This document shows, in pieces, positions 1 to 64,000 of a DNA stretch of 64,000 nucleotides. Source of the stretch: a virus. The notes beneath the pieces are model-generated. The model was not told the DNA's origin, ran no database searches, and saw nothing but the letters and a program-made list of their open reading frames with translations. Position numbers and translations under genes: made by a program. The stretch lies in IMG/VR virus record IMGVR_UViG_3300045116_000678, positions 1-64,000 of that record; one strand, written 5' to 3'. Positions within the stretch are counted from its first letter, which is position 1. Each line of letters starts with the position of its first letter.

Positions 1-255
1 CTACCCTGCGCCGAATCCTGCGGTCGTATCCACCAGCTCCGCGAAATAGGCATTCCAGAAGTAATGCGTGGAGCGGTGGTGGCGCGACGACTTCAGTCGA
101 ATCTTGATGCGCACGCGGCCCACGTCGGGCACGTCGATCTCGGACACCACATCGCTCGGGGACGAGCTTCTGGCCGCGCCGTGCTGCTGCTGCGCTTGCG
201 CGATGAGGGCGCCGGGCACCTTGCCCAAAATGCCGTTGCTGTCGTCCCATGCCAT
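1..255 (-). CDS. Hypothetical protein (84 aa, MAWDDSNG...)
   Basis: ORF 1..339; ATG at 255 is more plausible; divergent from the SOS box. Confidence 0.55.
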   Translation of the reverse strand: MAWDDSNGILGKVPGALIAQAQQQHGAARSSSPSDVVSEIDVPDVGRVRIKIRLKSSRHHRSTHYFWNAYFAELVDTTAGFGAG

Positions 256-275
256 GGCGACACTGTACGCGAACA

Positions 276-291
276 CTGTATGCTCATCCAG
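276..291. promoter_or_regulatory. LexA (SOS) box
   Basis: CTGTATGCTCATCCAG fits CTGT-N8-(A/C)CAG; overlaps the GTG start at 291 and a CACTGT -10-like hexamer. Confidence 0.7.
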
Positions 292-623
292 TGCTTTGCA
301 AGGTCTATTTCGCCAATCGCAAGGGCGTGCAGCGCCCAAGGGATGACGTACGCGGCACGCCGCAGATCGGCGAGCTGCGTCTGCGCCTGATGAGCCGCTA
401 CGGTGCCGTGCTGAGCCATCCGGAGACCGGGCGATACCTGCTCCCGGCCCTGGATGCCGTGACGATCACGATCAAGGCCCGGGGCGTGTTGCTGGAAGGC
501 ACCGAGATGATCCCGCGCCGGGCCGGCCGGAAGGCCGCCTACGACATGTACGCACAGATGTGGTGGTGCGTCCCGGTGTTCGACTCGATCGTGCTGGACG
601 ATCTCAGTGCGGGGATGGCCTAG
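291..623 (+). CDS. Hypothetical protein, probably SOS-regulated
   Basis: In-frame GTG within ORF 249..623 at the end of the SOS box. Confidence 0.6.
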   Translation: MLCKVYFANRKGVQRPRDDVRGTPQIGELRLRLMSRYGAVLSHPETGRYLLPALDAVTITIKARGVLLEGTEMIPRRAGRKAAYDMYAQMWWCVPVFDSIVLDDLSAGMA

Positions 624-626
624 TCG

Positions 627-860
627 TCAGCGATCCGAAACCCTTGACCAGTTCAGCGCCACGGCAGTGCGCTCAGCCTCATGGAGAAAGCCCTTAAACG
701 CCGTTGCCGACTCTGCGCGGAGTGCCCGGACACGCTGGATCAGTTCCGGCGGCGCAGTGCCGGGTCCACACAACTGCGCGTGCAGCTCATCTTCCGCGGC
801 TCGGGCTTCGGCCTCGGTCGCGCGCCATTCGTCGTGAAGTTGTTGAACGACGGAGAGCAT
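627..860 (-). CDS. Small hypothetical protein
   Basis: ORF 627..947; helical protein from ATG 860. Confidence 0.45.
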   Translation of the reverse strand: MLSVVQQLHDEWRATEAEARAAEDELHAQLCGPGTAPPELIQRVRALRAESATAFKGFLHEAERTAVALNWSRVSDR

Positions 861-975
861 GGTGTTCCCAAACGGAGGATTGCCATAGTGCACGCTCATG
901 GCCAGCGGCGGAACTATCTCACGGAGCGACGATCTGTCCGACAGCACGCTTTGTACCGGTCAGCTACTGTGCAGC

Positions 976-1227
976 ATGAACCAAACTCCGGCGAAGGCGC
1001 AGGCGATCTCACTCTGGCGCGAGTTGAACCTTACTGCTCACAGGGCAGAAATGCTAGTGGCGACGGCAAGCCTGGAGCACGCACGAGGGGTTGGTGGTCC
1101 ACCGCCCGAGGGCCTTGTCGCGCTTGCACGCGAGCTGCGTGGCCTGGCGAACAGGCAACGGGAGTTGGCACTGTTCGGTTTGGAGGCATCAGCCGTGCGC
1201 CGCTTTGCCGGCGAAGTCGACGACTAG
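976..1227 (+). CDS. Small hypothetical protein
   Basis: ORF 898..1227; ATG 976 (MNQTPAK). Confidence 0.4.
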   Translation: MNQTPAKAQAISLWRELNLTAHRAEMLVATASLEHARGVGGPPPEGLVALARELRGLANRQRELALFGLEASAVRRFAGEVDD

Positions 1228-1954
1228 AACAGCTCCGGCTCAGCCTTTGCAGCCGGCGGATCCGCCGGAGCCGCATCGAATTCCTCGACCGGCGTGAGCT
1301 TGATGAGCGCCTTCGCTTCCTCGATCGTGCCGCGCAGCCACTGGTCCACCTCGCCCTGCTCCAGCAGCACCAGGCTGCGCTTGTCCTGCTTGTCGGGCCC
1401 GAGCCGCGGATCCGGCTTGTGCATGCGCTTCATCAGCGGGTGCGCGTCAGCGTTGACCGTCACCATGGTGTAGCTCGGCACTACCTCGCCCGTGGCCGGG
1501 TCCGTCCACTCGCTCCACAACCCGGCCACGCTCCACGGCTGCCCGTCGGCCCGCAGGAAGCGCCACCAGATGTTCGCGCCGGTCTCCCAGTTCGGCTCGA
1601 AGAACAGCCGGGCCGGCACGATGCAGCGCTGGCCGTGCTTCCAGGCATCGCGGTAGGTCGGTCGACTGGCGAGCGTTTCCTGCCGGGCGTTCACGGTGCT
1701 GATGCGCTTTGGCTTCTCGCCCGGGCCGCGCGGGCGGCTCATCGGGATGCGCGTCTCGCTGTCGGGGGGATCATCCCCCACTGCGCCAGCTGCGCCGTGC
1801 GTTCGCCCTGCTCGTCCAGGCGCACGACGGGCCCAGTCGACAGCGGGAACAGCTCGCGCGCCCTGAACAGGCCCAGCGGCATGCGCTTGCCGGCACCGAT
1901 CTGCCAGAAGTCCTCGAGCTCGCGCATCTCGGGCGGGATGTAGCGGGTGCACAT
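1224..1954 (-). pseudogene. SOS response-associated peptidase (SRAP/HMCES/YedK family), split by a 1-nt deletion in a C6 run
   Basis: N-terminus MCTRY (catalytic Cys2)...QWGMIPP in one frame; TVNARQE, RCIVPA, FFEPNW, AGLW, HPLMKRMH in ORF 1224..1976; break at G-run 1764-1769. Confidence 0.85.
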
Positions 1955-1993
1955 AGGCGCCATGATGCCAGCGCAAGGCAGATTCCAGCCCTC

Positions 1994-2196
1994 ATGGACC
2001 TGTTTGACACCCACCCCACCGTGCTGCGGCACCAACCTGGTACAGCGACACACTCGAGGAAACACTGCTGCCGCTGCGCGTCGGCGACTACAAGGTGACG
2101 CCGGCGGCTGGCCGTGAGGGTCGGTGGACTGTCACCTCTGTCAAAGGCGAGACGGTGTATTGCGGCATCGGTCCTGTCACTATCAAGGCGGGTTGA
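1994..2196 (+). pseudogene. Small hypothetical gene with apparent 1-nt frameshift at CC 2036-2037
   Basis: MDLFDTHPTVLRHQP joins WYSDTLEETLLPLRVGDYKV...KAG* if one C is added. Confidence 0.45.
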
Positions 2197-2198
2197 CC

Positions 2199-2473
2199 AT
2201 GGCCAACATCTACGACACCGTGGTTGCAGCCCTGCGCGCGCACTGGGCGATGCACGAAAACAAACAGCCACAGAAGCTGCTGCTGCAACCCAGCAGCACG
2301 ACGCGCTCACGAAGTTGCGCCGGGTCGGCCGGGAAGGCTTGAACGCCGAAGGTCTTGGGTCTGTGCTCGGCCGGTTGGCTTTGCTGGAAGCGATGGTGTC
2401 TACGCGGCCTAGAAATGCGGAACCATGGTGGGGGGAAACGCGCACGGTCCGCGTCTCAGGATTTGCAGGTTGA
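2199..2473 (+). pseudogene. Small hypothetical gene with apparent 1-nt frameshift at CCC 2289-2291
   Basis: MANIYDTVVAALRAHW...LLLQP joins QQHDALTKLRRVGREGL if one C is added. Confidence 0.45.
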
Positions 2474-2662
2474 GAGCATCGGCGCCGGGTGCCTGTCTGG
2501 GGGCACGCCAAGGCAGTACGACGCTGGTCAATCAGCATGACGGCATTAGAACTTTCTGCTACCCTTTGTTATCGGGCGGGTCGTGCGCGCCGTAAGGATG
2601 CGACTGACCCCTGCATGGTCGACACCTTCGGGCGTGGCCGCCTCTCATTCAAGGGCTTCGTA

Positions 2663-3082
2663 ATGACTACGCCTGCAGCAGAAACGACTTCCTCGAAGGC
2701 ACCGGAAAAGAAGTCCAACTGGATTGGGATCGTTGCCGTGGTGGTGGGCGTTTTTGTGGCCGTCAAATTCATTTGGCCACGGATTACCGGTGCGGCTGAC
2801 TCTGTTGCACAGTCCTGCATGGGCGTGATTCGCAGCGGCGGTCCGCAAGGTCAAGACAAAGTGTTCAACACCTGCAGCTTTCCAGTGAACGCTGTGGTGT
2901 GTCTTGATGGGCGGTGTCCGCGCGCAAAGACTTTCTACCCCGGCGACACTTACGCGCATCTCGCCGGGGAGGGACAGAGCTGGTGGGGCCAGATGACCAG
3001 TGCTCAGAAGCTAAGGCTGTACGCTTGCAAGAGGGGCTACGCGCCCGACCCCAAGGACCTTGGAAGCTGCGCCGCGTTGTAG
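2663..3082 (+). CDS. Single-TM membrane protein with Cys-rich extracytoplasmic domain (moron)
   Basis: TM WIGIVAVVVGVFVAVKFIW followed by 6 Cys; lower GC. Confidence 0.7.
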   Translation: MTTPAAETTSSKAPEKKSNWIGIVAVVVGVFVAVKFIWPRITGAADSVAQSCMGVIRSGGPQGQDKVFNTCSFPVNAVVCLDGRCPRAKTFYPGDTYAHLAGEGQSWWGQMTSAQKLRLYACKRGYAPDPKDLGSCAAL

Positions 3083-3123
3083 GCCTGAAAGCTCAACATT
3101 GCGACGAGTGACCAGTTGAACAA

Positions 3124-3393
3124 TTAGTTTGTATCGCCGCCGGTCTTGTGCTGAGTTGAGGATTCATCGAGCCGCGCGAGGTAATCGGCAATCCACGCCC
3201 TAGCTTTCTCAGCAAGGGCGGTGCGCACTTGGTTTGCATCCTTTTCGGGGGACGCGATGGAAACCCTGCACATCGGCTGTCCTTTCCGGAGAACGATCGC
3301 GACATGTTGCACACCATCCTGGGCGACCGTCATGGTCCACTCTTCTGGGGCGAGCGGCTGCGAATGCGGCGCTCCTGGTCTGTCTAGCTTCAA
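3124..3393 (-). CDS. Hypothetical protein
   Basis: 89-aa ORF with plausible composition; start uncertain. Confidence 0.5.
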   Translation of the reverse strand: MKLDRPGAPHSQPLAPEEWTMTVAQDGVQHVAIVLRKGQPMCRVSIASPEKDANQVRTALAEKARAWIADYLARLDESSTQHKTGGDTN

Positions 3394-3689
3394 TGCCTGT
3401 CCTCCGGCCCTTGTCTTCTTAGAAAATAAACCATGATGGCTGAACGCCGCCTGTACGCCATCTTGAGTAGGGCACGTGGCGTCGCTATCCTCAAGGACTC
3501 GACAGCAAGAGTATCGCGTTCAGCGCCTCTTCCAATTGGTCCCAATTTCTGAACCGCATGCAGCGCCCCCGTCCGTCGAACCGGCCGCCGTGCTTCTGCA
3601 GGAGAGCTACATGGGGCGGGAACTTGCCGAAAAGGGCTGGCCATGGGCGACCACGACTGGGGTAGTAGACAGCAGCCACCCATTGCAAT

Positions 3690-4091
3690 TTGTCCGCCAA
3701 CGAAGGAATCTTCGAATCCTCCGGGAGCGGGTCCACCACAAATGCACGGGTTGCCGAGAAGGCGCTCGATTTGGCGGTGGCAGGCATCTCTTCTATTGGC
3801 GCTTCGCACCTCAGGAAATACGGCGGCAAGGAGTTTAGATCAATGCAACCGCGGCGTAGCAGCCTTGTAGACGGCAGGCCCACCGAGACCCCGTTTGAAA
3901 TGGCGGTCCAGCTGATCCGGGCGGGATGGAAAATCCCGCCGTATCCTGAGCCACTGCCGCTCACAGGCCCGATGGCCGAGCCCGATGACTCACGAGTTAT
4001 CGCTGCGGCCTACCTGCATCTCTGTGATGCATGGGAATGGCAGGTGCAATGCCTCTACGCGAAGGTTGAGGCCGATTTTCTTGAGCTCTGA
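3690..4091 (+). CDS. Hypothetical protein (possibly the 3' part of a degraded gene beginning near 3433)
   Basis: ORF track; lower-GC insert next to the spanins. Confidence 0.35.
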   Translation: MSANEGIFESSGSGSTTNARVAEKALDLAVAGISSIGASHLRKYGGKEFRSMQPRRSSLVDGRPTETPFEMAVQLIRAGWKIPPYPEPLPLTGPMAEPDDSRVIAAAYLHLCDAWEWQVQCLYAKVEADFLEL

Positions 4092-4120
4092 GGGGGCACC
4101 CCGCATGGCCCACGCCAGCC

Positions 4121-4369
4121 TCAGCGTGGCCACGCCTGGATGAGCGCCGCCCGGCGATCCCGCTCGCACCAGTAGGCGCCCATCCACTGCACCGCCCACG
4201 CTGCCAGATCCTGAGCGGTGGCCTTCGCCTTCAGATCGTCAGGAGCCAGGCACGGCATCGTCAGGAGCACAGGCGGGGGATCGACCTTGGCGGGCGCAGC
4301 GGGCCGCATCGTTGAGCATGCGGACAGCAGCATCAGGCACAGGACAGGAAGCCAGCGGCACAGTGACAT
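4121..4369 (-). CDS. o-spanin (Rz1-like lipoprotein)
   Basis: MSLCRWLPVLCLMLLSAC lipobox, Pro-rich, overlaps the i-spanin 3' end. Confidence 0.85.
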   Translation of the reverse strand: MSLCRWLPVLCLMLLSACSTMRPAAPAKVDPPPVLLTMPCLAPDDLKAKATAQDLAAWAVQWMGAYWCERDRRAALIQAWPR

Positions 4370-4613
4370 TGCGGACCCTCTCGATGGTCTTGGTGATGTA
4401 GACGGTGCGGACCTGGGCCTGCTTGGCCTCGCCCTGCTCCGCGGCGCGGGCCCGGCCGCGGTTGGCCTCGCGCTGGAACTCGGCCGCCGCCTCGTCCTCG
4501 CGCTGCCGGCGCTCGTAGCCCGACTTCTCGGCCGAGTGCCAGAACTTCCACACGCCGGCCGCGGCGGCAACCAGCAGCGCGGCGCTCAGCGCGAGCTTGG
4601 CCCAGATGCTCAC
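4239..4613 (-). CDS. i-spanin (Rz-like)
   Basis: GTG overlapping endolysin stop; N-terminal TM then coiled coil and C-terminal Cys. Confidence 0.85.
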   Translation of the reverse strand: MSIWAKLALSAALLVAAAAGVWKFWHSAEKSGYERRQREDEAAAEFQREANRGRARAAEQGEAKQAQVRTVYITKTIERVRNVTVPLASCPVPDAAVRMLNDAARCARQGRSPACAPDDAVPGS

Positions 4614-5116
4614 GACGCCAACCCGAGGAAGCGCCGGCTGGCCAGGTGGTAGGTGGGCCACTTCTCGGGGTGCGGCTTGCCGGGCCGCCATGTGCGCACG
4701 TAGTAGGCCCAGGCCGTGTCGACCTGCTGCACCGCCGGCAGCGGCTTGGGATCGGTGAACAGCAGCAGGCGGGCCAGTCCGGCCGCCAGCACATCGTCGT
4801 TCTCGATCGCGTCCCAGATTGCCTCGTCGGTGGGCGCCACGCAGCGCGCCTCATAGAGCATCGCTGCGAGCTTGGCCGTCGCGGGATGCGTCCGAACGCC
4901 GCGCACCAGACCGCCGCCCTTCTCCCCCTGCCAGAACGACTTTGCGGGGCCCGTCGGCTGCGGCGGGTTGCCGACGAGCTGCCGGCGGTGCTCGAAGCGG
5001 CTTTCCTGCTGGCCGATGGTCAGCAGCATGATGCGAGCCTCGTACGTGTCCATGCGCACGGGCAACAGCGCCAGGGCGGGATCGATACCCCGCTGGGTGA
5101 TCTCAAGCAGGGTCAT
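4610..5116 (-). CDS. Endolysin (lysozyme-like fold)
   Basis: IGQQESRF catalytic-Glu-like motif; located between holin-like genes and spanins. Confidence 0.75.
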   Translation of the reverse strand: MTLLEITQRGIDPALALLPVRMDTYEARIMLLTIGQQESRFEHRRQLVGNPPQPTGPAKSFWQGEKGGGLVRGVRTHPATAKLAAMLYEARCVAPTDEAIWDAIENDDVLAAGLARLLLFTDPKPLPAVQQVDTAWAYYVRTWRPGKPHPEKWPTYHLASRRFLGLAS

Positions 5117-5431
5117 TTAAACCTCCGATGAAGCGGAAAGCGGTGCAGGGCTGGTCGCGGTAAATGGCGGGCCGTCGCTCCAGTCCCTGCTCTCGATGAG
5201 CAGCTTGGCGAGGATGGCCAGGTCGAAGAAGACGGACGGCCAGCCGGGGTAGTCCCACAACCACGGGGAGAACCCGTTCGCTGCGGCGCCCATCAGCAAG
5301 ACCGCGTAGGCCCCTTTGATGCGCCAAAGCACTGCACTCGTGATCTTGCGGGCCCGGCAGATGCAGATGAACACAATGGCGCCTGAAAGGATCCCGTTGA
5401 GGCCTGCGGTCAGATAGGTGTCGGTGGTCAT
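5117..5431 (-). CDS. Holin/antiholin-like membrane protein
   Basis: 104 aa, about 3 TM, ATGA overlap, upstream of endolysin. Confidence 0.65.
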   Translation of the reverse strand: MTTDTYLTAGLNGILSGAIVFICICRARKITSAVLWRIKGAYAVLLMGAAANGFSPWLWDYPGWPSVFFDLAILAKLLIESRDWSDGPPFTATSPAPLSASSEV

Positions 5432-5844
5432 CGGTCGCCGTCCTTTCGGCCGCGAGCAGCAATCCACACGTCCACCAGCGCGTTCACCTTCCGTGCGGCC
5501 CACGGGAAGATGACGCTGGTCCACTTGTCAGCGCTGAAAGCCATGGCCGCGCCGAGCGGCGCATAGAGCCAGTTCTCTTCGAGAGGCCCCCACAGGGAAG
5601 CGACACCCTTGGACAGTGGGACGGTGACGAACAGCGCCAGCAAGACAGCGGCGAGGAAGTAAACGCAGGCGCGCGCCAGGCTGTCGCCCTCTCGCTGCAT
5701 CACCATGACGGCCGCGCCGCCCATCGATGCGATCGCGATAACGACATAGGGGCCGACGACTATTGCCATCTGCGGGCCAAAGACCACGCTGGCAAGCAGC
5801 GTCACCAGGTGCACCGGCGTTAGGTCGGGAGAAGAAGGGTTCAT
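5428..5844 (-). CDS. Holin-like membrane protein
   Basis: 138 aa, multiple TM, basic C-terminus, first gene of the lysis cassette. Confidence 0.7.
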   Translation of the reverse strand: MNPSSPDLTPVHLVTLLASVVFGPQMAIVVGPYVVIAIASMGGAAVMVMQREGDSLARACVYFLAAVLLALFVTVPLSKGVASLWGPLEENWLYAPLGAAMAFSADKWTSVIFPWAARKVNALVDVWIAARGRKDGDR

Positions 5845-7094
5845 GCGGTGCCTGCGGGGTTGAGCTGTCGCTCCAGCTCATGGATGCGAGAGAGGGCGGC
5901 GTCCAGGCGCGCGTACAGGTCTTGGACGCCGGCCAGGGCCAGTGCGCCGAGGGCGGAGGCGTCGACCGAGCGCAGGTCGGGGTAGTCGTCGGTCGCGTGG
6001 ATGGTCACCGCCTCTGGCGTGTGGATCTCCAGCTCCTGCGCCAGCACACCGATGCGGCGCGGCGCGGCGCTGGGGTGCGCCGGCCCGGCGATGATCGGAA
6101 TCTCGGCGCTCTTGCGGAAGGTCCGCACCGGGGCCGCCTCGATGCGCTCTCGGACGTTGTCGATCGGCTCGATATCGAACTTGGTCCGCACGTCGGAGTA
6201 CACGTCAAACGCGGCTGCGGCCAGCAAGTGACCGTCGTTTCGGTAGCGCAGGAACACACCAGCCTGGTTGACCTGCCAGAAGCTGATGACGCCGGGCTGG
6301 TGGTACGCGGCGGCGTAGTTCGTATCGCCTTGGCCGCCGGTCGCATTCCACAGGATGTTGATGCGGTAGGTGCCGTCGAACTGATACGTGCCCCCCTGCG
6401 GGGTCAGGCCGTTGTAGTTGCCGTTCCAGTAGAAGTTGTTCGCCGCCATCGCCCCGTTGTGGTTCCACGTCCCGGAGCTGGATATGACGTCGGTGGACCA
6501 ACTTACTGACCAGATAGTGCCGAGGCTGGAGCCCCCGTTCCACTTGGTGAGCGCCACGTTCTTGGTGCCACCAGAGCCCAGCTCCAGCGTCCAGGTCCGG
6601 CTCCCGCTATCCCGGCTCTCGATAACCGAGTTGCCGGTGCCGGCCCCCATGGTCGAGTCCAAGATGAGCGCGCCCTGTCCGGCTGCACCGAAGGGCACAG
6701 GACCTGCGCAGATAGTCCCGGCGGTGTACAGGGCGTTGTAGATGAAGACCGAGCCGTCGCTCCGTTGAATCGCGAACGCGCCGTATGACCCGTCCTGGGC
6801 GGCGCCCGCGTCGTTGTACCGGAAGACGCGGAAGTTCGATCCGACATTGCTGCCAGACTCAGCACCCGTATCCCCGAGATCCATGGCCCAGCGGGGAGAG
6901 GTATTCGTGTATGAAGCAATCCTCGCGTACTGGCCGGACCCGCTCTTAATGAGGCTGAACTGGGGGTTGGCCTTGCCGATGGCGAGGTTGCCCGTCACCG
7001 TGTCGCCCGCGAGCAGCACGTAGTCCAGGCGGTCGGAAGCCGCGAGCTCGCGAATGGAGCCCGTGTAATGGACGAGCGGCTTCTTGGTGGCCAC
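5841..7094 (-). CDS. Tail fiber/spike with C-terminal intramolecular chaperone (Peptidase S74)
   Basis: YSDVRTKFDI...IGVLAQELE...coiled-coil C-terminus; G/S/N-rich beta region. Confidence 0.85.
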   Translation of the reverse strand: MATKKPLVHYTGSIRELAASDRLDYVLLAGDTVTGNLAIGKANPQFSLIKSGSGQYARIASYTNTSPRWAMDLGDTGAESGSNVGSNFRVFRYNDAGAAQDGSYGAFAIQRSDGSVFIYNALYTAGTICAGPVPFGAAGQGALILDSTMGAGTGNSVIESRDSGSRTWTLELGSGGTKNVALTKWNGGSSLGTIWSVSWSTDVISSSGTWNHNGAMAANNFYWNGNYNGLTPQGGTYQFDGTYRINILWNATGGQGDTNYAAAYHQPGVISFWQVNQAGVFLRYRNDGHLLAAAAFDVYSDVRTKFDIEPIDNVRERIEAAPVRTFRKSAEIPIIAGPAHPSAAPRRIGVLAQELEIHTPEAVTIHATDDYPDLRSVDASALGALALAGVQDLYARLDAALSRIHELERQLNPAGTA

Positions 7095-7097
7095 GAA

Positions 7098-7700
7098 TTA
7101 AGCCAGCACGACCACCGTGCCGGCTTCGAAGTTCACGCTGGTGGCGCTGGTGGCCACGCCCAGGCGCTGCACGACGTTTCCGCTGGCACTGGGCACCGCG
7201 GCGCCTGCCTGGCCAGCCGTGGTCTGCAGGAACACCGGGCCTGGCGTGAGGCCCGACACGCCCGTGTTCGTGCCCTCGAAGTAGACCGTGGCGTTCGCGC
7301 CGCTGGCGACAGCCGCGAGCACGAACCCGTGCGCTTCCTTGCCGACCGCAGTGGCGTCGGCCTTGCGCACGCGCGCGCCGCCGGAGTTCCACACGTTCAC
7401 GAAGTCGCCGGCCGCGAGCGCCTCGCTGGCCTGAATGCTGGCCGTGTCCGCGCCGATGCCCACCGGCATCATGGTCGGGTCGATGCGGCCCGAACCATCG
7501 AGCGCGACCAGCTTGCCCGAGTCGCCCGCGCCAGCCGAGCTGGTCTTGCCGTTCGTGATCGTGAGGTCCAGCACGCCACTGGCGTTGAGGGCCGGCACCT
7601 TGTTGGCGTCGCCTGCCCCGGCGCTGGTGGTCAGCGTGGTGTCTTCGGTGAGGACACCATTCACCTGCTTGAGGTGCTTGGTGGTCGATGCAGTTCCCAT
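7098..7700 (-). CDS. Virion structural protein (tail fiber-associated)
   Basis: G/A/T-rich, repeated TSAGAGD..KV.AL..SG.LD. Confidence 0.7.
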   Translation of the reverse strand: MGTASTTKHLKQVNGVLTEDTTLTTSAGAGDANKVPALNASGVLDLTITNGKTSSAGAGDSGKLVALDGSGRIDPTMMPVGIGADTASIQASEALAAGDFVNVWNSGGARVRKADATAVGKEAHGFVLAAVASGANATVYFEGTNTGVSGLTPGPVFLQTTAGQAGAAVPSASGNVVQRLGVATSATSVNFEAGTVVVLA

Positions 7701-7704
7701 AGGG

Positions 7705-8283
7705 CTACTCCAAGACGATGGGCATCTTCAGCCCGATGTGGATCTGATCGGCGCGCGTTGCAACGCCGACGATGAGGCGGTAGCCGGCGGCCGGCGGGGT
7801 CTGGGTGAGCACGCCGGCCAGGCCAACGAATACCGGCTGGTCAGGCACCCACGACCACGACGGCTCGGTCATCAGGCCCATGGTCTGCACCTGCACTGGG
7901 GCGCCTTCGCTCGCGGCACCCTGTGTGATGCCCAGCACCAGCGACGCATCGGCCAGCGTCTCGCAGTCGGCGTAGACCACGACGCCGGCGAGCGATCGCA
8001 CGGCGCGGTGGCCACCCAGCGCGCCGCCAGCGATGAGGCTGAGGGCGGACCCGCCAGCGGCACCGGGCGGCCCGGGCATGCCCTGCACGCCGACGTCGAG
8101 CAGCGTCACCTGCTGTTCGCGCTCCACGACCAACAGATCGGGCGCGTCGTCGACCAGCAGTTCGTTCTCGGCCGCGTCAACGACGGTGCCGCCAGCGTCC
8201 TCGATGTCGACGATCAGCTCCGGCAGCTGCTCGACCAGCTGCTCAACGACGGTGACCTCGGTCAGGATCTGCTCGCGCGTCAC
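7705..8283 (-). CDS. Virion structural protein with short collagen-like GxxGxxG stretch
   Basis: GTG overlapping upstream stop; GVQGMPGPPGAAG. Confidence 0.65.
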   Translation of the reverse strand: MTREQILTEVTVVEQLVEQLPELIVDIEDAGGTVVDAAENELLVDDAPDLLVVEREQQVTLLDVGVQGMPGPPGAAGGSALSLIAGGALGGHRAVRSLAGVVVYADCETLADASLVLGITQGAASEGAPVQVQTMGLMTEPSWSWVPDQPVFVGLAGVLTQTPPAAGYRLIVGVATRADQIHIGLKMPIVLE

Positions 8284-8633
8284 CGCGTCACCTCGGGCGA
8301 GACAGTGACCGTGCCGGCCAGCAGGCGTCGCACGGTACCGTCCGCGAATTCGATCTCCAGGTCGAAGACGCCAGACGTCCACTGGAACGCCGCCGTGGCA
8401 GTGGCCTCGATGCGCAGCACCACCGTGCCGGCGGCACCGCCGAGCGTGATGCCGCCATTGGCAGTCGTCAGCGACACCAGCACGTCAGCGCTCTCGATCG
8501 CCTCGCGGATCTGCATGCGCGCGGTGCAACCGGTCAGGTCCACCGGCGTGGCTGGCTTGCCCGTCTTCCACGTCACCTGCCGGGTGAACGTGGCACCCTG
8601 GTCGACGGACAGTTTGAGCTTGAAGGCAGCCAT
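8280..8633 (-). CDS. Tail fiber adaptor-like protein
   Basis: DQGATF...PVDLTGCTARMQIR...GVFDLEI...GTVTVSPEVTR pattern typical of phage fiber-attachment proteins. Confidence 0.7.
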   Translation of the reverse strand: MAAFKLKLSVDQGATFTRQVTWKTGKPATPVDLTGCTARMQIREAIESADVLVSLTTANGGITLGGAAGTVVLRIEATATAAFQWTSGVFDLEIEFADGTVRRLLAGTVTVSPEVTR

Positions 8634-8640
8634 GACAGCG

Positions 8641-8681
8641 ATGGTCGCGGACCATCGCTGCAGCGCCGAACCCTACAGGGG
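8641..8681 (-). promoter_or_regulatory. Late promoter copy 1
   Basis: Motif at 8668-8681; -10 GACCAT at 8641-8646; 7 nt to ATG 8633. Confidence 0.8.
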
Positions 8682-8685
8682 TGCC

Positions 8686-11600
8686 CTACTCGGCCAGTGC
8701 CGCTCGCGTGCGCGCGATGTCCTCCCGCATCTGGGCGCGCATCGCCTTTGGCGCGGTGTCCGCGATCCGCTCGTCCTTGGACTTGCGCATCTCCTTGACC
8801 CTGCGCATCACGTCAGGAATCTTGATGACCATCGGCTGTTCGGGGTTCTTGGCATTCCAGTCCGCCACAGCGTCGCGTGCCTTCTGCACCTTCCCCGGGT
8901 CGTTTTCAAAGATTCCCTGCGCCCACTCGGCGCGGATCTCCTGGGCACGCATGTTGTAGAACGCCTTCGCGGTCTGGTTGATGCTGTTCGTCTCCTGGAT
9001 GTTTGAAACGCTGGCAGGCTGGAAGCCGATCGACTTCAACGCAGCTTCGAGCATGTTGGTGTCGAGCACCTTGTAGCCCTTGGCGTCGCGGTACATGCCC
9101 GTCGCTGCCATGTCAGCGCCCTTTGCGGCATTGCGCACAGCCGCCGGTGAAATCTCCAGCAGGCCTGCGCCGACGTTGCCGGTCAGCAGATTTTTGCCGC
9201 CGGAGAGGATGCGGCTGGCAAAGTCACCGGCCGGGCCCGCGATCTCCAGGATGTCGCGCGCATGGCTCGTTTTCTCCTGCAGCAGGCCGGTGCCCGGGAT
9301 GAGGTTGCCCATGCCCAGGCGGCCGGAGACGTCCAGCGGCGCGCCGGGCAGGCCGCTGATGCCCTTGTCGATGAACGCCGCCAGGCCCTTCGGCATGACG
9401 CTTTCCAGCAGTTCCTTGCGCGCCTTCTTCGTCGAGAAGTTGTAGCCGAGCATCTGCGCCAAGCCGTCAGCTGCGTCTTCGAGGTCTTCCTCGAAGGGTA
9501 GGCCGCCCGCGCCGCCCATGAGCATCAGCATGCCCAGCGCCAGCAGAGTCGCGCGTTTGCCCTCGGGCCCGCCCTGCGTGTACATGCGGTGGAGCAGCTC
9601 CAGATAGGCGACGGAGTAGGTCTTGAAGGTCATGAGCGTGCCGCCGACGGCGCCGCGCCCCCACTCCATCTTGTTGGCCTTGCTGTACAGGAACTGCGTC
9701 TCGGTGATGGCCTTCCGCGCGAACCCGGCCGGATCGGCGATGCCCTGCTCCTTCGCCGTGCGGTACGCGGCGATGAACGTGATGCGGCGATTCACCTGCT
9801 CAGCAGCCCCGAAGACCTTGCCCCAGGCCAGGGACAGGCGCGACAGTGCGTTCTGCCCCATGGCCCGCAGATCGCCAACGCGCGTTCCGTCTCCCGACCG
9901 CAGCGAGCCCGCGCCGCGCGCCTGTGCCATGAGCTGGTGCACCTCCTGCGGTGCCACGACGCCTTCGGCCTCTGCGCGCTTCAGCGCGGCAGCGAGTTCG
10001 GGCTCCAGTCCCTTGCCGCGCGACGCCACATCCTTCGCCGCGCGCCCCATTTGAGCGGCGGCCGCCTTCGTGCCGCCGTACTGGCTCAGCCACGGGAAGG
10101 TGACCTGCACCGGCTGCAGCGCGTTGACGAGCGCCGATGCGATCGACCCGCCCAGGTACTGGGCGAACAGCAGCCCGCGGACGGCCTGGGCCTCTTCCTG
10201 AGGGTTCTTGACGTACTCCGCCAGGCGGACCGCCGCATCCTTCAGCTGCCCCTGCTCCTTCGGAATGGCGTTCACCGCTTCGCCCAGGTCGCCCATGTGC
10301 AGTCCGGCGGCCGTCTGCCGCGCGTTGCTGTAGACGAAGGCGGCCAGCACCCGCCCGACGTCCTCGCTGAAGCCCGCGATGCCCTTGCGATGGATCAGCC
10401 GACGCATCGCGCTGCGGTTGGTCTTCGTGAGCTTCAAGTACTCCTGGAAAGCCTGGTCTTGGGCATTGGAGCCTGTCGAGTCGAGGCCGAGTGCATTGCC
10501 GAAGAGCTCCAACGTCTCCGGTGTGACGCCGGCGAAGAGCTTGAAGGCCTCGTCGGACATCGTGCCTTGCGACACCGCCGCGGCGCCGAACTCTTCACGC
10601 ATGCGGGCCGCCATGGCATTCGCCTCCCGCGCAGTCTCGAAGGTGCTGAAGTACTGCCGATCGCCATTGGCGTCCACCACGTCGACCGTGTACCGTCCGA
10701 AGCGCGACAGCGGCGCGTAGCCGCGGCCCTGGAGATCGCGCACCTTGTCGGCACGCTCGATGATGCCGTTGGCCGTGTTCAGCAGCATGGTGGCGCGGTC
10801 GGGATTGTCACTGGCCATCTGCACCAGGTGGTCGCGCAGCAGGAGCGCCGCCTCCTGCACGTCGGGCGCGTCCATGACGACTTCGCGCAGGCCCTTCGCG
10901 TCATCGCCTGCGAAGCGAAGCATGTCCGCCCGCGCCATGGTGTCAAGGCTGCGATCGGTCGACGCGCGGAACTCGCGGTAAAGCGAGATCTGCTCGGGCG
11001 TCAGGTTGAACTGGGACCGTAGCTCGTCGTCCGACCACACCACCCCGGGCTGCAGCATGCGCGACTCGTACCGGCTGTTGATGGCCTTCTCGTAGCTCTC
11101 GAGCGGCATACCCTGCCAGGCCCGGAGCATCCGCTCGTCGATCTGGCCATTGCGCAGCAGCCGCTGCGCCTTCTGCTCGGCCGTGTAGCCTGCGGCCGCA
11201 TCGATCAGCGATTGCACCGGTACTGCCTTGCCCTGTTCGTCCCTCGCCCATGTCAGCGTGCCCTCGAATACCGGCTTGGCGATGGCCTTGTTGTCGGCGG
11301 CAGCGACGGGCGACTTCTTGATGTCGCGCCAGGTTTCCAGCTTCGGCAGCAGCCGCGGCGCCAGCTCGGCGGCGTCGCTGGCATAGAAGCTCACATCGTC
11401 GACGAAGCCCTGCGCGGCGTCGAACACTCCCTTGAAGGCCGGCGACCGCTCCGCGAGGTTGTACATGGTGCCGACGGTCTTGTGCCACCACGACAGCTTG
11501 CCCGGCGCGCTGAAGGTCTTGTTGAGCTCCGCCGTTGCCCGCTGGGCGAAGTTCTTGACGGTTGAGCGGCTGAAGCGAGATTCAGGACCCATGTCAGTTT

Positions 11601-14600
11601 CGTCCGAGGGCTCGGCAGACGGCGCCGGCGCATTGCGAACGCTGCCGTCCGTTGCTACACTGGAGTTCTGCAAGCCCTTAGCGGAGCGGTATTCCCCAGG
11701 CAATTGGAGCCTGGTAGACCCGAGCCACTGAGGGCTTTGCTCTTTGTCAAGGTAGCGCAACTTGCCATCGTTTAGCCAGCGCTGAATGGCGCGCAGGTCG
11801 TCCTTCGGGTACAGGCTGGGCACGAAGTTGAAGGTCCGAGCGCCGCGCGTCTCCTCTGGGCTGATGGCCACCACCAACGGCTGGCCGCGCACCATCTCCG
11901 ACGTCACCGCCACATACCGGCCGGCCACCGAATCGGAGGCGAACACCATCACGGGCGACTCCAGCAGTTCGGGGATGCGCTTGAGCATCGACTTCGGGAC
12001 GCCGTGGTCGAACACCACCTTTGCGAGCACGGCGGGTGACGTGCGCAGTTCGCCGGCCGGGAGCCCCGCCGCCTGAAGTGCTGCCGAGGTATCGCCGATC
12101 GCCACCGGCCCACGTCCGGGCGCCTTGCCCGCCATGCCGTCGGCGATCGCCGCATCCACGGCCTCGTCGTAGCCCGCAGCTCGAGCGAACGCCGGTGCCG
12201 GCAGCGCGGTCCTGTTTGTGTGCGCCAGCCCGCGCTCGACATAGGCGCGCGCCGGCAGGATGAAGTTGCGCACGATCTCGTCATCGCTCATGCGCATGTT
12301 GCGGAAGCCCGGGACGTTTTCGCGCAACCAGCTGCGGATGGCAGCGATGGCCCGCCGCACGAAGTGCAGGTCGGGCGTGTTCTGCGCCATCTCGGCGAGC
12401 ACCTCCTCCGCAGCAATGCGCCGGTCCATGGCGGTCACGCCGCGCAGCCCGTATTCGGCGGCCTTGGCGTCGACCTCGGCGCGGCGCATGGTGGCGATCT
12501 GGTTGAGGATGTTGCCCAGGCCGGGCCCGAAGGTAGAGCGCAGGCCATGGTGTCCCAGTACCTCGTGGAACAACACGCGCGCGACGTCGTTCTCTGAGTG
12601 CAACTGCGACGAGATCAGGTACGCCTTGCCGCGGTAGTAGAAGCCCTCCGGGTCGCCTGCTGCGCCTCCGCTGCGCTGCTTCTGGTCGGCTCGGCGCACA
12701 GCCTCGGGAATCACCGGGTCGTTCATGTCGAACGCCACGACGACCTCCGGACCATTGGCCCAGGCGGAGCGGATCCTGTCGCTCGTACGGGTGACGGCCT
12801 GCACGGCCTGAGCAATCGCGGCTGGAGAGAAAGCCGGCGCCTCACCGCGTCGGAACATTGCGACGTTGCCGCCCTCCCCTTCGCGGGTCTGGATGGTCTG
12901 GACGAGACGCTCCATGGCGCGATTGATCGCTGCCCGTTCGACACCATGCGGGAACGGGCGCTTCACACCCCACGGGGTCAGGATGCCCGCGTTCTCCGGC
13001 CCGAAGTTCAGGAACGGGCTGCGGCCGCCCTGCGCGGCGATCTTGTCTTCTACGTATCCCTGGAAGGCGCGCGCCGCCATCTCGTGGGGCGTTGTCCAGT
13101 AGTCTTGGCCGCGACCCTGGTCGAGCTCCTTCGCATCCATGGCGAACTGCGTCGGCACCATGCGGGTCTTCTCGCTGTCCTGCTGGGCGTCCGCCAGCAT
13201 CTTGAGCCTGGCGCTGTACAGCTGCATCGCGCTGCGCAGCCGATCGAGCGGCCCGTTGTTGTCGGCGGAGAACCCCTGCCGCCCGCGCACCGCCTTCATG
13301 ATGGCGCTGATCTTCTCGAGCGCGTCATTCGTCCAGCGCATGCCCGCCAGGCGGCCGGCGCTGCCGGCTTTCGAGCCGAGCCGAAGATCGAGCGCAACAC
13401 CGTCCAGGATCTGCTGGGCCACCGTATCGAACTCGGCGAGCTGCTCGGTGCTGGCGGGCTTGTTGTGGCGCTTGTGGTAGCGCGCATCGAGCTCCTGCGC
13501 CAAGCCGCTGCGCACGCTGGCCAGACTCTGCTGGACTTCGCTCCGCGCACGGGCCACGAACTGGTCGGCCCGCGCCGTGTCTTCGACGTAGCCTTCCGCC
13601 TTCTTGGCGATCGTGCGCATCAGATCGGCATAAGCCTCTCGGACTTCGGCGCGCACGCCGGATCGCTCGCCGCGCAACCCGCCGCTCGCGGCGTCCTGTT
13701 CGAAGCTCGCGGAGGACTTGAGCGAGCGCGTTCCGTCCTTTTCCGTGACCCACTCGGCGGAGGCCTTGCCGTCCTGGCGGCCGAAGTAGTGGTCCATCGC
13801 ATGGAACCACTCGTGCGCCAGCGAGCCAGCGCCGTTCAGCTTCGTCAGGTTGATGACGGCCTTGGCGGGCTCGTAGTGCGCGCGAGCGCCGCTCAATCCC
13901 TGGCCGCGGGCACCGAAGGCTAGCGCGAGCTCGCCGTTCAGGCTGAGCGCGCGTGGCGGCACGCCCAGTACGTCTGCCAGGTCGAGCAGTCCATCGAAGG
14001 CGTCATTGAGCAACTGCTGCCGGTCGGCTTGGTTGTTCCAGTTGCCGAACTCCACGCCCCGGAAGCCGAAGGTGTCGATGAAGTCACCGTCCTTTACTTC
14101 ACCGGTCCGCCGCTGGGCGCCCTCGCGGCGCTGGTCCTGAGGGCGCGGCAAGTCGGCCTCGCCGAAGGTCGTGTTCGTCTCCACGATCTGCTGCGCGTGC
14201 TCAGCCATGTACCGCAGCGCCTCGTCGCGCGTGTCGAAGGTCCGGTCCACCACCTTCACGCGCTTGCGGTCGGTCACGTCGCGCCAAATCTCGTACTTGC
14301 CGCCGCCGGTAGGGATGGCCCGGTGCTTCAGCGAGACGGCGGCCAGGGGCACTGCGGCCTCCGCCTCCTCGCGCGTCGCGTAGGTGTCGCGAGCCACCTG
14401 TCGCGGCTGCTTGCGCCAATCCAGCGAGCGGCCGTCACGGATGACCCACCGGCCCTCCTCGCCCGGCTTGCTGCTACTCGCAATCTGCGAGATCTGGAAT
14501 CGGCGTGCCCACGTCGGCCGATCATCCTTCGGCGTGGCCGCTGCCTTCCGCTGGCCAGTCTTCTCCGCACGGTCCTTGCGGGCGCCGCCGATCTTCTCGC

Positions 14601-17130
14601 CAAAGTCTTCGATCTTGCCGCCGTCCGATTTGTCGGCCGTCTGTGCTACAGATTCCGTAGCATCAAGTCCCGGCTTGGCCGGCCGGGCGGGCTGCGTCGT
14701 GGGCTTCTTGAGCTGGTCCGACAGCGGCTTTTTGAAGCGACCCGAGGCCAACCCGGCCTTGAACTCCTCCACCGACATGGCAGTGACCGGGCCCACTTTC
14801 CAGCTGGCGTCGTAGCTGCCCTTGTACGCAGCGACCGCGTCCGCTTCGGTGTTGAAGCCGAAGAGCGCCTTCGCCTCGTCGTAGCTGCCGTCCGGGTTCA
14901 CTTGGTCGACCACGTAGACCGTGGGCGCGGTGGCGGCATGCGGGCCGACGAAGACGTCGACGTGGTCGCCGTCGGCTGCGAGGCTGCCCTTCACGTAGCC
15001 GTAGTGCGCCGCCATGGTGTTGGACCACTGACGGCCGTCGGGCGAGGTGCCGCTGCGCGTGCTGCCCTGCGGGTTTTCGATGCTGATGCGCAGACCCTGG
15101 ACGTCGGGCCCCGACAGGTGCCCGAGCTTGTAGTTGCCGGCCTCCTTCTGGGCCTGCGTGGGCTCGGGCCGCTCGTTCTGTGGGCTGGTGGCGGCTTCGT
15201 TCGCAGCCGCTGCGACCTGCTCGCCGGCGGCCTGGGGAATCTTCTCAACCGCAGCCCCGAAATCTTGCTGCTGCCCAATGACAGAGGCTGCCTGAGTGCC
15301 CTCCGGAATCTTCTCAACCGGAGGTGCAGCCACGGCCTGCGCGCGGCGCTGGCGCGCACGTGCGATGCCCTCCCGAAGGGTAGTCGGCGGCGACGCCGGT
15401 ACCGCGGGCGCGGGCGCGGGCGCGGGTGCGGGCGTCAACGCAGCGAGCTCCGCTTGCGCACGATCGCGCTCAGCGACGAGTCGGGCGTCCCAGCCATTCG
15501 CAGCAGCCTGCTGCCGCACAAACGAGAGGCGGCCCTGCAGCTCTGTTGCACGGTCCTGCGCCGCGTCGAACAGCTCGCCGGTCTCGGCATCCAATCCGCG
15601 CGTGGCGCCTACTGCTGCCGGGACCGGCGCCGGGGCCTTGGTTGCCGGCAGCTTCTTGCCCTTGGCGGCCGCCCGCTCGAGTTCGTCGGCCTGAGCCTGC
15701 GCTGCTGCTGTCGCCTGACGCGCCAGCAGGTCGGCATGTGCGCCGCCGTCGACGGCCTGCACTGCCGCTGCCGACAGCGTGCCGGCGTTCGGGTCGAGGC
15801 CCATCCGCTGCGACGGCAGTTCTCGCGCGGCGGTTCGGTCTGCTGCGGTCCGCGCAGTGCCGGCGGCGTCGACGTCGATCGTCGGTGCCGGCAGCGCCAG
15901 AAACGGCCCTTGCTCCTCCAGCCGAAGGTTGCCCGTGTCGATCTCGCGCCCAGGTTCGGCCGTCTCCACGAAGGGCAGACCGTCGGTAGGCGCCGCAGGC
16001 AGGGTCTGCAGCGGCGGCTGGCTGGCGGGATCGCGCGCATCGAAGGTGCGCTGGACGGCGCTAGGGTCGGCCGGCGGCAGCACGTCGCCCTCCGCTGCGG
16101 CCGCGGCCGGCGCAGCGGCGTCGGTGGGAACCAGCGACAGGCCGTCGCTCGGCTCGCTGGCAGCCGGGCCTACAGCAGGGTCTGCAGCTGGCGCTGCCGG
16201 CTCACGGGCACCGACACGATGCACGCCGGCGGCGCCGGCGCCCATGGTCGCGCCAGCCAGCACGCCCATCACAACGTTGTCGGCCAGGCCGTCGGTCCAG
16301 GGCTTGCCGAGCGCGAGGTTCTGCAGCACCTGCTCCGACACGCTCTGCGGCAGCTCTTCCAGCAGGCCTTCGCTGATGGCGCCCTCCACCATCTGGCGCG
16401 GCAGGCTCTTCGCCTCGGTGGCAATGGCCTGGCGCGTGAAGGCATCCTTCGCGCCCTGCGCAAGCATGGTTTCGGCATCGCCGATGCCCAGACGCTGCGC
16501 GATCCGGCCCGCCACCGCACCGAAGGCTCCCGTTGCCACACCAGTGGCCACCGCGGCGCCCGTTTGCGTCGGAGTCAGCAGACCATCCGGAGTTTCCTGG
16601 CGGATCTGCTCGGCCTGCGTGCCGGCCGCCGTGACGCCTTCGCCCGCCGCGCCAGCCAGTGCGGCTCCGCGCGCGCCCATGGCGCCCAGTCGCGTCGCCG
16701 TCATCAGGCCGCGCGCCGCGACACCGCCAGCGCCCATTGCGGGCAGCGACTCGCCGACGGCGGTGGCGATCAAGCTCGGGTTCTCGACGGCCGTGACCGC
16801 CTTGTCCACGATGCCGTCGGCCTCCTGGAACTTGCGCTGGGCAGCCTTCGTGGGTTCGGAGTACCAGTCGTTGGCGATGTCGCGTGCACGCTTCGGCTCG
16901 AACCCGACCTCCTCGAGCGCCTTGCCGGCGCGCCCGCCGGTGGCGATGTCGGCCAGGCCCACGACTGCTTCGGGAACGCCGACCGCGCCCTTCAGCGCGG
17001 TAACGCCGACGTCCCTCACGACATCCATGGCAGAACGGCTGGGCTCGGCTGGCTTGTCGAATTGGTCGAAGAAATTGCCAGACTTCTCTGACTTGGGAGG
17101 GTCGTACTGGTCGAAGAAGTTTTCTGCCAT
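8686..17130 (-). CDS. Giant polyvalent internal virion/ejection protein (InPase-like, LPD5, LPD1/metallopeptidase, MuF-C-like, PLxRFG domains)
   Basis: HYGYVKG..DGDHVDVF; IEDFGEKIGGARKD; GSLAHEWFHAMD; YWTTPHEMAARAF; LFHEVLGHHGL; GYAPLSRFG. Confidence 0.85.
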   Translation of the reverse strand: MAENFFDQYDPPKSEKSGNFFDQFDKPAEPSRSAMDVVRDVGVTALKGAVGVPEAVVGLADIATGGRAGKALEEVGFEPKRARDIANDWYSEPTKAAQRKFQEADGIVDKAVTAVENPSLIATAVGESLPAMGAGGVAARGLMTATRLGAMGARGAALAGAAGEGVTAAGTQAEQIRQETPDGLLTPTQTGAAVATGVATGAFGAVAGRIAQRLGIGDAETMLAQGAKDAFTRQAIATEAKSLPRQMVEGAISEGLLEELPQSVSEQVLQNLALGKPWTDGLADNVVMGVLAGATMGAGAAGVHRVGAREPAAPAADPAVGPAASEPSDGLSLVPTDAAAPAAAAAEGDVLPPADPSAVQRTFDARDPASQPPLQTLPAAPTDGLPFVETAEPGREIDTGNLRLEEQGPFLALPAPTIDVDAAGTARTAADRTAARELPSQRMGLDPNAGTLSAAAVQAVDGGAHADLLARQATAAAQAQADELERAAAKGKKLPATKAPAPVPAAVGATRGLDAETGELFDAAQDRATELQGRLSFVRQQAAANGWDARLVAERDRAQAELAALTPAPAPAPAPAVPASPPTTLREGIARARQRRAQAVAAPPVEKIPEGTQAASVIGQQQDFGAAVEKIPQAAGEQVAAAANEAATSPQNERPEPTQAQKEAGNYKLGHLSGPDVQGLRISIENPQGSTRSGTSPDGRQWSNTMAAHYGYVKGSLAADGDHVDVFVGPHAATAPTVYVVDQVNPDGSYDEAKALFGFNTEADAVAAYKGSYDASWKVGPVTAMSVEEFKAGLASGRFKKPLSDQLKKPTTQPARPAKPGLDATESVAQTADKSDGGKIEDFGEKIGGARKDRAEKTGQRKAAATPKDDRPTWARRFQISQIASSSKPGEEGRWVIRDGRSLDWRKQPRQVARDTYATREEAEAAVPLAAVSLKHRAIPTGGGKYEIWRDVTDRKRVKVVDRTFDTRDEALRYMAEHAQQIVETNTTFGEADLPRPQDQRREGAQRRTGEVKDGDFIDTFGFRGVEFGNWNNQADRQQLLNDAFDGLLDLADVLGVPPRALSLNGELALAFGARGQGLSGARAHYEPAKAVINLTKLNGAGSLAHEWFHAMDHYFGRQDGKASAEWVTEKDGTRSLKSSASFEQDAASGGLRGERSGVRAEVREAYADLMRTIAKKAEGYVEDTARADQFVARARSEVQQSLASVRSGLAQELDARYHKRHNKPASTEQLAEFDTVAQQILDGVALDLRLGSKAGSAGRLAGMRWTNDALEKISAIMKAVRGRQGFSADNNGPLDRLRSAMQLYSARLKMLADAQQDSEKTRMVPTQFAMDAKELDQGRGQDYWTTPHEMAARAFQGYVEDKIAAQGGRSPFLNFGPENAGILTPWGVKRPFPHGVERAAINRAMERLVQTIQTREGEGGNVAMFRRGEAPAFSPAAIAQAVQAVTRTSDRIRSAWANGPEVVVAFDMNDPVIPEAVRRADQKQRSGGAAGDPEGFYYRGKAYLISSQLHSENDVARVLFHEVLGHHGLRSTFGPGLGNILNQIATMRRAEVDAKAAEYGLRGVTAMDRRIAAEEVLAEMAQNTPDLHFVRRAIAAIRSWLRENVPGFRNMRMSDDEIVRNFILPARAYVERGLAHTNRTALPAPAFARAAGYDEAVDAAIADGMAGKAPGRGPVAIGDTSAALQAAGLPAGELRTSPAVLAKVVFDHGVPKSMLKRIPELLESPVMVFASDSVAGRYVAVTSEMVRGQPLVVAISPEETRGARTFNFVPSLYPKDDLRAIQRWLNDGKLRYLDKEQSPQWLGSTRLQLPGEYRSAKGLQNSSVATDGSVRNAPAPSAEPSDETDMGPESRFSRSTVKNFAQRATAELNKTFSAPGKLSWWHKTVGTMYNLAERSPAFKGVFDAAQGFVDDVSFYASDAAELAPRLLPKLETWRDIKKSPVAAADNKAIAKPVFEGTLTWARDEQGKAVPVQSLIDAAAGYTAEQKAQRLLRNGQIDERMLRAWQGMPLESYEKAINSRYESRMLQPGVVWSDDELRSQFNLTPEQISLYREFRASTDRSLDTMARADMLRFAGDDAKGLREVVMDAPDVQEAALLLRDHLVQMASDNPDRATMLLNTANGIIERADKVRDLQGRGYAPLSRFGRYTVDVVDANGDRQYFSTFETAREANAMAARMREEFGAAAVSQGTMSDEAFKLFAGVTPETLELFGNALGLDSTGSNAQDQAFQEYLKLTKTNRSAMRRLIHRKGIAGFSEDVGRVLAAFVYSNARQTAAGLHMGDLGEAVNAIPKEQGQLKDAAVRLAEYVKNPQEEAQAVRGLLFAQYLGGSIASALVNALQPVQVTFPWLSQYGGTKAAAAQMGRAAKDVASRGKGLEPELAAALKRAEAEGVVAPQEVHQLMAQARGAGSLRSGDGTRVGDLRAMGQNALSRLSLAWGKVFGAAEQVNRRITFIAAYRTAKEQGIADPAGFARKAITETQFLYSKANKMEWGRGAVGGTLMTFKTYSVAYLELLHRMYTQGGPEGKRATLLALGMLMLMGGAGGLPFEEDLEDAADGLAQMLGYNFSTKKARKELLESVMPKGLAAFIDKGISGLPGAPLDVSGRLGMGNLIPGTGLLQEKTSHARDILEIAGPAGDFASRILSGGKNLLTGNVGAGLLEISPAAVRNAAKGADMAATGMYRDAKGYKVLDTNMLEAALKSIGFQPASVSNIQETNSINQTAKAFYNMRAQEIRAEWAQGIFENDPGKVQKARDAVADWNAKNPEQPMVIKIPDVMRRVKEMRKSKDERIADTAPKAMRAQMREDIARTRAALAE

Positions 17131-17136
17131 CCCGCC

Positions 17137-17177
17137 AGTCTTCCGGCGGGGCGGCGGGAGGTCGAACCCTACAGGGG
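17137..17177 (-). promoter_or_regulatory. Late promoter copy 2
   Basis: Motif 17164-17177; -10 AAGACT 17137-17142; 6 nt to ATG 17130. Confidence 0.8.
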
Positions 17178-17214
17178 CGAAAACCCGGGCGACCGGGAAC
17201 CGGAGCCCGCGGCC

Positions 17215-18285
17215 TCAGACAACTCGCAGATGCCTCGTCGGGGTTGTGCCCGGCAACGGCAAGAGTGTCCGAAGGTCATCCTGATTCCATGCCAACAGCT
17301 GACTCAAATCGGCCAAAGTGAAGTGCAATTTATCGGTGAGCGTCGAAAGCATCCGATTGAAGTTGCCCGTCTGTTCACGCTCGATCGGCTCAGGCTCCAC
17401 TTGCCGGATGCCCAACTGCGACACGCGCACAAACAGACTTTTCTTCTGCGACTCGGTTATTGCGCCCACTGCCTCAGCTCGAAAAATTAGCGCCTGTATC
17501 GAGATCTTCCAGTAGCGTTTGAACGCCAGCAGGTCCTTAACTTGCACACGAGGTAGCTTCGCGAGCTGAGGAGCAAGCTCAGCGGCCGGAACAAGGAACT
17601 CACCGGCGAACTCGTCTGCCTCCTCTTCCATTTGCTCGTGCGGCTCTCGATGCATGACCAAGTGCGCCAGCTCGTGAGCGAGCGTGAAACGCCAGCGATC
17701 ACCAGGGACCTCAGCATTCATGAAGATCAGTGGAGGCATACCAGCCAGTCGCAGACTGGTCGCGTCGACAGTCTTATGGCCGAAATCGCAGGAAATGACC
17801 ACGACGCCCGCGCTCTCGACGAGCGCAGTCAAGTTTTGCACTGGACCATCCGGAAGATTCCAATAGGCGCGCAGCGCGCGTGCCACCTTAGATGCGCTGT
17901 ACCCGTAGTCGTCAACACTCCACGCCGGCAACGGTCTCTTGGGAAGAATTTCGACATGCGGCAGCATTCGCTTCGTTGCCAAGCGCATGAGGTTCACAAC
18001 GCTGTGGATACGCTTCCGATCGGCCGCAGCGATGGTGGCCCGCTTTCGGTAGAAATAAGCGCTCGACCCAAAGCCCAAGAGCTTTTCGTCCTGTTCGAAG
18101 AATTCTCGAGGGAAGCGCAATGCGCTCACGAGCCTAGACCCCGCGTCTTCGTCCAAGTCGCGCTTCATGCCGGCTTCAATCCGTGCTACCTGAGCTTGGC
18201 TCAGCCCGGCCTGCCGCGCTAGTTCCTCTTGGCTCAACCCTCGGTGTTCACGAGCAAGGGTCAGCATCTCGCCGACAATCAACAT
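17215..18285 (-). CDS. XRE-HTH plus ImmA/IrrE Zn-metallopeptidase fusion (RmrA-like antitoxin)
   Basis: N-terminal LSQEELARQAGLSQAQVARIEAG HTH; RFTLAHELAHLVMH and EEEADEFAGEFLVP. Confidence 0.85.
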   Translation of the reverse strand: MLIVGEMLTLAREHRGLSQEELARQAGLSQAQVARIEAGMKRDLDEDAGSRLVSALRFPREFFEQDEKLLGFGSSAYFYRKRATIAAADRKRIHSVVNLMRLATKRMLPHVEILPKRPLPAWSVDDYGYSASKVARALRAYWNLPDGPVQNLTALVESAGVVVISCDFGHKTVDATSLRLAGMPPLIFMNAEVPGDRWRFTLAHELAHLVMHREPHEQMEEEADEFAGEFLVPAAELAPQLAKLPRVQVKDLLAFKRYWKISIQALIFRAEAVGAITESQKKSLFVRVSQLGIRQVEPEPIEREQTGNFNRMLSTLTDKLHFTLADLSQLLAWNQDDLRTLLPLPGTTPTRHLRVV

Positions 18286-18894
18286 TTAATCCGTCTTTCC
18301 TGGGAATCGAATGACCTCCCCGCCAGTCTGGCGAGGTTCGATTTCTGCCGGTTCCACTTCGTCAGCACCACCGCCGCTGGCTGGGAACAGGTCTGCAAGC
18401 ACAGTCGCAGAACCTCGGTGCGAGATCGAGATCGCCCAAGCATTTCCTTCACCCGCCGGGCAAGTCACCCGCACATCGACCACGTCGATGCCGAGGCTGT
18501 CTACAACGTACCCCAATTCCAGGTGGTGGGCGGCATCTATGCCGTCAAGCTCGATCTGTCCCCGAAACTCAGTGACCTGCACGGTGGGCTGGTTCTTGGA
18601 GCGATTGTCTTCATCGAACTTCTTAAATCGGATTGCGTAGCGGCCATCAAACACCAGGCCATGCATCAAGTTGCGCTTGAAGTAGCGGACGCCGGGAGTC
18701 GAGTCTGCATATGCGGACGCGCGGGTCAAGAAGCAATCGTGGACCAAAGATGCTCTGCTCCTTGCACTCATGGTGACCTGGAAGAAACTGGGCAAGCCCT
18801 GAACGTCGCCCCATGCCCCTCGAACCATGTCGTCGAGTGCGTGGAAATGCGACTGCAAGTCTTCGGTGGCGCGGTCCTGGTCAACGATCGACAT
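18286..18894 (-). CDS. Putative toxin partner of the XRE-IrrE protein (RmrT-like)
   Basis: ATG 18894 with GAGGA SD; abuts the XRE-IrrE gene; RFKKFD..N..T.Q...F..Q motif. Confidence 0.6.
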   Translation of the reverse strand: MSIVDQDRATEDLQSHFHALDDMVRGAWGDVQGLPSFFQVTMSARSRASLVHDCFLTRASAYADSTPGVRYFKRNLMHGLVFDGRYAIRFKKFDEDNRSKNQPTVQVTEFRGQIELDGIDAAHHLELGYVVDSLGIDVVDVRVTCPAGEGNAWAISISHRGSATVLADLFPASGGGADEVEPAEIEPRQTGGEVIRFPGKTD

Positions 18895-19046
18895 ATGGGG
18901 ATCCTCTGGAAGGGGTTGGCTCGATCGTACACCCGATTTAATTTTGTATGAAAAATATTCACAAAATAATTCGGTACCCCTTAGCCCCCCGGCAGCCTCG
19001 AGTCTTGTAACCCTGCTACATTTCGTTGCAACAAACCGGAGCGAGC

Positions 19047-19661
19047 ATGAGCACGTCGTTTGAGGACCTTGAACGCCGACCAGCGGCTGCAGTGCCCGCA
19101 CCGACCCTTCGCTTGGGCCGGCACGTGGTCGGGATGGCGTTCGCCGCCTTGGCCAACCCCATGCTGTACTTCGACAGCCGGCCGGTTTACCTGTGGGTCG
19201 CAACTTGGCTAGTCCCAGCGGTGGGCGCTGCATGCATCTTCGGGCTGCTCGCACTGTTCTTCACAGAGCGAGCGCGCCGATCCTGGCCCGGAAGCGCCAT
19301 CATGTTGGCCTGGGTGCTGCTGGTCCTGCTACTTGTGGGCAACGGGATGAACTTCCGACAGATGCAGCAGGACGCAGCCGCGGCGCGCACGGCCGCGGGG
19401 CTGAAACCTTTCACAGGGACCTTAGACACACCGCCAGCCCTAGCCGTGGCGCCACCTGCGCCTGCGGTCGACCCTGCCACTGCGGAGCACTACAAGCGCA
19501 TCTATGCCGCGCACCCGGACGCGAACGCTATTTCGGAGTCGCCGATGTTCCGTGCCTGGCTGGCTCGGAACTCCGATCGACAGAAAATATTCGATCAAGG
19601 ATCCACCGAAGCGGTGATTGCCGTCTTCAGCGCCTACAAAGCCTCTGCCGGTCGCGATTAG
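19047..19661 (+). CDS. 3-TM membrane protein fused to a scaffold-protein-like C-terminal domain (moron)
   Basis: GGAG SD; 3 hydrophobic segments; C-terminal 56 aa align with scaffold residues encoded at 31509-31691. Confidence 0.8.
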   Translation: MSTSFEDLERRPAAAVPAPTLRLGRHVVGMAFAALANPMLYFDSRPVYLWVATWLVPAVGAACIFGLLALFFTERARRSWPGSAIMLAWVLLVLLLVGNGMNFRQMQQDAAAARTAAGLKPFTGTLDTPPALAVAPPAPAVDPATAEHYKRIYAAHPDANAISESPMFRAWLARNSDRQKIFDQGSTEAVIAVFSAYKASAGRD

Positions 19662-21610
19662 GTCACGCCGGCGCGCTTTGCAGATCCGGGACCGAACTTG
19701 CTTTCGAACTCCGCCGCCCGCTTCGGATTGCTCTTGAGCGAGGCGATGGCTTCAGCGTTTGGCACCGGCCACTGTTGCGGCGCCTGGTCCACTCGCTGCA
19801 CGTCCCCCGTCTGCTTGTTGTACCGGTAGACGCTGCCCTCGGTCGTGCTGCCGTCGGCGTTCTTCACCGCCGGCGTCACCTGCACGCCCCACTCCGACGG
19901 CGAGGACTTGCCCTGGATGGCCAGCAGCGCCGTCTGCGCGCGCGTGCGATCGGCCACCGAGGCCTTTGGGTCGAGCACCGTACGACGAAGCGACGCTTCA
20001 TCCTGGGCCGCCGCGACCTGCGTGTCGCGCACCCGATTCTGGCCAGCGACCTCGTCGCGCCGGATCGCGTTGCTCTCGGCTGCGCGTCGATCCTCGGCGG
20101 CCACGCGCTGCGTTTGCAACTGCGCCTGCTGCTGAGCGGCGATGGCATCGCGCTGGGCCTGCGTCCGGAAGCCCAGATCGGCCCGCTGCGTCTCAGCCGC
20201 CTGTCGCCCCGCTTCCATATCCGCTGCCGCTCGTGTCTGCACCGGCAGCGCCGCGGCGGCAATCGCGCCCTGGTCTGACGAGAAGCCGCGGCGAGGCGAG
20301 AAGGCGCCGCGCGCCGCGGCAGTGCGCATCGCGGCGCCGTCGAACATCGCCTGCGCAGCATCGGGCCCGGGGTTGCCGATCACCGACATGCCGCCAGGCT
20401 GGAACCCGAGTCCGCCGCCGGTGGCGCTGCGCGCCGCCAGCGTGTTCGCCGCGGCCATGTTCTGCGCGCTCACGGCGCCGCCCGGGCGAAAGCCTCGTGC
20501 CGCCTCCGGAGAATCGCCGTAGCTGTTGCCCGACCGAAACACACCGGGTGCTACTTCAGCAGCAGTTGCCGGTGCAGCGGCTGCCGGCGCTGCAGCGACG
20601 GCGGGCGTTGCGGCCGCACTCTGCGCCGGGGCGGCCATAGGAGCCGCAGCGCGGGGCGCAGCGGTCGCGGCAGCTGCAACGGCTGGTGCCGCAGCAGGCG
20701 CCGCGGTTTGCGCCGCGGCCGGGTCGAAGCCGAGGCCGAGGCCGGCACCAGAACGCTGCTGGTCCATGAACGGCGTCAGCGAGGTGGGGTCGGCGCCCGC
20801 AGGTACGAGCTTGGGCGCCAACGGCGCGGCATCGATGCCGGCGGCGCGCATGCCGCGCACGACGCTCTGGTCGTAGGCGTTCGCGGCGATACGCGCCGGG
20901 TAGGTGGTGGCATCCAGGATCCCTCGCCCCACCTTTTCGTTGAAACCCTTGGCGGTGTCCCATGCGGCGCCCACGGCCGCGCGATCGGCGCGCACCTGTG
21001 GATCCGCATCCACGGGCGACGGTGCTGGGGCCGGTGCTGGCGCACCCATCGGTGCCGAGGCATACGGGCTGGGCGAGGGCTGCCGGTTGCCCGGGAAGGC
21101 GTTGTCCATGGTTGGGCCGGCGGCGACGCGCTGCGGCGCAGGCGCGGGGGATGGTGTGGCAATCTGCGTCGTGCCGGGCGTGCTGGCCGCTGCAGCGGCA
21201 TCGCCGAAGGCGTTCGGGCGCTTGCGCTCGTCGTCGACCAGCCCGCCGTTGGCGAAGAACAGCTCCGGGTTGAAGCCCATTGGCCCGGCCACTGGCGTGT
21301 GCGTGGCGTCCTTGGCAGCATCCAGCGCCTGCACGCCGATGGCGTGGACCTGCTCCGGCGGGATCTCGAACTCGCCGTTGCTCAGGTGCACGTCGACCTT
21401 GCCTCCCTTCGGTCGAAACCCGCGCGCGCCGCCATTGCCAGCGCGCCGGAGGGCGTCATCGCCAATCTGCTCCGTGGAGTCAGCGGGCATGATGTAGCTG
21501 CCCTGCCGGACAGGCTTCTCGATGTCGTCCGATGTGCCACTGCCGGGACCGCGAACAGGGCCGCCATCGGCGTAGCGGTTCTTGGAGTGTTGAGGATGGA
21601 ACCCGAGCAT
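19658..21610 (-). CDS. Internal virion/ejection protein
   Basis: ATG 21610 with AAGGA SD; YADGGPVRGPGSGTSDDI motif; Ala/Pro-rich; upstream of the giant ejection gene. Confidence 0.7.
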   Translation of the reverse strand: MLGFHPQHSKNRYADGGPVRGPGSGTSDDIEKPVRQGSYIMPADSTEQIGDDALRRAGNGGARGFRPKGGKVDVHLSNGEFEIPPEQVHAIGVQALDAAKDATHTPVAGPMGFNPELFFANGGLVDDERKRPNAFGDAAAAASTPGTTQIATPSPAPAPQRVAAGPTMDNAFPGNRQPSPSPYASAPMGAPAPAPAPSPVDADPQVRADRAAVGAAWDTAKGFNEKVGRGILDATTYPARIAANAYDQSVVRGMRAAGIDAAPLAPKLVPAGADPTSLTPFMDQQRSGAGLGLGFDPAAAQTAAPAAAPAVAAAATAAPRAAAPMAAPAQSAAATPAVAAAPAAAAPATAAEVAPGVFRSGNSYGDSPEAARGFRPGGAVSAQNMAAANTLAARSATGGGLGFQPGGMSVIGNPGPDAAQAMFDGAAMRTAAARGAFSPRRGFSSDQGAIAAAALPVQTRAAADMEAGRQAAETQRADLGFRTQAQRDAIAAQQQAQLQTQRVAAEDRRAAESNAIRRDEVAGQNRVRDTQVAAAQDEASLRRTVLDPKASVADRTRAQTALLAIQGKSSPSEWGVQVTPAVKNADGSTTEGSVYRYNKQTGDVQRVDQAPQQWPVPNAEAIASLKSNPKRAAEFESKFGPGSAKRAGVT

Positions 21611-21652
21611 GTTGTTTCCTTCGGCGGACGAAGTCCGCCCAGACTGAGCCCC

Positions 21653-21693
21653 ATCTTGGACTGTGGGCCTCAGGGGGGCGAACCCTAGAGGGG
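21653..21693 (-). promoter_or_regulatory. Late promoter copy 3
   Basis: Motif 21680-21693; -10 CAAGAT 21653-21658. Confidence 0.75.
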
Positions 21694-21695
21694 TG

Positions 21696-22721
21696 TCAGA
21701 GGCTGCTGCTGTCGTTACCGCTGATGGAAGCGCCGGCGCCAATGCCGTTCAGCGAGGCCGCCGCGGCGTCCGCAACCATCTTGGCGTGCGCGAGGGCCGC
21801 ATTCACGCGCTCGGTCAGCGTCTTGAGCTCGGCATCGAGGTTGGACCGCGAAGCGTCCAGCTTCAGCTGCGCATCGGTGATGGCAAGCCGCACTTTCGGC
21901 TCCAGCGCGGCCACCTCGGCTTGATACATCGCCGTGAGGCTGCGCGCGAGGTCGGTTTTCAGACCCACCAGGCCCGTCGCCAGCTGCATGGCAGTCTGTG
22001 GGCCCAGCACCAGCGTGCGGATGTAGTCGCCGGCGGCCGAGATGGCGCGCAGTCGAAGCTCGAGCACCTGCTGCACCGCGAACCGGGTGTTCTCCAGCTC
22101 GGCGCGGAAGGCGTTGATGGCGATGTCGCGGCTTTGCCCGGCCAGCTGGCGGCTGGCGTCGAGCCTGATGCCCTGCACGGCGCCTACCAGCGCACCAGGT
22201 GGAAGCGGGAAGCCGCGGTTGGCCCACGTGGCCATGGCCTCCGCCTCAGCCTGCGCGCTTTGCGCCAGGAAGCGGGCCTTGTCGCGCTCCCAGATCTGCC
22301 GCTCCACCTCGGCGTCGACGCCGGTGCCGCCGTCGATCGCGCGCTCCAGCCACGCCAGCGCCTTGTCCCAGAACGGCCCGGTGGGGAAGTTCTGCGACAG
22401 GAAGTCCTTGAAGCCCTGCTCGATCAGGTTCCCGATCTGCGCGTAGGCCTCGTCGTAGATCTCACGACCCTCTTCCGGGTCGGTGAGCGGCAGGTCGGGC
22501 TTCTCGGGCGGCAGATAGGAGGTATCCAGCACCGGCCCGGTGAGCTGCGGGGCATCCTCGGCCTCGGCCGCCGCGGCGTTGATGGCCGCGATCGCGTTGG
22601 TGAACCAGTTTTGCGCGTTCTCCCACTTGGCGTTGATGATGTAGGCGACGGTCGTTGGCGCTCCGACCCCGCCGCCTGGCTCGGGTACGGGGACGATGCC
22701 GCCAGGGGGTACGGTTGCCAT
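21696..22721 (-). CDS. Virion protein (helical; putative ejection/core protein)
   Basis: 341 aa in late operon; WANRGFPLPPG motif. Confidence 0.7.
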   Translation of the reverse strand: MATVPPGGIVPVPEPGGGVGAPTTVAYIINAKWENAQNWFTNAIAAINAAAAEAEDAPQLTGPVLDTSYLPPEKPDLPLTDPEEGREIYDEAYAQIGNLIEQGFKDFLSQNFPTGPFWDKALAWLERAIDGGTGVDAEVERQIWERDKARFLAQSAQAEAEAMATWANRGFPLPPGALVGAVQGIRLDASRQLAGQSRDIAINAFRAELENTRFAVQQVLELRLRAISAAGDYIRTLVLGPQTAMQLATGLVGLKTDLARSLTAMYQAEVAALEPKVRLAITDAQLKLDASRSNLDAELKTLTERVNAALAHAKMVADAAAASLNGIGAGASISGNDSSSL

Positions 22722-22722
22722 G

Positions 22723-24198
22723 TCAAATTCTCCGGGTCAGGGCGAGCGGCAGGAAGTCGAGGCTGTCCACCTCGAATCGTGCGCCGTGTTCGTTGCTCAG
22801 TTGCAGGGTGGCGTAGTTGGGCCGCAGGCCCTTGCCGAGGGTGATGCGCTGCTGCGCCATGTGCTCGCTGTAGCTGCGCGTGCGGTAGGTGTACGCCCGG
22901 CCCTCGCAGAGGATCCGCAGCAGCATGTGACCGGAGCCGGACACGCCCAGATAGGCCTGCCCCACCGTCATCTTGTTGCCCTTGGCGAGCGCGCGCTCTC
23001 CGAGGTCGACCACTGCGCGGATCTCCGCGCCGGCGTCCGTGTCGCCGCCCAGTTCGTGCAGGCCGGCCGTCGACGCGCCGAAGTAGCGCCCGCCGATGTT
23101 CGCCATGCTGGCAAACGGGAAGCGCGCGTAGGTGGTCGAGCCGAAGCCGTCGAGGTTCACCGCCCAGGCATCGCCGCCAGCGCCATCGCCTTCACCGGCG
23201 CCCCAGTCCGGATCGTCTTCGTGACCTTCGCCCGGATCGGTGCCTACCGCTGCCCTGGGCTCGATCGTGAACTCGAGGTCCAGATCCAGCAGCATGCGTG
23301 TGAAGGTTTCCAGCTGCGGGATGAGGCTGAAGTCGAGGTCGAGGTCCAGCCGCAGGCCCGGGTCCAGCGCGAGCGTGAAGTCCAGGTCCAGGTCGAGCGT
23401 CAGCGACTCCAGCAGCATCGGGCCGCCGTCCGGGTTTTCAGGTGCCGGCGGCACGGTGTTCTGCGTGAGCACCGGGTCGAACACCTCGTCGTCGGCCGAG
23501 TAGAGCGAGGCCTCCAGCCACAGCGCGGCCGGCAGGCTCGCGATGGTGGCCGTGTGCACGGTCGCGCCGTCCATCTTCCACGTGACGACGTCGCCCGTGC
23601 GCTCGATGCGGAACACGGTCGCATCGGTGTAGGGGCCGCCCGGCGCCACATAGGAGCCGCTGCGGTAGACGCGAGCGGTACCGGCCTGGCAGAGGAATGC
23701 CACGTCGACGTTGTTCGCCGGGTAGAGGCCCGCGCCAGCGTCCGGCGCGTTCATGCCGACCATGGCGCCGGCATTGCTCGCCCTGGCCTTGAACTCGGCC
23801 ACGAAGTCGCCCACCACCACGGCCGAAGACCGTGCGCCGGCGTTCCAGCCGAGGTTGCGACCGGGCACCGCCACCGTCTGCACGATCGTGCGTGGCGGGA
23901 TGGCAGGGGTGGGCGGCACCGGAGGCACCCACACGCTGTAGGTCTCGGTGCTGCACACCCACGTGCTCGTGGCGCCGCCGCCGCCATCGGGCACCCAGAC
24001 CTGCCGAGTCCTGGGGCCGAGGGGCGTTTCCTCCGTCACCGCGACATAGCGGCCGGAGGTGTTGTACCGCAGGCCGCACACCTGCTGCGTGCGTGTCTCG
24101 TAGTGGCCGGCGACGCCCGGCGAGCCCGGGACGCCCGGGTCCGCCACGGTCTGCGTGACGAGCTCGAGGACCGGTTTCTTGAAGAGGCTGTTAGTCAT
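22723..24198 (-). CDS. Virion tail protein
   Basis: 491 aa, coupled in late operon; LDLDLDF repeats. Confidence 0.7.
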   Translation of the reverse strand: MTNSLFKKPVLELVTQTVADPGVPGSPGVAGHYETRTQQVCGLRYNTSGRYVAVTEETPLGPRTRQVWVPDGGGGATSTWVCSTETYSVWVPPVPPTPAIPPRTIVQTVAVPGRNLGWNAGARSSAVVVGDFVAEFKARASNAGAMVGMNAPDAGAGLYPANNVDVAFLCQAGTARVYRSGSYVAPGGPYTDATVFRIERTGDVVTWKMDGATVHTATIASLPAALWLEASLYSADDEVFDPVLTQNTVPPAPENPDGGPMLLESLTLDLDLDFTLALDPGLRLDLDLDFSLIPQLETFTRMLLDLDLEFTIEPRAAVGTDPGEGHEDDPDWGAGEGDGAGGDAWAVNLDGFGSTTYARFPFASMANIGGRYFGASTAGLHELGGDTDAGAEIRAVVDLGERALAKGNKMTVGQAYLGVSGSGHMLLRILCEGRAYTYRTRSYSEHMAQQRITLGKGLRPNYATLQLSNEHGARFEVDSLDFLPLALTRRI

Positions 24199-25927
24199 GG
24201 GCGATCCTGCAATCGGTCAGCCAGGGCGTGGCGGGATAGGCCGACTGCAGCACGCCGTTGAGCTCTACAGCGGCCAGCTCGGCGAGGTGCGCCGGCAGGT
24301 GCCCCGGAGGCTGCTCCATCAGGTCGTCGCCTATGACGCCCCACTCCTCCCAGGTCTCGCCCTTGTCGATCGAGCGCCAGAGGGTCGCGGTGTTCTCGTC
24401 GTAGACCGTCACGGCCAGGGTGCGCGGCGAGATGGCCATGATCGGCCCGCACCGGAATTCGGGGGCCGGCAGCGTGCCGCGCAGCGTCAGCGTGGCGCCG
24501 TCGGTGGTGCTGTAGATGGTCGCCGGCGTGTTGTAGGCGTCGGTGGCGCTGCGCCGCACCAGCAGCACCTCGCCCTCCAGCGCCAGCAGCTGCTTGATGA
24601 GGACGGCGCCGAAGTAGGTGCTGGTGCCTTCGTCCAGCGTCGACGTGGCGCTCATCACCCCGTCCGTGCCCACCGTGCCGAGCTTCACGCGCCAGCGCCA
24701 GGTCGTGGCCGACGTCGGGTACGGCACTTCGACCAGCACCACCGACAGCGCGCGCGACAGCGGCGCGGCCCACACGTTGACCGGCTGCAGCTTCGGGTCG
24801 TAGCTCAGGAACACGACGTCATCCTGGTCCAGCGCATGGTGGCTCACCGCGTAGTAGCTGTAGTCGGTGAGCGTCGACTCCAGGTCGGCCAGCTCGGCCG
24901 CCATGATCGGTGCCCCCACCGCGGCCCAGGTCGCGCCGCCATCGGTGCTCTGCGAGACGATGGCCATGGGCTTCTTGGGCATGTCCTCCCACCCGGCCAT
25001 GTCCGGGTCGATCGGCTCGTCGTCGCCGTGGTCCGTGTTGGGCACGAACTTCAGCGGGTAGAGGAACGTGTCCAGCTTCAGGATCCGCCCGGGCGCGAGC
25101 GTGCACAGCGTGGTGCCCAGCGGGTAGCTGTCCTCCACGACCACCGGCGCGCCGTCCGAGGTCTCCCACTCCGGCGGCATGCTGCCGGGCACGTAGCGGA
25201 TGCAGGTGAAGGCATTGACGGCCTGGTCGCCGTCCATCTTCAGGTGCGAGACGCCCGCATACCAGCGCGGCGCGCCGCCGTCGTCCAGGTAGCCGGGCGG
25301 CAGCACGCGCACCGCGCCGCGCTTGTTGCTCACGGGCTCCTGGATGTAGTGGTCCACATACTCGGGCACGGTCGGCTCGGTGTCGTAGTGGATGAAGGAC
25401 GGCCGCACGTTCTCGATGTCCAGCACCTGGTAGCCGAAGGAGCCGTTGGTGCCGTTGCGCGTCACGGCAATCGCCACCTTGTCGAGCCACCAGCGCAGCG
25501 CATAGGCATCGGTGAAATTGATCGACAGGCCCTCGGGCGTGTAGCCCACGAAGTCGTTCACCTCGTCGCCGTAGGTCAGCGCATAGGCGATGCCACCCGT
25601 GCTGCTGGCCAGAAACTGCCGCGCGTCATCTTGCGTCGACGCTGGGCCGGCCGGGCCGACCTTGAACCATCGGCGGCCGTCCACAGAGCCAAAGACCCAC
25701 TCTTCGCCGGTGGTGAGGTAGCCCAGCAGGTACAGGCGCGTCAGGCGCTCCTGCTTGCGGCGCACGTTCACGAAGAGGCCGTCGCGCGACACCTCCCACA
25801 CCTGGTCCGGTGTGCGCTTCTTCTGCCAGTCGCCGCCTGGGCTGCGGTGCATGAAGGCGGCATAGCCGGCGGCCTCGCCACTGCAGAAGCCCTCGCGATA
25901 GCGCGTGGGGAAACTCGGCTCGGCCAT
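24191..25927 (-). CDS. Virion tail protein with Asp-box (BNR-like) repeats
   Basis: ATG 25927 (TGATG overlap); STDGGATW and SIDKGETW repeats. Confidence 0.7.
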   Translation of the reverse strand: MAEPSFPTRYREGFCSGEAAGYAAFMHRSPGGDWQKKRTPDQVWEVSRDGLFVNVRRKQERLTRLYLLGYLTTGEEWVFGSVDGRRWFKVGPAGPASTQDDARQFLASSTGGIAYALTYGDEVNDFVGYTPEGLSINFTDAYALRWWLDKVAIAVTRNGTNGSFGYQVLDIENVRPSFIHYDTEPTVPEYVDHYIQEPVSNKRGAVRVLPPGYLDDGGAPRWYAGVSHLKMDGDQAVNAFTCIRYVPGSMPPEWETSDGAPVVVEDSYPLGTTLCTLAPGRILKLDTFLYPLKFVPNTDHGDDEPIDPDMAGWEDMPKKPMAIVSQSTDGGATWAAVGAPIMAAELADLESTLTDYSYYAVSHHALDQDDVVFLSYDPKLQPVNVWAAPLSRALSVVLVEVPYPTSATTWRWRVKLGTVGTDGVMSATSTLDEGTSTYFGAVLIKQLLALEGEVLLVRRSATDAYNTPATIYSTTDGATLTLRGTLPAPEFRCGPIMAISPRTLAVTVYDENTATLWRSIDKGETWEEWGVIGDDLMEQPPGHLPAHLAELAAVELNGVLQSAYPATPWLTDCRIAHD

Positions 25928-26505
25928 CAGACCACCTCGCGCGCGTCCCTGAACGCGGTCCAGAAGGGCTGCGGCACTGCGCCGGGCACGACGTCGAGGC
26001 TGAGCAACAGATTGCTGGTGATGGACGTGTCTACGAGGTTCTGGATGCGCAGCTCCAGCGTCACGGCCACCTCCGTGGCGCCGGTGTAGTCGGGAGCCGC
26101 GGCCGTGCCCGAAGCGATGGTCGTGCCATTCCGCTTCTTGGTGAAGGCCCCTGTGAAGAGGTCCATTTCGAAGAGAAGGTGCCCATCGGCCCCGAAACCG
26201 AAGGGGTCGATGTCGATCTGGTATTCCCATCCCGTGCTCAACACCACCTTGGCCTGGATGTAGTCCTGCGGCGAACCGCCGATGCTTGCCACATCCATTT
26301 CCAGCACGAACGCGCCCGGCGGAGACGGAACCGTCGCCGTGAAGTAGCACATCGACGGCGAGTTGAATGTGCTGTTGTAGAGGCCGCTCGCGCCGCGCTT
26401 GAGGCTGCTCGATCCTGCCCAGTTCGTGGCGGGCGCACCGGCGGACCCCAGCGCGGTGCCGGCCAGGGCCTGCCCGCTGCCGGTGAGTGCGTCGGTGAAA
26501 TCCAT
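25927..26505 (-). CDS. Virion structural protein
   Basis: 192 aa in late operon. Confidence 0.65.
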   Translation of the reverse strand: MDFTDALTGSGQALAGTALGSAGAPATNWAGSSSLKRGASGLYNSTFNSPSMCYFTATVPSPPGAFVLEMDVASIGGSPQDYIQAKVVLSTGWEYQIDIDPFGFGADGHLLFEMDLFTGAFTKKRNGTTIASGTAAAPDYTGATEVAVTLELRIQNLVDTSITSNLLLSLDVVPGAVPQPFWTAFRDAREVV

Positions 26506-26509
26506 GGGC

Positions 26510-26920
26510 TTAGGCTTCGTTCACCAGGTTGAACACCTGAGCCGCGTACAGGCCCATGCTCTCGCCGGCCTCCACAGTGCGCGGGTTCGGGAAGCGCACC
26601 GCCACCATGTTCTTGCCGCCGGTGCCGGCCTTCACGTTGCTGCTGATGAGGAACGCACCGTAGAGTGTCTTGTTGGCCGTGAACGTCCAGGTGGACAGGC
26701 CTGCAGCGTTGTCCTGGGCGCCGCCGGCGGGCGCCCCGAAGACTGCCTGCGGCCGGTTGGCCTGCGAAAAGCTCGTGCACTCGGTGGCCAGCGCGGCAAT
26801 GTTGGCCGCGGTCTCGGCACCATTGGGCGTGTAGTCGCCCTCGAACAGGCCGATGTACCAGCTTTGGCCGAGGAAGACGGTCTGCAGGATGTGGTTGGCG
26901 CCTTCGATGCTGGGCTTCAT
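26510..26920 (-). CDS. Virion tail protein
   Basis: ATG 26920 with GGAG SD; WYIGLFEGDYTP...TLYGAFLIS. Confidence 0.7.
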   Translation of the reverse strand: MKPSIEGANHILQTVFLGQSWYIGLFEGDYTPNGAETAANIAALATECTSFSQANRPQAVFGAPAGGAQDNAAGLSTWTFTANKTLYGAFLISSNVKAGTGGKNMVAVRFPNPRTVEAGESMGLYAAQVFNLVNEA

Positions 26921-26922
26921 GG

Positions 26923-28140
26923 TCAGTTCTCCGTGATGAGCGGCCGGCGGCGCGCTTGGGTGGTCAAGGGCTGCACGCCCTGGCGGGTGTAGATGACGTG
27001 GGACATGCCATCCCAGTCGCGAAAGAGGCACGCAGCGCGCGCCGCGTCGGCGAAGCGCACGGCGTCGTCTTGCACCGCCGTGGCGGTGCCGTCGCTGGCC
27101 CCGATCACCAGGCCCTTTGGCGACACCCAACAGACCTGCGTTTCGTCCGGGCTGCGCGCGCCGGATCCGGCCACGCCACCGAAGGGCAGGACGGGTACCG
27201 CCTGCGTGCCCATCAGGTCGCCCGCGAGCCAGTAGGTCTGGTCGGCGCACACGAACACGCCTCCGACGCACGGCTCCATGACGGTGATCGGGCCCGGCAG
27301 CGGGATGAAGCTCTGCGCAGGGTTGTAGAGCCCGTACCGGTACGGCTCGCTGAACAGCAGCGTGTTGCCGCGCGCCACCAGCATGCGGCCGTTGTAGTGC
27401 CGCACGATCTGGCCGGCCGGCAGCGGCTGCAGGAGCAGCGTCTCGCACCGTGGGCCCGCGCCTAGGCTGTCGACCGCGAGAGCGTTGCCGATCGGCTCCA
27501 CGCGCGTGAGCACGTCGCCGTTCGGGCCGCTGGCGTAGGTCAGCGTGTCGGCCTGCAGGCCGGTGATGAAGAAGCCGCCGGCCTCGGGCAACACGACGCG
27601 CTGCACCGGTGTGGCGGCGCTTTCGGGATCCTGCGTCAGGCGCGTGAACGCGAACAGGTACTGGCCGGCTGCCATCGTGCCCTCGCCAGGGCGCGCGGAG
27701 ACGTTGGGTACCGGATTGGGCGCGGGTGCAGCCGGCATGCGGTCCTGGCCAGCGCTGATGCGACCGAGCGTCACGCCATCGGTCCAGTAGATGTCGCCCG
27801 TGGGCGCGCGCTCGAAAGACACCGGCTGGCCGCTCATGCCGTAGCGTACGACGGTGCGCTGCAGCGCCGCGCCTGATGTGCGCAGCTGCTCCAGATTGCC
27901 GTCGACCACAGCGTAGCCGTCCGGCTCGCCGTCACCCCAGACCGAGTGCGCCGGCGGCGTCAGGGGCGTGCTGTAGCCCTCCCGCAGACGAAAGAACCCG
28001 CCATGGATGTCGATGTTCTCGCCGATGCGCAGGTAGGTGGCGCTGACGCGACCCTGCAGCGTGACGCCCAGCCGCGTCGCGTCAAGGCGATTGTTGACGC
28101 CAAGGAAGGTGCCGAGCGACAGGAGGGGTTTAGTAGCCAC
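26923..28140 (-). CDS. Tail tubular/nozzle-like protein
   Basis: 405 aa, beta-rich, downstream of the adaptor; GRMLVARGNTLLFSEP. Confidence 0.65.
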   Translation of the reverse strand: MATKPLLSLGTFLGVNNRLDATRLGVTLQGRVSATYLRIGENIDIHGGFFRLREGYSTPLTPPAHSVWGDGEPDGYAVVDGNLEQLRTSGAALQRTVVRYGMSGQPVSFERAPTGDIYWTDGVTLGRISAGQDRMPAAPAPNPVPNVSARPGEGTMAAGQYLFAFTRLTQDPESAATPVQRVVLPEAGGFFITGLQADTLTYASGPNGDVLTRVEPIGNALAVDSLGAGPRCETLLLQPLPAGQIVRHYNGRMLVARGNTLLFSEPYRYGLYNPAQSFIPLPGPITVMEPCVGGVFVCADQTYWLAGDLMGTQAVPVLPFGGVAGSGARSPDETQVCWVSPKGLVIGASDGTATAVQDDAVRFADAARAACLFRDWDGMSHVIYTRQGVQPLTTQARRRPLITEN

Positions 28141-28147
28141 GGCGCCG

Positions 28148-28188
28148 AGTCTCCTGAGCGAACCGCGCGACGTCGAACCCTAGAGGGG
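28148..28188 (-). promoter_or_regulatory. Late promoter copy 4
   Basis: Motif 28175-28188; -10 GAGACT 28148-28153; 7 nt to GTG 28140. Confidence 0.8.
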
Positions 28189-28193
28189 TTGGA

Positions 28194-28892
28194 CTACCAG
28201 CAGCGATTCACATGCGGCTCGTCAGCCCTGCTGTCCTTGCGGAGGTCGGCGTCCGGCCGCAGGCCGAAGTACTGTTCGAACAGGCCCAGCTCCCGCGACG
28301 CCCGCGATGCATCGAGCGTGTCCGCGTCCTGCTTGCTGTACGCGCGATAGAGCGCCCAGTGAACGAGAAACCGGTGATGGACAGGCGCAACCTCGGGCTT
28401 GGCGTTCTTGTTGTCCGCGCTGAACGGCTTCAGCGGCAGCCGAAGGCCTTCGAGGTGCAGAACGTAGTCGCGGCTGATGAGCGCAGGCAGCAGGATCCGC
28501 GAATCTTCCTGGATGAGGTGCCTGGGCGCGTCGCGCTCGGTGCGCCAGTCCGGGTCGATCTCGTTCATGCGATCGAGCGACACCACCTCCAGCACGCAGC
28601 CGCGGCGCTCGGTCGTCACGGGCACCGTCGTGAGGTCGGTCACCCGGAAGAGCTCGGCCCGCGTGATCTCGAAGAAGAGCGTGAACGGGTAGCCGGACTG
28701 GCCGGGCACCACGCGCACCGTGGTGGCGTCGGGCAGGAGGCGCTTGCGGATAGCGGCCTCCTCCTGCGCCTCGGTCAGCCAGCTAGCGACCGCGGTATCC
28801 GACCAGAGGACGTCGTCGGAGCGCCCGGTGACGTCCCGCGCCTGGTCGTCCGAATCCTCGCGGAAGGCCGCGATCAGCTGTTCGAGCGTCAT
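28194..28892 (-). CDS. Head-tail adaptor protein
   Basis: WSD...WLTEAQEEA...HHRFLVHWALYRAYSKQDAD pattern; synteny. Confidence 0.7.
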   Translation of the reverse strand: MTLEQLIAAFREDSDDQARDVTGRSDDVLWSDTAVASWLTEAQEEAAIRKRLLPDATTVRVVPGQSGYPFTLFFEITRAELFRVTDLTTVPVTTERRGCVLEVVSLDRMNEIDPDWRTERDAPRHLIQEDSRILLPALISRDYVLHLEGLRLPLKPFSADNKNAKPEVAPVHHRFLVHWALYRAYSKQDADTLDASRASRELGLFEQYFGLRPDADLRKDSRADEPHVNRCW

Positions 28893-28893
28893 C

Positions 28894-29325
28894 TCAGACC
28901 GGGCCGAACTGGTCGATCAGGCCGATGACGCGCGAGCGCATGTTGTCCAGGCTGAGCGTCTTGGGCACCGTCTGGTCGTACTTCGTCTTCGCGAAGTCCT
29001 GCAGCGCGTCCTTGTCCATCAGCTGCACCTGGTCGCGCAGGTCTTGGAGCTTGGCTGCATTCGCCTCCTGCTCCTTGCGCTTCTGTTCGGCCTTGGCCAG
29101 CTTGTCCGCCGTATCGTCCTTGGTGGCGTCCGTCTTCGTCGGCTTCTTCGCGTCGGCGGGCGCCTGTTCGAAGACGTCCGTGTGACGGAGGAACTTGCGG
29201 CCGACCTCGGCGGGCACCTCTCGCACTTGGTCCGTGACGAAAGTGAGGCCAGTGCCGTAGTTGCGATCGGTGAACTCCGGCCGACGGCCGATGTACTTGA
29301 CGTGGACCGTGATGGCGTCAGGCAT
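28894..29325 (-). CDS. Hypothetical phage protein
   Basis: 143 aa with GAGGAG SD. Confidence 0.7.
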   Translation of the reverse strand: MPDAITVHVKYIGRRPEFTDRNYGTGLTFVTDQVREVPAEVGRKFLRHTDVFEQAPADAKKPTKTDATKDDTADKLAKAEQKRKEQEANAAKLQDLRDQVQLMDKDALQDFAKTKYDQTVPKTLSLDNMRSRVIGLIDQFGPV

Positions 29326-29347
29326 GTGGAACTCCTCGAGATGGGGG

Positions 29348-29374
29348 AAAGGAAAGGGGCCGAAGCCCCTTCCC
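29348..29374 (-). terminator. Terminator-like hairpin after the capsid genes
   Basis: AGGGGC-TTCG-GCCCCT followed by TTCCTTT on the minus strand. Confidence 0.55.
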
Positions 29375-29388
29375 TACTGGCGTCGCGC

Positions 29389-29862
29389 TCAGCGCGGGCC
29401 GGTGAGCTCGCCGTACACCAGCACCTTGATGTCGCTGGCCTTGGCGTTGGCGGCACCGGCGATGGTGAGGATCAGGCGGGCGGGCTTCGGCAGCGTCACC
29501 AGCTTCGAGCCGGCGGCGCGCACGCGGCCGGCGGCGTTGAGTGCGAGGCCGGCGCCGAAGTAGGCAGCGTCCTGGGGCACGCCTGCGTCATCCACGCCGT
29601 CCTCGTACTTGAAGCCGAGCGAGCCGGTGACGGCGGCGGTCATCGCAGTGGTGATGAGCGCCTGGGCGTCCTCCAGGCGCATGCCCTCGGGCAGGCCGCC
29701 CAGATCCACGACGTCGCCGATGGCGAGCGCAGCTGCGGAATCCGAGTTGTCGGCAGAGCCGCTGGCCAGCGTCTTCAGGCCGAAGGCGAGCGTCGACAGG
29801 TTGCCGTAGGGGTTCGGGCCGAACTGACGGCCGCGGAAGTGCTTGAGCTTGATGGTTGCCAT
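29389..29862 (-). CDS. Capsid decoration/cement-like protein
   Basis: 157 aa directly after the major capsid gene; GGAGG SD. Confidence 0.65.
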   Translation of the reverse strand: MATIKLKHFRGRQFGPNPYGNLSTLAFGLKTLASGSADNSDSAAALAIGDVVDLGGLPEGMRLEDAQALITTAMTAAVTGSLGFKYEDGVDDAGVPQDAAYFGAGLALNAAGRVRAAGSKLVTLPKPARLILTIAGAANAKASDIKVLVYGELTGPR

Positions 29863-29925
29863 GTTGGCCTCCAGGGAAGTGGGGGAGTCAGTGGGGCGGG
29901 CCGGCCGAAGCCAGCCCGCGGGCCA

Positions 29926-31221
29926 TCACTTGCGGGCGCCGATGATCGGGACCGCCGTGTCGATGACCGTCACGCCGTAGTCGGTGATTTCCTTGCCTTC
30001 GCCGGTGTCCACCTCGAAACGGATCTTCGAGACGCCGCGGATGGCGCCCAGCAGCAGTTCCACCTTGTCGCCGTGGTCCAGCTCCTTCTCGCTCCAGAAG
30101 AACGGGATGCCGCCACGGTCTTCGCCAGCGCTGGCCATCGCTTCCGCGACCGCCTGGCCGCCGAGCAGGATGGCCCGGTCGATGGCGAAGTTGGTGCCGA
30201 AGCCGGCGGGCACGACGCACGTGCTTTCGGCCTCGCTGTCGAACGCTGCGCAGTAGCGGATCGTGTCGCCAGCGTAGAACCGGATGGGGCGGTTCTGCTT
30301 GACGATCAGGATGCCGTTCCACAGACCCACGTCGCCGGTGAACAGCGGGTGGTTCTGCATGCGCGAGGCGCGGGCGAGCGCCGAGGCCTGGAACTGACGG
30401 AAGCTCGGGTCGGTGGCGAAGCCGCTGTACTGGGCGGGCGACACCAGCAGCACCCGCAGCGGGCTGTCGTCAGCGGCCGGATCGCCCTCGAACTTCACGA
30501 CGGGCGGCGGCAGCGCGATCTGCTCCATGTAGGTGCGGACGGCGTCGACCGTGTCCATCTTGAACAGGTCGGTGGTCTGCAGGTCCACCTCGCCGGCGTT
30601 CACCGTGAAGGGCTTGATGGCGCCGGCGTCGGCGATGAAGTGCCGGTTCTTGGTCGGCGCCTTCACGGGGTTCACCATGATCTCGGCGAAATCCGAATCG
30701 GCCTCGGTGGGCACGACCCACTCGATGTTGTTCTGGAAGCCACGGGCGCCGGCGGCATGGGCCAGCAGCGACTGGTCCACGTACTTGTCCATCAGGCCCT
30801 GCGCGACCGGGCGGCCGAGCGCGCGGAAGTCCGCCGGGCTGCGGATCTGCGTCATGACGTCGCCGAGGTCGACGGGGAAGCGCGCCTGGTTGACGCGCAG
30901 CTTGTCCTCGGACAGTTTCATGCCGACGCCACGGCCCTCGGCGACCTTGCTGCCCATGATCGGCTTGGCGCCGACCGGGTTCAGCAGGTGGAAGGTGACT
31001 TCGTCTCCGCGGTTCTTGCCGAGATCCTGGCAGCGCACGACGGGCATGTGCTGGGACGTCTGCTTGCGGATGGTGGCGACAGCGCCGGCCGTGCCCTTCG
31101 GCATGGCACCCGTAAGGCGGTTCCAGGTGGAGTTCCGCTGGTTGTGGGTGGCGAACAGGCCGACCGCCTGTTGCACCAAGGCCTTCGGATCGCCGTAGGC
31201 CATGTGGGTCTTCGTGGTCAC
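29926..31221 (-). CDS. Major capsid protein (N4-gp56/DUF4043 type)
   Basis: DLGKNRGDEVTFHL, HPLFTGDVGLWNGIL, DRAILLGGQA, DYGVTVIDTAV; strong AAGGAGG SD. Confidence 0.9.
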   Translation of the reverse strand: MTTKTHMAYGDPKALVQQAVGLFATHNQRNSTWNRLTGAMPKGTAGAVATIRKQTSQHMPVVRCQDLGKNRGDEVTFHLLNPVGAKPIMGSKVAEGRGVGMKLSEDKLRVNQARFPVDLGDVMTQIRSPADFRALGRPVAQGLMDKYVDQSLLAHAAGARGFQNNIEWVVPTEADSDFAEIMVNPVKAPTKNRHFIADAGAIKPFTVNAGEVDLQTTDLFKMDTVDAVRTYMEQIALPPPVVKFEGDPAADDSPLRVLLVSPAQYSGFATDPSFRQFQASALARASRMQNHPLFTGDVGLWNGILIVKQNRPIRFYAGDTIRYCAAFDSEAESTCVVPAGFGTNFAIDRAILLGGQAVAEAMASAGEDRGGIPFFWSEKELDHGDKVELLLGAIRGVSKIRFEVDTGEGKEITDYGVTVIDTAVPIIGARK

Positions 31222-31274
31222 TGTGGACCTCCTTCAGTGGGACAGGCGCCACCTCCCGGTGGTGCCGTTGGCAA

Positions 31275-32357
31275 TCAGAGTTGCCGGTTCAGGAAAGCCT
31301 CGATCTGCGCGGGCGTCATGGATGCCATCCGCTCCGACATATCGGGGCCGCTCAATCCAGCGAGCTGCTCGTCCGCACTGAGCCCGGAGGGTCGGCCGCC
31401 CGGAAGGTCCGAGAGGCTGACCGGCACCGGCGTCGGTGCGGCTTGAGCCGCCGCCTTGGCCTGGGCCTTCACGTCGCCAGCGGGCGCCGTGTCGGCCTGG
31501 GCCGGAGCTCGTCCAGAGGACGCTTTGAAGGTGTCGAAGAGCTCGATGACCGCACCGGTGTCACCACCGGTCAGTACGTCGCGGTAGCCCGGCTGCGCGA
31601 ACTTGGGTTGCTTGGCAATCCAGTCCTGCAGCTCCTTGCTCTCGAAGATGGAATCGGCATCCGGGTGCGCCTTGTAGATCGCTTGGTAGTGCGCCTGGGT
31701 GTCGTTGGCGGCCTGCGACTGCTGGAAGGGCTTGAGCGCCTCCCCGACCTTCGCGTTCACCACCTCTGCCACCCGTGCCGCGACCTGCGCGTCCACCAGT
31801 TGCTGGATGCCTCTGGCCATCGCCTCCTCGGAGAAGTCCCCGAAAATCGCCGGGTCGACACCCTTGTCGATGGCCGCTTGCGCAGCCGCGACTTGGTTGT
31901 CCACCGCGGTCGGCGCTTGTCCCGCGTCGACGCGCTGCTGGGCTTGGGCCCTGAGGCCTTCCAACTCCTTCAGCGCGGCGGCGTGGGCGCTTTCGGCCTG
32001 TTCGGCCTTCGCCTTCCATTGCTTCTCGCCGTCCCGCGCGGCCACCAGCTTCTCGTACGGGATGGTGTGGACACCATCCTTCGCCTGGATCACCGTCTTC
32101 GACGGATCCTTCGGCTCGTCCAAGTCACCATCGGCGGCTGCCGCGGGCTTGCTCTCTTCCTTCGTCTGGTCCTTGACGCCGTCGGGGTTGGCTTCGCCTG
32201 CAGCAGGGGTCGCGTCGGGCTTCGCGTCCAGTTCCGGCTTGGTGCCGGTATCGCCCTGTTCGGCCAGTTCGAGGAGCTGGGCCGCCTGTTGCGGGGTGAG
32301 CGTGCCGTGCTCGGCGTGCTGCTGAATGAACTCGTCTTGTGCTGCTGTGATCGTCAT
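31275..32357 (-). CDS. Capsid scaffolding protein
   Basis: Acidic, coiled coil, KDGVHTIPYEKL; immediately upstream of the major capsid gene. Confidence 0.8.
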   Translation of the reverse strand: MTITAAQDEFIQQHAEHGTLTPQQAAQLLELAEQGDTGTKPELDAKPDATPAAGEANPDGVKDQTKEESKPAAAADGDLDEPKDPSKTVIQAKDGVHTIPYEKLVAARDGEKQWKAKAEQAESAHAAALKELEGLRAQAQQRVDAGQAPTAVDNQVAAAQAAIDKGVDPAIFGDFSEEAMARGIQQLVDAQVAARVAEVVNAKVGEALKPFQQSQAANDTQAHYQAIYKAHPDADSIFESKELQDWIAKQPKFAQPGYRDVLTGGDTGAVIELFDTFKASSGRAPAQADTAPAGDVKAQAKAAAQAAPTPVPVSLSDLPGGRPSGLSADEQLAGLSGPDMSERMASMTPAQIEAFLNRQL

Positions 32358-32528
32358 GCCTGTCCCGCCACATGTCGCCGTGGCCGCAAGGGGCAGCATT
32401 TGGGTGGCAGGCACGGGCCGAAGCCCGCGCCCACAGCCCTCCAGCTATGGGAACCTCCTCTCGGAGGCTTTGCCGCACCATCACGGTGGGGCGCTTCGCC
32501 TTCGGCTTTCGCGTCTGGCTTGGGCTGC

Positions 32529-32569
32529 ACTTTGCCGGCACGCGGCGTGATCTGGAAACCCTACAGGGG
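32529..32569 (-). promoter_or_regulatory. Late promoter copy 5
   Basis: Motif 32556-32569; -10 CAAAGT 32529-32534. Confidence 0.75.
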
Positions 32570-32699
32570 GGCAGCTTTGACTGTGAGTCGCGCAAGCCAT
32601 CACGAACGCGCCAGCGGCCCGGCGGTTTAGCCTTTAGCACTTTCGCTTGACTCAGGAGACCAAAAAGAGGATTCTCACCGCGAGGACAAGGAGTAGAGT

Positions 32700-33806
32700 A
32701 TGAGAAGAACTTGGGTGCTTTTCTTACTGGCGTTTTCTAGCGTCTGGCTAGCCAGTTGCGGGTCGGACTATAAAAGGCCGCAACCTCCGCCCTTGGTCAA
32801 ATGCACTTCTGCAAAGGACTGCACTGACATACTTCCCATTGAGCAGAGTGTTTGCGGATGGAGCGCTGAATCCACGGTAGACACTGGCAAGTGGGGACGT
32901 GTTGGGGGGAGTCCGTCTTTGAACCAATGGCGACTCTACAACTTTGACGCACAGCGCGATGTTTCGGCGGTGGTCAAGGTTCACATCGAAACTCAATTGC
33001 CAGAAGCCCCCACCGAAAAATACATTCCGTATTTCCTCAAGGCGCGTCCCAAAGACGGCACTATCAAGGGGGGGCGTCCAGACTCAATCGACACAGCTGG
33101 ACCATACGCCTACCTCGGATGCGAGTGGGTTCGAAGAGTCGATAACACAATCATTCGGTACACGTACCAGGTAGTCAGCGCATGCTACGTGAACGACCCC
33201 AACTGCCCGGCACAACCGCCCTATGAAAAGCCCGAGCAACGGCCTCCGGTTGAGGATGAGCTGGCTAGATGCGAGGTCGCATGCTCCAGCGGAGATCCGA
33301 GAAAATGCCTCGCCTACGATTTAAGCGCTCCTATCGCGTCAACACCAGCACGGCGGATGAATCAGATTGCCGTCCAGTTGCGTGACAACCCGATTCCATT
33401 CGGCGTAGACATGTCTCCGCTACTGGATGCAATTGACAACGCTACCGGGGCAAGCTGCAGAGGTCGGCAACTTACGATAGGTGAACAGGGGGAGGCGGTT
33501 GCGTTTGGGCAAGCCTGCAGGTTTCAGTTAGCCACTCCTGCAAAGACGCCCCCGGATCTTCAGCTCCTCATGCTGGACGTTCCAAACGTCGTGTCTGGTC
33601 AATTCACGCGCGGAGCAACTGCGCCAGTGCTGCCCAAGATCCAGTGGAGCTCAGAGAATTCTCCGACCATTGACTACTATGCAAACGGATCCACTGGAGG
33701 CAAGACCGGCACCGAGTCGATAGCCGCAATCTACGTGGGAACATCAAGAATGCTGATCGCCGGAAAAGAGAAGTTCTGCGCCCGCGTCAACTACACCGGG
33801 GGCTGA
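32700..33806 (+). CDS. Cys-rich lipoprotein (moron)
   Basis: Signal peptide with LASC lipobox; AGGAG SD; lower GC; opposite strand to late genes. Confidence 0.8.
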   Translation: MRRTWVLFLLAFSSVWLASCGSDYKRPQPPPLVKCTSAKDCTDILPIEQSVCGWSAESTVDTGKWGRVGGSPSLNQWRLYNFDAQRDVSAVVKVHIETQLPEAPTEKYIPYFLKARPKDGTIKGGRPDSIDTAGPYAYLGCEWVRRVDNTIIRYTYQVVSACYVNDPNCPAQPPYEKPEQRPPVEDELARCEVACSSGDPRKCLAYDLSAPIASTPARRMNQIAVQLRDNPIPFGVDMSPLLDAIDNATGASCRGRQLTIGEQGEAVAFGQACRFQLATPAKTPPDLQLLMLDVPNVVSGQFTRGATAPVLPKIQWSSENSPTIDYYANGSTGGKTGTESIAAIYVGTSRMLIAGKEKFCARVNYTGG

Positions 33807-34269
33807 CCCTAGCGCGGCCCGCGCGCTCGAGGATCTGCCTACACAGCAGCAACGCCGCGGCGGCGGGCCATGACGGGTTCGTGGGTGCGATGGGAAACGG
33901 GTTGTGCTCCCGGATGGACGCCTCGATGGCGATCGCCAGCCAGTACGGCATGGGCATCGGTTGCGGCGCGGGGCCCCGCATGGCCTCGGCAGGTCCGCCC
34001 ACCTCCAGCGGCTTGAAGACCTGCACGTCACCCCACCTGCCGAGTTCGCAGGCGATGAGCAGCGCGCCCTGCGGCGTGGCCGGCAACTTGTCCACCACCT
34101 CGCAGTAGTCGGGCAGAGCACCACCCTCGGATTCAAGGTGTGCGGCCAGCCAGGGCGGCACCATGATCTTGATCGGTTCGACTTCGTTCATGCGCGCAAA
34201 GCACCAAGCCCTGTGGTCTGACATCCCCGGTAGCGGCCGGTCCCCTTGCGGGGTGGGATGCCAGAGCAC
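33787..34269 (-). CDS. Hypothetical protein under its own late promoter
   Basis: 160-aa ORF about 40 nt after the predicted TSS of copy 6; start uncertain. Confidence 0.6.
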   Translation of the reverse strand: MLWHPTPQGDRPLPGMSDHRAWCFARMNEVEPIKIMVPPWLAAHLESEGGALPDYCEVVDKLPATPQGALLIACELGRWGDVQVFKPLEVGGPAEAMRGPAPQPMPMPYWLAIAIEASIREHNPFPIAPTNPSWPAAAALLLCRQILERAGRARVSPRCS

Positions 34270-34315
34270 AGGGCTCTGTGGTTGATCGTCTTGGCCGCTA
34301 CCCGTCGATAGGCCA

Positions 34316-34356
34316 ATGGTCTTCCGGGGCGGCTGTGAAACCGAACCCTACAGGGG
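34316..34356 (-). promoter_or_regulatory. Late promoter copy 6
   Basis: Motif 34343-34356; -10 GACCAT 34316-34321. Confidence 0.75.
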
Positions 34357-34374
34357 TGCTGTCAGAATCCTCCG

Positions 34375-35187
34375 ATGCCCAAGAGAAACGCGAAGTTCTC
34401 CGTTCTACAGCCCGACCGCCTAAAGGAACTGGTGGAGGCAAATCAACGAGCGTTGAACAATCTCGCGGACGCACTTGAGAGGTTTTCTCCGGAACAACTG
34501 CCTTTCCTTGAGCCGGTGCGAGCCTCAGCAAATAGGGTTGCTCAGACGGCGCGTGAAGTCTCCGAGGCGTGGGATCAACTACCCAATGAGTACCGAGCCG
34601 CCTTGCTTGTTCTCGCGCACGAAGGGTGGTATTTCGACCTGGAAGCGATGGAGTTCGGAACGCCTCTTGAAATCGCAAACAGCTTTCAGTCCGGCGATAG
34701 AGAGACAGCCGAGACTCATCTTTGTGACCACTATCGCGATCGTCTAAATGAGATCGAACAGCAACTGACGAAGTGGTTTCCCTCGCGTTTGGCCATATTC
34801 AGAGATGCGTTTCGCGCCCATCGGCAGGGGCTCTATTTCGCGTCAATCCCTCTGTTGCTGTCGCAGATCGACGGCGTGTGCCATGACCTCTCAGACTATT
34901 ACTTCTTCACGAAGCCACGCGGTGAAAGACGGACTGGCGTGTCGCCATTCATCGAGCAGAAAGGTCTAAGCGAAATCAACTTGGCGTTGCTTGCGCCGTT
35001 GATGGCTGAGCACAGCATCCTCCTAGGTGAAAACCGACGCCCAGCAAATTTCTCCCAGTTGAATAGACATCAGGTATTGCATGGGGAGTCGCTGGACTAT
35101 GGAAGCGAGCTCAACAGCTTGCGCTCCATCTCGCTCCTTCACTATCTGGCGTCCTGCTTGCACTACTTCGTCCTTCGCAAGAATTAG
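34375..35187 (+). CDS. HEPN-like domain protein (moron; candidate Abi RNase)
   Basis: YFASIPLLLSQIDG and NRHQVLHG (R-x4-H) motifs; lower GC; opposite strand. Confidence 0.65.
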   Translation: MPKRNAKFSVLQPDRLKELVEANQRALNNLADALERFSPEQLPFLEPVRASANRVAQTAREVSEAWDQLPNEYRAALLVLAHEGWYFDLEAMEFGTPLEIANSFQSGDRETAETHLCDHYRDRLNEIEQQLTKWFPSRLAIFRDAFRAHRQGLYFASIPLLLSQIDGVCHDLSDYYFFTKPRGERRTGVSPFIEQKGLSEINLALLAPLMAEHSILLGENRRPANFSQLNRHQVLHGESLDYGSELNSLRSISLLHYLASCLHYFVLRKN

Positions 35188-35202
35188 GCTTGCACGTTCC
35201 GA

Positions 35203-37521
35203 TCAGGCGGCTTCCAGGTTGTCCGAGGTCCGCGCCGTCTCGATGCCCTGCCCTCCGTCGCCTGGCTCAGCTGCGCGCGGTGGGAATGTCGGACTGGTGT
35301 TCTCGCGCACGGGCGGCGCCGCAGCTGCCTCTTCCTGGGCGCCGGGCGCCGGCAGCATGGCCGGGCCCTGGCCCTGGATGTAGGGCGACTTGATGTTCAT
35401 CGCCGCGGTCTGGGCAGGCACCGGGAAGTTCGGATCGTCGCCGCCGGGGTTGGGCCGCTGGTAGCCGGCGCCCTGCATGATGGCGTCGGCGATCGGCGCG
35501 ATCATGGGCATCTGGGCAACCTGAGCGCCGCCCTGCATCGCGGCGAAGGCCGCCTGCACGCCCACCTGCACCGCATCGGCCATCAGCTTGCGGATCTCGG
35601 CGTCGGTCTTCCGCTCCTTCATGTCGAGCTCGCGGGCCTTCAGGTCGTTGCCGGCCTTCACGAGTGCCTGCTGCACGGCTTCCTGGATGCGTCGCTCCAC
35701 CTGCTCCGGCGTCTCTTGCGACCCGGCTGCCCGGATGGCCTCCACAACCTCGCGCTTGAACGGCACGTCCATGAGGCTGACCATGAACGGCATGACGGCG
35801 GCCTGGTACTGCTGCGGCAGGGACTTGACCGCCTCCGACATCGCGTTGAGCTGCTGGCCGCGGTAGCTGTTGGTGCTGGGCACGTCCTCGAGGGCCACCT
35901 TCAGGCGCGTGCGCTGGAGGTCGTTCGACAGGTAGGTCTGCCCGGTGACAGGATCCTGCTCGGGGCGGTTGATGACAACGGTGCGATCCTTGCGCACCGC
36001 GTCGCCCTCGATCACGACCACGGTCTGCTGGCTGCCGAGGTCTTCGACGATCATCGAGAGGAGCATTTCGCCAACCAGCGTACGGCCGGCGCGGAAGTTG
36101 TCCATGATGCGGCCGAGCGACTGGTTCGATTGCTCGACCTGGGTCTGCTCCTGGAGTCCAGATCGCGCGGTGCCCTTCTGCCCCATGAAGCCGGCCGTGA
36201 CCGTGCTGACGCGCTGGATCGCGCCGCGGCTGTCCTCCAGCATCTTGTAGTGCTGCTCGGTCAGGGTGTAGTCGCGCTTCACTTCGAACCGCGCGCCTGG
36301 CTGCGCCATGTGCTGGGCATTGAGCACGACGTCGGCGTCGACGCGCGCGACCATGCGGCGGAACTGTGCGTCGGTCATATCCACCGCGCCCTTGGTGCGC
36401 TCGGTGCGCACTGCGGCCATACCCCAGCGCAGCTTGGCGATGCCGCTGTTCAGGCTGTCCTGCGGGAAGATCATGTCCCGCACGTAGCCGTACGGCACAC
36501 GGGTCTCGTCCTCAGCGAAGCCGAAGAATGGGGCGTAGGGGAAGAAGCGATGGGTGTATGGGCTCGGCCCGTCGTGCAGGCAGTGAGGGCCAAGCCAGTA
36601 GCTGCGCCGCACGCGAGCCACAATCGCCCTTTGAGCCCGCACCAGCCCGCGCGCCAGGCTGATGTTGTGGGCAGGGTTGTCCTCGTCGTACTCCACGACA
36701 CGGCCGTCCGGGGCGAAGAGGACGACGGCGTCCACCCAGCGGCGGTACCACAGCTCCGCCAGGCAGATCTCTCGGCTGGTCGGGTTGTACCAGCGGTCCT
36801 CGCTGATCGTCCATGCACGTGCCTGATCCCAAGCGTTGCGCAGCCCGGTCGATGCGCCGCCATCGAGAAAGCCTTGGGAGTAGAGGCTCCACCAGCCGCT
36901 GCCGTCCTTGCCCACTACGTCGATGAGTTCCGCATGCTCGGGGAATGAGCGCTTGAGGCGATCCGGCTGGAGCCACCGGGCCCGGCGGAGCCAGCGCCAT
37001 TCCTCGGGGTCATCCGACTTCATGTCCCAGTGGATCTCGTTGCGGTGCACGGCGCGGCACCGATACGGATACTTGAACGGGTCGCTCTGCCGCGACACCT
37101 CCACCCAGCCGATGCCCACGCCGATCTGGGGGCGGAAGGCGTCGCTGCAGGCGCGATCGGCCTTGGATTCGCGCTCGGCCTGGTTCAGCTTGTAGTTCAG
37201 CGCGTCAGCGACCTCTTGGCCGCCGGGCTCTCCGTTCGGGGTGACGCGCCAGTCGGTGCGGATCGTGGCCTCGTAGCCCTGGATGCTGAGCAGCGCCGGG
37301 CCCACCAGGTTCTCGACTGCCGGCGGGATGCCCAGCTGCTGCTGGCGGCGCAGCAGCTCGCTGTCCAGCTGGTTGCCGTCGGCGTAGTCCATCTCCTTGT
37401 CGGCGGTACCGCGCCACGGCGGCTGCATCTCGACCTCGTGCATGAACTCGGTGTATTCCGTCAGCGTCAGCGCCAACGGATCGGCGCCGGGCGCCGCAGG
37501 AGGGGTGGTGTGTTGCAGCAT
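35203..37521 (-). CDS. Portal protein
   Basis: ATG 37521 with GAGGA SD; DYADGNQLD, GVGIGWVEV, PYGYVRDMIFPQD; follows TerL. Confidence 0.9.
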   Translation of the reverse strand: MLQHTTPPAAPGADPLALTLTEYTEFMHEVEMQPPWRGTADKEMDYADGNQLDSELLRRQQQLGIPPAVENLVGPALLSIQGYEATIRTDWRVTPNGEPGGQEVADALNYKLNQAERESKADRACSDAFRPQIGVGIGWVEVSRQSDPFKYPYRCRAVHRNEIHWDMKSDDPEEWRWLRRARWLQPDRLKRSFPEHAELIDVVGKDGSGWWSLYSQGFLDGGASTGLRNAWDQARAWTISEDRWYNPTSREICLAELWYRRWVDAVVLFAPDGRVVEYDEDNPAHNISLARGLVRAQRAIVARVRRSYWLGPHCLHDGPSPYTHRFFPYAPFFGFAEDETRVPYGYVRDMIFPQDSLNSGIAKLRWGMAAVRTERTKGAVDMTDAQFRRMVARVDADVVLNAQHMAQPGARFEVKRDYTLTEQHYKMLEDSRGAIQRVSTVTAGFMGQKGTARSGLQEQTQVEQSNQSLGRIMDNFRAGRTLVGEMLLSMIVEDLGSQQTVVVIEGDAVRKDRTVVINRPEQDPVTGQTYLSNDLQRTRLKVALEDVPSTNSYRGQQLNAMSEAVKSLPQQYQAAVMPFMVSLMDVPFKREVVEAIRAAGSQETPEQVERRIQEAVQQALVKAGNDLKARELDMKERKTDAEIRKLMADAVQVGVQAAFAAMQGGAQVAQMPMIAPIADAIMQGAGYQRPNPGGDDPNFPVPAQTAAMNIKSPYIQGQGPAMLPAPGAQEEAAAAPPVRENTSPTFPPRAAEPGDGGQGIETARTSDNLEAA

Positions 37522-37529
37522 GTTCGTCC

Positions 37530-39116
37530 TCAAAGACGCCAATCAGGCGCCATTCCTTCTTCTTCGTCGGCCGTGGCGGTGGCCGAATCGAGCATCCCGA
37601 GTTCCTTGGCCTGAGCCCACTGTCGGAAGGCGTCCGCGCCCTCGCTGCAGAGGTTCCCCTTCTCGGGCTGGTCCACGAACCGGCTCTGCGCGCGATTGAA
37701 CTTCTTGCGGTAGCCATCCAGGCGCTGGATGCCCAGGGCGCAGGCCTTGCGGTCCAGGAAGGCGCCCTTCATGTGCTTGCGCGTCTGGTGGATGCCGGTC
37801 ATCAGCTCTGTGATGCGCGGCACGATCTCGAAGCGCTGGCCGGGCATCAGGTCGGCCAGCATTTCTTTCGTGCTGCGGTTGTAGTCGCCCAGGCGCTTGT
37901 GGTCAGCGTCGTGCGGCAGGAAGTGACGGCCGAAGACATAGCCGCGCTTCTGCAGCTCGGTGACGTAGTGCCGCAGGTCCTCGCCGCGGGCTTCGTAGTA
38001 GCCGATGAAGCGATCCTGGCCGCGCAGGTCCTGGTGGAACCACACCGCGCACCCGTCGCTGTTGCCGATGTCCCAGAAGGTGTTCACCGGCAGGTCCAGC
38101 ACCGGCACATCCGTGATGCCGCCGCGCTTGCGCAGCGCGGTCATGTCCTTGGCGTAGTAGTTCCCCTCGGTGCTGATCTGGAAGGCCTCGACCGGCGTCG
38201 ACGGGTACTCCTGCCACATCCGCTCCTCGCGCCCGGAGAAGTCGGCCTCCATCGTGGCGACATACCAAGCGCGCTGGTCGATGTCGATGGTGCAGTCCAT
38301 CTCGACCTCGACCCGATCGAAGTAGTCGTGCTGCTCCGTGGTGATCGCCACGGACCGCGAGTCCATGCGGTACTTCGGCTCCTGCCACCAAGCGTAGAAG
38401 TGGAACCGGTAGTCGCGCGGCGTGAGGGGCAGCTTGCCAGCGTGCGCAGCCTCGGCGCGCTGCACCATCTCGAAGAACTCGCCTTCCCTGCCCTCGGCCG
38501 TGCTCTCGATGACCAGGATGCCGTTGAGCGGCACGGCGGGGATGGAGCCGGTGACGACCTCGGCCGCCTTGTCGGGGAACTTGGCGCAGATCTTCCCGAA
38601 CTCGCTGACGTGCAGGCGGTGGATCGTGCCCGACCGCATGGACGTGGCGACGCGCACGCTGCTGTTGTTGTGCGCGAAAAGCAGTTCTGTCGCGCTGTCG
38701 CGTGCGAGAGGGAACCGCTCACGGATCTCGACTGGCAGGCTGTCGTAGGCGAACTTGACCTTGTCCCGGAAGATGACTTCGGCAGCCTCGCGGTCCTGGG
38801 CGATGATCCCGCAGCGCTGGTCGGAATTGAACAGGGCGTGGTCCAGCCAAAGGATCGCGATCAGGGTGGTGAAGCCCAGCTGCCGCGCCTTCAGGATCAG
38901 GTTCCGGTGCCACAGACGACGCACGAACCGCCGCTGAGCGCGGTTGGGCCGGAAGGGCATGACCATGGCGTCGTCGCCGTCGTCGTCGCCCTTCACCATG
39001 ATCTTGTAGAGGCAGCCGCTGAAGACGCGCCACTCCGGGTCCGCCAGGCAGCGCGCCAGCTCCGCGGCGTTGGTCGGCAGCGGAAGGAGCGGCTCGTCGT
39101 GCGTGATGGTGGTCAC
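37530..39116 (-). CDS. terL: Terminase large subunit
   Basis: ILKARQLGFTT Walker A, LHVSEFG Walker B, IESTAEG, FWDIG nuclease motif. Confidence 0.95.
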   Translation of the reverse strand: MTTITHDEPLLPLPTNAAELARCLADPEWRVFSGCLYKIMVKGDDDGDDAMVMPFRPNRAQRRFVRRLWHRNLILKARQLGFTTLIAILWLDHALFNSDQRCGIIAQDREAAEVIFRDKVKFAYDSLPVEIRERFPLARDSATELLFAHNNSSVRVATSMRSGTIHRLHVSEFGKICAKFPDKAAEVVTGSIPAVPLNGILVIESTAEGREGEFFEMVQRAEAAHAGKLPLTPRDYRFHFYAWWQEPKYRMDSRSVAITTEQHDYFDRVEVEMDCTIDIDQRAWYVATMEADFSGREERMWQEYPSTPVEAFQISTEGNYYAKDMTALRKRGGITDVPVLDLPVNTFWDIGNSDGCAVWFHQDLRGQDRFIGYYEARGEDLRHYVTELQKRGYVFGRHFLPHDADHKRLGDYNRSTKEMLADLMPGQRFEIVPRITELMTGIHQTRKHMKGAFLDRKACALGIQRLDGYRKKFNRAQSRFVDQPEKGNLCSEGADAFRQWAQAKELGMLDSATATADEEEGMAPDWRL

Positions 39117-40051
39117 GGCGGATCCTTGCGACCCGTGTCGTGTTCGGGATCCTGGGCGACCGGCTTGAAGCCGTTCGATGTGCCGCCGGCGATTGCGTGC
39201 AGCAGGCTGGCCAGCGGGTCGACGCGCTGCTGGTTGTCCTTCTCGTACAGCCCGAGGTGCTTCGCCAGCTTCTCGATGGCGTCCAGCTTGGAGTGCATCT
39301 TGACCTCAATGCCCTCCTTGGTCTGCTTGACGCCGGCGTACAGAGCCAGCGCGGCCGGAGACAGGCGGCGGGTGTCGCACACGAAGGTCTGCCCGAAGCC
39401 CTTGCCGAAGCAATGCGGGCATCCGGGGTGCGGAGCGCGATGCGGGTTGAAGCCGATGCCGCCTTTCGGGTCGAATTCCTCAGGCCCCTTGTTCTCCTTC
39501 ATCAGGCGCATCTGGTCGGCAGCGAACTCTTCTGCGGTGCGCTGGTAGCCGAAGCCCTCGCCGTGGCAGTGCCGGCAACAGCCCACCACGTATTCCACCA
39601 GCTCGCGAGCGTCAGCCGTGGCGATCAGCGCCAGCTCTCGGACCACGCGGTCCGCAGTGATGTGCGTGCGCTCCTGCTGCTGCTGCCGGGCCTCAGCGAT
39701 GGCAGCCTGGATGTACGGTTTTGACAGGTTCTCCGACGCCATCTGGCGGGCCGACTCTGTGCTGTATCCGGCCCGCTCGGCCGCCTTGGTGGCATTCAGG
39801 TCCACCAGGTACTCGTCCACAAACCGCTGCTGTTTGGGCGTGAGGGCCACAGGCGCCGTTGGCTGCGTGCTATCGATTTCGGAGCGCTTCGCGACCTTCT
39901 TCGCTGCTGGCTTCGCCTTCGCCTCGACCACCGCTGCCGGATTCGGCTTCTTGCGCGCGAGCACGACCGCTGCCTTCTTGGGGGCGGCGGTGGGCTTGGT
40001 GGTCTTCTTGGGAGGAGGCGCCGGCTTCTTGGCCGGCTTGCGGGTTGCCAT
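39113..40051 (-). CDS. terS: Terminase small subunit with Cys (Zn-binding) insertion
   Basis: LTPKQQRFVDEYLVDLNATKAAERAGYS; CCRHCHG...CPHCFG; KLAKHLGL. Confidence 0.9.
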   Translation of the reverse strand: MATRKPAKKPAPPPKKTTKPTAAPKKAAVVLARKKPNPAAVVEAKAKPAAKKVAKRSEIDSTQPTAPVALTPKQQRFVDEYLVDLNATKAAERAGYSTESARQMASENLSKPYIQAAIAEARQQQQERTHITADRVVRELALIATADARELVEYVVGCCRHCHGEGFGYQRTAEEFAADQMRLMKENKGPEEFDPKGGIGFNPHRAPHPGCPHCFGKGFGQTFVCDTRRLSPAALALYAGVKQTKEGIEVKMHSKLDAIEKLAKHLGLYEKDNQQRVDPLASLLHAIAGGTSNGFKPVAQDPEHDTGRKDPP

Positions 40052-40059
40052 GGCGCGCG

Positions 40060-40100
40060 AGTGTTCCTGCACCTTCACCCACGGTCGAACCCTATAGGGG
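40060..40100 (-). promoter_or_regulatory. Late promoter copy 7
   Basis: Motif 40087-40100; -10 AACACT 40060-40065; 8 nt to ATG 40051. Confidence 0.8.
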
Positions 40101-40128
40101 GCGGCAGGCTGTCCGGCAAAATCGACCC

Positions 40129-40716
40129 ATGAAAGTGCTGCAGTCGTTTCTCATGGCGGTCGCCGTTGCTTCGTACGTCCCTGCCTATGCAGCCGAAGAC
40201 GCTGAAGCCCTGAAAGCGCTGGTCGACCGGCAGAACAGCATCTGCAGAGGTGGCGCCGGCGGCGACCAGACCAAGATGGAGGCAGCCTGCGATGAGCGCG
40301 GCCGCAACATGGCGCGGCTCGAGCGCATGGGGTGGTGCTGGGGCCCGGCTGACCAGCCCGGCTACCTGCAGAAGTGGATACGCTGCCCCGGGCAAGCGGG
40401 TGCTCAAGCGCGGCAGCAGGGCGAGAGCCAGTCCTCCGACGACGCGCGGCTCGTCAGCTGCGCGAAGCAAGCGACGCTGCTACAAGACATCGCGAGGTGG
40501 CGAGATGCTGGCGTGCCGGCTGATAGCGGCCGCGCGTTCCAGCGTGCGATGGCCAGGGCCGCCTATTTGGAACTGCCCAAGGCATTCACGGACAGGCTGG
40601 GCGGGCTGTACGGTGACATCCACCACGGCCGCATGCTCGGGATGACCCCGAACGAGATTCTGGCGGATTGGACCGTGAAGTGCCGCAGCGCGGCTTCACT
40701 GCGGAAGCCTGCATAG
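40129..40716 (+). CDS. Secreted/periplasmic Cys-containing protein (moron)
   Basis: Signal peptide MKVLQSFLMAVAVASYVPAYA; CRGG...C...GWCWG. Confidence 0.7.
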   Translation: MKVLQSFLMAVAVASYVPAYAAEDAEALKALVDRQNSICRGGAGGDQTKMEAACDERGRNMARLERMGWCWGPADQPGYLQKWIRCPGQAGAQARQQGESQSSDDARLVSCAKQATLLQDIARWRDAGVPADSGRAFQRAMARAAYLELPKAFTDRLGGLYGDIHHGRMLGMTPNEILADWTVKCRSAASLRKPA

Positions 40717-40735
40717 TAGTAGCAACTGCCGAGAC

Positions 40736-40983
40736 AAAGAAAGCCCGCCAGGCGCAGGCCCGGCGGGCGAATCACGCGAGACAGGATCGCGCGAGGAGAC
40801 ATCTGGCCGGCGCAGGCGCCGGGGTACGGCCAATCCGACTACGTGCGCAGTGCACGCTTGGCCGTGCGGTTCTCATCCCGCCCTGCATCCCCCGGGATGA
40901 GCGAGGGGTAATGATGGAGTGGCTTGCCCCCCACTCCCGCGCCAGGGCTGGCACTCAACTCGGGGACCGTCGTTGCCGACCGA
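40736..40983 (-). ncRNA. Putative ~250-nt structured late ncRNA ending in a toxic-sRNA-like double hairpin and terminator
   Basis: Bounded by promoter copy 8 and terminator GCCCGCC...GGCGGGC-TTTCTTT; at least 6 hairpins; no convincing ORF. Confidence 0.55.
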
Positions 40984-41332
40984 GCCCTGATAGTCGCCGC
41001 GCTGGGTGTTGAGCCGAACCCCTACAGGGGGCCGACAAGGTGGCTGGGGATGTCCGGCCGAAGCGCGCAGCCACGATGGCGCGGCCCACGGCCATGCGCA
41101 TGGTCTGGCCCTCGATCCACGGCCCGGCTGGGATGCTGGCGCCAGGCCGGCCGACGACCACTGCGCACCAGATCCAGTCTTTCCCGGGCATGGGTGCCGC
41201 CTGGATGGCTAGGCGTTCCATCACCATGTCGATGTCGGGCCAGCGGGTGAGGTACTGGGTGCCGGCCGGCGCGTCCAAGGCCTGGGCGATCAGGGCTTCG
41301 AGGGTCTTGCTGGGGAGCTCGGAGACTTGCAC
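40955..41332 (-). CDS. NinX-like phage protein
   Basis: VSEL...LEALIAQAL...YLTRWPD...G.T..MAVGRAIVAARFG. Confidence 0.6.
   Translation of the reverse strand: MQVSELPSKTLEALIAQALDAPAGTQYLTRWPDIDMVMERLAIQAAPMPGKDWIWCAVVVGRPGASIPAGPWIEGQTMRMAVGRAIVAARFGRTSPATLSAPCRGSAQHPARRLSGLGRQRRSPS
40990..41030 (-). promoter_or_regulatory. Late promoter copy 8
   Basis: Motif 41017-41030; -10 GACTAT 40990-40995. Confidence 0.75.
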
Positions 41333-41355
41333 CTGCCGATTCTCTCCCGCGTGCC

Positions 41356-41433
41356 TGGTGCCGCCACCACGGATTCGAACCTGGGGCCCTTCCCTTACAG
41401 GGGGAACGCTCTACCGGACTGAGCTATGACGGC
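41356..41433 (-). tRNA. tRNA-Thr(TGT), atypical (C33, bulged T-stem)
   Basis: GCCGTCA acceptor, GCTC/GAGC D-arm, TTCCC-CCTGTAA-GGGAA, TTCGAAT T-loop, encoded CCA. Confidence 0.8.
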
Positions 41434-41440
41434 TGTGGAG

Positions 41441-41555
41441 TGATGGTGGCCGGTGCTGATCCCCGGCGCGGCTTCTGCAGGTCGGAGCGAATCACGCCTT
41501 GCGATCCATGCCGCCCCTCTCCGCATCGGGGCGCCCAGCATGCGCGTTCACCATC
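41441..41555 (-). ncRNA. tRNA-like cloverleaf RNA without a canonical anticodon arm
   Basis: 7-bp GATGGTG/CACCATC stem, GCGC/GCGC D-like arm, GCCGG-GGATCAGCA-CCGGC T-like arm. Confidence 0.6.
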
Positions 41556-41724
41556 GTGTCGAGGCACTGTGCGCTCCCCCAGGAACCCCCGGCGGCAATG
41601 CCTCGGCATGATGGCGCCCCGTCTTCCCGGGGCGCCAGCGCTGTTTTGCATCACGCCCGGGCAACTGGCCCAGTCTCAACGCTCTGCATGGGCCTCACCC
41701 CAACCGGGGCATTTGCCGCGCCTT

Positions 41725-41810
41725 CCCTCGCAATGGGTGCCGGTTGCCGCCCGGCGCCGTCGCAGGTGTCCACGTTGGGGTCTGCGGCAGCGGCTTACCC
41801 CTTGCGAGGG
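41725..41810 (-). ncRNA. Three-way-junction RNA with T-arm-like hairpin
   Basis: CCCTCGCAA-G-GGGT pairs with ACCC-A-TTGCGAGGG; GCCGG-GCGGCAA-CCGGC abuts the closing stem. Confidence 0.5.
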
Positions 41811-41829
41811 CGCTCTCTCTACGGTTGTC

Positions 41830-41906
41830 TGGTTGCGGGAACCGGACTTGAACCGGCGGCCTCCGGGGTATGAGCCCGGCGCTCTAACCAACTGAGCTAG
41901 CCCGCG
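41830..41906 (-). tRNA. tRNA-Met(CAT), initiator (fMet)-like
   Basis: C1xA72 mismatch, three G:C pairs in the anticodon stem, loop CTCATAC, TTCAAGT T-loop, encoded CCA. Confidence 0.85.
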
Positions 41907-42429
41907 GCGCGAAGTCTCCAGCGTTGGCGGCCGCCTTCACAGCCCTACAGGGGGTGCCGAACAGCTGCCCCTGCTCCGGGTCGACCTTCTCGGCAAGGGC
42001 CTGCACCTGGCGGCGCAGTCGGAGGATCTCCTGCGCTTGCTCCGCGGCGATGGTGGCCATGTTGCGGCCCGTCTCGATCGCGGCAGCCTGCGCGGCGGCG
42101 CCGGCCTGCAGGTTGGCCAGCATGCGGTCCTCCCGCGGCGTCAGGTTCAGCACCTCGTCGCCGATTTCGAGCTTCACCATGCCATCCGGCATGACGGTCT
42201 TGCTCATCGGCCGCGCCGGCGGGTGCCGCGGTGCCGGCACGTAGACGCCGCGCTGCACCCGCAGGATGGCTCCATCGTCGGCCAGGGTGCCGAGGCGGTC
42301 ATCGATCACCGTGAGCTTGAGTCCAGTGAGCCCGGCGAGCGTCTCCCGGGTCACGATCTGTTCCTGGGCGTGCAGATCCTGCACGGCCTCCATAACCAGG
42401 GCGGTGGTCGATTTGCGGGTGTCAGCCAT
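41884..42429 (-). CDS. Winged-helix DNA-binding protein; candidate late-gene activator
   Basis: ATG 42429 with GAGGAG SD; VTRETLAGLTGLKLTVIDDRLGTL..DG.ILRVQRGVY; last early gene. Confidence 0.65.
   Translation of the reverse strand: MADTRKSTTALVMEAVQDLHAQEQIVTRETLAGLTGLKLTVIDDRLGTLADDGAILRVQRGVYVPAPRHPPARPMSKTVMPDGMVKLEIGDEVLNLTPREDRMLANLQAGAAAQAAAIETGRNMATIAAEQAQEILRLRRQVQALAEKVDPEQGQLFGTPCRAVKAAANAGDFAPRASSVG
41913..41953 (-). promoter_or_regulatory. Late promoter copy 9 (drives the tRNA/ncRNA array)
   Basis: Motif 41940-41953; -10 GAGACT 41913-41918; 6 nt to the tRNA 5' end. Confidence 0.75.
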
Positions 42430-42967
42430 CGTTCTCTCCTCGTTGAATCCTGTCCAGTGCCCACTGGGCGGCGTTCCGGTCCCGAGCGGGGCGCTCGGGG
42501 TCGTTCGCGATCTTGTGCCACACGCCCCGCTGGCGCGCGTGTGCCTCCTCGAAGGCCTGCGCCTTCTGCTCGAGCGTTGCGTTGTAGCTGCTGTCCAGCC
42601 AGGTGTGGCAACGCGCGCAGGCCCACACGCTGTACTGGTCGTCAGCCTTCCGGGCGCCTGCCTTGCCGTGAACCTGCAGGTTCGAGTGCGCGGCAACAGT
42701 GGTCTGACGGTCGTCGTTGCACACCCCAGGAACGCGCAGCAGGCAAGGCGCGTCGCGCGCAAGGTGGAGCAGCGCGCGGTTTCGCTGGGCCTCCGTCTTG
42801 GGCAGCGCACCTGCGAAGTCGCCGTCGTTGATCGCCACCATGCGCACGATGCGGCCGGGCACGGCGGCAATAGCTATCATTTTCATAGCTGACCGATCAG
42901 GCCGGGCGGGCGCCGCGGGCTGATTCCGCTTCCACTCCGACCGCCGCAGCGGAGCACTGCGCTTCAT
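42422..42967 (-). CDS. DUF1364/YbcO-like Zn-binding nuclease
   Basis: CLLRVPGVC...TTVAAHSN...KADD...ACARCH. Confidence 0.8.
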   Translation of the reverse strand: MKRSAPLRRSEWKRNQPAAPARPDRSAMKMIAIAAVPGRIVRMVAINDGDFAGALPKTEAQRNRALLHLARDAPCLLRVPGVCNDDRQTTVAAHSNLQVHGKAGARKADDQYSVWACARCHTWLDSSYNATLEQKAQAFEEAHARQRGVWHKIANDPERPARDRNAAQWALDRIQRGENDG

Positions 42968-44742
42968 GCTGGCAGTGCCTCCAGGCCTTCCGGTGCGATG
43001 TCGGCCACCTGCTCTTCGGCGGGCGGCGCCACGCCGCGCTTGACCAGGAACTCGCGAGCAAGGCGGCGCAGGTGCCCTTCCCCGGTCTCGATGCGCTCAG
43101 CGAGCGCCGTGTCCGGGTTCCGCACGTTCTCGATCTGCTCCCGCTTCACGCCGAGCACCTCGGCCATGATCGGGTCGGCGCCGCTGTCCGACAGCAGGAA
43201 GTACGCGGCGCAGTGGTCTTCCTGCCCGTCGCGGTGCAGCCGGCCCATGCACTGCTCGTGCACCCCCGGACTCCAGTCGAGCTCGCCGAAGACGGCGATG
43301 CGCGCGTAGCCCTGCAACCCGTCGACGCCGGCGCCGGAGCGCAGCGACATCATCAGGACGCGCGACTCGCCGGACAGGAACTGCCGCACCGCCTCATCCT
43401 TCTGGGCGGCCGACTCGCTGCCTGTGTACAGCACTGGCTCGTACTCGGCCAGCGCTTCGGCCCAGATGTCATAGACGGCGCGGTGCCAGCCGAACAGGAC
43501 GACGGGCTCGCCGCTCTCCAGCAGCAGCTTCACGAACTCGGCCACGTACGGCGCCTTCGCGATGCCGGTGGCCTGGCGCATCAGGGCATCGAACTCGCCC
43601 GCGGCCTGCATCTTCTGGCCGCGGTGCGACTCGCCGGCCTGCAGCACGATGCGCGCGAGCGCCACAGCGTCGCTCTTCAGGGCCTCCAGCGCCTTCTCGT
43701 CGGCGTCGATCTCGTGGATGATCTTCTCCAGCGGCGGGAGCTCGCGGCCGACGTCGGCGCGCGTGCGGCGCAGCATCAGGCCCTCGCGCCGCAGGTAGGC
43801 GCCGAATTCCTTGGCGTCGTCCAGGCGCGAGTTTCCGCCGGGCGCCGGCGCGCACCATTCGCGGATGAACTCGTCGTGCTCGCCAAGTGCGCCCGGGCAC
43901 ACCACGTCCAGCACGTTGAAGAACTCGCTGCCGTAGTTGTAGATGGGGGTGGCGCTCAGGACGATGCGCTTCTTCGCCCGCTCGGCCACGTATTTGCACG
44001 CGATGTAGATGGCGCTGCCGCTGCTGCGAAGCTGCTGCCCCTCATCGAACACCACGAACTGCACCTTGCCGGCCAGCTCGTCCGCCCAGCCACGCAGCTT
44101 GTGGTAGCTGGTGACGATCACGTCGGGGAGCATCGGCGGCAGCAGTTCTTGCTGCGCGGCGGGTTGCTTGCCTCGACCCTTGGGCGTCAGGTCGTAGGGC
44201 GTGCCCTTCTTCAGGATGTGCACGTTGAGGTGCGGCGCGAAGCGCTGCAGCATCTTCTTCCACTGGCGCGGCAGGTGCGCCGGGCATACGACCAGCGCAG
44301 GAAGGCGCCCCGGCTGGACAATCGCGGCGATCGCCGACACGGTCTTGCCCAAGCCGACGTCGTCGGCCAGGATGTAGCCGTCACGGACGTCGAGCATCTG
44401 CGCCGCCAGGACCTGGTATTCCCGTGCGGGCTCGGCCAGCGGCAGCGCCGGCGCGGCGACATAGCCAGCGAGCAGCTCGGCCAGGGCCTTCTCCGCCGCC
44501 TTGTGACGCTCGGTCAGGCCCGCGAGGATGTCTGGCCGGTCGACCTCCATCGGGAACCGGTCCAGAAACCACGCCAGCTCCCGCGTGTTCTCCGCGGATG
44601 CCGACAGGTGGATGTGCTCGCCGGCCACCTGGGGCGCGCGCGGGAATACGCGCTTCAGGCGCGTGCGCACGTGCGGCTCGCAGGTGATGCGCCACCGCTC
44701 AAGGGCGGGGACGTAGGTCACGGTGCCATAGGTCTTGCTCAA
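42964..44742 (-). CDS. SNF2-family helicase/ATPase
   Basis: LADDVGLGKT, VFDEGQ, LSATPIYN, ELDWSPGVHEQCMGRLHRDGQ; TTG start overlapping upstream stop. Confidence 0.9.
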   Translation of the reverse strand: MSKTYGTVTYVPALERWRITCEPHVRTRLKRVFPRAPQVAGEHIHLSASAENTRELAWFLDRFPMEVDRPDILAGLTERHKAAEKALAELLAGYVAAPALPLAEPAREYQVLAAQMLDVRDGYILADDVGLGKTVSAIAAIVQPGRLPALVVCPAHLPRQWKKMLQRFAPHLNVHILKKGTPYDLTPKGRGKQPAAQQELLPPMLPDVIVTSYHKLRGWADELAGKVQFVVFDEGQQLRSSGSAIYIACKYVAERAKKRIVLSATPIYNYGSEFFNVLDVVCPGALGEHDEFIREWCAPAPGGNSRLDDAKEFGAYLRREGLMLRRTRADVGRELPPLEKIIHEIDADEKALEALKSDAVALARIVLQAGESHRGQKMQAAGEFDALMRQATGIAKAPYVAEFVKLLLESGEPVVLFGWHRAVYDIWAEALAEYEPVLYTGSESAAQKDEAVRQFLSGESRVLMMSLRSGAGVDGLQGYARIAVFGELDWSPGVHEQCMGRLHRDGQEDHCAAYFLLSDSGADPIMAEVLGVKREQIENVRNPDTALAERIETGEGHLRRLAREFLVKRGVAPPAEEQVADIAPEGLEALPA

Positions 44743-45128
44743 AATGCTGCCCCTCTGAGGTGGAGTACCTGAATCTGCTTGTCGTTCTCTTTCGAGACGT
44801 ACCGAGGAGCCGTACGGCCCCAGTGGCGCGCGGCGACCAGCACCACGGCCGAGACGTCGTCGCGCTTGAGGTACCTCGCGCACTGGCCGAGCGCCTGGCT
44901 CAATGACCCCTTGGTCTTGGCCTCGATGACGATGCCGGTCGGCAACAGGAAGTCGAAGCGGTCGTCAGGGCCTGCCACGAACTCGTGTTGGAACTCCAGG
45001 CCGGCTTCGGTGAGCACCTTGCTGATGCCGCTGTGGAGATCGACCTCGTCCGCAAAGCGGTAGGCGAAGCGCGGCAGTTCTTGCGTCACGCGGCGCAGCA
45101 CGAGAGGATTGGGCTTCAAGGCGGTCAC
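44739..45128 (-). CDS. PD-(D/E)xK nuclease-like protein
   Basis: DRFDFL...IVIEAKTK...QCARY. Confidence 0.65.
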   Translation of the reverse strand: MTALKPNPLVLRRVTQELPRFAYRFADEVDLHSGISKVLTEAGLEFQHEFVAGPDDRFDFLLPTGIVIEAKTKGSLSQALGQCARYLKRDDVSAVVLVAARHWGRTAPRYVSKENDKQIQVLHLRGAAF

Positions 45129-45619
45129 GCGAACACCCCCAGGATCTCGCCTGTCTCAGGGTCCACCTGCACGCGCTCCCAGTCCTCGTAGGTCATGAAG
45201 GTGACGCCGAGCTCCGTGGCGGCGAATGCCGTGACGCGCTCGATCAGGTCGCTGTAGCCCTTCACGCCCAGGTCCTCGGTGCTCACGCGCAGGCGCCGAC
45301 GCACCTTCTTGCCCGTCAACGGGTTCCGGGTCGTGAGGGTCTTGAAGCCCAGGTAGGTGGCGCGGAAGTGCTCCTTCCAGACCTCCATGGAGAACTGCTG
45401 GCCATGCGGCCGCGCCTGGGCGGCGATCGTGCGCAGCACCAGCCCGTGGTAGTACTTCCGCTGGCGATCGGTCTTGGCATCCTCGTGCAGCCGCACCTCG
45501 AGTTCCAGCGCGTGGCCGGCCTCCCACTGCTTCTTGCAGAATGGGGCCAGGGACTGGTTGAGGCTCTGCCGAGCCTGCTCGGCGTCGCGCCAGACCAGAT
45601 GAAGCGCACTGCCGGCCAT
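45125..45619 (-). CDS. NinB/Orf-like recombination protein
   Basis: KTDRQRKYYHG...EVWKEHF...STEDLGVKGYSDLIERV.AFA. Confidence 0.75.
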   Translation of the reverse strand: MAGSALHLVWRDAEQARQSLNQSLAPFCKKQWEAGHALELEVRLHEDAKTDRQRKYYHGLVLRTIAAQARPHGQQFSMEVWKEHFRATYLGFKTLTTRNPLTGKKVRRRLRVSTEDLGVKGYSDLIERVTAFAATELGVTFMTYEDWERVQVDPETGEILGVFA

Positions 45620-45996
45620 CAGCCCTCCCCTCCAGCGTCCACCTGCACCTCGACCGCCCACTGTCCGGCGCGGCCCTGCCGCTGGGCGTACTGCCATTCG
45701 ATGGAAGGATCCGCGTCATCGCGGCCCAGCCAGTGCGCCACGGCGTCCACGGGTGCCTTCAGTGCGCCGCGCAGGTTGTCGTGCTCATCGAGCGGCTGCC
45801 AGGTGCCCGTGGCGCCGGGCGGCGATACGCGCGTCATCAGGACGCGCACGGGCCCCGCTGGCGGGGTGCGCGTCGCCAGCGCCCAGGCGATCGCCGCGCG
45901 CTCTGCCTTGACGCGGCGGTGCCGCACCATGTGATGCTCGCGGGCGTTCTGCCCGTTGGTCGTGCGCAGGGGCACCCTGATGGAGATCGGCGTCAT
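45619..45996 (-). CDS. RusA-like Holliday junction resolvase
   Basis: DEHDNLRGALKAPVDAVA...GRDD. Confidence 0.7.
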   Translation of the reverse strand: MTPISIRVPLRTTNGQNAREHHMVRHRRVKAERAAIAWALATRTPPAGPVRVLMTRVSPPGATGTWQPLDEHDNLRGALKAPVDAVAHWLGRDDADPSIEWQYAQRQGRAGQWAVEVQVDAGGEG

Positions 45997-46283
45997 GCGT
46001 CGGCTGAAAAATGGCGCGGCCTGCGTGCACGGCGGCCGCTGGCCAGCGCGGGCACCTTGCTTGCCGGCTCGGTGAAGGGTTCCGGAACGGCGATGCCGCA
46101 GTCGGCGAGTGCCGCATCCAGGTCCTGCAGCAGCCCACCGAAGTACTCCGGGCACTCGGTCTGCAGCTGGTCGGCTCGCCAGCGGGCGTAGCCGGCGTCC
46201 AGCTCAGCGAACCAGGTGAGGTGCTGCAACTGCGCCGCGCGGGCCGCGGCGGGGTCGATCACTTCAGCTCGCGACACGGTCAT
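45993..46283 (-). CDS. Hypothetical protein
   Basis: ATGA-coupled in the early-right operon. Confidence 0.55.
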   Translation of the reverse strand: MTVSRAEVIDPAAARAAQLQHLTWFAELDAGYARWRADQLQTECPEYFGGLLQDLDAALADCGIAVPEPFTEPASKVPALASGRRARRPRHFSADA

Positions 46284-46732
46284 GCTGCGACGGCCTCCAG
46301 CAACCCTTCGAAGTCGTGCCAGCGGACGTCGCCGCGGCGCAACTTCAGGTCGAGCTCGCAAGCCGCGTCGATCACGCTGCGGCGCTGCAACGCGGGCAGC
46401 AGCCGCTCGCAGGCGTCAAGGCCGGCGGCGATCGATGCGCGCCGCTCGGGCGTGATGGTGGCCACCTCGGCCTGCTCGTAGAGGGCGTTCGCCGCGCCGC
46501 GAAGGATCCGCAGCTCGGGCTGCTCGTGATCGACGCCATCCCGCACGGCCGCGCCGAGGATCACCCAGAAGATGCGTCCGGCGGCGTTCACGAAGGCGTG
46601 GCCGTCGTCGCCCATGATCGCGTGGATCTGCGCGCGCACGCCGTCGTCGCGCCAGTTCTTCTCGATGAGCGCGCGGGCGATGAGGCCGACGCCGGCCGGC
46701 GCACGCCCGAAGGTTCGAGCCTGGCGCTTCAT
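46280..46732 (-). CDS. Hypothetical protein
   Basis: ATGA-coupled; MKRQARTF start. Confidence 0.65.
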   Translation of the reverse strand: MKRQARTFGRAPAGVGLIARALIEKNWRDDGVRAQIHAIMGDDGHAFVNAAGRIFWVILGAAVRDGVDHEQPELRILRGAANALYEQAEVATITPERRASIAAGLDACERLLPALQRRSVIDAACELDLKLRRGDVRWHDFEGLLEAVAA

Positions 46733-46902
46733 ATGCGGGCTCCCCGCCGGGGCAGGCCTGCAAAGGTCGTGGCGCGTTTGCGCGGCCGCACTGCGTGCGT
46801 CAGGTCGCCCGTGGTCTGCAGCGCGGTGATGATGGCGTGCTCCGGCACGTAGCGCCCGCGGCGCACGGCGTTCAGCAGCTGGTTGGCCTGTTGGCGGGTC
46901 AT
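46729..46902 (-). CDS. Small hypothetical protein
   Basis: MTRQQANQLLNAVRRG...ITALQTTGDL; coupled. Confidence 0.55.
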   Translation of the reverse strand: MTRQQANQLLNAVRRGRYVPEHAIITALQTTGDLTHAVRPRKRATTFAGLPRRGARI

Positions 46903-47117
46903 GCTGTCTCGGGTTCGGGGTGGAAGGCGGTGTCGTTGGCGGCGGCCGCTGCGGCGAAGTGCTCGGCACACACGGCCAGCCGGGCGCGGTGCATGTCGGC
47001 GTAGCGCGCGAGGTGGGCGCGGCCCTCTGCGGGCAGCACCGCGCGAGCGACGTTGTTGGCCGTCATCAGTTCGCGCTGGGCATCCACGGCCATGGCCGCC
47101 ACGTCGGTGAGCTTCAT
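46899..47117 (-). CDS. Small hypothetical protein
   Basis: AGGAG SD; ATGA overlap. Confidence 0.6.
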   Translation of the reverse strand: MKLTDVAAMAVDAQRELMTANNVARAVLPAEGRAHLARYADMHRARLAVCAEHFAAAAAANDTAFHPEPETA

Positions 47118-48055
47118 GCGGGTACTCCTTGGCGTTGTTCCACCGCCTGCCGCACACGGGCCGTGTACTGGGCGAAGGTCTCGCGGTTGGCGCTGAGGTC
47201 GTGCTCGTTCCAGCGACCCAGGCCGAGCTCGTCACCCTTGGCCTCGATGCTGGTGCGCGTGTCGTCCCAGGGCTTCTGCGGCATGCCGGCGCCGGCGGCG
47301 ATGGCTGTGGCCTCGCCCAACTGCCGCTTCACGATGCCCAGCAGGTAGGCCATGCCCTTCGGCGGCGTGGCCTTCACGCACGTCTCGGCGGCGGCCTCGA
47401 ACACCTCCACCGGCACGCCCTTGTCGATGAGGGCCTGCAGCTCGGGATGGCTCGGGTTCACGCCGGTGACGCCCTTGGCCTTGATCGCCCGGCAGATCTC
47501 TCCGGCTTTCGTCGGCGTAGCCGAAACACCCCCACCCAGCGGCGGTAGATCTTTGTGGGGGGTATCTACTTGGGTATTGGTTCCGGTTCCGGTTCCGGTT
47601 CCGGTGTCGGGCACCCCGGGTGACTCCGGCTGGTGTCCTGTCGTTGTCCCGCGGGACACGGGCGGGACGGCGGCAGGCTTCCCACGGTTTCGGCTGCGGC
47701 GTTCCGACTCCTTCCGGCGGTACGCCAGCATCTCGTGCACGCGCTCCGCGAGGGTGTCGTGATAGAGGCGGCCGTCCTCCGCCAGCCACCAGCCGCGCAT
47801 CATCACCTCGCGCATGGTGTTCCACGCCCTGACAGGGATGCGGCACTTCGCGCGGATGACGGCCTCGTCGTTCGGCAGCGAGCCGCACGGCACCTGCGTC
47901 CAGGCGACCATCCACATCATGAGCAGCGCGTGCTGCGCCATAGGGACTTCTGCCGCCAGATCCCAGGTGTCGGACTGCTCCACTCGCTCGTAGTCGAGTT
48001 CGAAGCGCCAGCCCTTCGCGCGGGTGTCAGCGGGATATGGAACGGGGCGCGTCAC
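47114..48055 (-). CDS. Replication initiator-like protein (YdaU/DUF1376-like N-terminus)
   Basis: PYPADTRAKGWRF...WTQVPCGSLPND...DGRLYH; TGTGTG linker. Confidence 0.7.
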   Translation of the reverse strand: MTRPVPYPADTRAKGWRFELDYERVEQSDTWDLAAEVPMAQHALLMMWMVAWTQVPCGSLPNDEAVIRAKCRIPVRAWNTMREVMMRGWWLAEDGRLYHDTLAERVHEMLAYRRKESERRSRNRGKPAAVPPVSRGTTTGHQPESPGVPDTGTGTGTGTNTQVDTPHKDLPPLGGGVSATPTKAGEICRAIKAKGVTGVNPSHPELQALIDKGVPVEVFEAAAETCVKATPPKGMAYLLGIVKRQLGEATAIAAGAGMPQKPWDDTRTSIEAKGDELGLGRWNEHDLSANRETFAQYTARVRQAVEQRQGVPA

Positions 48056-48056
48056 A

Positions 48057-48935
48057 TCAGTCCCCACAGAAGCACGGCAGGGCTTCCTGCTCTGGATCGA
48101 ACATATCCACTTGCTCGGTGGCGAAGCGCGCAAGTTCGGCGTAGCTCGGGCCGTCCTTCGTGAATCTGGCTGCCCGGCTCGACTTCGGCTCCTTGCTCTT
48201 AGTCTCGGCCTCCATACGGGCCCACCAGACGACCCGACCAGGTCGCTCGGCAATGAGGCTCAGTCGCTGCGCCGGAGGCTTGAGGAAGCAGAGGTCGCAG
48301 TTCCCGGCCAGCGTCCGCCCGTTTAGCGAAATCAGCTCAAGGTTGAAGGGCTGGGCCGCCCAGAACTCGCCTACGTCGCCAACGGCGATGCCGGCATCGG
48401 CCAGCGGGATGCACATCGTTTCCCTGGAGTTTTCGGTCGACGCTCCACGGTTTCTGATCTTGGCGACTCGGCGCTGCTCATCGGCGCGGATCCCGATGAA
48501 CTGGTCCCAGCCGTCTGCCAGGTCCCACCAACCGAGGGACTTCAGGTAGCGGTGCATCGTGCGGATCTTGAGTTCGACGGTGCAGAAGCGGGTGACCGGG
48601 TTGGGCAGGAAACTGCGTGCGCGGATGAGCGCCTCGAATGGCTCGCCATCACGGCTTGCGGTGTCGAAGTCCACCACCTCGAAGCGGTGCTCTCCCTCTG
48701 CGTGGCGGTACTCGAGCCAGACGATGGTGATGCCCCATCGCCGCCCGCATTCGCGGACGAATCGCAAGGTGGCCTCGTCCTCCCGGCCGGTGTTGGCGAA
48801 ACACACGATCAGCCACCGTTCGATGTCCTCGCGCGTGTTCGCCTGCAGCACCCGCCACAACATGTAGGCACTGGTGCGCCCGCCGCTAAAACTAAGGCAG
48901 GTGGGGCCGGTCAGCTTGAATGGGTCGAGACTCAA
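48057..48935 (-). CDS. PAPS-reductase/PP-loop family protein
   Basis: SFSGGRTSAYM, FANTGRED, RFCTVELK, IGIRADE, GNCDLCFLK, C-terminal CFCGD. Confidence 0.85.
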   Translation of the reverse strand: MSLDPFKLTGPTCLSFSGGRTSAYMLWRVLQANTREDIERWLIVCFANTGREDEATLRFVRECGRRWGITIVWLEYRHAEGEHRFEVVDFDTASRDGEPFEALIRARSFLPNPVTRFCTVELKIRTMHRYLKSLGWWDLADGWDQFIGIRADEQRRVAKIRNRGASTENSRETMCIPLADAGIAVGDVGEFWAAQPFNLELISLNGRTLAGNCDLCFLKPPAQRLSLIAERPGRVVWWARMEAETKSKEPKSSRAARFTKDGPSYAELARFATEQVDMFDPEQEALPCFCGD

Positions 48936-49450
48936 GAAGGCTCCCCCAGATACTCGCGCCACGGCACAACAGTGCCGTCAACCTTGAACCCCCAGCCGCG
49001 CGAAGGGCCCCAGGTGAAAAAGAGCGTGTAGACGCCCTGTGGCGGCACGTAGTCGATCCGGTGGAACGTGTCGATGGACAGGGCCACGGTGTCGCCGGCC
49101 TTCCGGAGGCGCACACCGTCGAACTCCTCCCGGCGCTGCTCGCCATAGAAGTGCATCAGGATGCACGAGCGGGACGGCCACGGGTGGCCGTGCTCGTGTT
49201 CATCGTCGTCGGCGCGCAGGATCTTGTGGATGCGCATGCTTGGCAACTTGGGCCAGCGGGCTGGGGTCTGATCGCCGTTTTTGTCCTTGCCGTAGCCGTT
49301 GAAAAGCCAGTACCGCTCCATGTAGGTGCTGGAACCGTCGCGCGATGTGATGTGCGTATACGGCGTGCGCTGGGCGCGGCGGATCAAGTAGGCGGCCACC
49401 GGCCGGCGGGAGACGATGAAGGCGGCGCACCGCCAGAGAAGGGTTTTCAT
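48932..49450 (-). CDS. Cupin-like protein
   Basis: IHKILRADDDEHEHGHPW...FHRI...YTLFFT. Confidence 0.6.
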   Translation of the reverse strand: MKTLLWRCAAFIVSRRPVAAYLIRRAQRTPYTHITSRDGSSTYMERYWLFNGYGKDKNGDQTPARWPKLPSMRIHKILRADDDEHEHGHPWPSRSCILMHFYGEQRREEFDGVRLRKAGDTVALSIDTFHRIDYVPPQGVYTLFFTWGPSRGWGFKVDGTVVPWREYLGEPS

Positions 49451-51078
49451 TGCTTGGTGAGCTTCATAAGGACCACGTCCACAGCGGTGCCGTCGAACTG
49501 GTTGGCGAGCACGGGGGACCACTCCATGGCGCCCGCAAGGAACCTCTTTCCGCGGGCCGACGCGGGCAGGACGGCCACCAGCACGCCACCAGGTGCCAGC
49601 AGCGATGCCGCGAGCTCCGTGTGCAACTTCCAGCGGCCTTCGGAGAACGGCGGGTTCATCACGATGCGGTCATAGCGCGGGCCGCAGGGCCAGTGGTGGT
49701 CGGCCCACAGCAGAAAGTCCGCCTCGATGACGTTGAAGCCCTTGGCGCGCAGGATCTGGCAATGCAGCGGCGCGATCTCCACGCAGGTGAGACGATCCTT
49801 GGGCAACAGGTCGGCGAGCCCGCCCTGCCCTGCGCTGGGCTCAAGGACGGTGTGATCCGGCGCGATCTGGGCCAGCTCGACAGCCGCCTGCGCCACGGCA
49901 GTGGGCGTGGGGTAGTACTGGTGCGCCTGCTGATCGGGAATGCACCCCGTGGCGACGATGGAGGCGATTGACTCGCCGGCGTTGTATGGAAACTGCCAGT
50001 AATGCGACACCGGGGCACCGCCGATGGCGCGAAGCACCTCTTCGGCCTGCTTGCGCGCGGCCTTCTCGCCCTCGCCATAGTGGAATTGAAGCGCCATTGG
50101 CACGTCGCGGTACCGCTCCGGCCACGCGCCAGGCAGACGCTCGCGGACCTGGCGCATGCCCGACAGCAGTTCAAGGACCGCGAACGGCAGAGGCCGGCCC
50201 ATCATCACCCAAGCCTTTGGCTTGCTCTTCGGCTTTGTGCGGAACTCCGCTGGAATAGCCAGCGGGTAAAGGTGCGCCAGGACCTGGTTGAGCCGGTAGG
50301 CCATGTCCGGGTGCACCTCGAGGTGCGCGGTGCCGACCTTGTAGACCCGGATGCGTAGCGCTCCGGCGTCCAGGTTCAGCCATTTGCCATGCTCCCGCCG
50401 CGCCCGGTCCACCACGACTGAGGTGCTGTTCCAGCGCGGGGCATCGCGGCCCATGAACTTCGCGATGACGGCCCGCAAATCGTTGATGATGCCCGCGCGG
50501 CTGTGGTCCACCGAGCCGTAGCTGCTGACCACATAGGACAGGATCATTCGGCGGTTGAATCCCTCCGGCGCATTGGTGACGTGCGTGTGAGACAGAGCGC
50601 GAAAGATCCCGTCGACCCGCTCGGCGAAGAACTGGGCTCGCATATTCAGCAAGTCGCCGATCGTGGCGCGTACGGTGGCCGCCTCGAACTCGGGCGTCTC
50701 CCGCTTCATGATCTGCTCGTTCCACTCGTCACGGCGCTTCTGCGGCATTGCGTCCAGCACGTCGGTCAAAGCGAGAGCCTTGGACCAGTAGGCCGCGTTC
50801 AAAGCCGAGATGGCCCCCTCGGGGTCGAACAGCTGCCGGGCCGACGATTCGAGCGAGATGCGGCCGCGGTCGTCGGTGCGGTTGCCTTCCAGGAAGTAGT
50901 GCAGCACGCTGTTGTGCGCCTCACCCTTCATGAACGCTGACACCTCGCTGATGCGCGCGCGGTGGTGCTGGTAGGCGCCAAGCAATGGCTCCAGCGCATC
51001 GGTGGTCGTCGGTGCGAAGAACGTACTGTCCGACACGAACTCACCGGTTTCGGCTTCGACTGTTGCAACGGCAGTCAT
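49447..51078 (-). CDS. DUF4942-like domain plus adenine DNA methyltransferase
   Basis: YYPTP, VLEPSAGQG, YDRIVMNPPF; ATG 51078 with GGAGG SD. Confidence 0.85.
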   Translation of the reverse strand: MTAVATVEAETGEFVSDSTFFAPTTTDALEPLLGAYQHHRARISEVSAFMKGEAHNSVLHYFLEGNRTDDRGRISLESSARQLFDPEGAISALNAAYWSKALALTDVLDAMPQKRRDEWNEQIMKRETPEFEAATVRATIGDLLNMRAQFFAERVDGIFRALSHTHVTNAPEGFNRRMILSYVVSSYGSVDHSRAGIINDLRAVIAKFMGRDAPRWNSTSVVVDRARREHGKWLNLDAGALRIRVYKVGTAHLEVHPDMAYRLNQVLAHLYPLAIPAEFRTKPKSKPKAWVMMGRPLPFAVLELLSGMRQVRERLPGAWPERYRDVPMALQFHYGEGEKAARKQAEEVLRAIGGAPVSHYWQFPYNAGESIASIVATGCIPDQQAHQYYPTPTAVAQAAVELAQIAPDHTVLEPSAGQGGLADLLPKDRLTCVEIAPLHCQILRAKGFNVIEADFLLWADHHWPCGPRYDRIVMNPPFSEGRWKLHTELAASLLAPGGVLVAVLPASARGKRFLAGAMEWSPVLANQFDGTAVDVVLMKLTKQ

Positions 51079-51839
51079 GCGGCCTCCAGGAGCAGCGACG
51101 GCTGCCGCAGGCGCTCGGCCTGCATGCGTTTGCAGTCTGGGTTGAGCTCGCACGCCGCCCACTGCATGCCCAGCATCTCGGCGGCAATGCCCGTGGACAG
51201 GGAGCCGGCGAACGGGTCGATCACGACGCCGCCCGGCGGCACGCTGTACCGCAGCAGCGGCGCCAGGATGCCGAGCGGCTTCTGGGTCGGGTGGACCGCG
51301 CTGCCGTGCTCGTTCGGCACGAACAAGACGCTGGTGGCCAGCTTCGGGCCGCCGTTCTCGCTGACATAGCTGCTCGCGTCGCCGCACGCGATCGCGCGCG
51401 TGTGCGTGGGCTTGGTCTTGCGGCGCACCGTCTTGGCCACGGCGTCAAGCGTGAACTGCGGCTGGTGGTACACCTCGGCCCAGGCGCCGCGGTAGAACAT
51501 GACAGCGTGCTCGTGGACGCGGCGGAAGCGGTCGGCGTGAAAGCCTGTGCCGTTCTGCTTCTCCCACACTACATCCTGGCTGTAGCGAAAGCCGTGTGCC
51601 TCCATCTCTGCGAAGACGGTGGCGAGGTAGCGCATGGAGCCGAAGACCCAGACCGACGCCGCCGGCTTCAGGACGCGCGCAACGTGCGCCATCCAGCCAT
51701 CGCAGCGGCGATCCCACTCCAACGACGTGTCGCCGTAGGGCGGGTCGGTGACGCAGGCGTCGGCCGAGGCGTCTGGCCATGAAGCCATGAGCTCGCGGCA
51801 GTCGCCCCATTGGCAGCGGTTGAGCCATTGCTCCATCAC
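51075..51839 (-). CDS. N6-adenine/N4-cytosine DNA methyltransferase (beta class)
   Basis: VTDPPY, HPTQKP, IDPFAGS. Confidence 0.9.
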   Translation of the reverse strand: MMEQWLNRCQWGDCRELMASWPDASADACVTDPPYGDTSLEWDRRCDGWMAHVARVLKPAASVWVFGSMRYLATVFAEMEAHGFRYSQDVVWEKQNGTGFHADRFRRVHEHAVMFYRGAWAEVYHQPQFTLDAVAKTVRRKTKPTHTRAIACGDASSYVSENGGPKLATSVLFVPNEHGSAVHPTQKPLGILAPLLRYSVPPGGVVIDPFAGSLSTGIAAEMLGMQWAACELNPDCKRMQAERLRQPSLLLEAA

Positions 51840-52198
51840 GCAGCCTCCCGACGACGGCGCACGGCCTTGGTCTCGCGGAACTCGAACAGCGCAGCGTGGT
51901 CAGGATGGGCGAGCGCGAACAGGCGTGCCAGGTACGGCGTGTGCCAGTCGTTCAGCTTCCACGGCCCGGAGGCCTCCGCCAGCGCCGAGTTGTGGCGCAG
52001 CACCTCGATGATGGTGCGCGCGCTGTAGTGCTGGAAGCCGCGGGCGACGACGCGCAGCGCCTCGCGCTCGAAGGCCACCCACACATGGCGATTGGGCGGC
52101 AGGTAGGCCAGGAACTCGGGGGTGAACATCTCGGCGTTGCGGTGCGCCAGCACCACGGCGTCGACGCGGCCGAAGTCGGAACTGTTTGCAGCGCTCAC
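51836..52198 (-). CDS. Hypothetical phage protein
   Basis: YSARTIIEVLRH...KLND..TPYLARLF. Confidence 0.7.
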   Translation of the reverse strand: MSAANSSDFGRVDAVVLAHRNAEMFTPEFLAYLPPNRHVWVAFEREALRVVARGFQHYSARTIIEVLRHNSALAEASGPWKLNDWHTPYLARLFALAHPDHAALFEFRETKAVRRRREAA

Positions 52199-52503
52199 GC
52201 CCCCGCCCTTTCCGATTCGGGGCCCTGAAAAGGCCCTGTCAGCGAGCGGAGAGCTTCGATACGCTTCTCCTCATGCATCAACTTCTCAGCGGCCATCGCG
52301 CGCCACGTCTTGCCGTAGCAGGTGAGGTAGACGAAGTCGCGCAGCAGCGTGGACGGGTCGGTACCGCTCATGGAGCAGTGCTGCCGGAATACCTGGTCAG
52401 TCGACTCGTCGACCTTGGTCTTCAGGTCTTCGGTCAGCTTCCCGAGCGGCCCGGCGATGCCTCGGGCGAAGGCCGGTTCATCGTTCTGGTCGATGGTGGA
52501 CAT
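52195..52503 (-). CDS. CII-like/ribbon-helix-helix regulator
   Basis: GKLTEDLKTKVDE...STLLRDFV; position after cro. Confidence 0.6.
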   Translation of the reverse strand: MSTIDQNDEPAFARGIAGPLGKLTEDLKTKVDESTDQVFRQHCSMSGTDPSTLLRDFVYLTCYGKTWRAMAAEKLMHEEKRIEALRSLTGPFQGPESERAGA

Positions 52504-52530
52504 TTCGAGCTCGTGGTGGGTATGAAGTGG

Positions 52531-52710
52531 TCAGCAGACCGGCTGCAGCTCGGCGGCGCGCTCGCGGAAGGCGTCGACGAAGACGGCATGGCGCCAGCAG
52601 TCGGGCGCAAACGGGTTGGCGTGCTCCACGGTTTCACCGCGATCGGCGGCACTGGCCGCCAGTTCGGCGACCTGAGCGTGACTGAGGGTTGTGAGGGGCT
52701 GGACGTGCAT
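52531..52710 (-). CDS. Small hypothetical protein
   Basis: MHVQPL...ANPF; within the early-right operon. Confidence 0.5.
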   Translation of the reverse strand: MHVQPLTTLSHAQVAELAASAADRGETVEHANPFAPDCWRHAVFVDAFRERAAELQPVC

Positions 52711-52806
52711 CAGCTGAACTTCGGTTGGCGGTGACGGTGGGGAGCCCGCGCCCTCGCGGGGTAGATTCCGGTCACCACAACACGGACCCCGCGAGGGGCG
52801 GACGAA

Positions 52807-53052
52807 ATGAATGCCAAGCCCGACCTGGCGGCGATGGAGCGGACCGTGGAATTCCTGATGGCGCAGTCGCTCGCGATGAGCGCAGTGATCCGCGTGCTCA
52901 CGGCGAACCACCCGAATCCGCCCGCACTCCAGCAGGCCGCACCGCGGGCGCTGGAATACCTGCGCACGCAGCTCCTGCAGTCACCGTTTTCGGACGCGAC
53001 GAATCAGCGTGCGGAGGAAACGCTGCAAGCCCTGCTTGGAATGCCGCGCTGA
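52807..53052 (+). CDS. Small hypothetical protein, antisense to the early-right operon
   Basis: 81-aa helical ORF preceded by a 12-bp inverted repeat. Confidence 0.5.
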   Translation: MNAKPDLAAMERTVEFLMAQSLAMSAVIRVLTANHPNPPALQQAAPRALEYLRTQLLQSPFSDATNQRAEETLQALLGMPR

Positions 53053-53180
53053 CGCCGAGCAGCGCGCGCGTAACGGCGGCGCTTCGCTCGATCCGCTGGG
53101 CAGCCTTGCCTACCGCCGTCTTGCTCGCAATGCGCGGGCGCAGCTGCCTCGCCAAGTGCCAAGACACGTGGTGGTTCATG

Positions 53181-53471
53181 TCAGGCTGCCTCCTTCGCGG
53201 CGGCAGCGAAGTCCAGCACCGGCCTGCCCTTCGGGTTGGGCCAGTTCTTGTCGGGGATGCGGCGCCAAGGTTCACTTGGGCGCAACTCCTCGCACGTCAC
53301 CGCGCCGAAGGTGGCTTGCTCGATAGCAACGCTGTATTCAGGGCTAGGCAGCCGGTCCGCATAGCCGTGTTGCCACTGCCTGACTTGCGCGTCGCTTTTG
53401 GCGCCGATTGCCTGGCGCAGGTCGGCGACTGTCCGCGCGCCGTCGCTTTTGAGGGATTCGTCGAGTCGCAT
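53181..53471 (-). CDS. cro: Cro/YdaS-like repressor
   Basis: HTH AQVRQW...AIEQATFGAVTCEELRP; divergent from CI. Confidence 0.8.
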   Translation of the reverse strand: MRLDESLKSDGARTVADLRQAIGAKSDAQVRQWQHGYADRLPSPEYSVAIEQATFGAVTCEELRPSEPWRRIPDKNWPNPKGRPVLDFAAAAKEAA

Positions 53472-53486
53472 AATGACCCGAAGATA

Positions 53487-53536
53487 TAGCATTTGCTACA
53501 TGGAAGCAATAGCTATCGCTAGTGTAGCAACTGCTA
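53487..53536. promoter_or_regulatory. Right operator: three TAGC-N4-GCTA sites
   Basis: 53487-53498, 53510-53521, 53525-53536. Confidence 0.8.
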
Positions 53537-53546
53537 CTGTTGCTCC

Positions 53547-54239
53547 ATGAACGACGACCTCATGGATTGGCGAAGAGAGCGCTTGCAGGCCGCGTCAGAT
53601 AAGGCTGGCGGCGATGCAGAGTTGGGGCGAATGCTTGGCCACAAATCTGGGGCCCAGATCGGCCACATGCTTTTGGGACGCCGCCCGGTGACCGAGAAGA
53701 CCATTCAAAAGGTTGAAGGCTTACGGGGTTTCGCCGGCTGGTTCGGATCGACTCAACTTGTTCAGACGGCCAAACAAGCTGCATCTGTCAACACCCCGTT
53801 CCTACCGGGTTTTGAGCCACTGAGCATTCCCCTCTTGGCCAACTCAGGCAGCATGGGGCCTGGCAGCGATCAGCTGCACGATGAGGTGGTCATCGGGCGC
53901 CTCACGGTGTCGCCGGACTGGGCACTCCGCGTCGTGAAGCCGACGAAGCTGGAGCATTTGCGCTTCATCCACGGGTATGGCGATTCGATGGAGCCCACCT
54001 TCACGGATGGTGATGTACTCCTCGTGGACCTAGGCGTGCGCGACCCAAAGATCGACGGCGTCTATGTGCTCGAAGCCAATGACCGCATCTACATCAAGCG
54101 GGTGCGAGAACGCCTGGACGGCACACTCGAAATCAGCAGCGACAACCCGACGGTGAAAACTGTCGATGTGCTCGACGGGTCGACACAGGTAACTGTCCAT
54201 GGTCGCGTGGTCTGGCGCTGGAACGGAAAGAAGATGTGA
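53547..54239 (+). CDS. cI: CI-like repressor (HTH plus S24 autopeptidase)
   Basis: SMG, GDSMEPTFTDGD, YIKRV, GRVVW. Confidence 0.9.
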   Translation: MNDDLMDWRRERLQAASDKAGGDAELGRMLGHKSGAQIGHMLLGRRPVTEKTIQKVEGLRGFAGWFGSTQLVQTAKQAASVNTPFLPGFEPLSIPLLANSGSMGPGSDQLHDEVVIGRLTVSPDWALRVVKPTKLEHLRFIHGYGDSMEPTFTDGDVLLVDLGVRDPKIDGVYVLEANDRIYIKRVRERLDGTLEISSDNPTVKTVDVLDGSTQVTVHGRVVWRWNGKKM

Positions 54240-54317
54240 TGCGAGCACTTCGCTGTACGGTCGGGGTTTGGTGATCGCAGAGCACCCGCCGGACTCCTTC
54301 CCCCTCCTAATCGTCTG

Positions 54318-54340
54318 AGCCCGCCCGCGCGGGCTTTTTT
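54318..54340 (+). terminator. Intrinsic terminator after cI
   Basis: AGCCCGC-CCGC-GCGGGCT followed by a T tract. Confidence 0.8.
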
Positions 54341-54378
54341 GCGTCCATCACCGGCTCTGGCCGACATGGAGAAAACAA

Positions 54379-54419
54379 TAGCTTTTGCTATTGACTCCGA
54401 ATATAGCGTTTGCTACATT
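54379..54419 (+). promoter_or_regulatory. PL-like sigma70 promoter with two operators
   Basis: TTGACT 54391-54396, 17-nt spacer, TACATT 54414-54419; TAGC-N4-GCTA at 54379-54390 and 54404-54415. Confidence 0.85.
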
Positions 54420-54552
54420 TGCTCCATCGAACACGCAATACCACCCAGCCCCAGCGATCCGGGGGCAAACCAAACCGATGCGGGCGGGGGTTCTAGGGGC
54501 AGTGCTCCGCAGCGTGGCGCGATTCCCTTCACAGGCGAAACGAGGAGCGCAA

Positions 54553-54759
54553 ATGCACAACACCCCTGGGCAGCACGCCCACATTCACACAACCTTCCGG
54601 CCGGCGCTGACATCGATCGCCGACCGCGCCGCAATCGTCCCCTTCCCACTCGTCGCAGCGAACGACGAACTGCCGGTCGGCCCTGCGCCCACGGCTGAAG
54701 CCCTGGAGCGCGCGCGCAACCAAGGCATCCTCCGCGAGCAACTTCGGGGCGGCGTGTGA
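54553..54759 (+). CDS. Small early protein
   Basis: GAGGAG SD, ATG 54553. Confidence 0.55.
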   Translation: MHNTPGQHAHIHTTFRPALTSIADRAAIVPFPLVAANDELPVGPAPTAEALERARNQGILREQLRGGV

Positions 54760-55199
54760 GCAGGTCGCCAAACGAGGCGCCTCCAGTCCAGGGCGCGTTG
54801 CCCAAAGGCCTGGTCGAGTGGCTATCCAGCGGCGAGCGTGGCGTCAGCAGCAACACCATCGTCCAACACCTGACAGGCATACCTGCGTGCGGCTCCGACA
54901 ACCACGTCGGAGCGCCGCAGGATCCTGCCGACCTAGACCGCTGCCTGGCGCTGCTTGAAGCGGTGCCATTGCTTCGCGCATTCTTTGCGCACATGCGGAC
55001 CTGCTCTCCCGAGTGGGCCGCGCTTGTCCCAATCTGGGATCGGCTTGAAGCCAGCCATCTGGCGGAGGCGGGGCTTGGCTGGAAAAAGGCGCGCAGCGCT
55101 CCGAAGACCTATGCGCTCATGCGGTCGGTCTTGGATCCAATCGCCCGAGAGTCGGAACTCAGGTATTGGGCATCTCGCTCAGGGCCGGGAGCCGCCTGA
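54756..55199 (+). CDS. Hypothetical phage protein
   Basis: WL.SGERGVSS..I...PQDPADLDRC..LL pattern; coupled. Confidence 0.7.
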   Translation: MSRSPNEAPPVQGALPKGLVEWLSSGERGVSSNTIVQHLTGIPACGSDNHVGAPQDPADLDRCLALLEAVPLLRAFFAHMRTCSPEWAALVPIWDRLEASHLAEAGLGWKKARSAPKTYALMRSVLDPIARESELRYWASRSGPGAA

Positions 55200-55378
55200 T
55201 GCACGCCCACAACCTGGACTTCCAACACGGCGTCGAGTGCACCGAGCGGGAGATGTCGGAGGAGGAAGCGCTGATCTTCTGCACCGCGCCTCCCAAGAAC
55301 GACGTGCCCCACGTGCGCGGCGAGAAGGTCGTGAAGCTGACCGCGCCGCCGCCCTCGGAATGGAGGGTTCTGCAGTGA
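55199..55378 (+). CDS. Small hypothetical protein
   Basis: TGATG overlap. Confidence 0.45.
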   Translation: MHAHNLDFQHGVECTEREMSEEEALIFCTAPPKNDVPHVRGEKVVKLTAPPPSEWRVLQ

Positions 55379-55619
55379 TCGCCACTCGCCTGACCGCAAC
55401 ACCTGTGTTCGTCGGCACGGTTGACGCCACGCGCGACAGCCGCCGGCCCACACCGCGCAGCCTGGAGCAGGGCTAGGGCATGCAGCGCAGCAGCACGGCA
55501 CGCATCGAGCCCATCGGTGCCGCCCAGCCCATGTCCATCGCCGAGAAGGCCGTGCTCGTCGCTTCGGCTCTCGGCGGCCTCTTCGTCCTCTTCCTGATCG
55601 CCCTTGAAAGGTTAGCCCA

Positions 55620-55916
55620 ATGACCGTTCGCCTCGCCTCCAGCAACTCGCGGCCCGTGCGTCGCGTCCGCGCCGGCACCGTGCCCGAAGACACCGCCTAC
55701 CACGAGCCTCCGGACCTCGGTGCCAGCGCCAGCACGCGCCGCGCCCTTGGCGGCTTCACCTTCGCCCCGGCCGCCAAAGATGAAGACACGGGGCACGGCG
55801 CCAGCCTGCTCGAGGACATCGCCATGACGGGCGGCGTGCTGGTCGTGATCGTCCTCGCGTCCATCGTCGTCTACGTCGCTCCCGACCTCATCGCATTCTT
55901 GGGAAATCTCAAGTGA
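55620..55916 (+). CDS. Small membrane protein
   Basis: C-terminal TM segment; coupled to ERF. Confidence 0.55.
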   Translation: MTVRLASSNSRPVRRVRAGTVPEDTAYHEPPDLGASASTRRALGGFTFAPAAKDEDTGHGASLLEDIAMTGGVLVVIVLASIVVYVAPDLIAFLGNLK

Positions 55917-56731
55917 CCGCAGCGCTCGCCAAAGCCGAGCCGGCCGTCCTTGCCGCGGAAGCGCCGGTCGTATTGCCGCCGCGCAATGAGATTGCGACGG
56001 TCCTCTACGCCATCACGGCGGCGGCCAACGACCCGAATGTCGACATCGACAAGATGGAGCGCCTGCTCGGCATGCACGAGCGCATGCATGCGCGTGCCAA
56101 TGAGCAGAAGTTCAACGCGGCGATGACCAAGGCACAGGCCGCGATGGCTCCAATCTCGGCCGACGCGGTCAATCCGCAGACCCGCAGCACCTATGCCAGC
56201 TACGCGCAACTGGACCGCGCGCTGCGCCCCATCTACACAAAGAACGGCTTCGCGCTGAGCTTCGACACCGAAGACAGCCCGAAAGAGAACCACATCCGTG
56301 TGCTGTGCTATGTGTCGCACGCCGCCGGCCACGTGCGCACCTACAAGTGCGACATGCCGGCCGACGGCAAGGGCGCCAAGGGCGGCGACGTCATGACGAA
56401 GACCCACGCCCAGGGCTCCGCGATGACCTACTCCCAACGCTACCTGTTGAAGCTGATCTTCAACGTGGCGATCGGCGAGCAGGACGACGACGGCAACGGT
56501 GCCAGCCCACCGCCCGGCGCCGATGGCATTCGGGAGGTGAGCGATGCCGACCGGCTCGCCGACTCCCTGTTCCAACGTCTGCAGGCGGCGAAGACCGACG
56601 GCGAAGCCGCTGCACTCTGGGCCGAAGGTGCAAAGGCGCTGGCAGCAACAAAGCGCCGAGATCTCTACGACGAGTTCAAAGGGAATGTCGTTGCCCACCG
56701 TCGGAAGCTGAAGGCAGGAGTTCGTCCGTGA
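55913..56731 (+). CDS. ERF-family single-strand annealing protein
   Basis: NPQTRSTYASY...GSAMTYSQRYLL..IFNVA..DDDGN. Confidence 0.85.
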   Translation: MTAALAKAEPAVLAAEAPVVLPPRNEIATVLYAITAAANDPNVDIDKMERLLGMHERMHARANEQKFNAAMTKAQAAMAPISADAVNPQTRSTYASYAQLDRALRPIYTKNGFALSFDTEDSPKENHIRVLCYVSHAAGHVRTYKCDMPADGKGAKGGDVMTKTHAQGSAMTYSQRYLLKLIFNVAIGEQDDDGNGASPPPGADGIREVSDADRLADSLFQRLQAAKTDGEAAALWAEGAKALAATKRRDLYDEFKGNVVAHRRKLKAGVRP

Positions 56732-57660
56732 TCGTGCTGAACCACCCCCAAGGCAGCGAAGACTGGCTGCGTGCACGCTGCGGCGTGGCGACAGCTTCGC
56801 GGTTTTCCGACGCGCGCGAGCGTGTGGGCGGGCTCACCGACCAGCAGCGCATCTACGTTGAGGCATTGCAGCGCGGTGTGGACGAGCCTGACGCGCGCGC
56901 CAAGGCGGGCTACAAGTTGAAGCCGACGGCGGGGGCGATCACGCTGGCCCTCAACGGCGAACCGACCTCGGAGCCAGGTGCGGCCGCAATCAAGTACGCC
57001 TGGCTGATCGCGTTCGAGACCATCAGCCGCGAGCCGCTGGACGACACCTTCGTCACCTACGCCATGCGCCGCGGCCGGGACCTGGAGCCGCGCGCGCGGC
57101 AGGTCTACGAGACCCGCACTGGCGCCCTGGTCGAAGAAGTCAGCTTGATCCTGACCGACGACGAGCGCTTCGGCTACTCGTCGGACGGCTTCATTGACGA
57201 CGACGGAATGGTCGAAATCAAGTGCCCCCTGTCCTGCGAGAAGCTTGGGCAGGTCTGGGCCAGCCCAGAGACGGCGCACCTCGAGTACCTCGACCAGATC
57301 AACGGCGGCCTGTGGATCACCGGCCGGAAGTGGTGCGACCTGGTCGTCTATTGCCCGTGGCTTGAGCCCGTCGGCAAAGACCTTTTCGTGAAGCGCATCT
57401 ACCGCAACGAGGAGGCGATCGAGGCCCTCGAGACGGACCTGGTCGGCTTCCTCAAGCTGGTCGACAGCTACCTCGCGATCCTGCGCACGCCCGCCAAGAT
57501 GTCCGGCGCCCCGAGGGATGCCGCGCCCACTCAGCATGCGACCGCCGCCGAGCCCGCACCCTGGGAAGACAGCGGCACGCCCGCGCGCGCACTCCCACTG
57601 TTCGCCGATGCCGCGCCCGCTGCGCGGTCCGGCAATGCCGTTATCGACAACCCGTTCTGA
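56728..57660 (+). CDS. YqaJ/lambda-exonuclease family protein
   Basis: QGSEDWLRARCG..TAS, MRRG.DLEP.AR, SSDG, EIKCP, Q.NGGLWITGRKWCD. Confidence 0.9.
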   Translation: MIVLNHPQGSEDWLRARCGVATASRFSDARERVGGLTDQQRIYVEALQRGVDEPDARAKAGYKLKPTAGAITLALNGEPTSEPGAAAIKYAWLIAFETISREPLDDTFVTYAMRRGRDLEPRARQVYETRTGALVEEVSLILTDDERFGYSSDGFIDDDGMVEIKCPLSCEKLGQVWASPETAHLEYLDQINGGLWITGRKWCDLVVYCPWLEPVGKDLFVKRIYRNEEAIEALETDLVGFLKLVDSYLAILRTPAKMSGAPRDAAPTQHATAAEPAPWEDSGTPARALPLFADAAPAARSGNAVIDNPF

Positions 57661-57668
57661 GAGGTCCC

Positions 57669-58772
57669 ATGTCCGAACTGTCCACCACCACCATCGGCGG
57701 CGAAGTAGCCGCCAAGCAGACCACTATCGCCGCCGCGGCCCTTGCGCTGTTCGCTCCACTGGAGACGGAGGTCAAGACGCTGGCGGAGCGCTACCGCAAT
57801 GTCGCATTCGACATGAGCACTCCCAAGGGCTTCAAGGCCGCCAAGGACGCGCGGCTGGAACTGCGCGAGTCGGGCCGCTTCGCGCTGCAGCGCCTGCGCG
57901 ACAAGACCAAGGACCAGCTGAACGACTGCAAGAAGGTCGTCGACAGCGAGGCCGCGCGGCTGATCGAGATCGTGAAGCCGGTGGAGACCGCCATCGATGC
58001 CCAGATATCAGCGCACGAGACCAAGCTGGCCGCTGAGAAGGCGGAGCGCAATCGGGTTGAGGCCGAGCGCCGACAGAAGCACCTCGATGCCATCGCCAAG
58101 ATCGAAAGCTACGTCGCGAAGGCCGAAGGTCTGCCGATCGAGCGCATCGAAGCCGGACTGGGCTACGTGCGCGACATCGACGTGAGCGCGGCCGTCTTCG
58201 AGGACTTCGCAACGCGCGCCGCGGCGCAGAAGGATGCCACCATTCGCGCGCTGGAGAAGATGATCGTAGACGCGAGAGATCGCGCTGCCGCCGAGGCCCA
58301 GCGGATCGAAAACGAGCGCCTGCGAGCCCAGATCGCCGAACTGCAGAGCAAGCAAGCGCCGCAGCCTTCTCCCGCACCTGCCCCTGCTGCCCTGCAGCAA
58401 GAACTGGCTCCCGCACCGCAGGCAGCGGCAGCGCCCCCCGCTCCCAGCCCCGTCGGCTACTCCACCGGCCGAGTGACGCGCGAAGCCGACACAGAACCGG
58501 CGCCCGCTCCGGTCCGTCAGTTCGAGGCCGGCGCAACCGCAGCAAACGAACCGGTGGTGTCCGGCAACCCGACGCTGCGGATCGGAGACATCGCCGCGCG
58601 GCTCGGCTGGACCATGACCGCGGAGCAGCTGCGCAGCCTGGGCGTGGAGCCCGCGACCCGCGAGCGCGGCGCCACGCTGTACCACGAGCAACAGTTCGCC
58701 GACATCTGCGACGCCGTGGCGCGCCGCGCACAACAAGCGAAGGCCGAGCACGCGCAGCGCCTGGCCGCCTGA
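57669..58772 (+). CDS. Coiled-coil phage protein
   Basis: 367 aa with GAGG SD, in the recombination operon. Confidence 0.75.
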   Translation: MSELSTTTIGGEVAAKQTTIAAAALALFAPLETEVKTLAERYRNVAFDMSTPKGFKAAKDARLELRESGRFALQRLRDKTKDQLNDCKKVVDSEAARLIEIVKPVETAIDAQISAHETKLAAEKAERNRVEAERRQKHLDAIAKIESYVAKAEGLPIERIEAGLGYVRDIDVSAAVFEDFATRAAAQKDATIRALEKMIVDARDRAAAEAQRIENERLRAQIAELQSKQAPQPSPAPAPAALQQELAPAPQAAAAPPAPSPVGYSTGRVTREADTEPAPAPVRQFEAGATAANEPVVSGNPTLRIGDIAARLGWTMTAEQLRSLGVEPATRERGATLYHEQQFADICDAVARRAQQAKAEHAQRLAA

Positions 58773-58793
58773 CCGTCACCCACAGGAGCCGCC

Positions 58794-59081
58794 ATGCCCC
58801 AAACACGCACCGCACCGGCCGCCGTCAACGGTCCGAAGGAATTCAAGGTCATCCCGCTGGTCGACGTGCAGTCGAGCCAGGTAAAGGCGATCGGCTACGA
58901 CGCCGGAACCAAGACCCTGGCCCTCACCTTTGCGCACGGCCCCGGGACCGTCTACCACTACCCGAACGTCGAAGCCGACCTGCACGCCGCCTTCGTCGCG
59001 GCCGAGTCGATCGGCACGTTCTTCGGCAAGCACATCAAGCCGCTGCCGTTCAAGAAGTTCGCGCCGCCCGCGGCCGACTGA
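58794..59081 (+). CDS. KTSC domain protein
   Basis: VQSSQVKAIGYD...YHYPNV...AESIGTFFGKHIK. Confidence 0.9.
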   Translation: MPQTRTAPAAVNGPKEFKVIPLVDVQSSQVKAIGYDAGTKTLALTFAHGPGTVYHYPNVEADLHAAFVAAESIGTFFGKHIKPLPFKKFAPPAAD

Positions 59082-59089
59082 CCAGTTTC

Positions 59090-59170
59090 GGGCGACTCGT
59101 CGGCGGGCACCTCCTCCTCCCTTCCTCCTCGCATTTCCCGCCGACCCGCGCGAGCGGCGCCCTCTTTCTT
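59090..59170 (+). ncRNA. Putative sRNA/hairpin presenting a CU-rich anti-Shine-Dalgarno loop
   Basis: GTCGGCGGG/CCCGCCGAC stem enclosing CACCTCCTCCTCCCTTCCTCCTC; outer GGGCG/CGCCC stem, then TCTTTCTT. Confidence 0.45.
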
Positions 59171-59192
59171 CAACTCATCGCAGCCATTCACC

Positions 59193-60098
59193 ATGCGCTT
59201 CAAGAACGCCATCAACTTCCGAATCGAGCCGACTTGGCAGGCCGACCATGGGTGCGCACTGGAAGGCCTCGCCCCAGCGGCCTTCGTGCCCTGCGGCCCC
59301 TCGCAGGAAAGTGCCGCCGGCTGGGTGCCGCCGCGCGGGCAGGAACACGGCTCCCTGCTTGAATCCGTCGACGGCCAGTGGCTGCTCGTCTACATGGTCG
59401 AGAGCAAGGCGCTGCCCGCCTCCGTCGTCCGCCGCAAGGTGGACGAGCGCGCCGCGCAGATCGAGGCCACCACCGGCCGCGCGCCAGGCAAGAAGGAGAA
59501 GAAGCAGCTCAAGGAGGACATCACGCACGAGCTGCTGCCGCTGGCCTTCACGCGCCATGCGCGCACGGCGGTGTGGATCGACCCCGACCAGCGCCGCCTG
59601 ACGCTCGACACCTCGAACATGGCGCGCGCCGATTCGGTGGTCACGGCCCTGGTGCAGGCGATCCCCGGCTTTGCCGTGGGTGCGGTGCATACCCAGGTGG
59701 AGCCGGCCAGCGCCATGGCCGGCTGGCTGGCCACACAGGATCCGCCCTCTGGCTTCACCATCGACAGGGAGTGCGAACTCAAGGCCACCGACGACTCCAA
59801 GGCCGTGGTGCGCTACGGCAAGCACCCGCTGGACATCGAAGAGGTCCGCCAGCACATCGCCAGCGGGAAGCGGCCCACGCGCTTGGCCATGACCTGGGAG
59901 GACCGCGTGTCCTTCGAACTGACCGAAGGCGGGCAACTGCGCAAGCTGGCCTTCCTCGAAGGCGTATTCGACGGCGGCGAATCGAAGGGCGGCAAGGGCA
60001 GCGACGAGAACTTCGACACCGACGCCGCCATCGTCACCGGCGAGCTGGGACAGCTGCTGCCCGCCCTGATCGACGCCCTCGGTGGGGAGACGTCGTGA
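59193..60098 (+). CDS. rdgC: Recombination-associated protein RdgC
   Basis: MRFKNA...GWVPPRG...LPASVV...LLPLAF...LAMTWEDRVSFELT...NFDTD. Confidence 0.9.
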   Translation: MRFKNAINFRIEPTWQADHGCALEGLAPAAFVPCGPSQESAAGWVPPRGQEHGSLLESVDGQWLLVYMVESKALPASVVRRKVDERAAQIEATTGRAPGKKEKKQLKEDITHELLPLAFTRHARTAVWIDPDQRRLTLDTSNMARADSVVTALVQAIPGFAVGAVHTQVEPASAMAGWLATQDPPSGFTIDRECELKATDDSKAVVRYGKHPLDIEEVRQHIASGKRPTRLAMTWEDRVSFELTEGGQLRKLAFLEGVFDGGESKGGKGSDENFDTDAAIVTGELGQLLPALIDALGGETS

Positions 60099-60739
60099 TG
60101 TGGGAAACAAAACTCTCGATGCTCAAGCGCGGCATCGACCTGATGGAGCGCTTCTGCGCGGCCAATGACCTCCAGGTGCCGCCCGTCGTGGCAACCGATC
60201 GGCGGGCCTGGAACTTCGACGCCTGCGCCTACTACCGGCCGATCGAGATCCACATCTGTCCCTATAGGTGCGCGGCGATCGGCTACGCCGGCATGCAGTG
60301 GTCGTTTCCAGGCCATTCCGTCGACCGCACACCCTATGGCGTGATCGCCCACGAGCTCGGCCACCATGCCGATTGGGTCAGGAGCGACCAGAAGGGCCGC
60401 TACTTCGGCGATTTCAGCATTGCCATGCGCAAGCGCTGTGCGGAAGCGCCGCTGACGTCCTACTGCCCAAACGACGCAGAGTGGTTCGCGGAGATGTTCC
60501 GGCTGTTCGTCACGAACCCGGATCTGCTGTCGCATCTGCGGCCGCGCACCCACGCAGATCTGTTGGAACACTTCAAGCCAGTCTTCGAAGACGCCTGGAG
60601 CCAGCGACTGCACGGCGCACCTGATCGGACCATCCTGGCCATCCGCCGCAAGCTGGATCCGAAGCGGCCAGTGCGCAAGGCTCACGAGCCGTCAGACCGC
60701 AACTACCGCGACAGCGGATTGGAAAGAGCGGCAGCGTGA
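60098..60739 (+). CDS. Zincin-like metallopeptidase
   Basis: VIAHELGHH and EWFAEMF motifs. Confidence 0.7.
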   Translation: MWETKLSMLKRGIDLMERFCAANDLQVPPVVATDRRAWNFDACAYYRPIEIHICPYRCAAIGYAGMQWSFPGHSVDRTPYGVIAHELGHHADWVRSDQKGRYFGDFSIAMRKRCAEAPLTSYCPNDAEWFAEMFRLFVTNPDLLSHLRPRTHADLLEHFKPVFEDAWSQRLHGAPDRTILAIRRKLDPKRPVRKAHEPSDRNYRDSGLERAAA

Positions 60740-60741
60740 CG

Positions 60742-61098
60742 CTACTTTTTCCAGACCAGCGGCACGATCACGGCTGCGGCAGCTGCGAGTGCGCTGACAG
60801 CGGCGGCGATGGCCGCAACCATTCCCCAGCGGGCAGACCGCTCAGCGGCTGCCGTCGAGCGTTGCTGCGCAGTGCGGGCGATCTCCGCGGCCGCCTCGGA
60901 TTGAGCATGGTCATGGCGAGCCAGCCACAGCTCGGCAGCCGTCCCAGCTTCCCCGACGAAATGGCCGTCGTTGAGGGCCGTGCGGATTTCGAACGCATCA
61001 TGCTCAGCCGCGAAGGCGTCGAAGTCAGCGGCGGTGTAAGCGCTGAATCCCCCGGGGACCACGTGCATGTGGCCATTTCTGTCGCGATAGGTCGCCAT
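60742..61098 (-). CDS. C-terminally anchored membrane protein (moron)
   Basis: AAAERSARW followed by a C-terminal TM. Confidence 0.65.
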   Translation of the reverse strand: MATYRDRNGHMHVVPGGFSAYTAADFDAFAAEHDAFEIRTALNDGHFVGEAGTAAELWLARHDHAQSEAAAEIARTAQQRSTAAAERSARWGMVAAIAAAVSALAAAAAVIVPLVWKK

Positions 61099-61101
61099 CT
61101 T

Positions 61102-61347
61102 TCAATCCGTATCGAGGTCGAATTCCATCTGGGTCTGCCGGATGACGCGCGCCACGTCGAGCCGGTAATGCGCGCGCTGTGCACCCACAGGCACATACCA
61201 GTTCGGCTCGCCCGGGCCAGCGTCGGCCCAGCGCACGCCGTTGGTGTGGACGTCCGTGACTTGGCCAGCCATGCCGTGCAGCGCCTCGATGCGCTCGATC
61301 AGGATCTCGCGCAGTTGACGCGCGGTGCGGGTGGGCTTGAAGGGCAT
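61102..61347 (-). CDS. Small hypothetical protein (moron)
   Basis: 81 aa between two TM-protein genes. Confidence 0.6.
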   Translation of the reverse strand: MPFKPTRTARQLREILIERIEALHGMAGQVTDVHTNGVRWADAGPGEPNWYVPVGAQRAHYRLDVARVIRQTQMEFDLDTD

Positions 61348-61350
61348 GCG

Positions 61351-61731
61351 TCAGCCCACCCACTCTTTGATAAACGGCCAGCCTGCTACCAGCAGTGCAG
61401 CCATCGATACCGCGATCGCCCACCCTGCCCAGCGGGCAGACCTGTCGGCGGCGTCGGCTGCCCGCTCTGCCGCGGCAGTCGCGCGCTCCTCCCTGTCAAC
61501 CCTCGCGCCTTCAGAAAAACGGTAAGCCGCCGCCCTGGCGCGCTCGACGTAGATCTCGACAGAGGTCCTTTTTTTTCCAACGAAGTACCCGCGGGCAAGG
61601 CGCTCTTCGAGTTCGTCAACCGGGTCGTCTTCGCCAGCGAAGGCAAGGTCTTTGTTGGCAGCGTGCTCCCGGTGCAGGGAGGCCCAGCGGTCGATGTCTC
61701 TGTGGTCGAGCCAGTTCGCTTCGTCAGCCAT
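61351..61731 (-). CDS. C-terminally anchored membrane protein (moron)
   Basis: GAGGAG SD; AAAERAADAADRSARW followed by a TM. Confidence 0.65.
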   Translation of the reverse strand: MADEANWLDHRDIDRWASLHREHAANKDLAFAGEDDPVDELEERLARGYFVGKKRTSVEIYVERARAAAYRFSEGARVDREERATAAAERAADAADRSARWAGWAIAVSMAALLVAGWPFIKEWVG

Positions 61732-61757
61732 CTTCGTCTCCTCGTAGCTGTTCCAGC

Positions 61758-62531
61758 ATGATGCCACCACTCGAAATCAGCACAAACCCGTGCCCCGTGC
61801 ATGAGGTATCGCCTGCCGGTGATGAAGTGCAGCCATCGCCCAAGGGCGATGCGCGCGAGCGCCCGATACTCTTCTCCGCGCCCATGGTGCGCGCCCTGCT
61901 GGCCGGCACGAAGACGCAGACGCGGCGGGTTGTCAAGCTCCCTCACAACAACCGTCTGGGCCAGTGGGAGGTGTTGCCATGGGGCGGGCCGAATGGTGGC
62001 CGAACGCGCGGCGGCGAAATGGTGCCCTTCCAAAACGTGATCGGGCACAGCCGCACCGGCGACATTGTCGGCTGCCCCTACGGCCAGCCCGGCGACCGGC
62101 TGTGGGTACGCGAGACGTTCTTTGCGTGGGGCCGCTGGGAATCCCGCTTCAGCTCAAAGAAGAACCGCGACGAGTGGCACTTCGTGGACGAGACCCTCGT
62201 CAGCGGGCACGCCTACCGCTACGCCGCCGACGGCCTCTGGCCAATAGCCGCCCGGCCTCGCCTGGCCGGAGCGAAGCCAAGCTGGTGGCAGCGCCCGGCG
62301 ATCTACATGCCGCGGGTGGCCAGCCGGATCGCGCTGGAGGTCAGCGGCGTGCGCGTCGAGCGGCTGCAGGACATCAGCGAGAAGGACGCGCTGGCTGAGG
62401 GCATCGAGCATTTCGTGCCTGATGACCCCCGCAAAGAGTATCGGCTGCTCTGGGAAGACATCAATGGCGCCGGCAGCTGGGGCGCCAATCCCTGCGTGTG
62501 GGTAGTCGAGTTCCGGAGGATCGCACCGTGA
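61758..62531 (+). CDS. ASCH-like phage protein
   Basis: ERPILFSAPMVRALLAGTKTQTRR...CPYGQPGDRLWVRETF...VRVERLQDISE.DA.AEG...NP.VWVVEF; start uncertain. Confidence 0.8.
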   Translation: MMPPLEISTNPCPVHEVSPAGDEVQPSPKGDARERPILFSAPMVRALLAGTKTQTRRVVKLPHNNRLGQWEVLPWGGPNGGRTRGGEMVPFQNVIGHSRTGDIVGCPYGQPGDRLWVRETFFAWGRWESRFSSKKNRDEWHFVDETLVSGHAYRYAADGLWPIAARPRLAGAKPSWWQRPAIYMPRVASRIALEVSGVRVERLQDISEKDALAEGIEHFVPDDPRKEYRLLWEDINGAGSWGANPCVWVVEFRRIAP

Positions 62532-62800
62532 GCGGCCTGTTCCTCACCGATGAAGAGGTCGACGACATGTGCGCCGGCCTGAGCACCAACGCTGTGAAGG
62601 TGCGCCGCCTGCGCGCCCTTGGCCTGGTGGTCAACGTGAAACCCAACGGGCGGCCCCTGATCGTGCGTTCGCACGCCGAGGCTGTCATGAGCGGCCGGCC
62701 CAAGATGGAAGCCGCCGCCCAGCCGCAGGAGGCCGAGCCGGCACCGGCCGCCAACACCGCCGGCATCGTGGCCCTCTTTGGCCGCAGGAAGGCTGCCTAA
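62528..62800 (+). CDS. DUF4224 excisionase-like protein
   Basis: FLTDEEVDDMCAG...NGRPLIVRSH; directly upstream of the integrase. Confidence 0.75.
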   Translation: MSGLFLTDEEVDDMCAGLSTNAVKVRRLRALGLVVNVKPNGRPLIVRSHAEAVMSGRPKMEAAAQPQEAEPAPAANTAGIVALFGRRKAA

Positions 62801-62801
62801 G

Positions 62802-63917
62802 ATGTGCTCCATGGGGCGACGCCGAAAGTTCGATGACGGACTCGAGCCGCGGGTCTACCTGAACCACGGCGCCTACTACTACGTCCACCAGAACGGCAAG
62901 TGGGAGCGGCTGGGCACCGACAAGGACGAGGCCAACCGCAAGGCCCGGATCCACAACGACCCGGGCAGCCTGTACGGCACGATGGTCTACTGGCTCGACC
63001 AGTTCCTGCTGCACTGCGAGGAGCGCGTGCGGCGCAAGACCATGAGCCAGCGCACGCTGGACGATTACCGGGACGCCATCCTGCCGCCGACCGAGACGCG
63101 GGCCAGGGGCGCCCTGCGGGTCTACTTCCCGCCGCCGCTGGCGCCGCAGCAGGTCACCCCCGCCATGGTGCAGAACTTCCTGGCCACCATGGCCGAGCTG
63201 GGCCGCCCCACCCCTGCCAACCGCGAGCGCGCCTGCCTTTCCGCGTGCTTCGGCTGGCTGCTGCGCACGGGCAAAGTGCCAGGGCTGGCCAGCAATCCGT
63301 GCCTGCGCTCGGCGGGCGTGCAGCGCAACGCCGAGAAGCGGCGCGCGCGCTACGTCACGCACGACGAGTTCCGCGAGGTATACGCCGTCGCCGGCGCCAG
63401 CGAGCGCCTGATGATGGAGCTGACGTACCGCACTCTGCAGCGCCCGGAAAGCGACATCGTTCTGTGGACATCGGCCAACCTGGTGATGGAGGCTGGCCGG
63501 CGCGTGCTGGTGCACGTCCAGAACAAGACCGGCACCGAGATCCGCATCGCCCTGCCCGACAGCGTCAACGCGCTGCTGGACCGCGCCCTGGGCACCGAGG
63601 CCAACGTCGTGCGGCTGCGGCAGCCGCTGGTGCAGCGCCTGGACGGCGAGAACTACACGTACGACGGCCTCAGCTCGATGCTGCGCCGGTCGATCGCCGT
63701 GGCCAACGAGCGGCGCCTGGCGCGCAAGCTCCCGCCCATGGCGTCCTTCGGCTTCCGCGACCTGAAGGGCAAGGGGGCCACCGACATGTGGCTGGCGGGC
63801 GTGCCGATCGAGCGCATCCAGCTGCTCTGCGGCCACAAGTCGAAGACCACCACCGAGGTCTACATCAAGCAGCGCTGGCGCGAGACGGCCCAGCCCAACA
63901 TGGTCGAAGTCGGGTAG
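62802..63917 (+). CDS. int: Tyrosine integrase
   Basis: LQRPESDI (R), QNKTG (K), FRDLKGKG, LCGH, TTEVY (Y). Confidence 0.92.
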   Translation: MCSMGRRRKFDDGLEPRVYLNHGAYYYVHQNGKWERLGTDKDEANRKARIHNDPGSLYGTMVYWLDQFLLHCEERVRRKTMSQRTLDDYRDAILPPTETRARGALRVYFPPPLAPQQVTPAMVQNFLATMAELGRPTPANRERACLSACFGWLLRTGKVPGLASNPCLRSAGVQRNAEKRRARYVTHDEFREVYAVAGASERLMMELTYRTLQRPESDIVLWTSANLVMEAGRRVLVHVQNKTGTEIRIALPDSVNALLDRALGTEANVVRLRQPLVQRLDGENYTYDGLSSMLRRSIAVANERRLARKLPPMASFGFRDLKGKGATDMWLAGVPIERIQLLCGHKSKTTTEVYIKQRWRETAQPNMVEVG

Positions 63918-64000
63918 CCTGCGCTGCCAAATATCCAGTGGTTTCGCACCCGGAATTGCACAAAAAATGTGCAGAAATGGGCCTCCGATCTGCTTCCAGT

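What the first reader, a model, noticed from the sequence alone, without database searches (positions are those of the whole stretch)
19047..19661. Moron encoding a membrane-tethered copy of a domain of the phage's own scaffolding protein: candidate capsid-assembly decoy/sensor defence
Seen: this + strand gene sits between two ejection genes and encodes 3 predicted TM helices, a Pro/Ala linker, then HYKRIYAAHPDANAISESPMFRAWLARNSDRQKIFDQGSTEAVIAVFSAYKASAGR (19488-19655). That segment aligns with scaffold residues HYQAIYKAHPDADSIFESKELQDWIAKQPKFAQPGYRDVLTGGDTGAVIELFDTFKASSGR (31509-31691): 25/56 identical by hand, with one 5-aa gap. The scaffold's extreme C-terminal helix is not copied. Established: some prophage defences block virion assembly or sense structural proteins. 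Inference: a lysogen-expressed scaffold mimic could sequester portal, coat or scaffold of superinfecting relatives at the membrane, or act as a sensor coupled to a TM effector (abortive infection). Late minus-strand transcription from promoter copy 3 would run antisense over it and could silence it during induction.
Basis: partly seen in the sequence, partly recalled or inferred. Interest (0 to 1): 0.88.

Follow-up and report, generated by a model that had tools for sequence, protein, structure and literature searches.

The report
Periplasmic decoy mimicking phage ejection protein
A prophage gene wedged between two DNA-ejection genes encodes an inner-membrane protein whose tail most likely faces the periplasm and is built from look-alikes of the phage's own virion proteins, so it is probably a new kind of superinfection blocker rather than a capsid-assembly decoy.

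Summary
The gene at 19047-19661 (+) encodes three hydrophobic helices, a Pro/Ala linker and a 60-aa helical domain. That domain is 41% identical (E=1e-12) to residues 239-302 of the presumed scaffold protein.

The positive-inside rule puts the tail outside the cytoplasm in ten family members. In sister prophages the same domain sits behind cleavable Sec signal peptides and a 6-Cys domain.

The domain is also not a copy of this phage's own scaffold. It belongs to a separate clade of "exported" copies (SH-aLRT 97).

A new result came out of the comparison. In about 25 related (pro)phages this slot, opposite strand and convergent with the ejection gene, encodes modular periplasm-directed proteins. 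Their tails carry a short box of the same class as the two tandem boxes at the N-terminus of that phage's giant injected polyvalent protein. This holds in 18 of 20 phages by eye; a scripted permutation test on 17 gave p<=1e-5. The window is one of the two exceptions.

Best reading, at about 50%: a SieA-like DNA-entry block that works by mimicry. Gene position, size and helix count parallel P22 sieA, but there is no sequence homology. Function is untested.

The parts
19012..19031 (+). Conserved upstream element CCTGCTACATTTCGTTGCAA. It contains an extended -10-like TGCTACATT at 19014-19022 and is the putative own promoter of the slot gene.
   Evidence: The element is invariant in WIN, L009 and L003 although the flanks diverge. 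TG[CA]TA[CT]A[TG]T lies 25-40 nt upstream of the start in 14 of 23 slot genes, across all anchor types. Promoter activity is inferred only.
19038..19041 (+). Shine-Dalgarno GGAG, 6 nt before the ATG
   Evidence: Read directly from the sequence.
19047..19661 (+). Slot gene, 204 aa: three-helix membrane anchor, class-B box, P/A linker and scaffold-like domain. Its 3' end overlaps the 3' end of the convergent 694-aa gene by 4 nt.
19122..19349 (+). Membrane module: TM1 at residues 26-42, TM2 at 47-72, a cytoplasmic loop T-E-R-A-R-R-S-W-P, and TM3 at 84-101. Predicted topology is N-in, C-out.
   Evidence: Hydropathy and positive-inside counts in 10 family members. AF2 helices at 18-36, 45-75 and 82-117.
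19401..19427 (+). Short linear box LKPFTGTLD (class B, PFxGxLD)
   Evidence: The same class is found in slot tails and giant-protein N-termini of L004, L044 and L056.
19473..19655 (+). Five-helix domain homologous to the phrog_479 (scaffold-type) domain; member of the 'exported' clade
   Evidence: BLASTP E=1e-12. HMM E=3e-23. Model pLDDT 92. Tree placement.
31275..32414 (-). Presumed scaffolding protein (phrog_479), directly upstream of the major head protein gene at 29926-31221
31500..31721 (-). Scaffold copy of the domain (residues 232-305)
8686..17130 (-). Giant 2814-aa polyvalent virion protein (InPase 659-792, LPD1 1336-1416, MuF_C 1708-1800)
17056..17121 (-). Two tandem N-terminal boxes of the giant protein (ENFFDQYD and GNFFDQFD, class A)
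19658..21742 (-). 694-aa virion/ejection-type protein (phrog_11341), convergent with the slot gene. Its likely true start is the ATG at 21610.
17165..17177 (+). Late-promoter box copy preceding the giant gene. With the copy at 21681-21693 it brackets the moron island.
   Evidence: 9 copies in the window against 0.05 expected.

Best explanation
The gene encodes a small inner-membrane protein with three helices, N-terminus in the cytoplasm and C-terminal tail in the periplasm. It is transcribed on its own, opposite to the late virion operon. It most likely acts in the lysogen as a superinfection-exclusion protein that blocks DNA entry.

The tail is a string of modules that imitate parts of virion proteins:
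- a short linear box of the kind found in two tandem copies at the extreme N-terminus of the giant injected polyvalent protein;
- a five-helix domain descended from the scaffold-protein family.

Proposed mechanism (inferred): when a related phage ejects its internal proteins into the periplasm, the N-terminal boxes of the giant protein must engage a partner. That partner could be a host periplasmic or inner-membrane factor, or other copies of the same box in the ejection conduit. The resident decoy shows the same box and competes for or poisons that contact. The helical domain may multimerise the decoy, or may hold an ejection protein as the scaffold does in the procapsid.

Shown here: the anatomy, the recurrence in one slot, the exported clade of the domain, and the class match between slot tail and giant N-terminus.

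Inferred: the topology, expression in the lysogen, exclusion itself, and the partner.

In this window the tail carries a class-B box while the phage's own giant protein carries class A. If the model holds, this copy would act on class-B relatives.
For: (1) Topology.
- The TM2-TM3 loop has 2-3 K/R and no D/E in 10 of 10 family members.
- The short TM1-TM2 loop is neutral or acidic, and the N-flank is basic.

(2) The same tail modules follow classical Sec signal peptides (for example ...SLA|ADYATC) and a 6-Cys domain. This is seen in the same slot of L018, L021, L028, L032, L034, L045 and L047. They also follow other multi-TM anchors or signal peptides in P0007, P0093, P0112, P0125, P0133, P0135, P0139 and P0154.

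(3) Synteny. In all loci that reach both flanks, the gene lies between the giant protein and the 694-aa protein, on the opposite strand and convergent with the latter.

(4) Box mimicry.
- Giant proteins start with two tandem boxes of one of about 9 classes.
- The slot tail has the same class in 18 of 20 phages by eye.
- A scripted regex test scored 14 of 17; by eye 15 of those 17 match, because L005's box lies outside the scanned last 130 aa. The permutation mean was 2.4 and the maximum 10 in 100,000 permutations, p<=1e-5.
- Nucleotide identity of matched boxes is only 44-64%. The match is therefore kept at the protein level and is not a recent DNA copy.

(5) The boxes occur nowhere else in the 82.9-kb provirus.

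(6) Tandem boxes (KPWEEF x2) also head the giant protein of Pseudomonas Hollowayvirus E220, which has no slot gene. The boxes therefore serve the phage itself, and the slot protein is the add-on.

(7) The gene has its own conserved TGnTAcAtT element and none of the nine late-promoter boxes.

(8) Precedent in P22 sieA. It encodes 162-164 aa with three predicted TM helices and sits in the inner membrane. Escape mutations map to ejection proteins gp16 and gp20 (PMC10883804). The gene lies 22 bp downstream of ejection gene 16, on the opposite strand, with its own promoter.
Against: - No experiment and no RNA data bear on function; none could be obtained.
- Topology rests on the positive-inside rule and on analogy. 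TM1 is only weakly hydrophobic, and the first 15 residues after TM3 carry 1-2 K/R.
- The window itself breaks the class match (giant class A, slot class B), as does L006.
- The box classes were defined by me after seeing the data.
- No partner of the box or of the domain was identified. No ORF in the 20-kb loci co-varies with box class. Scaffold domains are nearly identical in phages whose box classes differ.
- There is no homology to SieA (hhalign probability 0.1%) and no PADLOC match.
- No -35 element was found, and the consensus promoter scan found nothing.
Confidence: 0.5

Rival explanations
1. First reader's model. A membrane-tethered cytoplasmic copy of the scaffold domain sequesters coat, portal or scaffold of superinfecting relatives, or senses them and triggers abortive infection.
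For: The domain really is homologous to the scaffold-family domain. Polar residues conserved in scaffolds (H..IY.AHPDAD, W, G, K) are kept in the slot copy. A shared binding function is therefore conceivable.
Against: - The tail is predicted to lie outside the cytoplasm.
- The same domain clade follows cleavable signal peptides and a 6-Cys domain in the same slot of sister phages.
- Many slot proteins lack the domain altogether and keep only short boxes.
- The slot copy is not derived from the resident scaffold.
Confidence: 0.04
2. A periplasmic sensor for abortive infection. The tail box acts as an intramolecular pseudo-ligand of the anchor module. The tandem boxes of an incoming giant protein displace it, and the membrane module then collapses the membrane potential or signals.
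For: The class match between tail and giant N-terminus fits a recognition device as well as a competitor. The RosmerTA-type defence pair lies immediately upstream and divergent.
Against: The anchors are not homologous between variants: three-TM, other TM modules, or a soluble secreted 6-Cys domain. A common effector or receptor function of the anchor is therefore unlikely. The soluble secreted variants have no membrane effector at all.
Confidence: 0.1
3. The protein is not a defence. It is a phage or lysogenic-conversion factor that uses the same boxes to bind a host envelope protein for another purpose, such as envelope remodelling, control of lysis or release, or protection of the infected cell during the lytic cycle. 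The helical domain would be only an oligomerisation module shared with scaffolds.
For: - The domain is invariant while box classes change, as expected for a generic multimeriser.
- Copies occur in multi-repeat secreted proteins, one of them with Sel1 repeats, that need not be phage defence.
- Expression timing is unknown.
Against: The position and orientation parallel sieA. The box class tracks the phage's own injected protein rather than staying constant for one host. The gene is absent from the Pseudomonas relatives, so it is dispensable for the core life cycle.
Confidence: 0.2

Closest known systems
P22 SieA (superinfection exclusion, inner membrane; PMC10883804)
   Same: It is a small protein (162-164 aa against 130-240 aa here) with three predicted TM helices and no signal peptide. 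Its gene lies just downstream of, and convergent with, an ejection-protein gene and has its own promoter. Its genetic target is the ejection proteins.
   Different: There is no detectable sequence relation (hhalign probability 0.1%). SieA has no scaffold-like domain, and I know of no report that it mimics an ejection-protein motif. Function of the protein here is untested.
phrog_479 presumed scaffolding proteins of F116-like and many other podophages
   Same: They share the ~65-aa five-helix domain with the signature H..IY.AHPDAD...W...G.T..VI..F..FK.
   Different: The slot protein has only this domain. It lacks the N-terminal ~190 and C-terminal ~75 residues. It carries the 5-aa deletion typical of the exported clade, is membrane-anchored, and is not next to the head gene.
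HK97 gp15, T4 Imm and Ltp-type lipoproteins (DNA-entry blocks facing the periplasm or cell surface). Recalled from my own knowledge plus the review PMC11436027 and PMC3952083.
   Same: They are prophage- or phage-encoded small envelope proteins that stop DNA entry of related phages. Ltp is a helical ectodomain on a lipid anchor.
   Different: No homology was tested or seen. None is described as carrying copies of the phage's own virion-protein motifs.
Colicin translocation domains with short Tol/Ton boxes (analogy only, from my own knowledge)
   Same: They have a disordered N-terminal region with short boxes that capture periplasmic partners during import. Competition by the same box blocks entry.
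   Different: They are bacteriocins, not phage proteins. The boxes here show no similarity to TolB or TonB boxes, and the partner here is unknown.

Membership tests
P22 SieA family | Sequence or profile similarity to SieA | tested here: not met
   hhalign of family alignment A1 against P22 SieA gives probability 0.1%, E=0.64. The only PHROG hit of the slot protein is phrog_479, through the domain.
P22 SieA family | Small inner-membrane protein with three TM helices | tested here: met
   Met by prediction only: hydropathy and AF2 helices. For SieA: 162-164 aa, three predicted TM, inner membrane (PMC10883804).
P22 SieA family | Gene adjacent to and convergent with an ejection-protein gene, with its own promoter | tested here: met
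   Window: 4-nt 3' overlap with the 694-aa gene. P22: sieA lies 22 bp after gene 16, on the opposite strand, with an annotated promoter. The promoter here is inferred.
P22 SieA family | Blocks DNA injection of related phages, with escape mutations in ejection proteins | not testable with these tools
   Needs phage challenge experiments.
phrog_479 scaffold-type proteins | Match to the conserved central helical domain | tested here: met
   BLASTP E=1e-12. phrog_479 E=2.5e-4 over profile positions 183-219. Domain HMM E=3e-23.
phrog_479 scaffold-type proteins | Full-length architecture (~320-380 aa, domain at ~190-280, C-terminal ~75 aa) and position upstream of the major head gene | tested here: not met
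   Only the domain is present. The gene lies 10 kb from the head gene on the other strand.
Exported clade of the domain (defined here) | 5-aa deletion relative to scaffolds, the IYAAHPDA(D/N) signature, the domain near the C-terminus, and a TM anchor or signal peptide upstream | tested here: met
   Alignments A2 and A3. Tree branch SH-aLRT 97 uniting 26 exported copies, the window's among them.
Known anti-phage defence systems (PADLOC-DB) | Profile match | tested here: not met
   No family at E<=0.01 for the slot protein. The neighbour at 17215-18285 matches RmrA at 2e-66.

The most novel reading that the evidence does not exclude
Giant injected polyvalent proteins of F116-like podophages carry an N-terminal 'address code'. 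It consists of two tandem short boxes, in at least nine interchangeable classes, that must engage a partner in the periplasm during DNA ejection. Prophages of this group have evolved a dedicated, modular periplasmic decoy. It has interchangeable anchors, a co-opted scaffold-family domain and one or more boxes, and it copies that code to shut out phages of the same class. Box classes would then define exclusion groups, and would make the first step of ejectosome assembly genetically tractable.
Probability: 0.35. Interest if true: 0.85.

Novelty: new variant of a known kind. Interest (0 to 1): 0.72.

Why it matters
How short-tailed phages get their internal proteins and DNA across the periplasm is poorly understood. 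For SieA-type exclusion proteins no contact site is known.

Here the sequences themselves point to one. A short box at the tip of the injected giant protein is copied, class for class, in a periplasm-facing protein encoded next to the ejection genes. If confirmed, that would give three things:

1. A simple, swappable specificity determinant for superinfection exclusion.
2. A handle on the first periplasmic contact of the ejection machinery and of polyvalent proteins.
3. An example of a head-assembly domain re-used outside the cytoplasm.

It also corrects an attractive but wrong idea, the cytoplasmic capsid-assembly decoy.

Tried and rejected
I stopped that step and redid the calculation by reading the sequences from the stored files.

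Searches that gave nothing:
- RNA runs: no RNA holder was listed.
- PDB by sequence: nothing for the domain or the scaffold.
- Fold searches: no PDB match for the whole-protein model or the domain model. The best VIA Z was 5.1 at rmsd 7 A, which is not meaningful. BFVD gives only uncharacterised podophage proteins of 250-370 aa (TMq 0.7-0.8, E>0.2).
- Pfam: nothing significant for the slot protein, the 6-Cys domain or the extra ~130-aa domain of L005/L033.
- The P0112 context scan found nothing. The metagenome scan added only short contigs.
- The consensus sigma-70 scan found no promoter.

Ideas rejected:
- The box binds the scaffold-type domain. Rejected because scaffold and slot domains are nearly identical in phages with different box classes.
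- The box match is due to recent gene conversion. Rejected because nucleotide identity is 44-64%.
- A phage-encoded partner co-varies with box class. None was seen among ORFs of the 20-kb loci (a crude test).
- The upstream element is a sigma-54 promoter. Rejected by eye, because the GG is missing and the spacing is wrong.

Full report
**1. The observation**

The window is part of an 82.9-kb IMG/VR provirus. It is 67% G+C and related to F116-like (Hollowayvirus) podophages. Its closest relative in the collections searched is a prophage of Xenophilus aerolatus, locus L009, with 91-98% amino-acid identity in the flanking virion genes.

The ORF at 19047-19661 (+) has a GGAG 6 nt before its ATG. 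The gene caller of the public collection starts it at Met30. The segment before that...LRLGRHVVGM..., is conserved in homologues, so 19047 is the better start.

BLASTP against the 379-aa protein at 31275-32414 (-) aligns residues 145-203 with 239-302. Identity is 41%, with one 5-aa gap, E=1e-12. These are the only two copies in the provirus.

The 379-aa protein is phrog_479 ('unknown function'). It lies directly upstream of the major head protein (phrog_334) and downstream of the portal (phrog_156). 'Scaffold' is therefore an inference from position.

The flanks of the ORF are:
- a 2814-aa polyvalent protein with InPase, LPD1 and MuF_C domains;
- a 694-aa protein of phrog_11341.

**2. Compartment**

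Ten members of the family were analysed. All have two strongly hydrophobic segments and one weaker one. The loop between the second and third segment, T-[KER]-R-A-[KR]-x-x-W-P, carries 2-3 K/R and no D/E in every member. The first loop is short and neutral or acidic. The N-flank is basic. By the positive-inside rule the protein is N-in, C-out, so the tail is periplasmic.

Independent support came from a profile search with the domain alone against 1.84 billion representative proteins. It found 2235 clusters. Most are 320-380-aa scaffold-like proteins with the domain at about residues 190-280. Among the best 150, however, 11 carry strongly hydrophobic segments:
- several unrelated multi-TM anchors;
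- a classical signal peptide followed by three to four copies of the domain;
- a signal/anchor with two copies plus Sel1 repeats.

In IMG/VR contigs, the same slot of sister phages encodes proteins with a textbook Sec signal peptide (...A-x-A|ADYATC...). This is followed by a domain with six conserved cysteines, then the scaffold-like domain, then a short tail.

A tail that is secreted in those phages and sits after the third helix here is best read as periplasmic.

**3. Origin of the domain**

All membrane- or signal-peptide-linked copies share the 5-aa deletion relative to scaffolds and the signature IYAAHPDA[DN].

On a tree of 99 domain sequences, 26 exported-type copies form one group (SH-aLRT 97, branch length 0.46). 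This group includes the window's copy. The window's own scaffold lies elsewhere on the tree (70 columns, quick search).

The slot domain is therefore a long-standing paralogue, not a recent copy of the resident scaffold.

With a 66-row alignment AlphaFold2 gives a compact five-helix bundle (pLDDT 92). No solved relative was found.

**4. The slot**

In every related locus that reaches both flanks, a gene of this kind lies between the giant protein and the 694-aa protein. It is on the opposite strand and convergent with the latter.

The anchor varies between loci:
- the window's three-TM module (L003-L009, L056-L060, P0002-P0006, P0130);
- other TM modules (L014, L015);
- a signal peptide plus the 6-Cys domain.

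The scaffold-like domain is optional in the three-TM family and constant in the signal-peptide family. Upstream cargo differs. In the window it is a RosmerTA-like pair, with RmrA matching at E=2e-66. In L009 it is two unrelated ORFs.

In Pseudomonas Hollowayvirus E220 the two flanking genes abut and there is no slot gene. The gene is therefore an insertion relative to that backbone. The window copy has GC3 of 0.73, against 0.85-0.93 in the structural genes.

**5. The unexpected part: box mimicry**

The tails end in short motifs, and the same motifs head the giant protein. Every giant protein examined begins with two tandem copies of one short box, followed by a conserved segment (...KGAVAVPEAVVGL...).

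The classes seen are:
- [FY]FDQ[FY]D
- PFxGxLD
- DWE[KR]G
- WWKxG
- NPF[AT]DPDYG
- [FI]SYE[DE]x
- SEIxDxLKxAP, with the variant EVDAFLED
- FDPxTAK
- KPWEEF, in E220

The slot protein's tail carries the same class as its own phage's giant protein in 18 of 20 phages by eye.
- Matched: L003, L004, L005, L007, L008, L009, L014, L018, L021, L033, L034, L036, L042, L044, L047, L056, L059, L060.
- Exceptions: the window and L006.

A scripted regex test on 17 loci scored 14 matches. By eye 15 of those 17 match, because L005's box lies upstream of the last 130 aa that the script scanned. Permutations gave a mean of 2.4 and a maximum of 10 in 100,000, p<=1e-5. After collapsing identical class combinations the score was 10 of 13, with the same p.

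Caveats: I defined the classes after seeing the data, and related phages are not independent. Even so, eight classes each show at least one match.

Matched boxes are only 44-64% identical in DNA. The match is therefore held at the protein level and is not a recent copy.

The boxes occur nowhere else in the provirus or, apart from one chance hit in L048, in the fetched loci scanned up to that call.

Scaffold and slot domains are nearly identical in phages whose box classes differ. The box is therefore not read by that domain. No ORF in the 20-kb loci co-varies with box class.

The window's slot tail has LKPFTGTLD (class B), while its giant protein has ENFFDQYD and GNFFDQFD (class A). Its close relative L009 has class E in both. 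Both elements have thus been exchanged between two phages that are otherwise about 95% identical.

**6. Expression signals**

A 20-nt element, CCTGCTACATTTCGTTGCAA, lies 15 nt before the start codon. It is invariant in WIN, L009 and L003, although the sequence upstream of it is unrelated.

Its core, TG[CA]TA[CT]A[TG]T, reads as an extended -10. It is found 25-40 nt before the start of 14 of 23 slot genes of all anchor types.

The nine copies of the late-promoter box AACCCTAnAGGGG all face the other strand. Two of them, at 17165 and 21681, bracket the island.

So the gene very probably has its own promoter. When that promoter is active is unknown, and no RNA run could be listed. Antisense read-through from 21681 is possible, since no terminator-like site intervenes.

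**7. Explanation**

The closest precedent is P22 sieA. Its product is 162-164 aa with three predicted TM helices and sits in the inner membrane. It blocks DNA injection, and escape mutations map to ejection proteins gp16 and gp20 (PMC10883804). Its gene lies 22 bp after ejection gene 16, on the opposite strand, with its own promoter.

There is no sequence relation to the family here. This is an analogy of form and position, not membership.

My reading is as follows, with about 50% confidence for the exclusion function:
- The protein is a prophage-encoded block of DNA entry. Its periplasmic tail imitates the tip of the injected giant protein.
- It thereby competes for, or poisons, the first periplasmic contact of the ejection machinery.
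- The scaffold-derived domain either multimerises the decoy, matching the tandem boxes of the giant protein, or holds an ejection protein as scaffolds are thought to do in procapsids.

My separate estimates for the underlying points are about 85% that the tail is periplasmic and about 95% that the box match is not chance.

Their odds are given in the Rival explanations section.

**8. Limits**

- There is no experiment, no expression data and no identified partner.
- Topology is by rule and analogy.
- The co-folding tool, the contig look-up and the Atlas were unavailable.
- The window copy itself is one of the two mismatches, so its own target class is a prediction.

Noticed in passing
window 17215-18894 (-): The 356-aa HTH plus peptidase-M78 protein at 17215-18285 matches PADLOC RmrA (E=2e-66). 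It is translationally abutted by an upstream 202-aa protein of no family at 18286-18894. Together they look like a RosmerTA-type toxin/antitoxin defence pair, carried as a moron divergent from the slot gene. The pair is absent from the closest relative, L009.
   Followed up: partly
window 17056-17121 (-); L061 3863-4132 (-): Giant polyvalent virion proteins of this whole phage group start with two tandem copies of a short, class-variable box before a conserved segment. This includes Pseudomonas Hollowayvirus E220, which has KPWEEF twice. I found no description of it in the papers searched.
   Followed up: yes
window 32700-33806 (+): A second opposite-strand gene lies inside the head module, between the scaffold and portal genes. 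It encodes 368 aa with a lipoprotein-type signal (…WLASC…) and has no Pfam, PHROG or PADLOC match. It could be another envelope-directed moron.
   Followed up: no
L005 9941-10783; L014 9224-10375; L033 13992-15053: Some slot proteins carry an extra ~130-aa domain (…WW[VI]..G.VW[IL]HV.N…C…) between the anchor and the tail. It has no Pfam match.
   Followed up: partly
proteins P0093 and P0139: The scaffold-family domain also occurs in three to four copies behind a signal peptide, and in two copies fused to Sel1 repeats. These come from low-GC organisms and may lie outside phage slots. They suggest a wider extracytoplasmic use of the domain.
   Followed up: no
window 1892-1909 (-) and provirus 70338-70355 (-): Two near-identical ORF starts (MCTRYIPPEMRELEDFWQIGAGKRMP…) lie 68 kb apart in the provirus. 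They may be a duplicated or split host gene at the element's borders.
   Followed up: no
window 8669, 17165, 21681, 28176, 32557, 34344, 40088, 41018, 41941: Nine copies of AACCCTAnAGGGG occur against 0.05 expected by chance, all in one orientation.
   Followed up: partly
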